A model generated the notes under the pieces. That model did no database searches. It worked only from the letters and a program-made list of their open reading frames with translations, and had not been told where the DNA came from. Positions 1 to 60,000 of a stretch of 60,000 nucleotides of DNA are shown here, in pieces. Position 1 is the first letter of the stretch. Each line of letters begins with the position of its first letter. This DNA is from Amphiscolops sp. MND2022 (taxonomy: Eukaryota): NCBI GenBank assembly GCA_964187785.1, contig OZ076409.1:77068001-77128000 (forward strand). Reading direction: 5' to 3'. Made by a program: the position numbers and the translations under genes.

Positions 1-2569
1 GAAACCTCTAAATTCTACGTACCAACAACTCTAGTAGAAGACTTCACCAACCTCAACAAACTCTTGGAAAATTCTTGTCAGTTAGCGCTAAAACAACCTC
101 TAAAAGACAAACAACTTATCGTCATGTCCGATGCAAGCTTCACAGCAGCAGGATATGCCATCATGATAGAAGATGACCCCAACCAGAAATTACAATCCAA
201 ACGTAAAACATACGCACCCATTGCGTTTGGATCAAAAACTTTCAACCCAACACAGACGAAAATGTCGATCTATGCAAAAGAATTTCTTTCCATATATTTT
301 GCACTCGTCGAATTTGGACACCTCATGTGGGGGAGCACCTTCCCAATCATCGTGTTCACTGACAATCGATCAGTAACCCGGTTTTTTCAAACGAAAATGA
401 TTCCTCCAGCGCTTTGGAATGCATGCGATTATGTATTACAATACAATTTTGTAATCGCCCTTGTAGCTGGATCGATGAACACAGCCGCCGATTTTTTATC
501 TAGAACCGAAGTTAACCCAATAGGGAAGCTCGAAATGACAATTCGCAACGATATTCACACAAAAGCAATTGAAGTGAATATACATTCAACTGGAATTGTC
601 GAAGAACAACAAATTTACATCCTTCCTGATGAAAAAATTGATGAAAATCAACTTTGGGAAGAAAAACAAAACACTCGCAATCAAGCACAAAACGAAACTC
701 ACAATGACCCAGAGAACGACGTCTCTGAATTACAGCAATTTCACAAACCTACATCCGGATTGATCTCTTGCTCCTCTGGACACTTCAAGGACAATGCGAG
801 GATACGCCTTGAACAGAACAATGACATAGTCCTTCGAAACCTGAGAGCCAAAATAGAAGGCGAACCGTTTGATGAAAATGAATTAGCTTCCGATTTCAGA
901 TATCAACACTACTTACAAAACATAACACGAATCGAGATTAAACACGAAGTTCTCACACGAAAATACTATACAGATACAGGAATGATCTCGCATTATCAAA
1001 TCCTCTTACCAATCCAACTTCTTGAAGAACTACTTCAAGCCCTGCATGGCCATAACTCAAACCATCCAGGAATCACTAAGATGATTCAAGAAGCACGTCA
1101 AAAATATTACTACCCATGTATGGCTAAATACATCAAAAAATGGGTCAGTAATTGTCAGGTTTGCATTCAAACAAAACGCATTAATAATGACCTCCTTAGA
1201 ACTGAACTCCTAAACTGCCCTGAATGGGTTCTTGGTCCGGAAGACATCCTGCAAATGGATATTTTGCCAAACCTCCCCCCAAGTGGAGGTTATGATCATA
1301 TCATCACAGCAATAGATGTCTTCTCAAGATACTTGTTTGCCTATCCTGTGACCCGCATTACTGCTACGGCAGTATCAAAAGTCATCATGGATATATTATG
1401 CAAACACACTTACCTTCCAACAACTATAATCACGGATCTGGGTACTCAATTCAATGCACAAATAACCCACGAAATTGCTGCAGTACTCGGAATTGAACTC
1501 AAACATGCTACAATGAAACATGCGCAAACAATAGGTCTCCTGGAAAGAACTCATGCCTCAGTTAAAACACACCTAAAAGCCGCGACAGGCAAATTTAGGA
1601 ACAACTGGCATAAATATCTTCCTCTGGCAGTCCTTAATCACAATACTACATACCATGCATCACTCGGGTGTGAACCCTCACGAGTTTTTCATGGACGCAT
1701 ACCACACAATATCCTAGACTATAAACTTGGATATAATCCCAATCCAAGATATCAACCGCAAACCGACATAGCAGACGAAACACAAAAGCGCATGAGAATA
1801 CTTCTAGACCAAACTAAGAAGAACATCATGCAATCTTACCTTAAATACAAAGCCTACTATGACCGCAAAGCAAAGGCAGCACCGCTAGAAACGACGGACT
1901 ATTGTTACATTCTGAACCCAAAAGCAGACACACAAGCGACGAAAATCCCGTTCCGAGAATTTAGATGGTGCGGACCGCAAACATAATCCGCAAAAAATCC
2001 TCCCAAACAATAACTACATAGTTAGAAGACTTGGAACTAACAAAACACAACTCCTTCATAGGATTCGTTTGCGCAAATTTACTCCGCAAGCGCCCTTAGC
2101 GGACATTTTTGTCCGTGAAACTGATTGGCAAAAAGATGATCAAATGCCAATAACAAATGATGACTTATACGCACAATCGTGGAACACGAATTTTGGATCT
2201 AGCCCGTTTAACGATGATCCAGTAGAAAATTCACATAATAATGATGATGCTGAATATACTCCGATTCAAATACCAGACGAAAACCGCCCTCCCTCCCCTA
2301 GTTCTTCAAAAAATAGTGGGGGGAGCCCAGTGGAACAGACCACTGAACCTGAAAAAGAAACGAATAATGAAAATTTACAAGAGACCCATGATGATGAAGT
2401 AGAAAACCCACAAAAAGACAGAAATATAACACCCGAAATTGATGCCCAAAATACCCCAGAAATCCCTGAAAATATCCCATCGCAAGAAGAACCCATAAAT
2501 ACCCGTGGTGAGAAATACAACTTACGTCCTAACCCCAACCCAAATTACTCTGACATATTCAGATATTAA
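1..2569 (+). pseudogene. pol: Gypsy pol: RT/RNase H connection, RNase H, integrase zinc finger, rve core and C-terminal tail; one frameshift near 1975-1990
   Basis: RNase H motifs MSDASF, YAKEF, VFTDNRSV, ADFLSR; HHCC finger H..HPGITKM...C..C; core QMDILP, IDVFSRY, TDLGTQF, LLERTH. After WCGP the homology continues in another frame (QKILPNNNYIVRRLGTNKTQLLHRIRLRKF...YNLRPNP, ORF 2069-2569). A CCGCAAA duplication marks the shift. Confidence 0.93.
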
Positions 2570-2796
2570 AAACAATACCTACTTCCAGACTCAAACTATC
2601 ACTAAGAAAACAATTGCAGAGGAAATTTTCCTTAATACTACCCTCCCATCATGTGTAACTTAACACACGCAAGTCTCTCCTTCACTCTGAAGAACGACTT
2701 CATTTCTCGCCCAAATAAATACATGGCGGAAAATTTACAAATCTATCATCAGTTCAAAACAAACATAAATAAACAGTTTGCAAACAGATACAACAA

Positions 2797-5700
2797 TTAG
2801 TTTTTCTTGCTTTTCAATGTCTTGCATCGAACATCTGTTGAACCTCCTTCTTGCTCAGCACTGGAGCAACGGCTGAGGGAGACATTAACCCGACTTAGAG
2901 TAGGGTCTGGCGACGGGGTACTGTTGACACTACTATGTCGGCTAACACTAGGAGTGGTGGTGGTAGAGCTAACAGCAGGCTTCTCCAGCCTTAAAACGGC
3001 CTTACGATATCCCGCTTCCAGTTTGCCGACTAGCGCGGATCTTCGGGAACTGCTCCCTTTGGAAAAATTCCAGATGGAAAACTTCTTGTCAGACAGCAAA
3101 TCAGTCCCTCGTCCTAACAACCGGAAGGCACGACTAATAGCCTTTGAATCTTTAAACAGACTAGAGACATGAGGCACAGTTTGGTAGGAAATTTGCAGGC
3201 TAACAACACAAGAATTAAAAGAGCTCTTATCGGATTCAAGTGTAGGTATTGGTACATCGAATACAGGTGGCACTTCCACCGTCGGTGACAAGCACAAACA
3301 AGAATATCTAAACAGTAACAGAAGTTCCGGCCTCGACTGAATTTCGTAATGAGTAGCTATAAAGGATACCCAATCTTCATACTCAGGAATGTTTTCTGTT
3401 CTCATCTTTGAAACGAATGACCGGTACTGACTAATCACTCTCACCTTCTCAGTAGAAGAAACCATCCCAGCAGCCACAAAGTGGGAAGACAGCTTCTCAA
3501 TAGCTGTGGCGTAAACCTCTTCAGGACTCTCAAAGACTACAGGGGAATCAAATGCGGATAAACCCCTGAGCAAATTAGATTTGACGATCTCGTGGGTCAA
3601 TAACTGCTTACAAAAGGATTTGCAGAAGCTAATTGACTGCGCAATAAATTTACTGGGACGGGATAACTTGCTGGTGAGAACCTAATGATGATAATCTTCG
3701 TTGAGCACAAATTCATCGTTGCTTTTAAAAGGCAAACTAGTAGTATCCAATTCCAGTCCGAGATAAGTATCCCAATCTGAGACGCTACCCAGAATACTAT
3801 CAGGCAGGATACTCTGCAGCTGCGAGTATGCAAACACGGCAAATTGGTTGAATAACCTGAAGCCACTGTCTATCTGTTTTTGAGTCTCTGGGAAGGCTGA
3901 ATTATCTGAAACAACATGAAATATTCAAAAAATGAGTGATTAAATACAATAAAATGATCTTCATGATGAGTCAAACCCTACATCAAGAAGAAATAAGTCA
4001 GATCAGACCATGACTCATGACTGAGCTTATAGTTCGTATTATTCATTGTTATTCTCGCATCAAACAATTGTTACTGCTGGTAACACTGAATACAAGTATT
4101 AGACGTCATCCTACGGTTCGAGGTGAAGCGTATATACGTCACTCTGCAGAATTGCTGAATACATTATACGTCATTAGGCGGTTCGAGGTGTGACGACTAT
4201 GCGTCACTATGCGGAATTGCATAGTGGACTATGCGTCATTATGCGGAATTGCAAGGTGGACTATACGTCACTATGCGGAATTGCAAATTGGTCTATACGT
4301 CACTATGCGGAATCGCACGTTAAGCTGATGCGTCACTTAACAATCAATACAGCGATGTCGTTGATGTGGAAAATAATTGAATAATGCGTTGTAGTTTACC
4401 CACAAGTCAGAATAAATTCAACAACAGATTAATAGGGTATAACAATGAAAATACAAAATGTGGTACGATCTAGCTGTGCAAAAACACTAACTACATATTA
4501 AAAAAGGAGTCTTAAAGGGAATTTATCAAGACATTTCGATACACAACCGAAATTATGGTTCCTAACCCGCCACTAGACAAAATAAACAGTAGTCTGAATG
4601 AAAGGAAAATGACTAACAGTGATCAATAACACATCTGATGATGAATAGTCTGGCCAAGAACGCTGAGTCCAATTGGAAACACTCATCAAGTGTGTTGGGC
4701 TAGAAAAACCTCACAGTTATAACACTATCTTTTGGATAACATGACAAACTGATGGACCCTTGTAGTCACAATCTGATAAAATAATTAAACAATAATAACC
4801 TCTTTCATGTGGAAACGGTAGGCGGGTAACCTTCCAATCTGGGTTAGGTGTTCGGTCACTTGTTCCCAATTATTCGACAAGATCTCTATGAGTTTGGAAG
4901 CTTCATCAAGAGTGTATTCCAAAGAAAGGACGCACTGAAAAAGGTGGCAAAGTTTCAACGAAGATCATGTAAAAGTTGACTATAAAAGTGGTATATACTA
5001 CCTTATGCAATAGAGCCAGACTTTGAAGCCAATCCCGATCCAAGGCTGTGCGAAGCTTCATAAGTAGATAATCCAAAATGCTTCTAAAGTCATGCCTCTC
5101 AATAATCTTGACTGTGGGGCTAACCAAACTGCGCTCGAATTCAGTTGGTCCATACGTCTTCACAATTGAAGCAGTTTTGGCACCGGGCAAAGAAGTAATT
5201 AAACATTCATTGAGATTGTCGCTAAATCCTGTGAGTGCAACGCAAGTTGGTACCGTTTCAAATAAACTCAGGAATGAAGCAACGAGATTGAGATTTCCCG
5301 TGGAAGAAGCATTCCTCTTGGGGCACCTCCGATACAGACGCGGTGCAGAACATTCTCAGACCAAAAATAGAGAATGACATATGGTGCTGTAGCTGTATGT
5401 TGAACCGCGAGTGAATAATAACCAGTTGTAGAAATGGCCTTGACACAGTAATCCATTAATTCCCGGAACATGTAGACGAGAATTTCCTGTAAAAGAAATA
5501 TACAATGATACAAAATTCAATTACTTTACTTCAACGGAGACAAAAAATAGTAATTGCAAGATGAAAGGAAAACAATTGTCAAACTTAATAAGGTAAAGAA
5601 CCTACACGAAAGATTACTTACGAAAAGCCGTTGGGGGCTCCAGTTTTGGCCAGAAATCCAGCTGCTGGAGGTCAACCTCACAAGTTCCTCATATACCCCA

Positions 5701-7091
5701 GTCAGTAGAGAGACACTTCCCCCATGTCTTAGGCCAAATTCCAAGATGCTGATTTGGGAGAACAGCTTCTCCGTAGGGCTCGTAGTTGCACTGAAGTCTG
5801 GAATGGACTCTTGCCCAACGAGAGGTCTCAGCGAATCGAGTTGAGGAGGAACTGGGTAGGAATCCCTCGCTTTCTTCTTGGCGTCTTGTAGCGATGTTCC
5901 CAGGATTTCCTTTTCGTCTTTGTCAAACAGAGGCATGCCGGGGACCTCCATTCGGATCCTATGTTCTCGAACTAAATGAGAATCAGTGCGGTAGTGTGAG
6001 ATAAGTTCCATGCTCCCGCGGCTCATGAGTGACAACTCCACACGACATACCCTGCACCACCATTTGTATGGTGACTTGTCTTTATCCAGAGGCCCTGTCG
6101 CTGAAAATTTGAGTACGGGGTGTCGCTTGAACATACTTCCCGTTAGGGAATATTTAGGTTTTCGGCGCTTCCCTCGCACTGTTGGGGGAGATTGTCCTGC
6201 CTCTTGTTGAACTATTCCCGTACTAACACTCGCCACCATGTCTTCCTGACTAGAAGTAGTTATAAGAGTAGTGGGTGTAATGTCATCAACCACTGCAACG
6301 GACATCGGTTGGTCTAGATTACCTTCTTCTCCAGTGATGAAGGACTGTGGGATTTTGCCCAAAAAATTAGCCAAGAAAAGAACCTCCTGTCTGGTGATAC
6401 TGATATTGGATGAGCTGGATCCAACAACTGGCTCGTTTCCTGCGGTAGCTGGTCTGGTAATACTCCCCCATGAATCTTGTTGACTCATTCCTCCTTCCTG
6501 GACAGGATTACTGGGAATCAAAGGATTGGGTAATGAACCATCAGTCCCAGTGATGAACTGACTAAACCTCGGCGAAAGAATACGGGGTGTTCCAGGGGCG
6601 TCTAAATCCGTAAAAAACTCTTGAGCAAAACTATGGCAATCCTCATCCATGGGTTTCGAAGTAGGAGCTATCTTAAGTTGAGTTGTATCAGGCTCAAGTA
6701 ACGAACTTTCCTCATTACGGAGGGTCTCCTCACGAATTATTGGAGGGTCTTCGGTCAACGCTGGCTCACTGGAGTTTTCTTTTGTAGTTCCTTCGTCAAT
6801 TTGCAAGACAGGTGTGCTGGGCGATTCTTGTGGAAGAGTTCGATTTAAAGTTCGTGGTGTGGCAACTTGTAACGCAGTATAATTTTTGTCCGGGGAACTG
6901 ATAGGAGTAGCTTGAGTTGTTCCTTGTTCAACTGAAACAAGCGTTTTAAACAAGCGTTTGAAAATGAAGTAAACTTTGCAAGTGAAACCTGTTTCAATAC
7001 TTCTAGAAACCGGACGCGGGGACCGGAAGTTAAAAAAGGAACGGAAATCACTTAGAAAGCTGAATAGGAAGCGCTTCAAAAGTTTGAACAT
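2797..7091 (-). pseudogene. Five-exon antisense accessory gene of the retrotransposon, about 1090 aa, BED-type zinc finger, possibly hAT-transposase-derived; exons 7091-5622, 5486-5002, 4934-4800, 4699-4618, 3905-2797
   Basis: All four introns are GT-AG and their phases join in frame (0,0,0,1). Exon 1 contains YKWWCRVCRVELSLMSRGSMELISHYRTDSH. There are two lesions: a 1-nt deletion near 5272 and an in-frame TAG at 3684-3682. Confidence 0.75.
4100..4339 (+). repeat. Array 1: 7 full and 1 partial unit of core TATRCGTCAYTATGCGG plus 15-16 bp variable linker
   Basis: Cores start at 4100, 4133, 4165, 4198, 4230, 4262, 4294 and (partial) 4327. The array lies in intron 4 of the antisense gene. Confidence 0.9.
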
Positions 7092-7714
7092 GGCTTTGAA
7101 AATTATCTAAGCCTTTTCAATTTTGCAGGCCTGGCCAGTCTCGCAAAATCACAAATTCAAAACAAATTTATCAATCTAAAACCAAAAAAAAATGAGTTGG
7201 ACTAACGGGAAGAAAGTTCAGGCAGTTCTTCAGGGTTCCAAAAATCATCACGTCGTAATGGATTGTAATTCTTTCGTGATCTGCGTTTTTCGCTCTGATT
7301 GGCTTCAGAATTCGCATCCATGGTGAGGCAGTCGTACCAAAACAATTGAGAACTCCCACGAGAATTATAAAGGCAAAATAAACCGTAATGAGGAGAATAC
7401 TGTAGTAAACAATGATATAATCAATCTGGGAAGAAACCGGGAAGAGAAAGTTACTGAAAAGCTGACTCTGCAAAGTCTAAAATACTTTACTGAAACTGAG
7501 ACTTAAATGTGACTCTTACGATGAAAATGATCAAGCAGTAAGGCGTGGCGTAATATAGCAAAGAAAGGCAAAAAAGCAAATGAGACAGATTTGCGCAAAT
7601 GTGCAAAACAAATACTGTGATCTGATTGGCTAATTAAATGTCAATCACGTCTGCCAGCGTGATTGATTGACTCATTATACAACACCAACGCATAGATGTT
7701 ATTTTGGTTGAAAG

Positions 7715-7860
7715 TATACGGCAGTATGCGGATTGCAGATGCAAAGTATACGGCAGTATGCGGATTGCGAAAGAAGAATATGCGGCAGTATGCGGATCGA
7801 ATGAAGACGTGTATGCGGCAGTATGCGGATTGTGAAAGAAGAGTATGCGGCAATATGCGG
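7715..7860 (+). repeat. Array 2: 5 units of core TATRCGGCARTATGCGG, period 32-33 bp
   Basis: Cores at 7715, 7747, 7779, 7812 and 7844, between the divergently oriented accessory genes. Confidence 0.9.
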
Positions 7861-8697
7861 TTCTCGCTGCACAACTTTAATAGAATGAATTAATGCAGTT
7901 CGTGATTAGAAACGAACAGATGAAGAAGTATTACATAATACCTTGATGAAAATTAAAACATTCTCAAAAATAAACACGTGTGTTATTGCTGATGCTTAGT
8001 ATACATGATACCTAGTCCTATGCAGAATTTAGCTAATTTAGTGGATTCTGAACTAAAGGGGTCTTTTAGAAGTTTAGGGACAAAAACAATTGAAGTCATT
8101 GAACATCATCTGTTAAATCACCAATCCATTCACCCTTTTAAAATGCGGGATTAGATTTATTACATGTTTTTTACTTAAAATTAGTGTTTGAGCAAAATAT
8201 GTAGTTAAACTAAAGGTGGAATATGTTTCATAACTCTTTTTCATCATTTCATAAAATTAGTCATGTAGAATTAAATAAATTTTCCCCCCCCTAAACTTTT
8301 CAATGGAAGCCGCTATGGAAGTATTTGACTACTTTGATGTCCCGCTGAGTTTTGTTTGTATATCATTTAATTGCCTAGAAGTTGATGTATTTTCTAGTGA
8401 TAAATGATGAATCGTTTAAGTGTTAAACAAAACACCTTTTATGGAAATTGTTTACGAATCATCATAAGTGAGTCTCATGACTTGATGCCTAATAAAACCC
8501 TTATAAAGGAAAAGGAGGAATTCAAAAAGCGTGACTCTCAAATTTTCCGCGGGTTTTGTCAAAAGCAAAAGGAGAAAGATCATCAATCACCATATGGTCT
8601 TTAACAATTCAAAACTCAGTCGCTTTTTGAAATAACTGATAATTTGTTACCTGAAGAAACTCACCCATCGATTTCAATCATAACATTTTCTGACAAA

Positions 8698-9726
8698 ATG
8701 GACAAGTTACAATTTAACTTTGAAGAAGACAGCCTTTATTCACCTCTGTCCCCCGATGTGATCGATATATCCAGTGGTTCCGAAGATGCTTTTTCGATCG
8801 CCCCTGGTAACACCCAGCAACTAGAGGAAAAATTCAGAGTAAACCCGGCAGGAAGTAACTTGATGGCTGCATTTGTCGGGTCATCTCTGGCGACCTTGTA
8901 CCCCAACTCAACTGTGCCCCAAGGGAATCATGAAACTACAGTGGCAGGAGGCTCACAAATAGAAAAGAATCTTATGGAACTGATGAGTGACCCCCAGGAT
9001 GAACCCACAGATTCCCCGGCATCATTCGTCGACAGTGAGTTTGAGGAAAGTAATCTGTTTCCCTGGATGGACAACAGAGGCCCGGCCCAGGACACAAATC
9101 ACTATGGTCGGCCATGCGTTAGAGTAATGCCAGTTCTAAGGGAAAACCAGAACGAGAGTGGAGTTCTGCCGACTCCAATGTTCGAACAAACACTCAATGG
9201 AGGCCCCGATCTACCGGTTATGCAGAACACACTAACAAACGACACCATGGAATATGAGCCACATGATGTTGGAGCTCAGTTGCAAATTCCGGTCTCGAGG
9301 AACATGCAGGGGTTCAGCCTGTCCCCAATGTTGTTCCCGATGCAGATGGCGGACACAGCCCAAGAAATGCACCGAACGCCGTTGATTATGCAGCAAACAG
9401 CGCAGATTGGTTTCCCCTTCAATACAGTTCACAGTTCTAATGTGTTACTAATTCCGGCCAGTGAGAGACAGGGCATCCGACTTCTGCCGACAGTTATGCC
9501 GAATGTGGCGGGGTATTGTGAACTATGCGGCAAATGTTTTGACCAAGTTGCATTGGAGACCCTCGGCCAATACTTGGTTGCCACTGAGTATGAAGGTGAG
9601 ACTGTTAAAGAAAGAACAATAAGGTCAAAAGCCTTCATCCATGGGTTCGAGGCAGCCTTGTTCCTTTTTAAAAATGCGGGACTGTCGCATCCCCCAAGAT
9701 GCGATGGTTCCGCAGTGCAACTCTAG
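8698..9726 (+). CDS. Orphan accessory protein (342 aa from first ATG): acidic/proline-rich N-terminus, C-terminal YCELCGKCF (CxxC) followed by a predicted helical segment
   Basis: Intact ORF 8644-9726 with ATG at 8698, clearly richer in GC than its flanks. No family recognised. Confidence 0.6.
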   Translation: MDKLQFNFEEDSLYSPLSPDVIDISSGSEDAFSIAPGNTQQLEEKFRVNPAGSNLMAAFVGSSLATLYPNSTVPQGNHETTVAGGSQIEKNLMELMSDPQDEPTDSPASFVDSEFEESNLFPWMDNRGPAQDTNHYGRPCVRVMPVLRENQNESGVLPTPMFEQTLNGGPDLPVMQNTLTNDTMEYEPHDVGAQLQIPVSRNMQGFSLSPMLFPMQMADTAQEMHRTPLIMQQTAQIGFPFNTVHSSNVLLIPASERQGIRLLPTVMPNVAGYCELCGKCFDQVALETLGQYLVATEYEGETVKERTIRSKAFIHGFEAALFLFKNAGLSHPPRCDGSAVQL

Positions 9727-10015
9727 AAAGGAACAAGTACTGGAACCTTTTCTATAGACTCGCACAAACTCTAATAAACTCATTGTGAACATGTTTTTGT
9801 ACGTTGCTACTTTCAAAAGGTCATGTAGATATCATTTCTATACTTTGCTTACCATGAAGAAACACCCATTATAGTGCTAATGTACCTTGGATTCCTGATT
9901 AAGAGCCCCTATTTTCATCACAAATCTGATATTTCACCGCTTAATCATATGAACTATAAGTTTCTGATGCATCCAAATCAACTCCGTAATAATTTGTGCT
10001 TTAGCATAGTACTAT

Positions 10016-10195
10016 TATGCGGTACTGTGCGGATCGAGGTGTGACGTAAACTTGTCACCATACGTTTTTGGTAATACCATTATGCGGCATTATACGTTTC
10101 AAGGCGTGATGTATATGCGGCACTAGACGTCTTTTGTAGTAACATTATGCGGCATCCTGCGGATCGAATAGGAATGATTATACGTCATTATGCGG
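10016..10195 (+). repeat. Array 3: 6 units (one degenerate) of the same 17-bp core, period 32-33 bp
   Basis: Cores at 10016, 10049 (degenerate), 10081, 10114, 10146 and 10179. Linker ATCGAGGTGTGACGTA resembles the array 1 linker TTCGAGGTGTGACGAC. Confidence 0.85.
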
Positions 10196-10631
10196 TTTTC
10201 GCAGGACTTATTGAACAACACTAGGACGTGCTTCTAATACTATTTAGAAACCATTTTACTTGTATCTTAACGTTGTTTTAAGATATTTCCAGGGTTCTTT
10301 AGTTTCTTCCCATCAGGTACTTCCCATGATGTCATGTAAATTGTGCTATTTTTGTAACATGACCTCATTTGACATAATTCTATTTTTATGATATTTCCAT
10401 ATGATGACTATAGTAAAAATGAGTGTCATGTTTTTAAATATTTTTCGCTTTTGTAATAAATTGGAAGGATTATTGAATATTTGATCCGCATCTTGAGCAG
10501 TTGCTTTTTGAACGATTGTAAACTTCTCAATTCTCGACTACTATAAACTCTACATCTCTGTTTTCTTCCGTGATAATCAAACTAATTCAAATTCTTCCCC
10601 AAAAGCCAAAATACTTTTCACTTGAGACGAA

Positions 10632-11213
10632 ATGGGGAATAGACGTAACAGGAGATCTAGAAGACTAGAAACCCCTTCCCCAGAGCGAAGTATGGAAAGG
10701 GCTCAAGCTGAAACACCAAACACAGGTAATATTACTTTAACTAATAATAATGTAGTTGTTCAAGAAAATTTAGGTGAAAATAGATTTGGAGAACAACTAG
10801 TTGAACCAAGCCAAATCAGCAACGAGATACAAGCTTGGACCGAAATATTTGAGCAGAAGAACAATGATAGAATAGAGAAAATGAGAGAAGAGATGGACAA
10901 TAAATTAGAAGCGATCTTAAGGGAGGTCAAAACTAACAAAAGCGTGTCAACAGTCACAAATCCGAGGTCAGATACTAATGAAACGCAAGATCCTCAACCA
11001 TCGGGATCCAGAACAATAAGGTCTATAGGAGTTCATGCATCCAACAATGAAAACTCAGAAACTGAAGACGAGGATTTTCCTCTTAGAGCCTCGAAAGCAA
11101 AAGACTTAAAACAACCCGCAAAACCTATATATGGATCAGATGTAGATGTTACAATTCATTCGGATGAAGAATCTGATGCGGAGTCGATAGAGGATTATCA
11201 CAGCATGTTTTAA
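10632..11213 (+). CDS. N-terminal part of a gag-like ORF starting inside the LTR, truncated at the LTR end
   Basis: Basic N-terminus (MGNRRNRRSRR) and coiled-coil segment (IEKMREEMDNKLEAILREVK). The ORF runs to ...EDYH at the CA terminus and stops three codons into flanking DNA. Confidence 0.55.
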   Translation: MGNRRNRRSRRLETPSPERSMERAQAETPNTGNITLTNNNVVVQENLGENRFGEQLVEPSQISNEIQAWTEIFEQKNNDRIEKMREEMDNKLEAILREVKTNKSVSTVTNPRSDTNETQDPQPSGSRTIRSIGVHASNNENSETEDEDFPLRASKAKDLKQPAKPIYGSDVDVTIHSDEESDAESIEDYHSMF

Positions 11214-13109
11214 CATCCATTGTTGCAAAACATCAAAAAAATTGAAGGGACACTTTGGTGAAAAAAATTTTTGCGAAAAAAAGTCTCAAAATGCCGACAA
11301 AATCTGAAAGGAATTATTTAGGGGGTTTCTGAAAGGGGACTCTTTAGTCTCTCCCGGTATTGTATGTTACGCGGAAAAAGACGAAAAATCTTTTTGGTTC
11401 AGTTCGGTAGGCCAAATGATACAAATTGGACCATAAAATTTTGTAGAACTTTTAAGAACTATTTTGGCCAGTTCGTGTAGATTAAAAAAGTCACTATAAT
11501 AGTCGCGTTTCACTTCATGAAGCGCCGACTAAAAACACACTGAGAAGCAATCATCGATTCATTCTTGTTTGGAGACCTTTTCTTCCAAAACAGAAACTCA
11601 AGAAACTGTATTCGAGACATATCATCTTTTATCGTTGGAAAACCAAGTATCCTTAAAACATTCTCCAAGTACCGAGGATGTCCTGTTTCACTGAGGAAAC
11701 TCGAAAATCTAGTTTTGTGGTTTTTGACTCTGAGCGTACTTTGGACGTTTTTAAGTCGGCGCTTTTTGTGAAACAAAAAAGCCCGACTCAGATGACTTTT
11801 CTTTTTTCTCCAGACCACAGACCTCAAAATGAAAGGTTCACTTTTTACAGAAACTAATGAATTACTAGACCGGCGAACTCCGGCCATTGGAAACGCATCT
11901 AAGTTGGTGCAAAGGATCCCCTTTCATTTTCCCCCTTTTTTAACGTAACATACAAAACCGAACAAGACTTAAGGGTCGCCTTCAATTTTTGCGATACTTT
12001 GCAACAGAATGGATGTTGAAAAATCCCAAAGGGTCCTCCTTTAACGTTTTTGGGACTGCTCAAAAGTTCCATATATATCCACCAATAAATTTGTTTTCAC
12101 CCCTTCATATTTTTGACGTTATATCGGAGCCATATTGAGTTTAAACAAAAAAGGCGAAAAGGAGGCGGAGGTTAGAAAACAAACGAACCAATTCGTCCCA
12201 GCACGAACCATTTAGGTGTTTCGAAACTTTCATACGAGTTTTTCATAGAAAACGTCCTGAGCATATTTTTAAAACTTTGCGCTTTTTGAACCTCAAGTAT
12301 AACGCCCAATTGAAACGTTCCTGTCTTGTTCCTCAGTTGCGATACTATTTTGCTTGGTGCTCGAAGCACGTGCGGTATTTTTGGAGTGAAATTGAAACAA
12401 TCAGTACAGAGGCAAGCCAGCATAAAATACCGTTTCGATGAGAACTGACTGACCTTCATTACAATTTTTCTGCATGACTATTTCAATTAATTGAAAATTG
12501 CAGAAACACGAAACATTCAGATTCGAGCCTGGAATCTTTGAGAAATTGGCCGGGAAAACCGACTTTAACGAAAAATTTTCATTTGTTAACGCCCGGATGA
12601 ACGCAAGAAATCGATCTATTTCATATACTTTCTTCGGAGCCAACAATGCGAGACGAGACCCGGATCCCGCGCAAAAAGCAGTACATTAATTGCCGACTAC
12701 TACACGATGAGAGATTGAAGAAAAAAGTCCAACTGACGTTTTAGCTACATTTTCTCAAAACTCGAGCCTAGCCATTAAACCAGGAACCAGTAAAAACTCG
12801 AAAAACTTGAAAAGTTTTGGCACTTTCTAGTTCGTTTAATATCTATTTTTTAAAATTAAATTTTCGAAAAAGCATCATTTTTGTCCAAACAAGAGTATGC
12901 TAAGTGGTAATGCTAGTGGTTGAGTTATGTGGATACTTTTTCCTATTCAAAACATCCGAAGGTGTCAAGCAATAGTCGAGAAGAAAGCTCAATACCCCAA
13001 TTCCGCGAAGTAGAAGCCCAATAAACAGTTATGCAAAAAAAGTTCATTTCCGCAATTCCGCGGGGTGGACGCCAAATGAACAGTTCTGCTTTTCTAAGTC
13101 GGTGCCCTT

Positions 13110-13412
13110 TCGGATACTATCTTCCCAAAGCAAGCTATTGTACCATATTTGCAGCCAAACGGTCAAACATTGGTGGACTTGAAGCTGTGGTTTCAAAGTG
13201 ACTTGCTCAAGGTCACAAAGGTCTGACTGCTCACCGTTGCTGTTTTTATTTCTGCTTTTCTCAGCTAAATGCGCTATTTTTTGTCACAGACCATACCGCT
13301 CAGCTAGGGATGAAGGACTTGCTTAAGGCCCAACAATGGTGAGTTGAGAGACTCGAACCTGATACCGCCCCAGGACAGACCGAATGCTCTAACCACTACG
13401 CCATGTTCCCTA
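13110..13412 (-). mobile_element. tRNA-derived SINE-like element; a second degenerate copy at about 13420-14420 is interrupted by the mini-hAT
   Basis: The minus strand reads TGGCGTAGTGGTTAGAGCA (A box)...GGTTCGAGTC (B box). The body (CGGATACTATCT...CCAAA.GGTCAA...CTTGAAGCTG) is repeated in the adjacent copy. Confidence 0.6.
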
Positions 13413-13458
13413 GCGCATTTTCCGGATACTATCTGGCAAATGGTCATCATACTTGCAA

Positions 13459-14237
13459 TAGGGATGCAGTCCCGGGAATCCCGAAACCCCGGGATCCCGG
13501 ACTAATTGCCCTACCCAATCCCGCCCGGGATTGACTTCTAATCCCGGAAATCCCGGAATTCTCACCGCCCTTTGTTTCAAGCTTCAACTTCAATTATTTC
13601 AGATACAATGGGTGACTTTGACTTTCGAGAATGGTCCGGTAGTTCAATGGTCTGGCGCCACTTCCTTCGCAATACTGATGGCTGTACTGATGCCGAACCA
13701 ATAGTCGACGTGGCAGATCCGACGTTCAAAGAGAAACTACTTGCAGCTACGACCGTCAACGCGGAGTCGGAGTCCGAGTCATCCATGCATTACATCAGCT
13801 CCGGAATTGAGCACTTGATTAAGAAGGAATTTTATTTTTTCTACACTAACAACACCAAAGGAAAGTTTCTAACTCAAGTAGAAAAGTGGCTGGACACCAT
13901 TCGGCCTACATCGGTGGAAGCAGAGCGTTGCTTCAGTGCTGCGGGCTTGTTTGCTTCTAGAGTTAGAAACCGCTTGGGAGACGAAGTTCTGTCGGTTCTG
14001 CAGATCCTACGATTTTACTTCGCGAAGCATGCTAACAAACAGGACGCGCCATAAATTTGATATCCAATTGTTTGCATATGGTAAACAAGCAAATAAAAAA
14101 TCTTCAAATATATTGTTTTTACATTGATAATTCCTGACGCAAAAAATAATCTTTAATCCCGGGATTATCCCGGGATCGGACATTGGCTAATCCCGAATCC
14201 CGGGATTAAGAATAGTGGTCCGGGATTAGCATCCCTA
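13459..14237 (+). mobile_element. Internally deleted hAT transposon (779 bp)
   Basis: TIR TAGGGATGC / GCATCCCTA; perfect 8-bp TSD ACTTGCAA (13451-13458 and 14238-14245); subterminal ATCCCGGGAT repeats. Confidence 0.92.
13572..14054 (+). CDS. Truncated hAT transposase: start of the BED region fused in frame to the C-terminal dimerisation domain
   Basis: SSMVWRHFL (BED start) and IRPTSVEAERCFSAAGLFASRVRNRLGDEVL (hATC motif). The catalytic core is absent. Confidence 0.75.
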   Translation: MFQASTSIISDTMGDFDFREWSGSSMVWRHFLRNTDGCTDAEPIVDVADPTFKEKLLAATTVNAESESESSMHYISSGIEHLIKKEFYFFYTNNTKGKFLTQVEKWLDTIRPTSVEAERCFSAAGLFASRVRNRLGDEVLSVLQILRFYFAKHANKQDAP

Positions 14238-17200
14238 ACTTGCAACCAAATGGTCAAGCGATTGTCGGCTTGAAGCTGATTTTGATGTGACTTCTAGTTC
14301 AAAAGTCTGACCTCATGACCATACACACAAGCTGGAGAACTTGCTCAACACAAAACAGCGGTGAGCTGACGCCAATTCGAACATCTAATACTCGTCAACA
14401 CAGTCCAAATGCTCTAACCAAAACCTAGAAAAATTGACTATCACCGGTTCTTTTCAAAAACGTTTGAAAATACTCTATGTCGTCTAACAAAAGTATGCAA
14501 AGTAGCCCAATTCTGATTTTCAATTCTCTGTATCTTGCGGTATTCTCAAGAAACATCCAAAAATTGCACAAAATTTGTAGAAAAATTTGGAAAATTGAAC
14601 TTTTGGTTTTAAGGTTTCTTTTTTAAAAAGTAGCGGAATGTTTCGTCGTTGAACTCAATGGATTGTCCAATTCAAAAATTCGGCGAGTTTCTATTCATTT
14701 CATGCCTTCCGTAGAAGAAACAAGCCTGGAACGGCTCAAGCCGGCGCCCCGTTCAAGTTTCAAAAACAGCAAAGTTTTTTCAATGTACAAAAGGGGACTA
14801 TTGTGAAAAGATTCATCTGCTGAAAAAAACCGAAGAGATACCCGGGAGACTCGAAAACTGTTTTACTTTCCCTCGCAACATGAAAAAAAAACATTACCAA
14901 AAATTGTAAAAGGGGGACCCTTTGGGCTTTTTGAAAATCCAGTTTTTGCGAAAAGTCTCTGAGACGAAACAACAAACATCAAAAAACTTCAAAATCTGTC
15001 AATTCGTCTGTCTTAAAAAGAAAAAAAGTCACTACTATAGTCTGCGGTTTCTACGAAAGCGACGACTAAAAACTGAATGTTACTCCTACATCATTAGGTT
15101 TATTAGCCAAACTTTTGAACTTCCAGGATTTAAAATTGGCTTTTGGCATTTTTACTCTTTATTGGGCATTTTGTCATCTAAGAAAAACAGGTTTTCTCAT
15201 TTTGAAAGTATACAAAAGGGTCTGTTTTGTCCTGGAACACTGAATATTCATACCCGCCAAAGCATTTTAAAAAATGAACGAAAATTGGCAAAACTGCTCA
15301 CGGTTGAAGTTGAAGAAGACGCCCGGTAAGCACCGGGATGTTTTCCGCTAACTAGAATAGTCACGTAACTCAATTAGTCAAGTAACTCTAAGTGAAGTGA
15401 AACTGGGAGGCTTGTCAGAATTTGGAAAAACAAGACGGGAACGTCTATAGTCGGCGCTATATCTAAGGCTCAAAAAGCGCAAAACATTTTTTTTGGAAAA
15501 AACTTGAAATTTTCGAAAAATTTTTTTCTTTCGGAAAATGTTGCACAGTGCCGAGATATGCAAAAAAGGGGACCATTTTTGATTTCCAAACATGCATTCT
15601 GTTGCAAAATAACAAAAAACTCAAAGGGGACATTAAAAAATCAAAAGGGGGGACCCTTTAGCCTCGGCCGGTTTTGTAGGTTACGTTGAAAAAGTAAAAA
15701 ATGAAAAGGGGGACCCTTTGGAGACAAAAAATTTTTCGACAAAAAAGTCGCACAGTGCCGAAAAAACGAAAAAAATCGAAAGGGGGGACTCTTTAGTCCC
15801 GTCCGGTTTTGTAGGTTACCTTGAAAAAGTAAAAAATGAAAGGGGGGACCCTTTGCACTAAGTTTGCCTTGGCCCCTTTGCCGGACTGGGCGCCTTAGGT
15901 GGTTTCAGGATTGTTTCTAAAAAGTGGACCGATCAGTGTGAGGATTGTAGTCTGAAGAAAAAACAAGACGGGAACGTCCCAAGTCGGCGCCATATCTTAG
16001 GCTCAAAAATATTCAAGGAACAACTATTGGAAATATTTGGAAAAAAGTTAATTTTTTTCCAAAAAAAGTATTTGTGATAAAAAAAAGTCGCACAATGCCG
16101 AAAAACCTAAAAAGGGGTCATTTAGGCTCATTCAACGTTTTCTACAAACCGAAAACTTCAAAAAAATGCAAGGGGTACCCTTTGATAAAATTCGAAAATT
16201 TTCGAAAAAAGTCGCACAGTGCCGAAAAAAACCCAAAGGGGGGACCCTTTGGTATCACCTGTACTTTTGGAAGCATTAAAAAAATTTATGGTTCAGTGCG
16301 AGAATCGAACCCACGCTCTCCGGCTTGTTCGAAGATGAACAAATATGAAAGATGAACAAATTGTAAGAAAAGCGGACATCTCCAGAGATTGTCAACTGAA
16401 AAAAAAACAACAAAAAAACTACTCACTGTAAGAGTCGAGCTTTTTTTCTTAAGGGAAAAGGCGCCGACTAAAAAACAGTCACTGCTATAGTCGGGGATTT
16501 TTCCCTTAATGGAAAAGCGCCGACTAAAAACGCAACACAGATCATGATTTTCCACCACCACCATTTACGTGGGTTTTCGTTCTTTGCGGACACTTCAGGG
16601 GGTTTTCTGAACAAAAATTTTTCACAAATTTACTGGTTATTTTGCACGTCGTTAAATTCTGTGGATCTTCAAACCTACGGAAACGTTTAACAAGTCGGGA
16701 ACAGCCCAAGTCGGAGCCCACTCAAGGTTCAAAAAGGGCAGTTTTTTAAAATGAAAAAGGGTCTTATTGGGAAAATTTTCGTCGAAATTAGTGCCGAAAA
16801 GACCTGAAGGACTACCCATAAGACCCCAAAACCGCTTTTCGTCTAATTGAAAGCAAAAAACTCAATTTTTTGAAAAGTCGCGGCGCCGAAAAAACAATAG
16901 GTGGCCTTTGTTATCCCCTCTACTTTTGCAAGCATAAAATTTTTGTTACAACAGGATAAAACAAACACGCTGTTGGATCCACTGAAAGAAACTCGTTAAC
17001 CTGTTGGAAAGAGGCATTTGAGTTGCACATCATGAATTTGGACTCATAGAAATGTTCATAGAATTGTGTCAAATCGCTGGTCTTGAAAAAAAAGCCACTA
17101 TTAGTGCGCAACTGAAAATGGTACAAATGCGACGAAATGGTTGAAAATTGGATTTTTTGAAGTTTTTTCTTATAAAACAGCCGATTGTACTCCGTAAAAG

Positions 17201-17858
17201 CGTATGGGAGTATTTAATTCGTCGTTTAATTCTGCGGATGTTAACCTTTCGAAACTCAAAAACTGCACAAAAATTGCATAAAAAGGGTGAAACAGTGAGA
17301 AGTTTTGGTCACTACCAAAAAGTTGAAATATCTGTGGAAATACATATTCTACAAAACTAAGTTGATGGTAGTCTAATTCTGCAGAAAAAACTCCATCATT
17401 TGGGGAGAAATTTGGAACATGGCAGGTTTCGAGGAAAAATGTGGCAGTTTGTAGGTAACTTTTCTTTCCCATATTGACATATGGGTGGAAAATAACAATC
17501 GGTTTATAGGTGGAGTTGAGACACGGATACCCCCAAAAAAGTATTCATGCTGTTGAGATAATCACATTTCACCGATCCTAATCTAATTCGACATATGAAT
17601 GGTTTCACTCGAAATTTTCCTGACGCAAACAACCGTATCTTTGCAAGATGCTCAAATCCACGATTAGATTCTTCTTGTACCTGACAACCTGACTATCAGC
17701 TTTATTCATGATATCACTTCAAGCTCGTTCAACGTCTCCTGAATGGCTCTTTTCTCAATATTATGTAACATTTTTGTGCATCAAAAAGTAAATTCAATTT
17801 CACTGAAGAACATTCGCTGACTAATTAGGTGACATGCATTTTATTATTTCTAATGGAA

Positions 17859-19628
17859 CTAGTGATTGGAAGAGTTTTCAACGCGATATAAATTTATGAC
17901 GTCAAGAATGGGCTGTCTGCACAGAGGACACGTGGGATTGATGGCCAAAAGAATAGACGCACAATGGTTGCATGCAACCATATGGCCACATTTGTAGAAC
18001 GCACTGTTGACCACTTGCGTTTCATCCAAACACACGACACAAGTCCCAGCTCTTTCCGACACCATGTGCAAATTACTTGACGATGAAGCGGTCATCAGGC
18101 TTTGGTTGAGAACCATCTGTTGCAGCGTGTTCTCCAGCTGAGTCTGTGCTGTGTTTTGACGCGTCATCATGTTTTGCATGGCTTCCATCATGGTCTCAAG
18201 TCGCAATAGTCTGTCGTCACCCATTTGTGCACCCGTTGCGGGTCTTCTCGGGCGAGTGGGGAGATGGGGAACAGGTACTGCGGCAGGCTCATCAAATGGG
18301 TTGTCAACAGGGTTTTCCAAAAGCCGAGGCAACCCGTACGGGTCTATTCCCACATCTCTGAAGTCATTTCTCACAATCCGAGATCGAGGAAGGCTGTCCA
18401 AAGTCCTTTGCACTTCTCTTCTCGCTTCTTGTGAAAACGTATCGGGGCTGCTCTCCATTCTATGGATCAAATGTTGTTCCAAAATGTCAGCAAATGTGCT
18501 GTTCAAGACTCGAGATACAACTTGATTGCCAACGAGGTTCCCAATTTCCGCGAGATCGTCGAATCTGTCGCTTCGGATAATATTCCTTTGTTGGGTATTG
18601 TGTTCTTGGCGGAAGTTAGCCCATCCAACGGGTGCAGCGGGCTCAGGTGGTGGAGGAGGAAGTTCAGCGGGGACATGTCTTCGTGGATGAGGTACGGCAA
18701 CAGCTAACCGTCTTGCTGCCGGGATCGGAGGGGGCGGAGGTACGGGTATAGGAGGCCCGTTTCTGGGCGAAGAAGTTCCTGAACTCGAACTTGCGTTTCT
18801 TCGGTTCAGTGACGCTCTTTGCCCCCTTGCAACATTCCCGCCCTGGTTGGAGGTTCTGTTATTTCTATTCGACAACAACCGCTCCAAACGCTGCCTGAAC
18901 GAATCAGCAAGCAAGTTTCGGACTTGATGCGACTCTCGTAAAGAAGACAGCTCGTCTCTGGCTGGAGTGGAATCCCGATCTATCGCCGTTGTAATTCTTT
19001 CACTCAACATACTGGATATAAGGAAGGTTCTCTCACGTGTTATATGATTAACACTAGAAAGAGTATCAACCTCGTTTCGCCTTTCAAGTCTCTGCCTTTC
19101 GAAGAAGGAATCCCAAACAGAAACCGGCTCGGATTCTTGGCTCGAGGATCTTTCATCGTTATGGACGGTTGCTTCAATTACATCTTCAGAATTTCCATCA
19201 AGTAGAACTGCATTGTGAGATCTTGGAACAGAATTGATGTTGTTTTCTTGTTCCTCTGCATCAGATGCTTCGATGGAAGACCTCTGAGACGCTGCTCTTG
19301 AGGACTGCAAGATCTCTTCGCTGTATTCACTGACTGCCTCCTCCAATCGTCGTCTTAGGACCCTGGATAGATTGCTCAACGCATCTCGTTGAATGAGATC
19401 GCGGGTTGCAAGAGTATCCAGTTCATTTTGTCTTTCCTCTTTTTGTTGTCGAAAGAATGTCTCCAAGATCGGATTCGTTTTATCCACATGACTGTTTTTA
19501 GAACTGCTGAAGGCATCGACACCCACTTTCTGACAAAACTCTTCACTGACGAAAACGACTTGAGGTCTTGAATAATTTGTCGTCTTTCTGCGTTTCTGAG
19601 GTCTGGATTTTTTACTAATGGGACTCAT
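17859..19628 (-). CDS. Intronless RING-HC finger protein, probable E3 ubiquitin ligase (589 aa)
   Basis: C-terminal CVVCLD...FYKCGHMVACNHCA...CPLCRQPI (IAP/neuralized-type C3HC4), preceded by a coiled segment, a proline-rich linker and repeated EL..L....VS..L...F...LE helices. Confidence 0.88.
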   Translation of the reverse strand: MSPISKKSRPQKRRKTTNYSRPQVVFVSEEFCQKVGVDAFSSSKNSHVDKTNPILETFFRQQKEERQNELDTLATRDLIQRDALSNLSRVLRRRLEEAVSEYSEEILQSSRAASQRSSIEASDAEEQENNINSVPRSHNAVLLDGNSEDVIEATVHNDERSSSQESEPVSVWDSFFERQRLERRNEVDTLSSVNHITRERTFLISSMLSERITTAIDRDSTPARDELSSLRESHQVRNLLADSFRQRLERLLSNRNNRTSNQGGNVARGQRASLNRRNASSSSGTSSPRNGPPIPVPPPPPIPAARRLAVAVPHPRRHVPAELPPPPPEPAAPVGWANFRQEHNTQQRNIIRSDRFDDLAEIGNLVGNQVVSRVLNSTFADILEQHLIHRMESSPDTFSQEARREVQRTLDSLPRSRIVRNDFRDVGIDPYGLPRLLENPVDNPFDEPAAVPVPHLPTRPRRPATGAQMGDDRLLRLETMMEAMQNMMTRQNTAQTQLENTLQQMVLNQSLMTASSSSNLHMVSERAGTCVVCLDETQVVNSAFYKCGHMVACNHCASILLAINPTCPLCRQPILDVINLYRVENSSNH

Positions 19629-21670
19629 CTTCTCAACTTGCTTTGTTCAACAATTTAAAACTCACGACGATCTTGAGTTAACGCTTGTTTTGGTATAAAT
19701 ATGGAGAATCAAAACGATGCGAGTATTTATAAGCTAAAATGTATATTCTTTGAAAAACAGCTCATAATAAATTCAATGAATGATGACATCAGATTTATTT
19801 TTGGTGACATTCTTATTCGTTTTCTATGGTAAACGCAAATGATAATTTCGTCGACTGAATTTTAAACAACAGGAACAACGTGACCAAAAGCGAATATATA
19901 AATGTGGACTGATATAAACATAACGTAATCGAAGGCAAATCGTTAACCAACCATTTGGTTTCAAAACGATCGCAAAATAGTTCAAATTCTTTCAAAGTCA
20001 CAGCGACAGAATCGTCTTCAAATTGTGTTCATGGACGAAATGTTGGCTGTCAAGAGAGACGAAACGACAAGTATAAGAAGGTATTCCGAGTCGGTAACTG
20101 CAGCACGTGATTTTACCAACGGTGTTTTTGGTGCAAAAAGCAAAATTGTTTTAAAAGACAACTAATGCTTGAAATTCACGTCTACATGTTGGAAGCTAGC
20201 AACAGTATATAAAATGCTGATGATAGCAATGCCGAAACCAATCATAAGTTAACATCATTTCAAAAAAAGGTACATTGTCATGGAACTTGATTAAGTCGAG
20301 AAATTCGAAAACATACTTCAATCACAAGCAAATTTCTAATGGATTTAATGACCAAATCTGCTTTTTTAACCTAACCTTAAAATGACCAGGAAAATTTTGG
20401 ATCCATCCAAAAATCGAGTGTTTAAACTTTAAACCGCAATATCTCCAACTATTCAAGTCCGACAAACGATTTATACAGCGTTCGAAAGAACAGCATCAGG
20501 GCTTTCAAATCAATTTTGAAACATGCTGGGGCCGCTTTTACCCAATGTTGATACCAGTTGGATAAAAGGGCCACAAACGAAAACTGGAAGAAGGAAAATC
20601 TGCACTCATTTTTTATCTGCACCCAATTTCTGGATTTTGGAGACATCGCGTCAATATTCCGTGAAAAGGCGCCGAATGCTATGCGATATCGTCTGAAAAT
20701 CTTATTCAAGAGTTTTCTTTACCAAACAATCAGCTGGTGCGTTTAGAAATTGCAGAAACTAAATGTGCCGAATTCGTCACAGTGGCCAAGTTATGGTTAA
20801 ATCGGGGTTTTTACACAGCTGATCGGTAATTCAGCAGCCATTGATGAAGATACAGGTTTTTTATTTAACACATCATCATTAACGAGCATTAAAATTTCCC
20901 ATATTCAACTTTTCTCCATTTCCACATGTTTCCGCAAAGAAACTCCGCGTTTTCACAAAAAAAGGAATTCTTGGATATGACACTCATAATAAACAAATGT
21001 GAAGAATTGTTTCATTCATCTTCAGATATTTGAAGCTGAAAAACATAGGCTGCTTCCGAAGCCAAAACTTAGCGCCTAATCTGATGGGCTTGAAAGTCGA
21101 AAACAAAAATCAACAAAAGTAGAGAAAAAATATCAATTCATTTTGAAGAAATTTTTCCACCCGCGCTAGGTGTAGTTGAAAATAGGTTTCTGATGAACAA
21201 TTGTTACATTTTTTCAAAAACTATTTGGTGAAGGCCAATTTTCTCAAAACTTCCTTACGCATATAAAACGGCAACCCTATATCCTAACACAACAATGCAT
21301 TCCTTTTGCAACAAAGCCACACAACATGATGATCTGAAGAAAAGGACACGCGGCGACAGAGGTTCACTCAACCTGAATGAAAGCTCAGTATCAGACCTTT
21401 CAAACGCGATATAGCTCATTTCTCTGACATGCGTAGTTGTTGAGATATTAACCACTGAAAAGTTTCAGTCAAATTTCTGGAAAATTTGCAAAAATGCCAA
21501 ATTAAGTGAGCTTGTATACATATATAAACTCTTAAATACCCATTTATTGTGGGCTATTGAGAAATAATGAATTGAGCACCTTAATTGATAAAGAACAGGT
21601 TAGTAAGTGCGAAAGTGGAATTCAATCGTTGGTTTACTCTTTCACTATCATGGTTCAAAGTGTTGTTTAA

Positions 21671-22098
21671 TAGAGATGTACCGGATTCCGGAATCCGGCC
21701 AATTTTCAAATCCGGAATCCGGAAAAATTTTGCCGGATTTACCGGACTTTTAACTGTGAAAAAATGTTTCCAAGAGGAAAATTCTAACTTTAAATTTCAT
21801 TATTATCCAATCCCAGTCATACGAATTTATTGAAATTTTACACATAGGACCATATTATGGTGTAGAAAATGACTGTAGAAAATTTTGTTCGAATCGTATG
21901 GACAGTTTTTGAGAAATTTGAAATTTTCATGAAAGGTAGGGAGAAAAAAAAACAAAAAAAAACGACACGATTGCATAAGTAGTCGAAAATTTTTCCGACT
22001 CCCAAAAATCGGGAATCCGGTTCCGGAATCCGGCACTTTAAAATCAGGTAAAATCCTGATCCGGAAATCCGGTAAAATTCAATCCGGTTACATCTCTA
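21671..22098. mobile_element. hAT-type MITE with a captured satellite fragment
   Basis: TIR TAGAGATGTA / TACATCTCTA; 8-bp TSD TTGTTTAA; ATCCGG subterminal repeats; 21810-22005 matches the roughly 165-bp satellite at 35-45 kb. Confidence 0.88.
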
Positions 22099-22856
22099 TT
22101 GTTTAATAATGGCGCATTTTTAGTTTATAGTCGAGAAAAGTGAGCTTAATATACTACGATGTTGAAAAAACAAGATTTCCTCATTTGCTGTGTCGTACTG
22201 CTGAAAAAAAATACAATTCATCGTTTCTTTTCGAATATTATGAAATGGAGCTCGACAGTTGGTTGATATTCGAATTAAATCGATGCGTGACAAAAGAGCA
22301 AAAAAAATGGAATTCCTGAATATGACACTCACAATAAACAAAGCCGAAAAACTTCTCTTTTCTTCATCTGAAAACCAAATCAAATTCTCATTTTATCATC
22401 ATAAACGGGACAAAACCGATATTTAGATCAAGACAAAACAACTTATTCCTGAAAGGGGGCAATTTTGTATGATAAAACTGCAGAAACTCAAACTTAACTC
22501 AAGTTTGAGCAAACGCAATTAACTCAAAACACTTACTATAATTAAGCTGAAACACGTAAATTGGACTTTTTTCATCAGTGAAGATTGTGATAGTTTTTGT
22601 GATTCTGTAAAATTAGCTGTTTTGTACCGCTCCGTTATAACCAAGTGAACTTACAAAATGACTGGCCCGCCATTTTTGACAAGATATTTGTTGTTATTAG
22701 GTCCGATGTTCTATGTCTCGTGAGACAAAAAAAGTTCCACGTTCACAGCGGATGGTTTGCCAGAAAATTCCAAAACTCAAAACCTCGAAGTCAAGAAATG
22801 CCTTCGTATATACTGCTTTTTATAGCTACAATAAATAATCTCATACAATTACAACT

Positions 22857-25800
22857 TTAAGTGTTGAACTCTTTGCCAAGTTTGAGTTCTCTGAAAAGTT
22901 CTTCATCTGAGAGTACTGAGACGGCAGCATGGGCTAATGCTTCAGCCACGATCATTGAATTGGCGAATGATTCGGGCAGCTTCGAAGCACCTGCAAACTC
23001 TATGGTATGCCCCGGAGCGTTGTTGCACGGGATACTGAACCAGGGATGGAGCGAGGGAACCACTTGAGACACGTTGCCCATGTCTGTGCTCCCACGGGGA
23101 CTCTTTTCTCCCTTCGGGGGGAACTTGATTCCCTTCGACTCCATAAATTCCTGGTACTTGCGACCCAGAACTTCATTTTGTTTCAGACGGTCGTAAAGTA
23201 CGCCCTGAACATCAAATAAGTTACACCTGAATGAAAAAGAGTCTACAATGCTTTCGCATATAGATTTTGAGGTTACAGGACTTTCTGCCCCTTGATTGAT
23301 TTAGAATTAATTATATCCGGTTCAAACTGTTTTTTCAATGCAATAAAACGAATGCGGAACTTGATTTATTTGAAGAGGTTAGCATATTTGTTGTATGGCT
23401 CGGTCGCTTCGCTCCCTTCGCCAAGTAGCAACATTGAGGCATGGCAACATGGCACGTCGCTCCGCTTCGCTCTAGCATTTAGGGCACTAGGGGCATGTGA
23501 ACATAGCTGACTACGTTATAATAATTAAGGAGCGAAATGTCTTAGTGGCGAAAAGTCCTGTCACAAGATTTTGATACTCTAGGGTACAAAAAAGCTAGAC
23601 ACTCAAATTCGTAAATGAAAAAATTATAAGAGCTCATTAAAATTTTATATAATCTGACGACAAAGTACCAGGAGCAAAAATCCTTCAAATTTCAATCAAA
23701 ATCACAGCGTGTTTTGCAATCAAACAAAAGTACAAATCATACCACGTGGCATATTTCTCGAAATTTCGAGCATGTCTCGCAAGCCACTGGGCATAACGTA
23801 AAACACTAGCGACAAACTTCGTATCTTTGACTCTTCTCCAACTTTTGACTTTTTCTGAAAACGCTCTCCTTGTGAAATTACGCCGCTAAATAGTGACACA
23901 ATGTGAATACTTCAAATTTTTAGTAAGTATTATTCTGACGGAAGTACTACTGTTTTTGGCTGTTCATTTTCAAATCTGCTCAATGTAAAAGTTTTGCTGG
24001 CTGTTCATTTTCAAATCTGTTCAATTTAAAAGTTGAGTAACTATGTCGAGACAGGAATTGATCCCGAGAATTTTTCTGATCAGCAATTCGCGTTAAAAAG
24101 TTCGAAAAATTCCAAAAGGAAAATTTGAAAATACAATGTGATTACTTTTAAACTTTGATACTATTCCAAAAAAATATTGTTATTCTGATCAAAATTTCAA
24201 GAAGTAATGCGTTTTCAAAGTTTTCGCCTTTAATTAAAAATATTAACTGTTTTTAGCTTTTTGGAACCATGGTGTAATCTGATTTTCATTTTATTAAGTC
24301 TCGCGAAAATTCTGTTTTCCATTTTTCAAAAGTTCAAGTTAATTGGGTTTTACAGAGCAGCTGGTATAAATTCTTTCCAATACTGAATGAAAACCATTTC
24401 ACAGGCAAGTTGACATGAAACAATGTTAAAAGTAATGGCTTATCTTTTACATATGGAATAGTTCAAAATCCTTCTTTGAATACACAACTTGACTCACCAG
24501 TTCTACCTCCACAGTACAACCCGCTGCCATAGCACCAGCTTTAAAGCAATCCTTGGCCATTTCAACCAAATCTTCAAGTTCTTTACGATTGGTTGCCCGG
24601 ATGAAATACTTCAATTGCGCTCTTTCGGGTATCACATTGGGTGCTTTTCCACCATCCGTAAATATTCCTAAAGCAAGAACGAAATGAAAACCGACACCTC
24701 GTGGATATATCTGGAGAACATCTGGTGGTTTTCAGACAGCGATGGCACTTCACTCGTTTAAGAGCAAGGTTGAGAGCAAGTTCATAGTTTCTTGTTTGAA
24801 GCTCTAAGTATTAGAAAACTAACCACTATTATAAGAAAACTAACCATGAATTCTCCAAGTAGGGTGCATTCGGTGCCGCAAACTGTTGATGTTGTTATAT
24901 GCATTGACTGCTGCATCTAAGGCACTATATCCATTCCAAGGTCGAACTCCGTGGACACTTTTACCTAAAACCATTGATGATCATAGAATGTAAAAAGTTT
25001 CATACAAGTTACATTCTACTGATGTTTTCAATAAAAAACAAACGTTAAAACTTAATCAGCAACTCCGAACCAACTTAAAACAGTGTCGATAAATCAATCC
25101 CCAATGTAATAGTGAATTGCAAGCAACAAAACAAATGATTCATGAATCTATGGAATCAAATTAGGCTTCAAAAACTTCCTACAGACCCAATTTCTCTCAA
25201 ATACGATTAATCTTGATCCCAACTTGATTTGCGGTTGATTTGCATTCTCAGATTGAGCATAACAGTCCTTCTAGAAACGAAAGAACACTTTGCATAAGTA
25301 TGGCAATAGGTCACGAATCAATCAAGCTCACCGTGAAAGGTGGCCGTAGCAGACACCATTGCAAGTACCGACACTTCGACGGCATCAACAGCAGCAGGGT
25401 GTGCCATCAGTGCCATGTCGACACCTTCCAGAATGCCCTTCTCCATCATCAGAACCTTGCCCCCTCCTCCTTCCTCGGCTGGCGACCCAAAAAGAATCAA
25501 ACGAGCACCTATTTTCTTCTCTTCCAGCAACTTGATGGCCTATAAAAGATGCAATTAATCACAGTGTAGTGGTGTCAAAAAGTTTTCTACTGCTGGTAAA
25601 TATCAAAACAGCGAACATTAGGACAGTGCTTAGTTACATAAAACCTGGATTTATTGGAATTCAATTTTCTCGAACATCTGAAGATGCCATGCGAACGAAT
25701 TTCAAAAGAATCGAAGATAAAAAAATTAATTTCAATACATTCGTATGAACGAACAGTAAGGTGTGAACATTAAGACCAAGATTTATCATTTAATTGAGTG

Positions 25801-28800
25801 AGGGTGTCAACGAGCGGGATAGTCGACACACCATTTAAGGTTTTTAAAGCCTCAAACAACGCAAAAACAGTTCGAATTAGATTAGTTTTTTCAAAATTCC
25901 AAAACGATACCGAAACAAATCTAATGAATCGAACTCATCGACCCTTTGAGTTGAATAAATCAAAAAGACGAATCTTTGGTGAAATACAAGAAAAATGGTC
26001 TCTAGTTTTGTTATTCACAAATCGGAAAAACTAAAAAGTAAACAAATCGGAAACTTTTGGATGCGTCACTGATACGAGACGGACATAAGTATTATTGTGC
26101 AAAGGGTAGAGTTCGTGTGGACTTTTCAGAGAGGGGTCTGTTGCCCGGTGGATTCTGTTGTAATCATAGATTCCTATCTTCAAAGTTCGACAATCAAAGA
26201 AAGTTCGGAAAATTAGAAAGAAAAAAGGCATTGAAAACTAAATTTTGAAATTCTTGATTCAAGAGTTTGAAAACAGCCAAGCTTCGGTTATAGAAATTTG
26301 GGAGAGTATTACTGCCTAAATACAAAATATGAACTCACAGAATACAAAAATACGACTATAAAGCAAAACACTCAGGTGGAAAGTGCTCTTCTTTCATAAC
26401 AGTAGTTGGATATCAACTTCAACATGCATAGTGCCAGTGAACTCACCTTCATATACGCTTTCATTCCAACCACAGCAATCAAATTGTGTCCACAGGCATG
26501 GCCAATATCAGGCAAGGCATCGTACTCGCTGAAGAAGGCAACACAAGGAATATTCTCGTTCGGGCCGGCGACTGCACCTGTTACGTACTCAGCTAGAACA
26601 GAGAAAATTTGACGAAATGCTCCTTAACCATCGAAAAAATTTTCCTCCTAGAATATTTCAGCAACAAATATTCAAAAACTTCACACGCGCTACACAGTAT
26701 AGCGGTCACCGACAGAAAGATGTTGGATGTTTACCAACAAACTTTAATTGGCTGTCATTTTATGTTGACAACCCAATTTTCTGCCGTTGAATTCTTTGCA
26801 GCAAATTCATTGAGTAATGAATTAAAACATTTTAAAAAACTGTTTCAGACACCGTGTACATCGGTACATTCAGTACTCGTCGTCAAAGAGAATGCTATGG
26901 GACAAGGAAAAGCTGCATTGAACTGTCTCATGAACATGGAGGGAAATTAGAAATAATCCCTCTTCAAAAACTGCACTGATAGAACATCCAACTGAGTTGA
27001 ATTTCGTTAAGGTTTTAGATCGCTCAGCGAAAGTATTGAGTTTTTGAACAGGACAGAAAGCTTTTTGCGGATGTAGCAAAATTTGTTAGCATATGACTCA
27101 TCGCATTAATCGCTTAATTTTACGGCTATTCGTTGGCTGATCACTTCCGGAGCGGAAGATACATCACATCCGGTGCGTGAGAAGTTTTAGCGAGACGGAA
27201 CTGCTTAGTTCAGCAACCAGCACTCAATTGATGCCTCCAACTCATTGCACGGGTCTTTGAAATTTAACGCTAAGGGATTGAAGTACTCGACGAAAGTTAA
27301 GCTTGTTCAAGCGTGTTACCTGTTCAAGAGAAAAACATAAGTTTTAAAACACCTTTCAAGCGAGCATATACTTGCGACAAATAGGATAGTTTCTTACGAG
27401 CTTTAATGCAAGATTCGACTTTTTTATGTACGAAGCCTTGACAGAAGGGATGTTCAATCAATAATTGGAAAATTAGCCATCAATAATTGGGGAGAAGAAT
27501 AATTAGCAATCAATAATTGTTCGCGAATTATTGCAGTGATTTTTCCAATTATTGCCAATTTTTCAGATGATATGTCAAAACGCATGACCGAGGAAATTTG
27601 AAGGTTTTTTCAAAAGGCACAGGACGCGGACGGAAAAGGACAATGGTGCTGTCAATGTGGTAAAATATTGAAAAGACAGGAGGGATCTGCCTGGAAAAAC
27701 CTCCTTATGCATCTTATCTCGCAACATCCGGACGCTGCCAAACGATTGCAAGAAGAGAAGTTGGATCTAGCGCAAGCAACGCTTTTGAATCCAACGCTGG
27801 GTTTTGTGACGAATAAGCTAAAGAAGTATACTCTTGACTAGATTCGGTTTGTAACGATCTTATGCCTTTTAGGTTCGTTGATCTGCCCAATACCAGAAAA
27901 TATACAAACATGCCCACAATCAGCCGTAACACGCTCACAAAGTATCTCAATCTGGAGACATTGTAAGTTGAAGTCCGTTGTTTTTTGGGTAACCCGATGG
28001 TCCAGTATGGCTAACGTGTTGAATCGGTATATCGAACTCAAACCACGTGTGAATGATTTCAGCGGCAATAACCACCTTATTAAATATCTAATGTCACATG
28101 TGGAAAATGCCATCATCGAAACGCTGGTTAAAGACATGTCAATACGTCTTTCTGTGAATAAGGCCTTACAGAGGGAAAATATCGATTTGTCGTCAGTTAG
28201 AGCTTTATTTGATGAAACGTGCCGTAAATTTGAAGGTATTGATTAAGAAAACAAGTACGTTGGTTCGAAAGCTCGTAATAAAGTCAAAAGTATTTCGAAA
28301 CTGGGGTAGTAAAAATATGGAGCACCGCGAAAATAACAAGGCACTTTGCGACAAAAAATTGAACATGAACAAGAACCAGAGTAGTGTGATAATGATGATG
28401 ATTTTGCCTCAGTGATTCTCAAGAAGAAAGCGTCATCATTGCATTCGAGTACGATAGTTTTTGTTGCCGACATCTAACGTGCTCGAAAGATTTCCCAGCA
28501 AAGCTGGTTTGGTATTGTCCAATCTGCGACACAGACTGACACCCGAGCATCTTGAGCAGCAGCTTTTCTCAAAGCCAATAATGATCTGTGGACTATCGAA
28601 ACTGTCCGAAATTGTTAGCAAGTCGTGAATGCTTTTGTTAAGTATATTGCTGTTTGAAAAGAATCGTTCTTTCTTGTTTTTTCCAATAATTGCAATTATT
28701 CATTGGTCCTTCCTGAGGTTTCTGTAGAATCTGCAATGGAATATGTAATGATTTGAAGTTTCTTCTGTACCACATATACATAGAGGGGAGGCCGTCCTCC

Positions 28801-31684
28801 AAATCGTGTATTGAAAACAATTTAAATTACATCGGTTGGTCAACATTTCTATAGCCAATTTGGTGGATGATTTACTGAAGCTTTGAGAAAACGGGAATAC
28901 CAGAATTTTCCAGATGGATAATCTGGACAAATGCTAACACGTCTCTTTCTCCATACTTCATTCTGAAGCCTGACAATACGTGTTTGGTGTATTGAGCTCC
29001 TTGATCAAGTCCCGTAACGCGGAGGAAGTTTCGATGACTCGCGTGGAAGATATTATTTATCCTGCTATCCGAGTTCCGCAGAGCTGCGGCGCACGAGTCA
29101 TTTGCCGTGCTGTACTTGTGAACGAATTTTGCTTGTGATATAATTTCGATATCTATTGGGGTGACATTCCTGAGGAATTCCATCTTAGCTATATTGTGAT
29201 TGTACACTGTGCCGATGATGGTAATAAGATTTTGTACAATAGATTGTCGCATCTGTACCATATTGGGTTCGCCCATACTGAAGCTACTTCATCTTTCACC
29301 TTGTGCGCTGCATGAGCCCAAGATAAGATTCAAGTGCAGCTGTTAGTATATGACTTAGATATGTCCATACATACTAACATCTTCATAAGTCTGGAACTAG
29401 AAAATGGGGTGACATGTGGATTTTGGATTATGGGTCTCAATGAGGCGAACGCTGCTTTCGCTTTGTTTGTGGATTTTTCAAACTGAGTTTTGAATAACAG
29501 TTTGTTGTCGATTGTGATTCCTAGCGCCGTTGATTGTGTGGCAAACTTTATCGAGGATGTGGATACTTTAAAAAATAGACCCCTCCGGGGCTCAGTACTA
29601 TTTCTGCTTTAATTTTTCATTAATAATAGAATCATATCTGGAATACCAATACACTCTTGTTTAATCATTATTTAGCGCACAATTAATCCTTGTACAAGTT
29701 TACACCGCCTTTAACTATCCTCGGACTAAAGAAAATATAACTACTAAGCGTAGACGAAGTTTCGCATCCGAATTTGAATGCAGGCGAAGCTCTCAACGAA
29801 CGAATAATTAACACTCATTCGCTTCATCTCAATAACTCGGGGCAACGAAAGCACAATTACGAACATTCGCTCGCTTCATCTCAATGACGTCAGCATACGA
29901 ATGGATAATTACCACTCGCTCGTTCCATCGCACTCGAATTGAATTGTCGTCGGCAGCTTGAGAATTTAATTCCCACGCTTACAGTCACTGCCGAACAAAA
30001 TATCTGAATTATTCAGTATCGTACGAAAAATTGTACTGAAAAAAAAGTAGACAGTTTGAGGTTACAATAATATTCCTGCTAAAGCAGAAATAATAAAAAC
30101 GAGGATTGAGAGATTTAGCTTAACCTTGTCGTGAAACAGTATAATTAAAATAGGCCCCTACGGGGCACACTATTATTTCTGCTTTAACCTTTCATTAATA
30201 ATAGAATCATATCTGGAATACCACAACACTCCTGTTTAATCATTATTTAGCGCACAATTAATCACTAACAGTTTATACCGCCTTTAAATCTCGGACTTAA
30301 GCAAATATAACTACTAAGCGTAGATGAAGTTTCAAATTCGCATTTGAATACAGGCGAAGCTCTCGGCGAACGAATAACTAATACTCGTTCGCTTCATCTC
30401 AATAACTCGGCGTACGAAAGCATAATTACGAACATTAGCTCGCTTCATCTCAATGAATTCGGCCGTACGAATGCATAATTACCACTCGCTCTTTCCATCA
30501 CACGAGAAACGAATTGTTGTGTTGGCAGCTCGAGAAATTTAAATCTCAAGCTTATACTCACTGCCGAACAAACTATCTGAATTTTTCAGTATCATGACAA
30601 AAATTTTACTGGAAAAAAGTTGAAATCTTGAGGTTTCAAAAATATTCCTATAGCAGAAATAAAAATCAATTAGTTTACCTATTGGCATTAATTAAATTTT
30701 CCGCATCAGGATTTTAATTGAATCCAATTGAATCGTATTTCAAACATATTGCTCGCGAAATGATTGTCGCCATTAATGGTGTTCTCGAATCGATTAGACA
30801 AAGAATAACATGTACTTCGAAATCCAATCATCCCCCAATTGATCGCCATTAAGGGAATACCCGAAATATGATTACCTAACCCAGATCACTAGAAAAACAA
30901 GCCGGGAACGACCCATTATTTTTCGTAATTTTTTTTCGAAATTTTTTGTGAAGTCTCCGGTAAGTCGCATAGTGCCGAAAAATGTAAAAGGGGGGACCCT
31001 TTGGGATTTTTTGAACATCCATTCTGCTGCAAAAAATCAAAAAATTGATGGGGCCCTTTGGAGCAATAAAAAAATTTCGGAAAAAAATTTGAACAGTCTC
31101 ACAGTGCCGAAAAAGAGGGAAAGTTTCATAGTGTCGAAAAAAGTGGAAAGGGGGGGCCTTCTGCTTTGGAATTGCTTTTTATCTCATGTTAGAGGCTTTT
31201 GGATGCGTTGAAAATGAACTATATGGTAAAAGTGCATAATGCACAAAAAGTGGACCGATCGCGTTGACTAACAACGAACGTAAAGCGAATGAAACAATTA
31301 TGAAATTATTACCACCTACAAGACCGGCTCACAGGAGTGATCCGATGAAAGTTTTTGAGCACTCGTTAAGAGGTAGATGATGATAGCTTCCATCATCTAA
31401 AGTGGGCGCTTCAAATCATATACAGCAATCACAGTGGTAGAAGTTGCAACGGTTAAAATGCCATCTTCGAGAGGATTTTGAACTACTATCTATAGATGGA
31501 ACTTGAAAGAAAACACACCTTTGAACGCTGTTGGCAGTCCCTCGATGGCGCTCACATTTCCCAATTGGTTTTCAGTCAAGAAAGTCGTCAGCAACTTCCA
31601 GGCATGGTGTTCAGAAAAACACAACTCGGGATTTTCCCAAATTTCATCTGAAAGTGCTTTCAAAGCATGTTCTTCGTCCATCAT
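22857..31684 (-). CDS. PM20D2: Peptidase M20 domain-containing protein 2-like (M20D amidohydrolase), 385 aa; exons 31684-31519, 26592-26447, 25539-25332, 24964-24845, 24667-24498, 23204-22857
   Basis: Motifs IWENPELCFSEH, SEYDALPDIGHACGHNLIA, GSPAEEGGGGK, MAHP, ALDAAV, GGKAPNVIPE, GSTDMGNVS and GHT. All introns are GT-AG with matching phases, and the exons sum to 1158 nt. Confidence 0.92.
23271..23565. mobile_element. Mutator-like MITE in PM20D2 intron 5
   Basis: 9-bp TSD AGATTTTGA (23262-23270 and 23566-23574); imperfect TIR GTTACAGGACTTT / AAAGTCCTGTCAC; internal GCTTCGC hairpin motifs. Confidence 0.75.
27445..28696 (+). pseudogene. Decayed hAT transposon (BED finger, partial core, dimerisation domain); right end not found
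   Basis: Left end AGGGATG with AATAATTG subterminal repeats; fragments GQWCCQCGKILKRQEGSAWKNLLMHL, VTRWSSMANVLNRY and PTSNVLERF.SKAGLVLSNLRHRLTPEHLEQ.LFL; several stops and frameshifts. Confidence 0.8.
28697..29565 (-). pseudogene. 3' fragment of a LINE ORF2 (RT thumb region to CCHC finger)
   Basis: C-terminal SPLCICGTEETSNHYIFHC, plus LGITIDNKL-like sequence near 29500. Related to the element at 32499-34514. Confidence 0.7.
29571..30665 (-). mobile_element. Two tandem Helentron-type non-autonomous elements (HINE-like), about 29571-30099 and 30147-30665
   Basis: On the minus strand: T-run, subTIR ATTATTTCTGCTTTA, internal repeats of about 60 bp, subTIR TAAAGCAGAAATAATA, hairpin GCCCCGTAGGGGC, then CTATTTT. 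No TSD. Confidence 0.7.
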
Positions 31685-32325
31685 ATCAAGATGACATTAC
31701 CTACTGTAAGACAAATCCATACCATAGGACTTAAAAATTCAAATTATTTCCAGAGGAATCGATGCAGTTAACTTTTCCATAGTTTGACCAGCACTATAAA
31801 GATTCAGGTAAAAACATGAGATCAATGTTGAAAACTATATTCTTTCGGTTTTCGGTCCAAGTTGAACCATTAACTGCCTTTTCTAAAAAAAACAAAGACC
31901 AGAGCCACATGTGCGGTAAAGGAGTCGGAGTATGACTTTTTCCTTGTGTCATACGATTTATCAGATATCAAGGATCTTCGTCATCATTCAAGTGCCATGT
32001 GTATCATCATGTTGAGGGGAGAAGACACACACCCGTGGTCTGCAACGAAAGTAGGGAACCCCATACCAGCCACTATACCAGTAGACCAGTAACAAACCAG
32101 AGCCACATATGCGGTAAAGGAGTCGGCTTAATTTTTTTTCTTCTGACTCGCCCCAATCCAAGTCATAACAGTTCATTGGAATTGCACACATAGGACGATA
32201 ATATGGTGTAGAAAATGACTGTAAAATTTTCCTTCGAATCGTATGAACAGTTTTAGCAAAAGTCAAAAAAAGTCAAAAAATGGCTGCTTTTGGCCATTTT
32301 TGGGTTAATTTAGGATATGTTTTAT

Positions 32326-34530
32326 ATATATATATATATTATTATAGATTATATATATATTATATTATCTATTATATATTATATTATAGACATATATATG
32401 GTCTATTTACACCCCTTGATGCGGGCAATGTTAAGCAAATGATTTATCAAAAACATTTATGGGTGAATAATACCGCTGATTTATATCGTGTTTGTTAGTT
32501 ATTCAAATCTTCCGCAGTTTCCGATGAATTCTACTAGCTTCGCACAGTTTGTCAGGTCATAGAGGTTGAAGTTTTCGGTCGGAAGATCTCTCGGTTCCCA
32601 TATTTTGCAACTGAATAACAAGTGAATTGCAGTTTCTTCGGTTCTTTTACATGAGCATAGAGGACTGGCTGTTAGTCTTCGGTTGTATGCAAAATTTTTC
32701 AATGAGGGGTTGATGTCCAGGAGTACTTCTATGACATGCCTCATGAGCTCTTTGGTTGTGGATATCTTGGTCAAAACGGGGTCGCTTTCTACTCGAGGGA
32801 CAAGATGTTTGAGATTTGTATCGAAGTCCGGATATTGCCATCTATAATTCCATTGCCTAAGAATGTGATTTCTACTCGTTTCTTCATCGTAGCTTAGCTT
32901 GTCGCGTAGGTTTAATGTCTTTCTGCATTAAAATTGTCTCAACGTATTTCTATGGCCCAAAAGAAACGCTAAGTCTGATTCATTTTCTATTATTTGATTT
33001 GTCATATGATCATTGCTTTGTAGAACTTTAGTTAAAAATTTCGATGATATGTTTTGGCACAGTATGTCTATGGGTGCAATACCCAAAAGAACTTCAGCTG
33101 CTGCCGAGTTTGCATTGTATCTGGTTTCCATTATGTTGCGGGTAATCGTATGTTGAAATTTAGTTAATTTAGTAATGTTTTGACTCGCCCATACAGGTGT
33201 GCAGTATAGTAAGGCCGGTAGGATCAATGTTTTGTACATAACTGTAAGGGTGTGTCTCGATAGACCCCATTTGCCTGTGCAATGATATCTCAGTTCTCTC
33301 CACCTGTTCAGGCAACGTGCTGTTGTTGAATCTGTGTGTTGTTTAAATGAACATTCGTTGTCTACGATCAAGCCGAGAATTTTCGTTTGGTATTTGACTT
33401 CACATTTCTCTGTTCCCAGATGAAACTTGTGGTCCCAGATATCCAGTGGGTGAATGGGCATTATCTCGGTTTTCAATCCGTTTATTTGAATTCGCCATGT
33501 GTTGCACCATGTTTTCACCGAATTCAGGTTTTTCTGAATTTTTTCGCAGAGGGAGGCTTGTGTTTCTGCAGACACAAGGATCTGAGAATCGTCCGCATAT
33601 TTGAATTTAGTTCCATCAGTATTCTTCAACATTTCTGCGATGAAAAATATGAAAAGCAATGGTGAGAGTACGCTTCCTTGCGGAACTCCCTGTTTTGGCT
33701 TAATGGGCGAGCTTAACACTCCATCCAGTTTTGTTCGTATCAGTCGGCATTTGAGAAAATTCCGAAGGAGATTAAAGAGTGATCCTCGTATTCCTGCTGT
33801 CCACAGCTTCAGCAGCAAGCCATTGTGCCAAACGCTATCGAAAGCCTTCTCTAAGTCTAGATTTATGAGAGCTGCACATAATTTGCTTTTCTTGAGGAGG
33901 TCGCATTCGAGTTTCAGTCTGAAGAGTGATCTGACGGTGTTCTTCTTTGGGAGAAATCCTTCTTGTTCAAAATCAATAAGTTTTTCAGAGAGCATGTAGC
34001 GCATTAGACGTCGGTTGAGTATTCTTTCGAAGACTTTTCCTATATGGCTGCTGATTGAAATTGGCCTGTAGGCAGATGGGTTGCTGTAGTCAGCTTTCAT
34101 GGGTTTCTTAATGAATAAAACGCGAGTGTCTGTCCAAGGCCAGGCTCCAGATCTGAGGCAAGAGTTGAAGAGGTTGATTAGACAGGTTCTGAAATTATTT
34201 CCAGACATGATGACCATCTTCGGGTGGATCTTGTCATCGTCGCTGTTACATTTCAGATTTCGTAGTTTTTCAATGATCTCGTCTAGTTCATGTCTTTCAA
34301 CAGCTTCATTGAACCATAGGCTGGAGTACGAATTACAGTCTGTAAATTCTAAAAAATCAATATATCGCATTTGATCATCCACAAGGTTTTCAAACTCTCC
34401 GTCAAATTCTTCTTCTTTCAGATGGCTACCGCTAAAAAACGTATTGAGCAGTAATTTTGCTTTATCTGGCTCATCGAAACACAGTCCGGATTGTGATCTC
34501 AAAGGGGCTACCATCTGGTCTTTTTTTGAT
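32326..34530 (-). mobile_element. 5'-truncated LINE with RT ORF (32499-34514, one in-frame stop at 32928-32930), C-terminal CCHC finger and AT-rich tail
   Basis: AYRPISISS, QEGF, LDLEKAFDSVWH, GVPQGSVLSPLLF, KYADD, ILGLIVD; the ORF continues in the same frame to SPLCSCKRTEETAIHLLFSC; (TA)n tract at 32322-32400. Confidence 0.9.
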
Positions 34531-34749
34531 ATCCTTGTGTGATAATCCTTGTGTCATACGATTTATCAGATATCAAGGATCTTCGTCATCAATCAAGTGC
34601 CATGTGTATCATCATGTTGAGGGAAGACACACACCCGTGGTCTGCAACGAAAGTAGGGAACCCCATACCAGCCACTATACCAGTAGACCAGTAACAAACC
34701 AGAGCCACATATGCGGTAAAGGAGTCGGCTTAGGTTTTTTTTCTTCTGA

Positions 34750-35988
34750 CTCGCCCCAATCCCAGTCATAACAGTTTATTGGAATTGCACACATAGGACG
34801 ATACTATGGTGTAGAAAATGACTAAAATATTCCTTCGAATCGTATGAACAGTTTTAGCAAAAGTCAAAAAAAGTCGAAAAATGGCTGTTTTTTGGCCATT
34901 TTTGGGTTAATTTAGGCTATGTTTCTCACATCCCAGCAATACGAATTTGTTGAAATTACACACAGAGGACCATAACATGATGTAGAATGACTGTACAAAT
35001 TCCATTCGAATCGTATGAACAGTTTTTGAGATAATAGAAAAAACCAGAGCCGCATATGCGGTAAAGGAATCGGCTTAAGTCTTTTTCCTTCTGACTCGCT
35101 TTCGTTCGAATCGTATGAACAGTTTGTGAGAAAATCGAAAAATGACTTTTTTTGGCCATTTTTGGGCTAATTTTGGCTATGTTTCTCACATCCCAGCCAT
35201 AGGATTTTGATGCCATTGCACATATAGGACTCTAATATGGTGTAGAATAACTGTAGAAAATTTCGTTCGAATCGTATGGACAGTTTTTGAGAAAATCGAA
35301 AAAAGTCGAAAAATGACTATTTTTGGGCCATTTTTGGGTTAAATTTGGATATGTTTCTCCCATACCAGCCATACGATTTTTATGCCATTGCACATATAGG
35401 ACTCTAATATGATGTAGAATATCTGTAGAAAATTTCGTTCGAATCGTATGGACAGTTTTTGAGAAAATCGAAAAAAGTCGAAAATGGCTGTTTTTTGGCC
35501 ATTTTTGGGCTAATTTTGACTAAGTTTCTCACATCCCAGCCATACGATTTTGATGCCTTTGCACACGCAGGGGCCCCTTTGGGTGTAGAATGACTGTGCA
35601 AAATTTCGTGAAAATCGTATGGACAGTTTTTGAGATATTTGAAATTTTCTTGAAAAGGTCGGGAGAAAAAAAAACAGCACGATTGCATAAGTAGTCGAAA
35701 ATTTTTTCCGACTCCTAAAAATCGAAAAATGAGTGTTTTTCGGCCAATTTTGGGCTAACTTTGGCTGTTTCTCACATCCCAGCCATACGATTTTGATGCC
35801 ATTGCACATATAGGACTCTAATATCGTGAAGAATAGCTGTAGAAAATCTCGTTCAAATCGGATGGACAGTTTTTGAGAAAATCGAAAAAAATGAAAAATC
35901 ACTGTTTTTTGGTCATTTTTGGGCTAATTTTGGCTGTTCCTCACATCCCAGCCATACGATTTTGTTGAAATTACACACAAAGGACCAT
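34750..35988. repeat. Satellite-like tandem repeat, unit about 165 bp (also 37630-38545, 40190-40500, 41250-41816, 45360-45670)
   Basis: Recurrent TTTTTGGCCATTTTTGGGCTAATTTTGGCTATGTTTCTCACATCCCAGCCATACGATTTTGATGCC...TTCGAATCGTATGGACAGTTTTTGAGAAAATCG. Confidence 0.85.
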
Positions 35989-38900
35989 TTATTCCCCAAA
36001 CCTTCTGTCGAAAAACAAAAAAAACGCTTGAATATCCCGTTTTATTACTCCTCTCATTCAATTCCATTATTTAAACAAAAGAAACTGCCCAAAGGAAATG
36101 TGTTAGAAACCCCTCGGCTAGAAATCTTTTCATGCTTGAGCGGGCTAAGGAGGATTTTTCGATGTCGGTTGAGCTGGACAAAATCTGTTTTTTCTCTGGT
36201 TCCTTCACTCAAAACACCTCTGATGCTTTCAGCCTCCTAAATTCGCTGAAAATTCAATGTCTCCCCTCCTCAATGAAATACAATTCGACTCTTCTCACAA
36301 ATGACTTAGACATTGCAAATAGTTTTAGTGAAAACTTCTCTTCGTCATTCAATAGCCAAACTTATCCTTCTTCAGCCCCTCTTTGTCCTTGCGGACATAT
36401 TTGACTCTTGAGGACATATTCTTCATATTTTTCTTGAGGACATATTTGACTTTATGACTATGAAATCAATCTATAGGAAAACCTTGGCAATGAAATCAGC
36501 TTTAACAGTTCTCTTCGATAACCTCCCCCCTCTTCTAATCAAATTATGTCCCGAGTTGTTTGCGCATCTTTTGTTTATTTTGTTCTCTGCTATCATCCAC
36601 ACTTTAGTTTACCCTGATATTTGGTAAACTGCATTTATAAGACCCCCGCATAAATCAGATAGCAAAACAGATATTACCAACTATAGGCCCATTAGCCTAT
36701 TACACAAAATTTCCCTCATTTTCGAAAAGAACATGTTTGACTTCTTGTTTAACAAAATAAAGCATAGTATTACTCCTCGTCAACATGGTTTTCAATCAAG
36801 GAAAAGTGCTGTGCTTCAATTAATTGATTTCCTAGAGACTGCTCGGCTGAAAACTCTCTTAACCGTTACACAGTATACTTGGATTACGCCAAGGCTTTTG
36901 ATAAAGTTCCTTTTGATGTTATATTTCGCAAACTTCGTTTATTTGGGTTAGATGAAAACTTCCTGCATCTTATCAATTCTTTTTCGGCTCAACATTCACT
37001 TATGAAGAGCAACTTGCGAAACATCAGTGTCTTCCAATTAGTCTCCATCTCAAAATGTGGACACTATTTTTACTGCTGGATATACTTGACAGCAAATATC
37101 TGTTTGATCCATTAAATTACATCCAGTTTCAGAATCTGAAGACTACTTCCAGGAGAAAAACAACAAACCCCCTCAAAGTAATTAGAAATTCACACCTTCC
37201 AGAAAGTTCTTTTTTCGCGAGAGCCGTAAACTTTTTCAACTACCTCTACAGGCATGGCATCATAGATTTCAATGATCCAACAAAGAAATCCAATAGAAAG
37301 AAGTTTCTGCTTGCAAAAGATTTTAACATGGATTTAAGATGCAGTTATTATATTTGCTGCTACTGTAGCTCCTGCAGACCACTGTTAAGTCTTTCCTAAC
37401 TAATCTCAGTGTCAATGTTCTTTCCTTGGTGCAAGCCCGTGTCGGGTTGTGCCATTAAAGTTCATCGCACGACCTTTGGGTTGTGGGTTGGGACCTGGAT
37501 ATTTTTATTTTAACGTTGTGCTTGCTTTTGTGTTTTTTAAAATTCATATAAAACATTAACTTATAAAAAAAATGTACTTCATTACTATTCTTGGCTCTGA
37601 AAAGAGAATAAAGTCTTATCTCTCTCTCTCTCATGATGTAGAATGACTGTACAAATTTTCGTTCGAATCGTATGAACAGTTTGTGAGAAAATCGAAAAAT
37701 GACTTTTTTTGGCCATTTTTGGGCTAATTTTGGCTATGTTTCTCACATCCCAGCCATAGGATTTTGATGCCATTGCACATATAGGACTCTAATATGGTGT
37801 AGAATAACTGTAGAAAATTTCGTTCGAATCGTATGGACAGTTTTTGAGAAAATCGAAAAAAGTCGAAAAATGACTATTTTTGGGCCATTTTTGGGTTAAA
37901 TTTGGATATGTTTCTCCCATACCAGCCATACGATTTTTATGCCATTGCACATATAGGACTCTAATATGATGTAGAATATCTGTAGAAAATTTCGTTCGAA
38001 TCGTATGGACAGTTTTTGAGAAAATCGAAAAAAGTCGAAAATGGCTGTTTTTTGGCCATTTTTGGGCTAATTTTGACTATGTTTCTCACATCCCAGCCAT
38101 ACGATTTTGATGCCTTTGCACACGCAGGGGCCCCTTTGGGTGTAGAATGACTGTGCAAAATTTCGTGAAAATCGTATGGACAGTTTTTGAGATATTTGAA
38201 ATTTTCTTGAAAAGGTCGGGAGAAAAAAAAACAGCACGATTGCATAAGTAGTCGAAAATTTTTTCCGACTCCTAAAAATCGAAAAATGAGTGTTTTTCGG
38301 CCAATTTTGGGCTAACTTTGGCTGTTTCTCACATCCCAGCCATACGATTTTGATGCCATTGCACATATAGGACTCTAATATCGTGAAGAATAGCTGTAGA
38401 AAATCTCGTTCAAATCGGATGGACAGTTTTTGAGAAAATCGAAAAAAATGAAAAATCACTGTTTTTTGGTCATTTTTGGGCTAATTTTGGCTGTTTCTCA
38501 CATCCCAGCCATACGATTTTGTTGAAATTACACACAAAGGACCATTTATTCCCCAAACCTTCTGTCGAAAAACAAAAAAAACGCTTGAATATCCCGTTTT
38601 ATTACTCCTCTCATTCAATTCCATTATTTAAACAAAAGAAACTGCCCAAAGGAAATGTGTTAGAAACCCCTCGGCTAGAAATCTTTTCATGCTTGAGCGG
38701 GCTAAGGAGGATTTTTCGATGTCGGTTGAGCTGGACAAAATCTGTTTTTTCTCTGGTTCCTTCACTCAAAACACCTCTGATGCTTTCAGCCTCCTAAATT
38801 CGCTGAAAATTCAATGTCTCCCCTCCTCAATGAAATACAATTCGACTCTTCTCACAAATGACTTAGACATTGCAAATAGTTTTAGTGAAAACTTCTCTTC

Positions 38901-40214
38901 GTCATTCAATAGCCAAACTTATCCTTCTTCAGCCCCTCTTTGTCCTTGCGGACATATTTGACTCTTGAGGACATATTCTTCATATTTTTCTTGAGGACAT
39001 ATTTGACTTTATGACTATGAAATCAATCTATAGGAAAACCTTGGCAATGAAATCAGCTTTAACAGTTCTCTTCGATAACCTCCCCCCTCTTCTAATCAAA
39101 TTATGTCCCGAGTTGTTTGCGCATCTTTTGTTTATTTTGTTCTCTGCTATCATCCACACTTTAGTTTACCCTGATATTTGGTAAACTGCATTTATAAGAC
39201 CCCCGCATAAATCAGATAGCAAAACAGATATTACCAACTATAGGCCCATTAGCCTATTACACAAAATTTCCCTCATTTTCGAAAAGAACATGTTTGACTT
39301 CTTGTTTAACAAAATAAAGCATAGTATTACTCCTCGTCAACATGGTTTTCAATCAAGGAAAAGTGCTGTGCTTCAATTAATTGATTTCCTAGAGACTGCT
39401 CGGCTGAAAACTCTCTTAACCGTTACACAGTATACTTGGATTACGCCAAGGCTTTTGATAAAGTTCCTTTTGATGTTATATTTCGCAAACTTCGTTTATT
39501 TGGGTTAGATGAAAACTTCCTGCATCTTATCAATTCTTTTTCGGCTCAACATTCACTTATGAAGAGCAACTTGCGAAACATCAGTGTCTTCCAATTAGTC
39601 TCCATCTCAAAATGTGGACACTATTTTTACTGCTGGATATACTTGACAGCAAATATCTGTTTGATCCATTAAATTACATCCAGTTTCAGAATCTGAAGAC
39701 TACTTCCAGGAGAAAAACAACAAACCCCCTCAAAGTAATTAGAAATTCACACCTTCCAGAAAGTTCTTTTTTCGCGAGAGCCGTAAACTTTTTCAACTAC
39801 CTCTACAGGCATGGCATCATAGATTTCAATGATCCAACAAAGAAATCCAATAGAAAGAAGTTTCTGCTTGCAAAAGATTTTAACATGGATTTAAGATGCA
39901 GTTATTATATTTGCTGCTACTGTAGCTCCTGCAGACCACTGTTAAGTCTTTCCTAACTAATCTCAGTGTCAATGTTCTTTCCTTGGTGCAAGCCCGTGTC
40001 GGGTTGTGCCATTAAAGTTCATCGCACGACCTTTGGGTTGTGGGTTGGGACCTGGATATTTTTATTTTAACGTTGTGCTTGCTTTTGTGTTTTTTAAAAT
40101 TCATATAAAACATTAACTTATAAAAAAAAATGTACTTCATTACTATTCTTGGCTCTGAAAAGAGAATAAAGTCTTATCTCTCTCTCTCTCATGATGTAGA
40201 ATGACTGTACAAAT
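35100..40214. repeat. Near-identical direct tandem duplication, unit 2557 bp (35100-37656 and 37657-40214), each containing satellite plus a deleted CR1-like 3' half
   Basis: All ORF pairs are offset by exactly 2557 (for example 35962/38519 and 37055/39612), with very few differences. Confidence 0.93.
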
Positions 40215-41816
40215 TTTCGTTCGAATCGTATGGAGAGTTTTTGAGAAAATCGAAAAAAGTCGAAAAATCGCTGTTTTTTTGACCATTTTCGGGCTAATTT
40301 TGGGTATGTTTCTCTCAACCCAATCATACGATTTTGATGCCTTTGCCCACGCAGGGGCCCCTTTGTGTGTAGAATGACTGTGCGAAATTTCGTGAAAATC
40401 GTATGGACTGTTTCTGAGAAAATTGAAATTTTCATGAAAAGGTCGGGAGAAAAAAAACAGCACGATGGCATAAGTAGTCGAAAATTTTTGCCGACTCCTA
40501 AAAAAACAACAACCAACAAACTAATCAAACCAGCCACTATGCAGTCGACCGGTAGAAATTATTTTAAAGCAGCTATGATATAAAGGTCAAAAAATTAGAT
40601 TATATGTAGTAAATTTCTTCGAACGCATCTCTGTCGCTCACAGTCCCTAGAACACAGGCCGCATTGCCGATCTGAAGAGCCTTGAAATCCGTTGCTTCAA
40701 AAAGCTGCCAGCTCGTTGATCGCCGTGCGAACGATAGAGCATTTTACAAAGACGCGTGATGAAAATTTCACTGCTCTCGCCTATCCATCATATCAAGATG
40801 ACATTAACTACTGTAAGACAAATCCATACCATAGGACTTAAAAATTCCAGAGGAATCGACGCAGTTAACTTTTCCAAAGTTTGACCAGCACTATAAAGAT
40901 TCAAGTAAAAACATGAGATCAATGTTGAAAACTATATTCTTTCGGTTTTCGGTCCAAGTTGAACCATTAACTGCCGTTTCTAAAAAAAACAAAGACCAGA
41001 GACACATGTGCGGTAAAGGAGTCGGATTATGACTTTTTCCTTGTGTCATACGATTTATCAGATATCAAGGATCTTCGTCATCAATCAAGTGCCATGTGTA
41101 TCATCATGTTGAGGGGAGAAGACACACACCCGTGGTCTGCAACGAAAGTAGGGAACCCCATACCAGCCACTATACCAGTAGACCAGTAACAAACCAGAGC
41201 CACATATGCGGTAAAGGAGTCGGCTTAATTTTTTTTTCTTCTGACTCGCCCCAATCCAAGTCATAACAGTTTATTGGAATTGCACACATAGGACGATAAT
41301 ATGGTGTAGAAAATGACTGTAAAATTTTCCTTCGAATCGTATGAACAGTTTTAGCAAAAGTCAAAAAAAGTCAAAAAATGGCTGCTTTTGGCCATTTTTG
41401 GGTTAATTTAGGATATGTTTCTCACATCCCAGCAATACGAATTTGTTGAAATTACACACAGAGGACCATAACATGATGTAAAATGACTGTACAAAATTTC
41501 ATTCGAATCGTGTAGACAATTTTTGAGATAATAGAAAAAAAATCGAAAAATGAGTGTTTTTTGGCCAATTTTGGGCTAACTTTAGCTATGTTTCTCACAT
41601 CCCAGCCATACGATTTTGATGCCATTGCACATATAGGATTCTAATATCGTGTAGAATAGCTGTAGAAAATCTCGTTCAAATCGTATGGACAGTTTTTGAG
41701 AAAATCGAAAAAAGTTGAAAAATCACTGTTTTTAGGCCATTTTTGGGCTAATTTTGACTGTTTCTCACATCCCAGTCATACGATTTTGTTGAAATTACAC
41801 ACAAAGGACCATAACA

Positions 41817-44800
41817 TAGTTTCCGATAATTATGTGTGATGATGAAAGTCTGGGCGCTCCGCGCAACAATTCAACAAGCGGTGGAAAAGACTACTATCCA
41901 TCTATTGACGAAATGCTGGCTGCTGACTCAAATGGCTTCAAACGACTGACTGGAAAGCTCACAAAAGACTCAGTTCTTTGACTCCTGCGTGACTTTCTTA
42001 GTCATCTCAAACAAGCTAAGTCAATTTCTGATCGCTTTTCTACATTAGAAAATAAATTAGACACTTTAATTACAAACACTGAAACAAGCCCAGGTGTAAC
42101 ACCCCCTTCTGCTTCATCAGGAAAAAGCACAATGGCCGATATCTTTAAAGCCTCTCTCGATGAAAGAGACTACAATGAGCAAGCTAAAAAAATCATCGTC
42201 GTTTATAACGTTGAAGAAACTAAAGATGTAAGTGGCAATGTTGATCCTACAATTAAGGAAGTATTTGAAAAGATTGAACAAAACACAGTCATGATTGAAA
42301 GTGCTTACAGACTTGGCAAGAAAAGTGAATCCAATACACGTCCTCGCCCCATTGAAGTTAAGTTATCTACTGAATTCGACAAGAGGGAAGTTATTGCTAA
42401 CGCAAGACTGCTAAAAGGATCCAACCTGTTTGTTAAACCCAAACTCCTATAGAAAGAGCGCCTTATCGAGAGAACTTTGCTTAGTCTGCGTTATGAACTC
42501 ACGCAAATTGGTTTTTTCAAGAATCTATTTCGTATTCGAGATCTGAAACTTTTCTACAATGAACATCATATCGACTCCTCATCTCCTGTAAAAGACATCA
42601 TTAAACAGCTTCCCGATCTAAACCCGTTGCTCAGTGACTACCTACTTCTACTAAATGTTGTTCAATCAACACCCGCAGTTTAGTTTCCAGCTTTAAAAGA
42701 CCATCTCTCATCGACTGGACAATGGTTAACTCCGTGGACTTATTTTTCATTACTGAAACATGGTTTCATAACTCTATTGACAGCAAATGTCTTTCCCTTT
42801 TTGGACAGTTTGAATTTCTTTGTCGAACTGACCGAAAAAAAGAATGGCAAGTTCGGATAATATCTGCACTGAAAGAGTTATATATTATAAACAATGAGTT
42901 TCGAGACAAAAATGCTACCGCAGAAAAAGTTCAATCTCTTGGGTTGGACGCAAGATATGCTAAGAAAAGTATGTCTTTTGCTCTAAAAGTAAAATCCGAT
43001 GTGACTGCCAAAGATCAATCAGTTTTTGATGAGTCTACTCTGTTTTCTGGTAGCCATGGCGGTGTGGCAATTTTGGCGAAAAAATCTCTACATTTGCACC
43101 TCATATCATTAGAATTACCAGCCACATATGATTTTGCTTCCCTTCTCATCTGGTTGCAAACCTCTGGTTCAACTCTCATCTTCCTATTGGTCTATCTACC
43201 TCCTTTAACTAGTTCTTACGTCATCTCTATGCAAGAAGTAAGCAATTGTATCGAACATGCTAAAAAATCATCGTCATCGTTGATTCCCTCCGACTATACA
43301 TGCAGTTTTTGTCTACTAGGAGATTTAAATTTGCCTGACACAGATTGGAACTCAATGTATTCAACTTCCTCCTTCGAGAACCAATATCTCGACATATTTG
43401 TATCTCATGGTCTCTCTGCTTCGATCAACATTCTAACTCATAAAGCTGGTAACACTCTTGATAACATTTTGCTTGAGAATGTAAATCAATTTGATGATTT
43501 TATGGTAAATAAAGATCTATTTCTTAGTGATCATTATCCAATTCTGTTCAATTGTTTATCTCAAGCTCTTCTTCGAAGTCTACTCCTCTCGCCAGCTCAT
43601 ATTCTTTTAATTCAGCAAAGGAGATTTCGTCATTTATTGATTCTTGGTCTTATTTCACTTTCACAGATTTTCCTTCGTCTGCAACGGTTGATTCTTTCTA
43701 TTCTCATTTGAACTTTATTATTCCCCAAACCTTCAGTCGAAAAACCAAATACGCTTGAATACCCCGTTTTATTACTCCTCTCATTCAATTCCTGAACATA
43801 AAAAGAAACTGCCCAAAGGAAACGTATTCGAAACCCCTCGGCTTGAAATCTTTTGATGCTTGAGCGGGCTAAGGAGGATTTTTCGATGTCGGTTGAGCTG
43901 GACAAAATCTGTTTTTTCTCTGGTTCCTTCACTCAAAACACCTCTGATGCTTTCAGCCTCCTAAATTCGCTGAAAAATCAATGTCTCCCCTCCTCAATGA
44001 AATACAATTCGACTCTTCTCACAAATGACTTAGACATTGCAAATAGTTTTAATGAAAACTTCTCTTCGTCATTCAATAGCCAAACTTATCCTTCTTCAGC
44101 CCCTCTTTGTCCTTGCGGACATATTTGACTCTTGAGGACATATTCTTCACATTTTTCTTGAGGACATATTTGACTTGATGACTATAGAATCAATCTATAG
44201 GAAAATCTTGGCAATGAAATCAGCTTTAACAGTTCTCTTCGATAACCTCCCCCCTCTTCTAATCAAATTATGTCCCGAGTTGTTTGCGCATCTTTTGTTT
44301 ATTTTGTTCTCTGCTATCATCCACACTTTAGTTTACCCTGATATTTGGTAAACTGCATTTATAAGACATCTGCATAAATCAGATAGCAAAACAGATATTA
44401 CCAACTATAGGCCCATTAGCCTATTACCCAAAATTTCCCTCATTTTCGAAAAGAACATGTTTGACTTCTTGTTTAACAAAATAAAGCATAGGATTACTCC
44501 TCGTCAACATGGTTTTCAATCAAGGAAAAGTGCTGCGCTTCAGTTAATTGATTATCCTAGAGACTGCTCGGCTGAAAAACTCTTCTAACCTTTACACAGT
44601 ATACTTGGATTATGCCAAGGCTTTTGATAAAGTTCCTTCTGATGTTTTATTTCGCAAACTTCGTTTATTTGGGTTAGATGAAAACTTCCTGCATCTTATC
44701 AATTCTTTTTCGGCTCAACATTCACTTATGAAGAGCAACTTGCGAAACATCAGTGTCTTCCAATTAGTCTCCATCTCAAAATGTGGACACTATTTTTACT

Positions 44801-45360
44801 GCTTGATATACTTGACAGCAAATATCTGTTTGATCCATCAAATTACATCCAGTTTCAGAATCTGAAGACTACCTCTAAGAGAAAAACAACAAACCCCCTC
44901 AAAGTAATTAGAAATTCACACCTTCAAGAAAGTTCTTTTTTCGTGAGAGCCGTAAACGTTTTCAACTACCTCAACAGGCATGGCATCATAGATTTCAATG
45001 ATCCAACAAATAAATCCAATAGAAAGAAGTTTCTGCTTGCAAAAGATTTTAACATGGATTTAAGATGCAGTTATTATATTTGCTGCTACTGTAGCTCCTG
45101 CAGACCACTGTTAAGTCTTTCCTAACTAATCTCAGTGTCAGTGTTCTTTCCTTGGTGCGTGCAAGCCCGTGTCGGGTTGTGCCATTTAAGTTCATCGCAC
45201 GACCTTTGGGTTGTGGGTTGGGATCTGAATATTTTTATTTTAACGTTGTGCTTGCTTTGTGTTATTTAAAATTCATGTAAAACATTAATTTATAAAAAAA
45301 TGTACTTCATTACTATTGTTGGCTCTGAAAAGAGAATAAAGTCTTATCTCTCTCTCTCTC
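41817..45360 (+). mobile_element. Decayed CR1/L2-group LINE: ORF1 (about 41832-42690), APE endonuclease (42722-43560), RT with central deletion, (TC)n tail
   Basis: ORF1 IIVVYNVEE...AYRLGK...RPRPIEVKL; APE FITETWF, GGVAIL, VYLPP, LGDLNLPD, NTLD, SDHYPI; RT NYRPISLL, QHGF, YLDYAKAFDKVP; AATAAA then (TC)n. Inserted into the satellite. Confidence 0.88.
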
Positions 45361-45719
45361 AAGATGTAGAATGACTGTACAAATTTTCGTTCGAATCGTA
45401 TGGAGAGTTTTTGAGAAAATCGAAAAAAGTCGGAAAATCGCTGTTTTTTGGCCATTTTCGGGCTAATTTTGGCTATGTTTCTCTCATCCCAACCAAACAA
45501 TTTTGATGCCTTTGCCCACGCAGGGGCCCCTTTAGGTGTAGAATGACTGTGCAAAATTTCGTGAAAATCGTATGGACTGTTTCTGAGAAATTTGAAATTT
45601 TCATGAAAATATCGGTAGAAAAAAAAACAGCACAATTGCATAAGTAGTCGAAAATTTTTTCCGACTCCTTAAAAAAAACAACCAACAAACTAATCAAACC
45701 AGCCACTATGCAGTCGACC

Positions 45720-48700
45720 AGCAGAAATTATTTTAAAGCAGCTATGATATAAAGGTCAAAAAATTAGATTATATGTAATAAATTTCTTCGAACGCATCTC
45801 TGTCGCTCACAGTCCCTAGAACACAGGCCGCATTGCCGATCTGAAGAGCCTTGAAATCCGTTGCTTCAAAAAGCTGCCAGCTCGTTGATCGCCGTGCGAA
45901 CGACAGAGCATTTTACAGATACGCGTGATGAAAATTTCACTGCTCTCGCCTAAAGAACCATGTACTTCCAAGGCCACCGGCTGAAAAATGTATCCATTGT
46001 CTATTAATTCGCTATACTTCTCGATTTTACGCGCTTCAGCCTCGGTGGCGGTGGTTCCCGGGTTGAATTAAGAGCATTCATCTAGGCGACTGGGTTCAAG
46101 AGCATCCACAACCGTGACATCCCACACCAGCTGTTTACCCATTTGCCAAGGAATCATGGGAACACCGTCGGGTGGGCGGAAATAGGTCGAAGGAACGGGA
46201 TTGAAAACCAAATAGTCCTTGGGTCGACATACCAAATTTTGAATGGGATCGGAACAACTCGGATCGAAATTTTGATTTTTGGGAATCAAATCGAATTGCC
46301 GCAGATAGAATTTTCAAGAAAAGTATTGAACGTGTCTCGGATATGTCCCTATTTCCTCTAGTGCCCCGAGGCCCCTTGGGGCCGCTTACGTTCCCATCGT
46401 GCTAAGCGAGGTCGAACAGGAGGGCTACGTGGAATCAGGTCTAATAAAATAGATCTAAGAGAGGAGGCAAAACTGAGATTTGAATAAATTGATCTAAATA
46501 ATCAGGTCTAAAAATCGTCTCTAATTTGATCTTATTTGAGAGCAAAAATTAACAGAAAGTGGCAAGAAAGTTTGCCCCCTCTCTTAGATCTATTTCATTA
46601 GACCTGATTCCACGTAGCCTCACGGATATGTCCCCATTTCCTCTAGTGCCCCGCGGCCCCTTGGGGCCGCCTATATTCCCATCTTGCTAAGCGAGGTCGA
46701 ACAGGAGCAAAGACCTAGCTGGAACGGAGATCGCGAAGCGATCGTAGTGGGAGCTGGTCTTTGTGACGGTGAGGGCGGGCGTGCATACATCGCATATGCC
46801 CCACATTATACTAATTGCTTGGGTCTTATGGAGTTAGATCTAACGGTTAGGTCTAACTTTCAGATCTTATTTTATCTAAAATACTTAGGTCTAACCCCTT
46901 TATAATTTAATATGTGTTCTAAAAGCGAAAATAGTATTTCACAGAAAATAGTATTTCACAGAAAATAGAAAACAGAACACATATTAGATCATAAAGGGGT
47001 TAGACCTAAGTACTTTAGATACAATTAGATCTGAAAGTTAGACCTAACAGTTAGATCTAACTCCATAAGACCCAAGCATTTAGATCAAAGGCGTACACTC
47101 CGAACAGTAGCAAATACCTAGCCGGAACAGAGATCGCGAAGCGATCGTAGTGGGAGCTGGTCTTTGCGACGGTGAGGGCGAGCGTGCATACACAGCATAT
47201 GGCCCACATTATGATAGTCAATCGACTTGAGGCAAACAAAGAACGTTTTCGACCTCTTCGATCCAATTCGACCGATCAAAGAAGGCATCGATCAATATCG
47301 ACCGCATTCCATTCAATCCCTGCATTTCGATCAAAAGGTTCGACCTCTTTCCTTTCGACCAGTAAAACTCGACCTATTTACAGCCACCCAACACCGTCTG
47401 GGCGTTTGCCATCAGTCCACGCTGTTCGTTTATTGAAGGCAAGTCGAGAGATCCCAACGTCTGCTTCATGAGAGAATTGAGAGTAGCATGACGTGAGAAG
47501 CGACCGGCACACTTGGTGCAAGAAAGACTGTGTAAACCGTCCCGTTCAACTTTTTTGCCACAGTGGCACGTATGCGCAAATTTACAGCCACCCAACACCG
47601 TCTGGGCATTTGCCATCAGTCCACGCGGTTCGAGCATTGAAGGCAAGTCGAGAGATCCCAACGTCTGCTTTATGAGAGAATTGAGAGTAGCAGGACGTGA
47701 GAAGCGATCGGCACTCTTGGTGCAAGAAAGACTGTGTAAACTGTCCCGTTCAACTCTTTTGCCACAGTGGCACGTATGCGCAACGCAGATGTTCTCACCG
47801 AGACGTAAACCAATTGAAATTCGAAGTTGCTGATCATCAAGTTTCAGGCCGAGGTTCTTGCAAGGAACGACGTTCAGTCATTGAGACCCGAATTTGCTTG
47901 GATGAGCGTTAAGAATTTTCGAACGTTTTTCATCCATTCTAGAAATCAAATCTTGCGCAATTTTGACGTAGACAGTTCGTGTCCAATTTTTCTGAGTTCC
48001 ATCGAGAGTTCTTTCCTGTTCATTCGTCAAACTCAACCACTTAACAAGCGCTTTTGTAAACGAAACATCTTCGAATGTTTCCGAGAAAATTGTCGTGAGA
48101 ATGTCACTCGCACCAAACGCTGAGGCCAGAAAGCCGGGAAGTGGTAATAATGATGCGGATGAAACCCCAAGACCACACATCTTAGCAAGCAGAGCCAGCT
48201 GAGTACTCGAAATATCGTCGAAGTTCACGTTACACACTTGGGAAACTCCGTTGCGCACGGTTTTGTCATATCGCTCCAAGAGAGTCGGATGATTAAAACA
48301 TGTACTGGTTCTCAGGAAGTACAACAACTTTGGCAAACTGAAGCATATTTTCAACATAAAAAAACATAGTGCGCATCTAATTTTTCAACAATCCCGTTGC
48401 CTCTTTCCAGTTCATTATTTTTTTTCCAATAAGTCTGCTTGTGATTTCGGGACGAGCGGTGAACAAAGAGGGATAAGTTCATCTTTCTTTGGTGTTTTGA
48501 TCCCGGGGCAAGGTTTTTGGAAAGATGCTAACATTTTCTATCGTCGTTTTTCAGTGATGTCACCAGGGAAAAAAATTTCACATTTCGTGGATTTAGTTTT
48601 GAGTCCCAGCGTTCTCTCCGCTTCAACATTTTTTTGAGAACTTTCAAAACGGTTCCGTAATCATCACCTAAAATTCCATCGTCAAGGTACCATAAGTTTA

Positions 48701-50700
48701 TTTTCGACTCCAAACTGTCAATCAGATCCTGAATGGAGTCCGAAATCAAAGCTGGAGACTCAGGATCTCCTTGCTGGGTCTCTTCACAAGATTTGATTAT
48801 TGAATCATCGTAAAAAGGAAAACTTGGCTGACTGTACGCCAAGTGTGAATACTTATAAACTTCGGGGTGTATCTCAAAAACGTTCTCTAGCATGAATTGC
48901 CGGTTAATCGAACTGAAAGCAGTTTCAAAGTCAGTTTTCAAAATTACGTTTTCTTTGGGCTGAGGGCTTTCTCAAAAGAATAGTATTTTCGCTTTCAGAA
49001 CACATATTAGATCATAAAGGGGTTAGACCTAAGTATTTTAGATAAAATTAGATCTGCAAGTTAGACCTAACAGTTAGATCTAACTCCAAAAGAACTTTTT
49101 TTGAGAACTTTCAAAACGGTTCCGTAATCATCACCTAAGTTTCCATCGTCAAGGTACCATAAGTTTATTTTCGACTCCAAACTGTCAATCAGATCCTGAA
49201 TGGAGTCCGAAATCAAAGCTGGAGACTCAGGATCTCCTTGCTGGGTCTCTTCACAAGATTTGATTACTGAATCATCGTAAAAAGGAAAACTTGGCTGACT
49301 GTACGCCGAGTGTGAATACTTATAAACTTCGGGGTGTATCTCAAAAACGTTCTCTAGCATGAATTGCCGGTTAATCGAACTGAAAGCGTTTTCAAAGTCA
49401 GTTTTCAAAATTACGTTTTCTTTGGGCTGAGGGCTTTCTATCAAACAACGGAAAACATGTGAGGCCAATTCAGCGCCCCGTATGGTGCCTACACCTACTT
49501 GTCGATTTCCAACTCTTGCGTGACGTGATTCGAAGACATGGTATCCGGCACATTTTGCGGACAATCGGCGTAAAGACTGCGATAGGACGAAGTCCTCTAT
49601 CGGGCTTTTTTTAGCGGAATTAGTTTCGCACCAAAGAAGTACGGCCTCAGTTCGAACGGTACTTTTCTTTCGAGAATCACATTCGCAAGATTTGTTAAGG
49701 CTCTGCGAAAATTCAGTCCAGTTTGCCCGTGCGACTTGGCAGTCAGATCTTTCAAATTTTGGGGCGAAATGCCATTCAACCTTGCACTAGAGCCGTTGGG
49801 GAAGGACATGAGAGCCTTGTGGAGGAAAAACTCCGAGGTTGAAAATCATTTGATATCTGTGGGGTTGGGAACAGAGCAAGTTTCCCTCAGCGGATGTCAG
49901 CTTAAATTGAGCGTAGTTGTTGACCGTGAAATCTGCAACCTTGTCGTCACCTACTGCCATTCTGATTCCGGCCTTGACATTACCTTCGTCTAATTTAGTG
50001 CAAATGGAATTCAGTCGTCGATCTAACTAGCTTTTCTGCTGCGGTTTTCTGTCGCGTTTTGGTTTTTCCTCAATGACACCATCCCGAATACGCTTGATGA
50101 TAATTACTAAGTGATGACCGCTGACGTTTACTTCCTCGAGGTGGTTTTTTGCAAAAATTAGCTTAGAGAGGAGAGCAGTGAGCGCCACAAGGCAATATTT
50201 GACAGGGTTTCACAAATATCATTAACTTTGAGTATCAATTTTTTTGCTAAGGGGTTCGGTGAATTTTAAGGAACTCCTTCCAAGTGAACAACGCCTGAAT
50301 TAAAAAGGGTGTCTGGTCTAAAGTTATCATCCTGACACTGAGGGATTGTGTTCACGAAAGAGCACCTACTATATTTAGATTCGGCAAGACTGCGGGCTTC
50401 CGTTTTCAATAAATTGGCGCATTTTATGTGATTCCATCCGTTGCAAAGCCTAACAATTTATCCAGTCTATCAACCCTGAGGGCTTTACACACTTCGGAGC
50501 GTTGCAGGTTTCGTTGTTTTTCATCACAACGCAACCTCGAAACCTAACCAATTGCAGCAATACCACATTTGGGTGTGCAAATTTCCCCAAAAAACAATCA
50601 CAACAGTGAAGCAATCCGTATATAGAACGAAACCTTGAATTGTTAAAATGAAACAAAAATGGAATTATCTCGCCGGGTTGTGATGGTTCTTTCAACTCAA
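45720..50700 (-). mobile_element. Decayed CRE-like non-LTR retrotransposon (RT plus restriction-like endonuclease) with an N-terminal PHD-like finger
   Basis: FFGAKLIPLKK, QVGVG..GAE, KTDFENAFSSINR, QQGDP, WYLDDG, SLPKLLYFLR, CHCG...HSLSC...RFSRH, RPDG...W..GKQLVWDVTVVD, AEARKIEKY, FQPVALEVHG. A C..C...DWINC..CNGWNHIKC pattern lies at about 50415-50510. Confidence 0.85.
46170..47389. mobile_element. Mutator-like non-autonomous element inserted in the RLE domain, containing two foldback insertions (46423-46619 and 46816-47078)
   Basis: 9-bp TSD AACACCGTC (46161-46169 and 47390-47398); TIR GGGTGGGCGGAAATAGGTCGA / TCGACCTATTTACAGCCACCC; TCGA-rich subterminal repeats. Confidence 0.82.
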
Positions 50701-51386
50701 GTGCAGCGACAAACCAACAAAACAGCGTCAGAGATGTTGTCCAAATGTCTCAAATTCAAATCATTGCCATCTCTGAAGCTATTCACCAAGTCCATCACAA
50801 CAATTAGGCTGGATTAGTCAGACAATTTTGATTAGAAAGCACATACTGAACCATTTTCATTCCAATTTTCATTGGATGGTCGGGAGAAAAAGACATGATT
50901 GCATTAATATACCAAGTTCACCAAGTTGACATTCGAAACACATAAAACCGATCTCACGTAAACCTAAACCTACGTCAGATAGTTCCCATCATGGTTTGGA
51001 AATTCAGCCTAATCCTAACACAAGTGACACCGGTTGTCCATTTTTATAGGTAAGAAGTAACAGAAAATCAATTGGAACCACGTTTCAATACAGCTCATTG
51101 TTCAGAAAGAGATTTTACCAAACCTTTCGAATATCAGTTTCAATATCCTAAAACACAATTCTGAACGAACATTTATCCAAGACTTTCCTCTAAAACAACC
51201 CAAATTGGCTGTTCTATAGGAAGGAGGTGAAATAAAAAAGACTGGTCAAAATAAAAGCGAGTATTCTCCGATTGAAAATTTTCTATTTTTCTATGTTAAT
51301 CAAATTAATATTCTAGAGAATAAAATCTTTTCGAAACTAGAATAACCGAAAAAGAAAGATTTCTTTTTCAGGTAAAACTGTTGATC

Positions 51387-54300
51387 ATGCATCCGTGTGA
51401 AACCTGCGGACAAGTTTTTACTTCTGGACGGTATTTGGACAACCATCTGAAAACAAAACATAACTCCTCGCAATTGGTGGATAATGCTAACTTATTTGAA
51501 TGCGGCGAATGTGGTTTCAGTTCAACAGGAGCGATAATCTTGCGAAACATCTGAGAAACGAACCTCCGTCCCCTTCGGTTCAACGATGTTTCTTTTGTTC
51601 AAAATACTTTGCACTGGAAATTTCTTTGGACAATCACGAGAAATTGGAACATGATCTCAATGAATCAAAACATCCGAAAAGGCAATCAACAATCTCAACG
51701 CCTGTGGATTTCACTACAACGGCCGTGAATAATACAACCAAAATACATCGATTGAAACTAACGGAAACTGATTCTTGTATCGATTCGTTCAACTGCGTGC
51801 TCTCTCAAAAACGGAGCATTTTAGATTTGGTGTACCAGAAACTATATGAATCTTTCAACTTGAATGTTTCATTTAGCATTGCCGTAAAGTTGGTGAAACC
51901 CTTGACTAGCGGATTCTGGACGTTTCGGTGACAAACGTTTCGGCGACAAAATGGCGGCGGACGTTTCGGCGACAAAGTCTTACATTGCGACGCCAATTAT
52001 TCTCAAGGGACTCTCGCGCAGCCTGATTAAAATCAGAAATAGGAAAGATAACTTTTTTCTTTATTGCGTGGCAGCAGCTATCTTTTGTTTCCTGGGACGA
52101 CAAAGTCATCCGCGTGATCAGAGACAGAATTTGAAGCATTTGAAATTCAATACGAAGCAAATGCCATTGCCGATATCCAGTATTCTAACATTCGAGAAGT
52201 CGAATGATGTTTCAATCAATGTGTATCAACTCGAAGGAAGGAAGTTGGTGGATGTGTTCTACAGTAAGAACAAATCGAAGCGGCGCATTAACCTTCTTCG
52301 TTTGACAGGGGACAGCAGGTATACTTATTGCCTCATCACAAATTTCTCCAACTTACTGGAGCAGCTGACACGATCAGAGAACAAACGTAGGAAGGGTTCG
52401 AAGTCAAAGTTCTGCTCCAATTGCTTCCAGCCAATTATGAAGAAAAACTTCAAGACACATTTCAAATTTTGTGACTCGAATTCTCCACTGAAATTCGGAT
52501 GCCTACTTCTGCCCCCTCCATCGGAATTGTCAATTGGCAAAAGACAGAGAGTTCCCATCGTAGTTTACGCGGATCTAGAAGCAATTGATGTTCGCTCAAT
52601 TTCACCAGTCACAGTGGGAGCCAACACAAAAGAAATTGAAAAACAGTATCCTGGCAGTTTCGGTGCCGTTCTCCTTGATTGTAGAAGTTAGTATGTCAAA
52701 AACATTCAATTTGAAAAATTATGTTTCCGGTCATATACAATTTTTCATTTAGGTAACTGTGTAAAAAACGGTTTTACAAAGGAAACGACTGTATTCAACG
52801 TCTAATGAGCCTTCTGCGTTCATGGTCATCGTGGTGTTTCAAAGAGAATTTGACTTGATGTTTTCTGCAGATATCTAAGGAAGATAGAAATTCTTTGATG
52901 AACCAAAATCACTTGACTTGTTGTATATGGGGCTGTGAGATGGAAGAAAATCAACGGGTGATTCATCATTGTCATTTAACGGCAGAAATTTTTGGAGCCG
53001 CTCATTCAAAGTGCAACCTACGCGCTAGAACAACAACATTCCCACCAATATTCTTCCACAGTTTCTCGCGGTATGACGCTCATCATATAATCTATAATCA
53101 AAAACTTAGGTATTGAACCCGGGGAGAAGTTATCGGCAATAGCAAAAAACGATGAAATCTATATTTCTTTTTCTCGAGACATTCCAACGAAAAAATTCAA
53201 AAGCAAAAAAGGGCAAGATGTCATTCATTATTATTCATTACGGATCCTGGACAACTTCCAGTTTATGTGTCAAATATTGGATTCCTTATCAAAAACATTT
53301 GAAGAGGAAGACTTCAAGCTGTTGAGAAATGGTTTCGCCAACATCAGAAATTCTGTTCAAAAAATTGAGAAGAAAAAGTTTTTCCCGATACAATTATGTG
53401 GATTCTTCCGAAAATTTCAGGAAAACCGTCCCACCTTTCGATTCTGATTGGTTCAATACATTAAGAGTGTTGAAATTACGAAGCAAGAGTACAGTTTTGC
53501 CGTGGATATATACAACGCTTTCGGTTGCAAAAGTTTGGGCAATTACCATGATATATATCTGAAAACTGTTGTGTATATTCTTGCCGACATATTCCAAAGG
53601 TGTAAAAAGGTTTGTATACAAGCTTACAGGTTGGATCCAAATCACTTTTATTCCGCTCCGAACTTGAGCTGGGATGCCATGCTCATCACTACTGGTGTCA
53701 AATTGGAGTTATTGCAGGACATTAATCAGCTCTTTTTTTAGAGAGGGCAATCCGAGGGGGAATCAGGGGACTTGGTGCACTGAGGCATTTTGAGGCAAAC
53801 AACAAGTATCTTGATAATTTCAATCCTGAAAAGCACATGACTTTTGGGGCGTTTTTTGATGTAACATCTCTTTACGCTGGATAGATGCAGAGAGATGCTC
53901 TTGGCGGTTACCGGTGGTGCCCAGAGGTCACTTTGAAAGACATGTTAGCGACACGATTCTCCTTTTGGCTATTCTGTCGAGGTTGATCTTGAGTACCTTG
54001 ATGAATTACATGATTGTCATAATGATCTTCCACTAGCTCCATAAAAACTTAATATACCTAAAGAATGGACATCGAACTATGCCAAGTCTTTTGGTATAAG
54101 AATTAGTTCGGGAACAGCAAAGCTTGTGGAGACGCTCTCCGATAAAAAAATTACATTTGTCATTACGAAAACCTCAAGTTTTACCTGAAGCATTGTCTTA
54201 AAGTTGCCACTCCACACAGAGCTGTACATTTCAACAGTCAAAATTGTCAAAATTTCAACAGTCAAAGTGTACCTATATTGCCAAAAACACTGCCATGCGC

Positions 54301-55133
54301 AAAAATGCGCGGAATGCTTTCGAGAAAAACTTTTACAAATTAGTGTCCAAGCTTCTTCTGGTAAAACAATGGAAAATCTTCGGAGGCGCAGTAGCTTGAA
54401 GTTTGTTTCAACTAAGTCTCAAGCAGAAGCTTTTATTCATCGAGCCACATTTAAAGGGGTTCAAAATTATAAGCGAAATTTTTGAAACTGTTTCTATCAA
54501 TGCTTCATCAGTCGTATGGAATGAACTGACGCTCGTTGGGGCTAGTATATTGGATTTGTCGAAACTTTATTTATACAGGTTCCACTATGAAGAAATAATT
54601 CCTCGTTGTGGACTGAAGGTCGTCTACAAAGACACAGATTCTCTGCTCTATCGAATCAAAACTGCAGATCTGTAGGAAAATATGACAAAGTTCAAGCATC
54701 TCTTGGACCTTTCTGACTACCCTGTCGACCATTTCTTCCACGATAAAACCAATAAAAAGGTACCGCTAACAATGACAGATGAATTGAATGGAAAAGTTTT
54801 GAAAGAAGTTGTATGTTTAAGATCAAAGTTGTTTAGTATCGATTATGTGGGCGGAACTGAACAGAGCGCAAAAGGTGTTCAAAACTCTGTCAAGATAACG
54901 CTACATCATGATGAGTTCAAAGAATGTCTGCTATCTCAATCTACTGTGGAAAAAAGATGATTCAACTCAAGTCAGTCTGTCATCAAATTACTATCAACTC
55001 TATGAACAAAGTTGCATTGAGTTGCAACGACGATAGGCGGTACATTTTGGTCGATACTGTATCCTCCCTTGCGTATGGGCATTATTCCTTGAGAATGTCT
55101 GGGCTTCGAAAAAGTGAGTACATTTCTTCTTAG
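51387..55133 (+). pseudogene. Protein-primed DNA polymerase B with three N-terminal C2H2 fingers and an endonuclease VII-like segment; many stops and frameshifts; probable intron 52687-52752
   Basis: INVYQL, VYADLEAI, HHCHLTAEIFGAAHSKCNL, FH.FSRYDAH, LDPNHFYSAPNLSWDAML, AIRGG, FDVTSLY, GKTMENLR, YKDTDSL, AKGV, DDRRYIL, LAYGHY. Confidence 0.92.
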
Positions 55134-55799
55134 GAAAAGTGTAGACGAGTTCTCTATCTAAATGCTTGATTGATATAACTTTCTCCAAGGTCAGAGTGAG
55201 TCTTCCTAGAATTCAAGTGCTTCAACTGATTCAATTGCCAAAAGTACACTAGAAGCTGAATCTGACGAGCAGAAAGATAGTGATGTCGATACTTCCTCTC
55301 TAACCATTGCAAGTAACTCAACTTCTAGCAACAACACTCCTGGGGTCAATGAACGCAGTTTATTAGCAGAAGCTTGGACCTCTGTGAATTTCAGTGAGCC
55401 TTCAAAGTTTCTGCTTTGTATGTTAAAATAATTGCCCTTGTTTGTGAAAATAAATTTGTAAGCGCCTCCGGACCCTGGCTTCCATCTTAACCGTTCGGAC
55501 AGTTTGTGTTCAGCTCAATATGTCAACGTTGAGACTCTAAGGGATGATGAAAAATCCAATTACGAAGTTGCAACTTTTGTTTGCCCGTTCATTGAGTATG
55601 AGGCCATTGAAAGTGATGGAAGTCTCGATATTGACTCACTCCAACCTCCCGCTAAAAGAAGTTACCAAATGTAAAACTTTACTAACTACTGTTTTATACA
55701 CTTGCACATAAAATAATATTGACATAACGGGTTTAATTCAACGTAAAATTTTTTTTCATCAATTTTTTTTACAGTGATCGTTGCAAAATAAAACCGACT

Positions 55800-56340
55800 T
55801 AGTTTCCTGTAAATATTTAAGCACTTGCAACTGAGTTGAATCAAGGGAGTGAAAGTTTGAAAACTTGACAGGTTGTTGATCAAAGAGACGAATAAAAAAA
55901 TGAGATGAAAAGACGATGGAGACCACAAGTGTTTGAATGCGGCGTTTGTGGTGGCAAACTTATCTCGAAAAGTTTTGCATTGCCCCTTTTTCTCAAAAAA
56001 GTTTGCAAAAGATGAACAACAGTAGTGTATTTCTGAATGGGGCGACCCGATGGATCCCATGTGCAAACAATTATTTCGAATGCCTCTTCACAAACACTTC
56101 TGGTTGCAGTATGATCAATACCAACCAATATTGTCCGGTTGCTACCAATGGAAATGTATTAATGATAAAATACGAAAGCAGAAAAGTAGTCTCAAAATCA
56201 CTCACTGTCGTATCAACGGCAACGTTTTTACTCATCTCCAATGATGGTAGTACGAAATTGTTTGCCGACTAAACGCCTGCACAATTTAAATGCGACTAGA
56301 CACAGCAGTTTTGAGCCAACTTTGTGAGTGTAAACGTGTC
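55800..56340 (-). pseudogene. Adenain-like cysteine protease (Polinton PRO), frameshifted
   Basis: FIINT...GQYWLVL (catalytic His position appears as Tyr), WDPSGRP, and QTPHSNTCGLH. Confidence 0.7.
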
Positions 56341-56342
56341 CA

Positions 56343-57700
56343 TTATTTGCTTCGGCAATTCTTCCGTATTTTGCCTCCAGAATCAATAAATACTTGACTA
56401 AACAGCTCACCACTTAGGAAAAGTTCCACTGGGTCCGCCAAGGCTTCTGAAAAGTCCAATTTTAGTGTAATGCAATCTCCCGTAATTTCGGGAAACAAAG
56501 TGAGCGGTTTGCTCGATTCTCTCGAAGACGTCAAGTCAAAAACTAGGAAGAAATGATTATCTTCAAAGTCTGCCATTTCGATGCCATTTCCACTGTCGCA
56601 AACCCTAGTGCACAAATGGTGTTGCAATTTGTCTTCTTTATAGGTGTTCCAGCATTTGGGGCTCCATTGCCGCGCTGAATTTCAACTTTGTTGAGGTTGA
56701 AATTTCTGTTTCGGAAGGGCGTGCATTCAATAGTAGGTCCGCGAAAAAATTTGTTTCTCACAATGCACAAAAAAACCAACCTTCGGATGGGTTCCGTTTA
56801 AAAAATAATTTACTTCACGAAGCAATTTTGGCCAGCTTGAATATTGAAGCTCTTGTTCAGGCTTTCAATGTAAGGATAGACTGCGTCGTTTTTCAACAAC
56901 GCTTTTTCTATGCTGACTTTAACTGAATCAGACAGCACAATTTTGTTAACAAAAACTGAAGCCCTTTCAATAACTACAGAAGAAGGGAATTGGTCGAGTC
57001 GTTTTACATCGTCCAAAGTCAATGTTTCTACGTTTTCGAAAGCACAACTGCTCGGCGATCTGTAAAAGCGCAAATACAGCGAAACTCCCGGCGAAAGTAA
57101 CTGCTCACAATCCAAAAAGTCAATGTGCGGAGCGCCATAAAAATCAATTTCGAGTTCTTCGCTTTTTCGAAAATTGTCTAGCTGCTTCTCCTTGAGCTCT
57201 TGATTAGACTTTTCATTCAGTCTGTACTGATAGCCTTGACATTGAGCCCGCGTTGTTTTGCTGGCAAGGTATGTTGTAAGCTCCGTTTCAATAAAGGCCA
57301 AATGATGATAGTTGTTGTTGCTGCTGGAAAACAATTTTCCATCGAGGAAAAGTTCCACGTGTGAGAATAGCGAATGTAAAAGATTGTTTGCAAATGTGGG
57401 CTTACTGTCGGCAGGTTTAACGTTGTCTTTGCCATCTGACCCTTAAATACAAATCTCTAGAGCTAGGCAAACGCGGTTCAAGTCTATACAATTTTTGTTT
57501 TCAGCTGTAACAACAAAATCCAGCTGAAGTCCGCGACACCCAACATGCGGAAACACTTCCTGATCAAAAGAACATTCTTAATTGATCAACACTGTCGGTT
57601 GCTCGAAAACGTCGAGAGCACTGTATGTATCTGGTCGAACAATTTCTGAACCTTTACTGGATAAAATGCTGGGTGTCCCGTTGCCACTAACACTATTCAC
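56343..57700 (-). pseudogene. Polinton major capsid protein (double jelly-roll), disrupted
   Basis: ALDVFEQP, IDLNRVCL, FANNLLHSLFSHVELFLDGKLFSSSNNNYHHLAFIETEL, FYGAPHIDFL, YPY, FLVFDLT, LKLDFSEAL. Confidence 0.85.
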
Positions 57701-57704
57701 TGTT

Positions 57705-58191
57705 TGCTTGTTTCAAACAAAGCTTACGTTGGCAAGAATCTCGGACCCACTTCTTTTCTCGAAATGGCCGGCAGAGGTTTGCTAGCAGCTGTGATATTCT
57801 TATCTCTGCCCTTGCTAGCGGAACAGGAACCCGAGTGGTGCGACTGTCCGATCGGCGCCGCTTTCCGTCGCGAAACTTCGGTTGCCGGTCACCCGTCGTC
57901 AGTTTTCAATGTCTTCATTGCGCTTTTCTTCGAAACATCTTTCAAGGCTTTGCGAGGTCGCTTTTTGCCAGCAACAACGTTTGACAGTTCAGGAACAAAT
58001 GCTGAAATTAAATTGTTTCCAAACTCTTTTGCTACTGGCAAGAAGTACTTTTTTTACAATTGGTACAGCTACCCTCCCATTTGCATGGCAAACGTGCCCA
58101 TTCCACCGGATCCAAATTGTCTTGCCGGTCCAAGAAAATTAGACTGATGATGATTTTGTAGCCGAAATTGTGAATCGTAATGAGAATCCAT
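57705..58191 (-). pseudogene. Small basic Polinton protein (putative virion core protein), disrupted
   Basis: MDSHYDSQF...FLGPARQFGSGGMG...KKYFLPVAKEFG with a K/R-rich tail; located between the minor and major capsid genes. Confidence 0.55.
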
Positions 58192-58234
58192 AGGGCGACT
58201 GTTTTTCGTGAAGACTGCGGCTAGAAAGCAATTT

Positions 58235-59111
58235 TCAACGTCGACGAAAAGGCAGTGTAATGTTGGTGCGACCTTGACTTAGGAAGGGCATCAATTGACC
58301 AGACTCGCTACGCAGCAAAACTGTTATCGACTCAATGCTCGATTTGACTATTCGTTGCCATTGAAGATTGGTAAATGTTTGATAGTTTAAGTGTTGCCCA
58401 GGTTGGTCAATTTGGAGTGGTATTGCACGTAAAAGCGCAGTCTGAGTGTCCCATAAATTTTCATTTTGCACTAAGTCGCAATAGAGAAAAATTGTGTGGC
58501 ACCCACCTCTGAGGTCTATTGGGAAACGGCCAAAAGTCTTTGATTTGACATTGTTGATGACTGAAGATGAACTGGCCTCAGACTTGATGATAGTTTTCAT
58601 TCCCAATACGTTTTGCAGGTCGTTTGATGTAGCTTCCAGTAGAATGCACTCCCTTTTGCTACCCTCGAAGTAGACCTTTAACGTTTGTGAGAGTTTGTCG
58701 ACCTTCCACGTAACTGGCATCTTTGCAGCATTCGGAAAGACCCTTTTGAAAATGCTCTCTAAACTTTGGTCCACAGACAAGTACATTCCTGCTCTGATGT
58801 TTCCGCGCCGCGGCTCGATGGAACCTTCTTATTGTATACATTGTCATCACGCCATATGCTCGTTTCCGATTTTTCTCGAGGAGTATCTCCTCATTATCTT
58901 CAATTGGTTTTATTAATTTGTACTCAAAATCACGCCTTGTAATGTTTTGAATTGCTGCATGCCATGAGATTTCCGATACGGCCGCTTCTCAACATCCAGA
59001 TAATGAGAGCTGTTGGGGTAACAGTGTTGTGAATTGTGCCAGTGTGTTGTTGGGGAAGGTTGACTTTGAGTGGTTGGACACTAAATTGATTGTAAAGTCT
59101 ACGGAGTGCAT
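58235..59111 (-). pseudogene. Polinton minor capsid (penton) protein, disrupted
   Basis: FTINLVSNHSKSTFPNNTLAQFTTLLP...EAAVSEISW; IFLYCDLVQ...TALLRAIP...IESITVLLRSESGQLMPF..GRTNITL.F. Confidence 0.82.
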
Positions 59112-59136
59112 TTTCCTTGAGATTGCTGCCGAGTAA

Positions 59137-60000
59137 TCACAAAGAATCGTCGAATTTTGTTAATTCGGATTCGTTAAATTTCCCTAGAATCAACTGGTTG
59201 TTGGTGTCTTCAATCGTGTAAGTGGGGGTAAGTGTTTGTATCGCGGTTATTGTAAAAAGTTCCTTGGTGAATTGAATGCGGTACCCTCTGTGGAAAGTCT
59301 CAATTTTCCGTTTGATTCTAACTTTTTGACCAGCTTGAAACTTTGGTCGACGGGGAGCAATTGAGTTTTGTAATGATATCACGCACGGGACATCACACTG
59401 ACGAACTGCTTGTGGAGCTAATTTTGTGACACGGTTCACTCGACTATTTAAGACATTATAGAAGTGCTGCAGGTTCTCTGCGTTTGTATTGGTGTTATTT
59501 TCGTGTAAGTATTTGAAAATTAGTGCCTTCAGTAATCAAATAGTGCGCTCTTCAAAAGCTGATTTCGTTTCGCTGTGTGTGGAATAAATTTCGATATCAT
59601 TTTCAGTGCATTATTTTAAAAACTGCCCCGCTAATTCCCGGCCTTTGTCGACTCAATTTATTTCTGGTTTATGAAAAACTCCAGACAATGCTGAGCAATA
59701 CTTAGGGTTTGATTGATTGTTGCCTTTGGACTGAATATTCTTTATGATTGTCTCTGAAGCATTACATTCGGCTGCCGTTTTTCGTTTCGAAGACATTGCC
59801 CAAATAAAGCGACTGAGAATGTCAACAGCAACCAGTATATATTTTGCTCCATTGTTGTATCTTGCCAAAATTTGCATCTTGCTCAGGTCAATTGACCAAA
59901 TCTCATTTAGCTGATAGCTCTGAACTTTCAAGCGGAGAAAACTGTTTGAATTTTGTATAGGTTTCACTGCGATTGAGATAGTCGTCGACTTGTTTGTAGT
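59137..60000 (-). pseudogene. Polinton retroviral-like integrase, disrupted, 5' end outside the window
   Basis: EIWSIDL, KYILVAVDILSRF, VDKGRE, KSAFEERTI, PKFQAGQKVRI, FHRGYRIQFTKELF. Confidence 0.88.

What the first reader, a model, noticed from the sequence alone, without database searches (positions are those of the whole stretch)
2570..11202. Gypsy element with an 8.6-kb accessory module: antisense spliced BED-finger gene, orphan CxxC gene and three phased repeat arrays
Seen: downstream of pol, where env or a short 3' UTR would normally be, there are two divergently oriented genes and three arrays of the same 17-bp motif, all before the apparent CA terminus. Known: BED fingers of hAT transposases bind short subterminal repeats, and typical Gypsy elements lack such cargo. 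Inference: the element may encode its own sequence-specific DNA-binding protein and carry its target arrays. That would be a self-regulating or anti-silencing system, conceptually like the VANC proteins of plant VANDAL transposons but in a retrotransposon.
Basis: partly seen in the sequence, partly recalled or inferred. Interest (0 to 1): 0.82.

Follow-up and report, generated by a model that had tools for sequence, protein, structure and literature searches.

The report
Retrotransposon carrying a disarmed DNA transposase
A Gypsy retrotransposon family carries a conserved backwards gene, likely spliced and likely descended from a disarmed DNA-transposon enzyme, plus a second unknown gene and three arrays of one short motif that the first protein is predicted to bind, which would let the element control its own activity.

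Summary
The anatomy is real and richer than reported. After pol come an antisense gene, a sense CxxC gene and three arrays holding 16 copies of a 17-bp motif at 32/33-bp spacing (0.3 expected by chance). The 3' LTR ends at 11202 and contains the first 190 codons of gag. The antisense gene is more than a BED finger: my model has five exons and about 1,080 residues. Language-model features and a weak but rank-1 fold match to Hermes point to hAT-transposase descent, and the catalytic glutamate motif is absent in 89 of 89 rows. Both cargo genes have dozens of diverged relatives with conserved domains, and they share contigs with gag subfamily by subfamily. That argues for inherited cargo, not a one-off nested insertion. 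This copy is broken. Binding, expression, LTR start and host are untested. Plant Retand elements have the same general layout and VANDAL/VANC the same array geometry. A traceable, intron-bearing dead hAT transposase in a Gypsy element was not found in my literature searches.

The parts
1..2569 (+). 3' part of Gypsy pol (RNase H, H2C2 zinc finger, integrase core, C-terminal tail); reading frame shifts near 1980
   Evidence: Pfam RT_RNaseH 9.6e-15, Integrase_H2C2 9.1e-16, rve 2.7e-10; two ORFs 1-1986 and 1916-2569
2797..3905 (-). Antisense gene exon 5: helical insertion-like domain and C-terminal region of a hAT-like transposase, catalytic Glu motif absent; in-frame stop at 3684-3682 in this copy
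   Evidence: 180 relatives at E<=0.001; model of relative P0354 gives Hermes 8edg_A as rank 1 of 48,161, Z 5.4, rmsd 4.3, 132 aligned; ERxFS in 0 of 89 rows; acceptor residue D in 13 of 13 rows reaching that column
4133..4310 (+). Array 1: six 17-bp motifs (two TATRCGK-like half-sites 10 bp apart), period 32-33 bp, inside predicted intron 4 (4714-3906) of the antisense gene
4715..4934 (-). Predicted exon 4 of the antisense gene (two in-frame stops in this copy); the least secure exon
   Evidence: splice motifs and phase fit only; no clear relative among fetched proteins
5002..5486 (-). Exon 3: RNase H-like strands of a hAT-type core, first Asp site replaced; frame break near 5292 in this copy
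   Evidence: 35-66% identical relatives in one frame with the same acceptor and donor positions; Atlas features hAT-like
5622..6931 (-). Exon 2: variable Ser/Pro/Thr-rich region, basic GKRRKPKY motif, C2H2 BED/U1-like zinc finger and helical domain
   Evidence: 53 relatives at 40-96%; C49 and C52 in 50 of 50, H69 49 of 50, H75 48 of 50, H80 50 of 50; 43 of 53 read 'VS' at the donor
7207..7321 (-). Predicted first coding exon of the antisense gene
   Evidence: ATG, GTTAGT donor and phase fit with acceptor at 6932; acceptor-like residues in 22 of 53 relatives; the exon itself was not seen in relatives
7715..7860 (+). Array 2: five copies, between the divergent start codons (394 bp from 7321, 838 bp from 8698)
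8698..9726 (+). Sense 342-aa gene: acidic N-terminus with a SUMO-interaction-like VIDISS motif, variable middle, conserved C-terminal domain with CxxC plus conserved His and Cys
   Evidence: 74 relatives at 35-94%; invariant C273 and C276; domain 50-91% versus middle 19-51% in 8 relatives, motif in 46 of 74; no Pfam or Atlas family
10016..10195 (+). Array 3: five copies, ending 437 bp upstream of the gag start codon
10632..11201 (+). First 190 codons of gag, lying inside the LTR
   Evidence: N-terminus of ~560-aa Gag proteins (12 of 96 with zf-CCHC); 92 of 95 continue DYH-MVTG-like across the CA/TGG junction
11193..11202 (+). 3' end of the 3' LTR (GATTATCACA); flanking DNA follows
   Evidence: four same-contig pairs identical up to EDYH, one running into Gag and one into unrelated tail, 0-2 differences in 190-193 aa

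Best explanation
This is the 3' half of a Gypsy LTR retrotransposon whose family carries a conserved antisense gene, likely spliced and likely descended from a hAT DNA transposase that lost its catalytic residues, and that protein is predicted to bind the three phased motif arrays on the element's own DNA and so regulate it. Shown: the order of parts in this copy, the arrays, the LTR end, gag starting inside the LTR, family-wide conservation of both cargo proteins, and subfamily-matched contig sharing with gag. Inferred: (a) hAT descent and loss of cutting activity; (b) four introns, kept through the RNA intermediate because they face antisense to the genomic RNA and so are not spliced from it; (c) the zinc fingers of a multimeric transposase scaffold would read TATRCGK half-sites spaced one turn (10 bp) and three turns (32-33 bp) apart, on one helical face; (d) since the arrays sit at the divergent cargo promoter, upstream of gag and in the gene's own intron, binding would most likely keep these CpG-rich promoters open or active; (e) the acidic, SIM-bearing CxxC protein would be an effector partner. 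Odds by step: inherited cargo 0.9, hAT descent 0.8, binds own arrays 0.55, activating or anti-silencing rather than another effect 0.35.
For: Arrays far above chance and phased; CpG o/e 1.65-1.76 in arrays versus 0.64-0.90 elsewhere in the element. Nearest antisense-gene cluster: 8 of 15 listed contigs also hold the nearest CxxC clusters (25 contigs), 0 of 15 hold any of three other CxxC clusters (44 contigs); 4 of 15 hold nearest gag, 0 hold three other gag sets. Identity to the window correlates across shared contigs: CxxC-gag rho 0.79 (n=30), antisense-gag 0.50 (n=17). Finger domain 44-84% versus linker 5-38% in 11 of 12 relatives compared. Splice positions conserved in relatives and all four phases fit. 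Atlas hits 0.90-0.92, named families all hAT-related. Hermes 381-568 is the top fold match to exon 5; I had noted the hAT idea before that search. Hermes BED fingers bind subterminal repeats as a multimer (PMC10368747). VANC arrays lie in introns and upstream regions (PMC5735166).
Against: No binding, expression or chromatin data. The Hermes match is weak (Z 5.4, tied with unrelated rows at 4.8); Foldseek, Pfam, PDB sequence profiles and a comparison with a hAT fragment in the window found nothing. The finger's best fold matches are U1-type fingers of RNA-binding proteins (TUT4, TUT1; Z 3.6-4.8). Atlas hits share 140-164 features, under the 170 typical of same-family hits. A second Asp-like motif (GFDG/NFDE) survives in relatives. 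Co-location rests on equal contig lengths, not on seen gene order; antisense-CxxC identity correlation is not significant (rho 0.40, p 0.14, n=15), and four other antisense clusters matched none of the four CxxC cluster sets listed. Pol is tied in by one Gag-integrase fusion protein only (P0277).
Confidence: 0.5

Rival explanations
1. The dead transposase acts on the reverse-transcribed cDNA rather than on transcription: it binds the arrays in the pre-integration complex and helps nuclear entry, end-bridging or tethering to preferred target chromatin.
For: hAT scaffolds multimerise and gather distant repeats (PMC10368747, passages). A basic NLS-like motif is conserved. No chromodomain was called in the integrase tail. 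A nuclear-import role has been suggested for plant antisense ORFs (PMC7264820, read).
Against: Two of three arrays sit just upstream of start codons, a promoter-like placement; none lies at the mapped LTR tip.
Confidence: 0.15
2. The arrays are bound by a host factor (enhancer or insulator), and the cargo proteins act elsewhere, for example as RNA-binding or SUMO-pathway decoys against host defence.
For: The finger's best fold matches are U1-type RNA-binding fingers. The CxxC protein has a SIM-like motif in 46 of 74 relatives (motif definition recalled). Arrays in Retand elements have no known ligand (PMC11963269).
Against: In a hAT context the N-terminal finger is the subterminal-repeat binder, and paired half-sites in helical phase suit a multimeric binder.
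Confidence: 0.2
3. The protein is a self-limiting repressor: it binds the arrays and damps the element, or antisense transcription itself feeds small-RNA silencing.
For: Antisense transcription convergent on pol could make dsRNA (PMC7264820, read). An array in the gene's own intron and promoter suits negative feedback.
Against: The clusters total about 700 member sequences per cargo gene, so carriers were successful; a dsRNA role alone would not conserve protein domains.
Confidence: 0.1
4. The module is a nested hAT DNA transposon, a passenger with no role for the retroelement.
For: Transposase-like gene plus short repeated motifs is the anatomy of a hAT element. This copy is broken at several sites.
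Against: No bounding TIR/TSD: 24 chance-like 11-mers, none starting CAG or TAG, no control run. Catalytic Glu motif absent family-wide. Subfamily-matched sharing with gag and CxxC. Domain-level conservation down to about 23% identity. One array lies beyond the CxxC gene, next to gag.
Confidence: 0.05

Closest known systems
Plant Retand/Tat Gypsy elements (Grande, RIRE2, Retand) with antisense TRP28 ORFs and tandem arrays (PMC11963269 passages; PMC7264820 main text read)
   Same: Long pol-to-3'LTR region (2.9-6.6 kb there), antisense ORF kept family-wide, predicted DNA binding, tandem arrays, function unknown.
   Different: Here the cargo is a multi-exon gene traceable to hAT transposases (no TRP28 hit; the review says aORF origins are mostly unknown). 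There is a second, divergent conserved gene, one motif is shared by three phased arrays, and gag starts inside the LTR.
VANDAL/VANC anti-silencing system of Arabidopsis Mutator-like elements (PMC5735166, abstract and one results section)
   Same: [quoted passage not shown]
   Different: VANC is in a DNA transposon, has DUF1985/DUF287 domains and is shown to bind and demethylate. Nothing of that is shown here, and no such domain was hit.
hAT transposases (Hermes; ZBED5/FAM200, ZNF862, DUF4371-type relatives)
   Same: Order of parts: N-terminal zinc finger, RNase H-like strands, helical insertion, C-terminal region; Atlas and fold leads.
   Different: Catalytic Glu motif and first Asp site absent, no TIRs, carried by a retroelement, below Pfam detection.
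Animal Gypsy elements with non-env cargo: planarian Burro (PMC6431247 passages), rotifer ORF3s (PMC5408684 abstract)
   Same: Large invertebrate LTR elements with extra genes kept across families.
   Different: Their cargo, as described in what I read, is apoptosis, ubiquitin, nuclease, esterase or env-type domains; no transposase-derived binder with arrays.

Membership tests
Ty3/Gypsy LTR retrotransposon | pol order RT-RNase H-integrase | tested here: met
   RNase H precedes H2C2 and rve; RT lies outside the window
Ty3/Gypsy LTR retrotransposon | Gag with capsid and zinc knuckle linked to this pol | tested here: met
   (Ty3_capsid E 0.0016, zf-CCHC 0.0026, both under curated cut-offs); P0277 joins this Gag to this integrase tail
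Ty3/Gypsy LTR retrotransposon | LTR ending in CA followed by a TGG primer site in 5' copies | tested here: met
   92 of 95 Gag relatives read DYH-MVTG-like; four 5'/3' pairs diverge after EDYH
Ty3/Gypsy LTR retrotransposon | PPT, LTR 5' end and target-site duplication | tested here: inconclusive
   No convincing PPT+TG site; the 5' half is outside the window
hAT transposase (descent) | N-terminal BED zinc finger | tested here: inconclusive
   CxxC..H-x5-H conserved; no Pfam zf-BED; weak fold hits to ZBED1 BED (E 3.5) and U1-type fingers
hAT transposase (descent) | RNase H-like core with helical insertion, hAT fold | tested here: inconclusive
   Atlas 0.90-0.92 with hAT families; Hermes rank 1, Z 5.4, rmsd 4.3, 132 aligned; profile searches blank
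active hAT transposase | DDE catalytic triad, with Glu in an ERxFS-type motif | tested here: not met
   0 of 89 rows; columns just past the Hermes-568 equivalent are mostly Pro (47 of 80, 49 of 80); first Asp site is Gln/His. Motif form recalled; E572 essential per PMC2533014 passages
hAT DNA transposon | TIRs and 8-bp TSD bounding the gene | tested here: not met
   this copy only; old TIRs could have decayed
VANC-type anti-silencing system | Target motifs in tandem arrays in non-coding parts of the same element | tested here: met
   (geometry only)
VANC-type anti-silencing system | DUF1985/DUF287 domains in a Mutator-like element | tested here: not met
   No such Pfam hit; the element is Gypsy
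VANC-type anti-silencing system | Protein binds the motifs and removes silencing in trans | not testable with these tools
   needs DAP/ChIP and methylation or chromatin data
Retand lineage | Antisense TRP28 (PF04195) ORF in a plant non-chromovirus element | tested here: not met
   No PF04195 hit in any segment scanned

The most novel reading that the evidence does not exclude
A retrotransposon lineage has domesticated a hAT DNA transposase as its own sequence-specific anti-silencing factor. The multimeric dead enzyme binds helically phased, CpG-bearing arrays at the element's promoters and, with an acidic SUMO-interacting partner encoded next to it, shields the family from host silencing. This would be a VANC-like system built independently, across transposon classes and probably in an animal.
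Probability: 0.3. Interest if true: 0.9.

Novelty: new variant of a known kind. Interest (0 to 1): 0.72.

Why it matters
Antisense accessory genes of Gypsy elements have been seen in plants for decades with origin and function unknown (PMC7264820). Here the origin is traceable, the candidate target is an explicit 7-bp half-site in phased arrays, and dozens of diverged subfamilies exist, so protein-motif co-evolution and self-regulation can be tested directly. It would show one transposon class domesticating another class's enzyme, and could explain how an LTR family reaches high copy number despite silencing.

Tried and rejected
No whole genome is held. No sequencing run was listed, so expression and splicing are untested. 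No DNA of relatives came from viral, prokaryote-genome or metagenome contigs, so gene order and arrays in other copies were not seen and dN/dS was not computed. Pfam gave no BED, hAT or TRP28 hit for any module segment. PDB sequence profiles were blank or chance-level. Foldseek gave no match at E<=0.001 for either model, and Hermes was not among the rows listed from Foldseek's top 501. Comparison with the window's separate hAT fragment gave no match. The CxxC domain has no Atlas neighbour (best 0.76) and was not folded. No Rfam family or tRNA. LTR start: 8224 (purine-rich run plus TG) failed the filter; 7979 matches the 3' end at 9 of 12 but has no PPT. I lean to the CxxC gene being single-copy per element (715 versus 677 members; same-contig duplicates were complementary fragments), which would put the LTR start further 3', but this is unresolved. 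The linker identities printed were out of frame and were redone. Four look-ups of earlier scan notes were empty. Literature listings showed no report of a hAT-derived gene in a Gypsy element; subscription papers and supplements were not seen. The host was not identified; an acoel resemblance is recalled only and unverified.
Full report
Observation. The window opens in the 3' part of a Gypsy pol: RNase H, H2C2 finger and integrase core in that order, with a frame shift near 1980 and a stop at 2569. Three arrays follow. The pattern TATRCGKCAHTATGCGG matches 18 times in 60 kb at up to 3 mismatches, against 0.30 expected; 16 matches lie in 4133-4310, 7715-7860 and 10016-10195, all on the + strand. 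Copies are 32 or 33 bp apart, with one 65-bp step. Each 17-mer is two TATRCGK-like half-sites 10 bp apart, and 27 of the 32 + strand TATRCGK sites in the window are in the arrays. These spacings are about one and three helical turns. CpG observed/expected is 1.65-1.76 in the arrays and 0.64-0.90 elsewhere in the element.

Element end. The ORF at 10632-11201 is the N-terminus of a ~560-aa Gag: 96 longer relatives, 12 with a precomputed zinc knuckle, and weak Ty3_capsid and Retrotrans_gag hits. In 92 of 95 of them the sequence continues DYH-MVTG or a near variant, which is CA followed by TGG, a primer-site start. On four contigs one ORF runs on into Gag and another, with 0-2 differences over 190-193 residues, leaves into unrelated sequence after EDYH, as the window does. 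So 11202 is the 3' LTR end and gag begins inside the LTR. Protein P0277 fuses this Gag to an integrase tail that ends like the window's pol, tying gag and pol together. The LTR start is not settled.

The antisense gene. The finger-bearing ORF has 53 relatives of 40-96% identity, all from ENA records. In 43 of 53 the conserved part ends in 'VS', the translation of a GTAAGT-type donor. Read-through relatives show a next exon in one frame with shared boundaries. A last exon has 180 relatives among 50%-identity representatives, down to about 23% identity, with the acceptor residue D in 13 of 13 rows that reach it. My model is five exons (7321-7207, 6931-5622, 5486-5002, 4934-4715, 3905-2797), about 1,080 residues, with all four intron phases consistent. 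Exons 1 and 4 rest on the window alone. This copy is broken by a frame shift near 5292 and stops in exons 4 and 5. Array 1 lies in intron 4. Antisense introns are not removed from the genomic RNA, which explains their survival in a retroelement (inference). The finger domain is 44-84% identical in 11 of 12 relatives compared while the linker is 5-38%; the twelfth is a near-identical copy.

What the protein is. Pfam finds nothing in any part. The finger has CxxC in 50 of 50 aligned rows and His at 69, 75 and 80 in 49, 48 and 50 of 50 (alignment A1 left out 4 of the 53 relatives, one chimera and three whose match ends early). Its model (pLDDT 79.8) matches U1-type C2H2 fingers weakly and the ZBED1 BED finger at E 3.5. 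From recalled motifs I noted a dead hAT transposase and then tested it. The Atlas feature search on residues 290-700 of relative P0255 gave hits of 0.90-0.92 whose named families are DUF4371, FAM200-ZBED5 and ZBED1 RNase-like, with Dimer_Tnp_hAT and DUF659 lower down; shared features of 140-164 suggest distant kin. The last-exon model (P0354, pLDDT 80.2) gave the Hermes transposase as rank 1 of 48,161 chains, residues 1-192 on Hermes 381-568, Z 5.4, rmsd 4.3, 132 aligned. It is the only row at Z 5 or more but within 1 of unrelated rows. Foldseek and profile searches did not confirm it. Just past the residue aligned to Hermes 568, where essential E572 lies (PMC2533014, passages), the family has mostly prolines, and ERxFS occurs in 0 of 89 rows. 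The first Asp site reads Gln or His; a second Asp-like GFDG/NFDE persists in relatives but not in the window. I put hAT descent at about 0.8 and regard cutting activity as lost.

The CxxC gene. It has 74 relatives at 35-94%, invariant C273 and C276 and near-invariant H244 and C334. In 8 relatives the C-terminal 107 residues are 50-91% identical and the middle 19-51%; an acidic N-terminus carries a VIDIS-type motif in 46 of 74, which resembles a SUMO-interacting motif (recalled). No family was found.

Is the module inherited? With no DNA of relatives available, I used contig length as an anonymous fingerprint. Of 15 listed contigs of the nearest antisense cluster (42 members), 8 also hold the nearest CxxC clusters (25 contigs from 26 of 57 members) and none holds any of three other CxxC clusters (44 contigs). 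Four hold the nearest gag set and none the three other gag sets. Other blocks recur: CxxC cluster 5 with one gag cluster (5), cluster 6 with another (7), two other antisense clusters with a third gag cluster (3 and 2). Across shared contigs, identity to the window correlates for CxxC-gag (rho 0.79, n=30) and antisense-gag (0.50, n=17) but not significantly for antisense-CxxC (0.40, n=15). Four other antisense clusters matched none of the CxxC sets listed. Member totals are similar, 715 and 677. No TIR/TSD pair bounds the module. Last-exon relatives also occur on short contigs, including MGnify and JGI records, so the family is not confined to one long-contig assembly. Order and distance in other copies were not seen.

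Mechanism. Hermes binds short subterminal repeats through several BED fingers of a ring-shaped octamer (PMC10368747, abstract and passages). A catalytically dead descendant would keep that binding. The arrays offer paired, phased half-sites at the divergent cargo promoter, 437 bp upstream of gag and in the gene's own intron. That is the geometry of VANC targets, found in VANC21 and VANB21 introns and upstream of VANA21 (PMC5735166, abstract and one section). I therefore predict a self-targeting regulator, most likely activating or anti-silencing, with the CxxC protein as a possible effector. Rivals are a role on the cDNA, a host-bound enhancer with unrelated cargo function, self-repression, and a passenger insertion. 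None of the functional steps is shown.

Comparison and novelty. Plant Retand elements have 2.9-6.6 kb between pol and the 3' LTR, antisense TRP28 ORFs predicted to bind DNA, and tandem arrays in about half (PMC11963269, passages). A review says the origin and function of such ORFs are unknown and that similarity to other TEs is lacking (PMC7264820, main text read). Burro and rotifer elements carry other cargo (PMC6431247 passages; PMC5408684 abstract). A gene-capture review mentions VANC in Mutator-like elements (PMC13317346, passages). The layout is thus a known kind. The new points are an intron-bearing, hAT-derived, catalytically dead cargo gene, a second conserved gene, three phased arrays of one motif, and gag starting in the LTR. 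Nine literature listings showed no such case, within an open-access library and without supplements. The host is an unidentified eukaryote, probably an invertebrate (inference from the repeat landscape). Verdict: new variant of a known kind, interest 0.72.

Noticed in passing
protein P0039: Chimeric ORF: LTR-borne gag start plus the first primer-site codons joined in frame to the zinc-finger region of the antisense gene, implying an inversion or a copy inserted into another copy.
   Followed up: no
protein P0277: In-frame Gag-integrase fusion lacking protease, RT and RNase H; a candidate internally deleted non-autonomous derivative on a contig that also holds both cargo genes.
   Followed up: partly
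window 10632-11202: About a third of gag is encoded inside the LTR, so every 3' or solo LTR carries an ORF that reads into flanking DNA and could make chimeric proteins.
   Followed up: partly
window 13542-14054 (+): Separate hAT transposase fragment with an intact-looking ERCFS motif (Dimer_Tnp_hAT E 0.018); no match to the cargo family.
   Followed up: partly
window 17859-19646 (-): Intronless 595-aa ORF with a C-terminal C3HC4 RING finger (E 6.3e-12); likely a host E3 ligase.
   Followed up: no
window 35131-35635, 37633-38192, 41270-41817: Three arrays of a 172-bp unit, with a ~2.5-kb near-duplicate segment between the first two.
   Followed up: no
window 32928-34553 (-), 42638-43711 (+), 49067-49786 (-): Non-LTR retroelement fragments (RVT_1 and endonuclease hits).
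   Followed up: no
window 51906-52691 and 56810-59535: ORF fragments recalling Polinton/Maverick polymerase, capsid and integrase genes (recalled resemblance; no matching Pfam hit).
   Followed up: no
window 11203-16700: Dispersed A-rich repeat family with GGGGGACCCTTT cores in both orientations, starting right after the LTR end.
   Followed up: no

Follow-up and report, generated by a model that had tools for sequence, protein, structure and literature searches.

Several LTR retrotransposons carry an antisense additional ORF between pol and the 3' LTR (aORF-3R), including gene23 of maize Grande, rice RIRE2, TRP28 of Retand, and fungal Boty (PMC7264820, PMC11963269). The available text of both papers reports no similarity of aORFs to other TEs, and a nested-TE origin is hence regarded there as unsupported. 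For antisense extra genes of LTR retrotransposons, both where they come from and what they do are open questions. In bdelloid rotifers, extra ORFs (GDSL, DEDDy) are common to diverse retroelements, according to the accessible part of PMC5408684. Animal CACTA/EnSpm transposons include SmTRC1, and the insect examples in the available text of PMC1636069 are 5-9 kb long. In a literature search whose scope stopped short of most subscription papers, Repbase Reports, and supplements, no LTR element was found to carry a spliced antisense gene derived from a transposase, and no transfer of such a gene to a CACTA element was found.

The locus described here lies in a 60,000-nt stretch of Amphiscolops sp. 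MND2022 DNA, referred to as the window. Its carrier is a 16.1-kb Ty3/Gypsy element, in which the antisense gene, or cargo, sits between pol and the 3' LTR. Components of the carrier are as follows.

1..2569, plus strand: 3' part of the Gypsy pol gene (RNase H, integrase), with Integrase_H2C2, rve, and RT_RNaseH
-4937..-3418, upstream of the window, as are gag and RT: 5' LTR
8605..9726, plus (sense) strand: second extra ORF, 373 codons from stop to stop
9670-9682: purine-rich tract abutting the start of the 3' LTR
9683..11202, plus strand: 3' LTR, 1,520 bp, TG...CA

The LTR pair is 99.1% identical over 1,520 bp, has TG...CA ends, and is bordered by a 5-bp target duplication, and the start of the gag frame falls within the 3' LTR. 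The domain order is gag followed by protease-RT-RNase H-integrase (zf-CCHC, weak Ty3_capsid, RVT_1, RT_RNaseH, and rve), with the protease called from its motif only. The pol frame of the window copy is broken near 1977. Among 50 element copies picked by integrase alone, the last exon of the cargo was found behind pol in 49. The gene is a fixed antisense component of the LTR retrotransposon and is near-universal in this Gypsy clade, which bears out the claim of an earlier note that an antisense gene resides inside a retrotransposon. It resembles the aORF-3Rs, as these are described in the available texts, in position, orientation, and presence in most copies, here together with signs of selection.

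The gene comprises six coding exons and five introns, with 1,078 codons.

7207..7321, minus strand: coding exon 1, 115 nt, with a conserved ATG and a basic patch; overlooked in the earlier note
5622..6931, minus strand: coding exon 2, with a low-complexity N-terminal region, then the finger and a conserved helical stretch
near 6065-5985, minus strand: C2H2 (BED-like) finger within coding exon 2
5002..5486, minus strand: coding exon 3, aligning with the RNase H-like core of the donor transposases; catalytic Asp motifs absent, RW tryptophan present
4800..4934, minus strand: coding exon 4, 135 nt
4618..4699, minus strand: coding exon 5, 82 nt
2797..3905, minus strand: coding exon 6, C-terminal helical part, aligning with the transposase insertion and C-terminal domains; without ExGFS

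This model corrects the five exons and about 1090 codons proposed before. The proposed start at 7091 was not upheld, as only 2 of 15 copies have an ATG there and indels disturb all three frames of the segment 7091-6932. The ATG at 7321 is present in all 15 copies, together with a GT donor and, at 6931, an AG acceptor, and the first exon (112-118 nt) is in phase 1 in 15 of 15 copies and open in 14. The first intron was also considered as the site of a coding middle exon; this was rejected, since the length is variable modulo 3 and the frame read contains stops in 14 of 15 copies. The four junctions already proposed (5622/5486, 5002/4934, 4800/4699, and 4618/3905) are all GT-AG with matching phases. 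Conservation of the splice sites among copies, which had been named as a test, is evident in 20 diverged copies whose last exons are 60-77% identical: the junctions fall at the same codon positions and 157 of 160 dinucleotides are canonical, while three introns vary from 62 to 199 nt and the fourth from 445 to 696 nt. Introns that are antisense to the genomic RNA of a retrotransposon survive reverse transcription; this established biology supports the earlier suggestion on intron survival and fits the observed conservation. In contrast to the available descriptions of aORF-3Rs, the present gene has five introns, and the host genome uses GT-AG introns.

The following non-coding features accompany the gene.

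7542..7629, minus strand: conserved non-coding boxes upstream of the ATG, putative antisense promoter
7725..7860, plus strand: eight TATGCGG motifs upstream of the putative promoter
4208..4310, plus strand: four TATGCGG motifs with a 32-nt spacing, within the last intron

Counted by the first 7 letters of each box, the upstream region contains a CCAAT box in 14 of 15 copies, and a palindromic TTTGCGCAAA and a GC box in 13 of 15 each. An own upstream promoter has been shown for Grande, in the text available, and is suggested here by the conserved boxes. Tandem repeats in the pol-LTR region and a proposed nuclear or DNA-binding regulatory role are further likenesses to the aORF-3Rs as described there. 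Each LTR contains five copies of TATGCGG. Within the window the element part has 18, versus 2.7 expected for the whole window. All 14 of 14 close relatives have 5-17 motifs per 7 kb and 15 distant ones have 0-1, and no comparable motif array stood out in these 15 distant LTR elements.

The window copy has two lesions, as already noticed: a one-base frame break in the second exon of the first model and an in-frame stop at 3684-3682. The frame break aligns near 5292 in coding exon 3, where about 5272 had been given. Intact relatives were expected and do exist, since 2 of 7 sibling copies are open end to end and other open relatives are present. A decaying nested hAT insertion, or a locus at which the antisense RNA alone matters, is the least probable reading and barely credible. 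It would accommodate the double break of the window copy, the five broken siblings among seven, and one copy in which recombination between motif arrays removed the 5' part of the gene. However, median pN (0.07-0.29) is far below pS (0.77-0.87) in 15 diverged copies, splice phases are conserved even though synonymous divergence is saturated, 130 of 150 last-exon matches are free of stops, and the gene is retained in the 49 of 50 elements mentioned above. The neutral-decay version is already refuted. In young subfamilies pN/pS is 0.26-0.42, and the ratios indicate that purifying selection acts on the antisense gene. In 7 of 66 pairs, fourfold-site divergence is 0.02-0.06 in pol versus 0.60-0.81 in the cargo, by which measure the cassette has been exchanged between near-identical pol backbones.

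A hAT origin beyond the finger, which had been put forward tentatively, is supported by profile comparison. Against 17 intact DDE transposases, hhalign scores the cargo at 95.5% (local) and 98.4% (global), with colinear homology over the core and the C-terminus; the last exon alone reaches 97.0% against the DDE donors, and controls (reversed, Ac-type) reach 0.5%. The identity of the cargo to intact donors is about 16%. Taken by itself, the core exon reaches 1.5% against the donors and matches 0 of 31, so the mapping of both aspartates depends on the full-length alignment. The predicted folds cover the last exon. A first fold (19 rows, pLDDT 47.6) gave no meaningful structural match. The last-exon model placed Hermes (PDB 8edg) first of 48,161 chains, weakly, with a Z of 5.2, an rmsd of 7.0, and unrelated short matches within 1 Z; 177 residues are aligned, to 368-609, and Foldseek with this model returned no match. 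The cargo shares with hAT transposases, including the ExGFS clade, the finger spacing, the RW tryptophan, and the domain order across about 560-650 aligned columns, and perhaps the C-terminal fold. Unlike them, it lacks the DDE triad, CxxH, and TIRs, has a long low-complexity N-terminal extension, and travels as cargo of other elements. The gene thus probably descends from a hAT-type transposase and is without its catalytic residues.

The W-C-x2-C...H-x5-H finger reported earlier recurs in 15 of 15 copies. Its spacing is found in 3 of 3 intronless relatives and in 12 of 16 donors, but in 0 of 6 Ac-type proteins, and Pfam zf-BED matches 5 of 16 donors weakly and no cargo copy. The recommended check for DDE residues revealed that the catalytic motifs, which are present in 12-16 of the 16 donors, are not kept in the cargo. 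The first Asp column holds D in 0 of 24 cargo rows, the catalytic Glu column holds P in 29 of 47 rows and E in one, and ExGFS occurs in 0 of 47 cargo rows versus 16 of 16 donors. The tryptophan of the RW motif persists in 23 of 24 rows. The absence of TIRs seen before is confirmed, as no inverted repeat flanks the gene, and the TIRs and 8-bp target duplication of an active hAT were not found around it. An altered nuclease or strand-transfer activity through shifted acidic residues is very improbable. Such an activity might draw on the Glu that 11 of 24 rows (a distant clade) have at the first catalytic column, the E or D that lies two positions ahead of the last catalytic column in 13 of 47 rows, and the uncertain position of the second Asp in the cargo alignment, but none of these acids is conserved family-wide and the clade of the window has Gln at the first column. 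The unrecognisable CxxH, the loss of ExGFS from every row, and the lack of flanking TIRs also argue against it.

The donor is another clade with the ExGFS motif, not the Ac/Hermes type recognised by Pfam. This clade has the hAT motifs (BED, D..D..E, CxxH, and RW) and reaches E 9e-4 to Ac-type hATs; a Dimer_Tnp_hAT match is found in 1 of 16 donors, and weakly, and no donor TIR or TSD was found in 18 contigs. The Ac/Hermes-type hATs of this genome were tried as donor and rejected, with hhalign at only 0.1-2% and no last-exon match under E 0.1 (1,143 segments, 30 loci). Pfam scans gave nothing above cut-off for any cargo exon or relative. Transposase_28 (PF04195) had no match in the scans of exon alignments and relatives, a difference from Retand TRP28, and PF14291 had none anywhere, controls included. 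Word-based searches of longer proteins drew a blank with the last exon and, with the core exon, returned family members only; the Atlas search gave no usable match, and PDB sequence searches gave nothing relevant. Dead transposases can behave as dominant negatives, and the donor-type family in this genome consists mostly of short or broken pieces. A repressor or competitor that limits its own element, or that blocks active hATs through their ends or poisoned oligomers, would agree with both points and is nevertheless quite unlikely: the carriers are young and numerous (LTRs 99% alike, 25 copies at 96-100% identity), and the low identity of cargo and donors makes mixed oligomers unlikely.

A natural intronless relative gives one continuous 646-position match (E 2e-30) across the four junctions first proposed, with a dN/dS of 0.08-0.09. 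A cargo relative also lies inside a 36-kb DNA transposon, adjoining a Gypsy pol-tail remnant. This second carrier belongs to CACTA/EnSpm by its CCC termini, 37-bp TIRs, target duplication (2 bp in 5 of 6 copies, 3 bp in one), and Tnp2-type transposase (DUF1258, E 3e-9; Transposase_21, E 0.002, weak and below its cut-off). Its termini, 2-bp duplications, and weak Transposase_21 match are shared with SmTRC1-type CACTA in the available account. It differs from the animal CACTA elements described there in its length of about 36 kb versus 5-9 kb for the insect examples (PMC1636069), and in bearing SET-like ORFs and a Gypsy-derived dead transposase. The SET-like ORFs are two in number and score weakly. 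In a quick tree, and in a further tree without L125 (no exon model) and with rough exon models of L122 and L129, the CACTA-borne relative nests among LTR-borne ones. This nesting and the adjoining pol-tail remnant point to passage of the cargo from an LTR element to a CACTA-type DNA transposon. The selection signal of the CACTA copies could stem from residence in LTR elements before capture, given the roughly equal distances among L113, L117, and the LTR-borne L128. Rather than a one-off capture, the gene is a cassette that is conserved, is swapped, and has reached a DNA transposon as well. Like the bdelloid ORFs in the accessible part of PMC5408684, it is an accessory ORF of enzymatic origin that lies after pol and spans unrelated element types; those are host-type enzymes common to several retroelements, whereas the cargo is antisense, spliced, transposase-derived, and has moved from class I to class II. 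It differs from the aORF-3Rs, as far as their available descriptions go, in an origin traceable to a DNA transposase and a relative in a DNA transposon. The family is a traceable case of the nested-transposon origin deemed unsupported in the available text of PMC7264820 and PMC11963269. The transposase was domesticated by another mobile element and not by the host, its introns were kept and then lost in one lineage, and the gene was handed across element classes.

On balance it is somewhat probable that the dead-transposase cargo, of likely hAT descent, is a DNA-binding accessory protein that helps to keep its own element transcribed. An ancestral Gypsy element would have received a hAT insertion in antisense orientation behind pol, and the hAT would then have lost both its ends and its chemistry. 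A promoter of the gene's own, near 7540-7860, would drive its transcription, splicing would follow, and the opposite-strand genomic RNA would copy the introns unspliced. The protein, a putative DNA-binding regulator of its own element, would enter the nucleus and bind short repeated motifs of that element to act on transcription or chromatin, the candidate sites being the TATGCGG arrays in the LTR, the antisense promoter, and the last intron. Since a candidate binding motif is named, the function is directly testable, and the arrays could instead be sites for a host factor. VANC proteins are anti-silencing proteins of the Arabidopsis VANDAL Mutator elements. They offer a likeness in possible mode of action, namely an element-encoded protein binding short repeated motifs of its own family; no homology is claimed, and an anti-silencing role of the cargo is conjectural.

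hAT transposase scaffolds bind ends and target DNA. A dead transposase that attaches to target DNA or to the ends of the element, and so serves to chaperone, import, or target the integration complex, would be in keeping with this property, the five TATGCGG motifs in each LTR, and the kept RW tryptophan, and the available text of PMC7264820 brings up import of the pre-integration complex into the nucleus as something antisense ORFs may do. Such an integration role is nonetheless unlikely, because the free exchange of cassettes among near-identical pol genes speaks against close tailoring to a single integrase, a DNA transposon without integrase maintains a relative, and motif arrays also lie far from the element ends. 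Because the transcriptional role would not depend on reverse transcription, capture and retention of this gene would also be open to a CACTA-type DNA transposon. A bolder and rather doubtful extension is a portable anti-silencing module, in which a hAT-born, Gypsy-tamed, spliced antisense gene is swapped between retrotransposons together with its binding-site arrays and passed to a giant CACTA element; if true, one protein family would have served three kinds of mobile element. The second extra ORF of the carrier is without any Pfam family, and its N-terminal part is matched at 19 of 20 related loci.

The gene studied here, hereafter the cargo, lies antisense between pol and the 3' LTR of a 16.1-kb LTR retrotransposon, in a genome of 1.07 Gb. 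The carrier has the order Gag, RT, RNase H, integrase of Ty3/Gypsy elements. Its main features, in window coordinates, are as follows.

-4937..-3418 and 9683..11202: LTR pair, 1,520 bp each, 99.1% identity, TG...CA ends, 5-bp flanking duplication
7321-7207 (-): first coding exon of the cargo
6931-5622 (-): second exon, with the finger
5486-5002 (-): third exon, the core exon
4934-4800 and 4699-4618 (-): fourth and fifth exons
3905-2797 (-): last exon

The four introns proposed in the earlier note are sound, with GT-AG ends and matching phases. Its start at 7091 is replaced, as an ATG is found there in only 2 of 15 copies; in all 15 an ATG instead stands at 7321 and opens a phase-1 first exon, with the acceptor at 6931. 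The resulting six-exon model is 1,078 codons long and reads open in two of seven sibling copies, and the window's own copy has lesions near 5292 and at 3684-3682. In 20 diverged copies, picked across the 60-77% identity range, all exons are present, ordered and antisense behind pol, and 157/160 splice dinucleotides are canonical, though intron lengths differ. The first intron contains a conserved box pair (7135-7019, minus strand), AG-ending in 15/15 copies and GT-starting in 14/15, which encloses about 120 non-coding nucleotides and is bordered on both sides by gaps of intron size, about 60-86 nt. This framed stretch may be a poison or untranslated exon. A methionine about 343 codons ahead of the next donor site recurs in most copies.

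The cargo is a real, conserved gene. Of the 20 diverged copies, 15 were compared after five with indels had been set aside; their median pN lies at 0.07-0.29 and their pS at 0.77-0.87, and pairs that are not saturated (4-45 of about 104) give a dN/dS of 0.04-0.13. Each copy shows 5-17 stops on the opposite strand, and pN/pS in young subfamilies is 0.26-0.42. Last-exon DNA has 41 matches, 25 of them at 96-100% identity and 15 at 66-73%. In the protein search, the 150 matches scored out of 6,200 candidates are each 59-100% identical, and by our own count 130 of them have no stop. Prevalence was sampled by integrase, which avoids the bias of picking by cargo; the last exon is carried by 29 of the 30 top integrase matches and by all 20 taken at fixed steps through the best 150 listed.

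Among 20 very distant cargo matches, 17 are antisense behind pol genes 46-69% identical to that of the window. Cargo cassettes are exchanged between pol backbones: 7 of 66 pairs show a pol difference of 2-6% at fourfold sites and a cargo difference of 60-81%, and the two distances are uncorrelated (rho 0.15, p 0.22). A second extra ORF precedes the 3' LTR (8605-9726, plus strand); it has a CxxC motif and matches no Pfam family. It seems to have been swapped separately, since its identity (42-95%) does not track that of the antisense gene. The gag frame starts inside the LTR (10632-11202, plus strand), about 190 codons ahead of the LTR end. At L100, another locus of this genome, most of the cargo gene is tandemly duplicated inside one element.

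The other three of the 20 distant matches have no nearby pol and are housed in a DNA transposon. This transposon has 37-bp TIRs starting CCC, and codes for a Tnp2-type transposase as well as two SET-like ORFs that score weakly, in agreement with animal CACTA elements as described in the accessible portion of PMC1636069. Its five full copies are mostly 98-99% alike; four are 35.8-37.6 kb long, and the fifth reaches 51 kb because an LTR element belonging to the window's own clade is nested in it. There is also an 8.9-kb derivative. The target duplication measures 2 bp in five of six copies and 3 bp in one. The roughly 36-kb element (L133-L113-L134-L178-L179 and four more copies) also contains long palindromes and 88-bp tandem repeats resembling the Gypsy pol tail. 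Transfer most likely ran from LTR element to DNA transposon, because the CACTA-borne cargo nests among LTR-borne copies, nearest to L128 (support 100, quick tree), and because the 362 nt directly behind it are 73% identical to the L128 pol tail, with the same final codons. The two CACTA subfamilies differ by a pN of 0.20 and a pS of 0.85, and some of this divergence may predate capture.

The introns are copied intact, since the genomic RNA of the retrotransposon is the opposite strand. A search with a transposase fragment returned long open frames (E about 1e-4 to 8e-4) that are intronless cargo-family members, antisense to a Gypsy integrase; in this lineage (L242-L245) the cargo runs without introns over about 790-840 codons. 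Against a profile built from 11 natural copies read through the four core introns, 10 of them without a stop, the intronless members match as a single domain over 646 positions (E 2e-30), across all four junctions. The same four core intron positions are found in a clade whose core exon is only 15-20% identical. L123/L126 keep three of the four, and the intronless lineage is their sister (support 97/99). Loss of introns is the simpler reading of this distribution, and if true would mean that spliced RNA once existed.

The cargo very probably descends from a transposase. Searches of Pfam, the Atlas and PDB sequences returned nothing for it, and a profile run against 1.84 billion representatives gave 299 relatives, of which the 150 listed are each exon-sized. 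The last exon, folded from 47 rows (pLDDT 83.8), places Hermes top of 48,161 chains, with 177 residues on Hermes 368-609; this match is weak (Z 5.2, rmsd 7.0), level with short hits, and Foldseek gave none. Ac/Hermes-type hATs of the same genome, considered as donor, do not match the cargo. Another clade does, present as fragments in the same genome and as intact 640-845-residue transposases in metagenomes. The last-exon profile matches 29 of a set of 31 of these donors (E <1e-3), the finger region two and the core exon none. A nine-row cargo alignment against 17 donors scores 95.5% locally (563 columns) and 98.4% globally, and the last exon alone 97.0%; reversed and Ac-type controls score 0.5%. 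Finger spacing is common to both groups, and the cargo forms a single clade against the donors (100/100) in a tree that left out L128. The assignment of the donors to hAT rests on motifs and weak Pfam hits; their ends were looked for in 18 contigs and none were found. A remnant at 13542-14054 (plus strand), with a weak hAT dimerisation-domain match (E 0.018), is by motif unrelated to the cargo clade.

The donors carry DE[ST] (12/16), DG, RW and ExGFS (16/16) and CxLH (15/16). In the cargo, the first catalytic column has D in 0 of 24 rows (Q in 9, E in 11), the position near the second Asp is mostly G, the Glu column is P in 29/47 rows and ExGFS is absent. The tryptophan of RW is kept in 23/24 rows. 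The protein is predicted to keep its DNA-binding finger and scaffold and to lose the chemistry.

The element part of the window contains 18 copies of the motif TATGCGG, where 2.7 would be expected in the window as a whole; they cluster in the LTR, upstream of the predicted antisense promoter and within the last intron. The motif marks 14/14 close relatives and never exceeds one copy in 15 distant ones. We lean slightly towards the cargo protein being a regulator that would target its own element, most likely favouring transcription. The motif could instead serve a host factor, and the distant clade, where no motif array was seen, counts against self-targeting. The free exchange between pol genes and the retention of the cargo in an element without reverse transcription speak against a function linked to integrase or capsid. 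Sibling copy L033/L034, whose LTRs are 99% alike, lacks 4311-7715, which was lost when two TATGCGG arrays recombined.

Upstream of the ATG, a CCAAT box, a palindrome and a GC box are each conserved in 13-14 of 15 copies, which suggests that the cargo has its own promoter. This putative promoter is comparable to that of Grande gene23, demonstrated in the available text of PMC7264820. Antisense ORFs behind pol are known from plants and fungi, and the available sections of PMC7264820 and PMC11963269 call a nested-TE origin unsupported for want of similarity. Rotifer retroelements have extra ORFs common to several of them (PMC5408684, in part), and the accessible part of PMC9004415 names hAT groups without means to place a donor. 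A literature search found no description of such an arrangement.

Elsewhere in the window, a 595-codon single-exon ORF (17859-19646, minus strand) that has a RING finger at its C-terminus (PF13920, E 6e-12) is probably a host gene. LINE-like RT and endonuclease ORFs (32928-34553, minus strand; 42638-43711, plus strand) lie among 172-bp tandem repeats and duplicated blocks (35100-45950).
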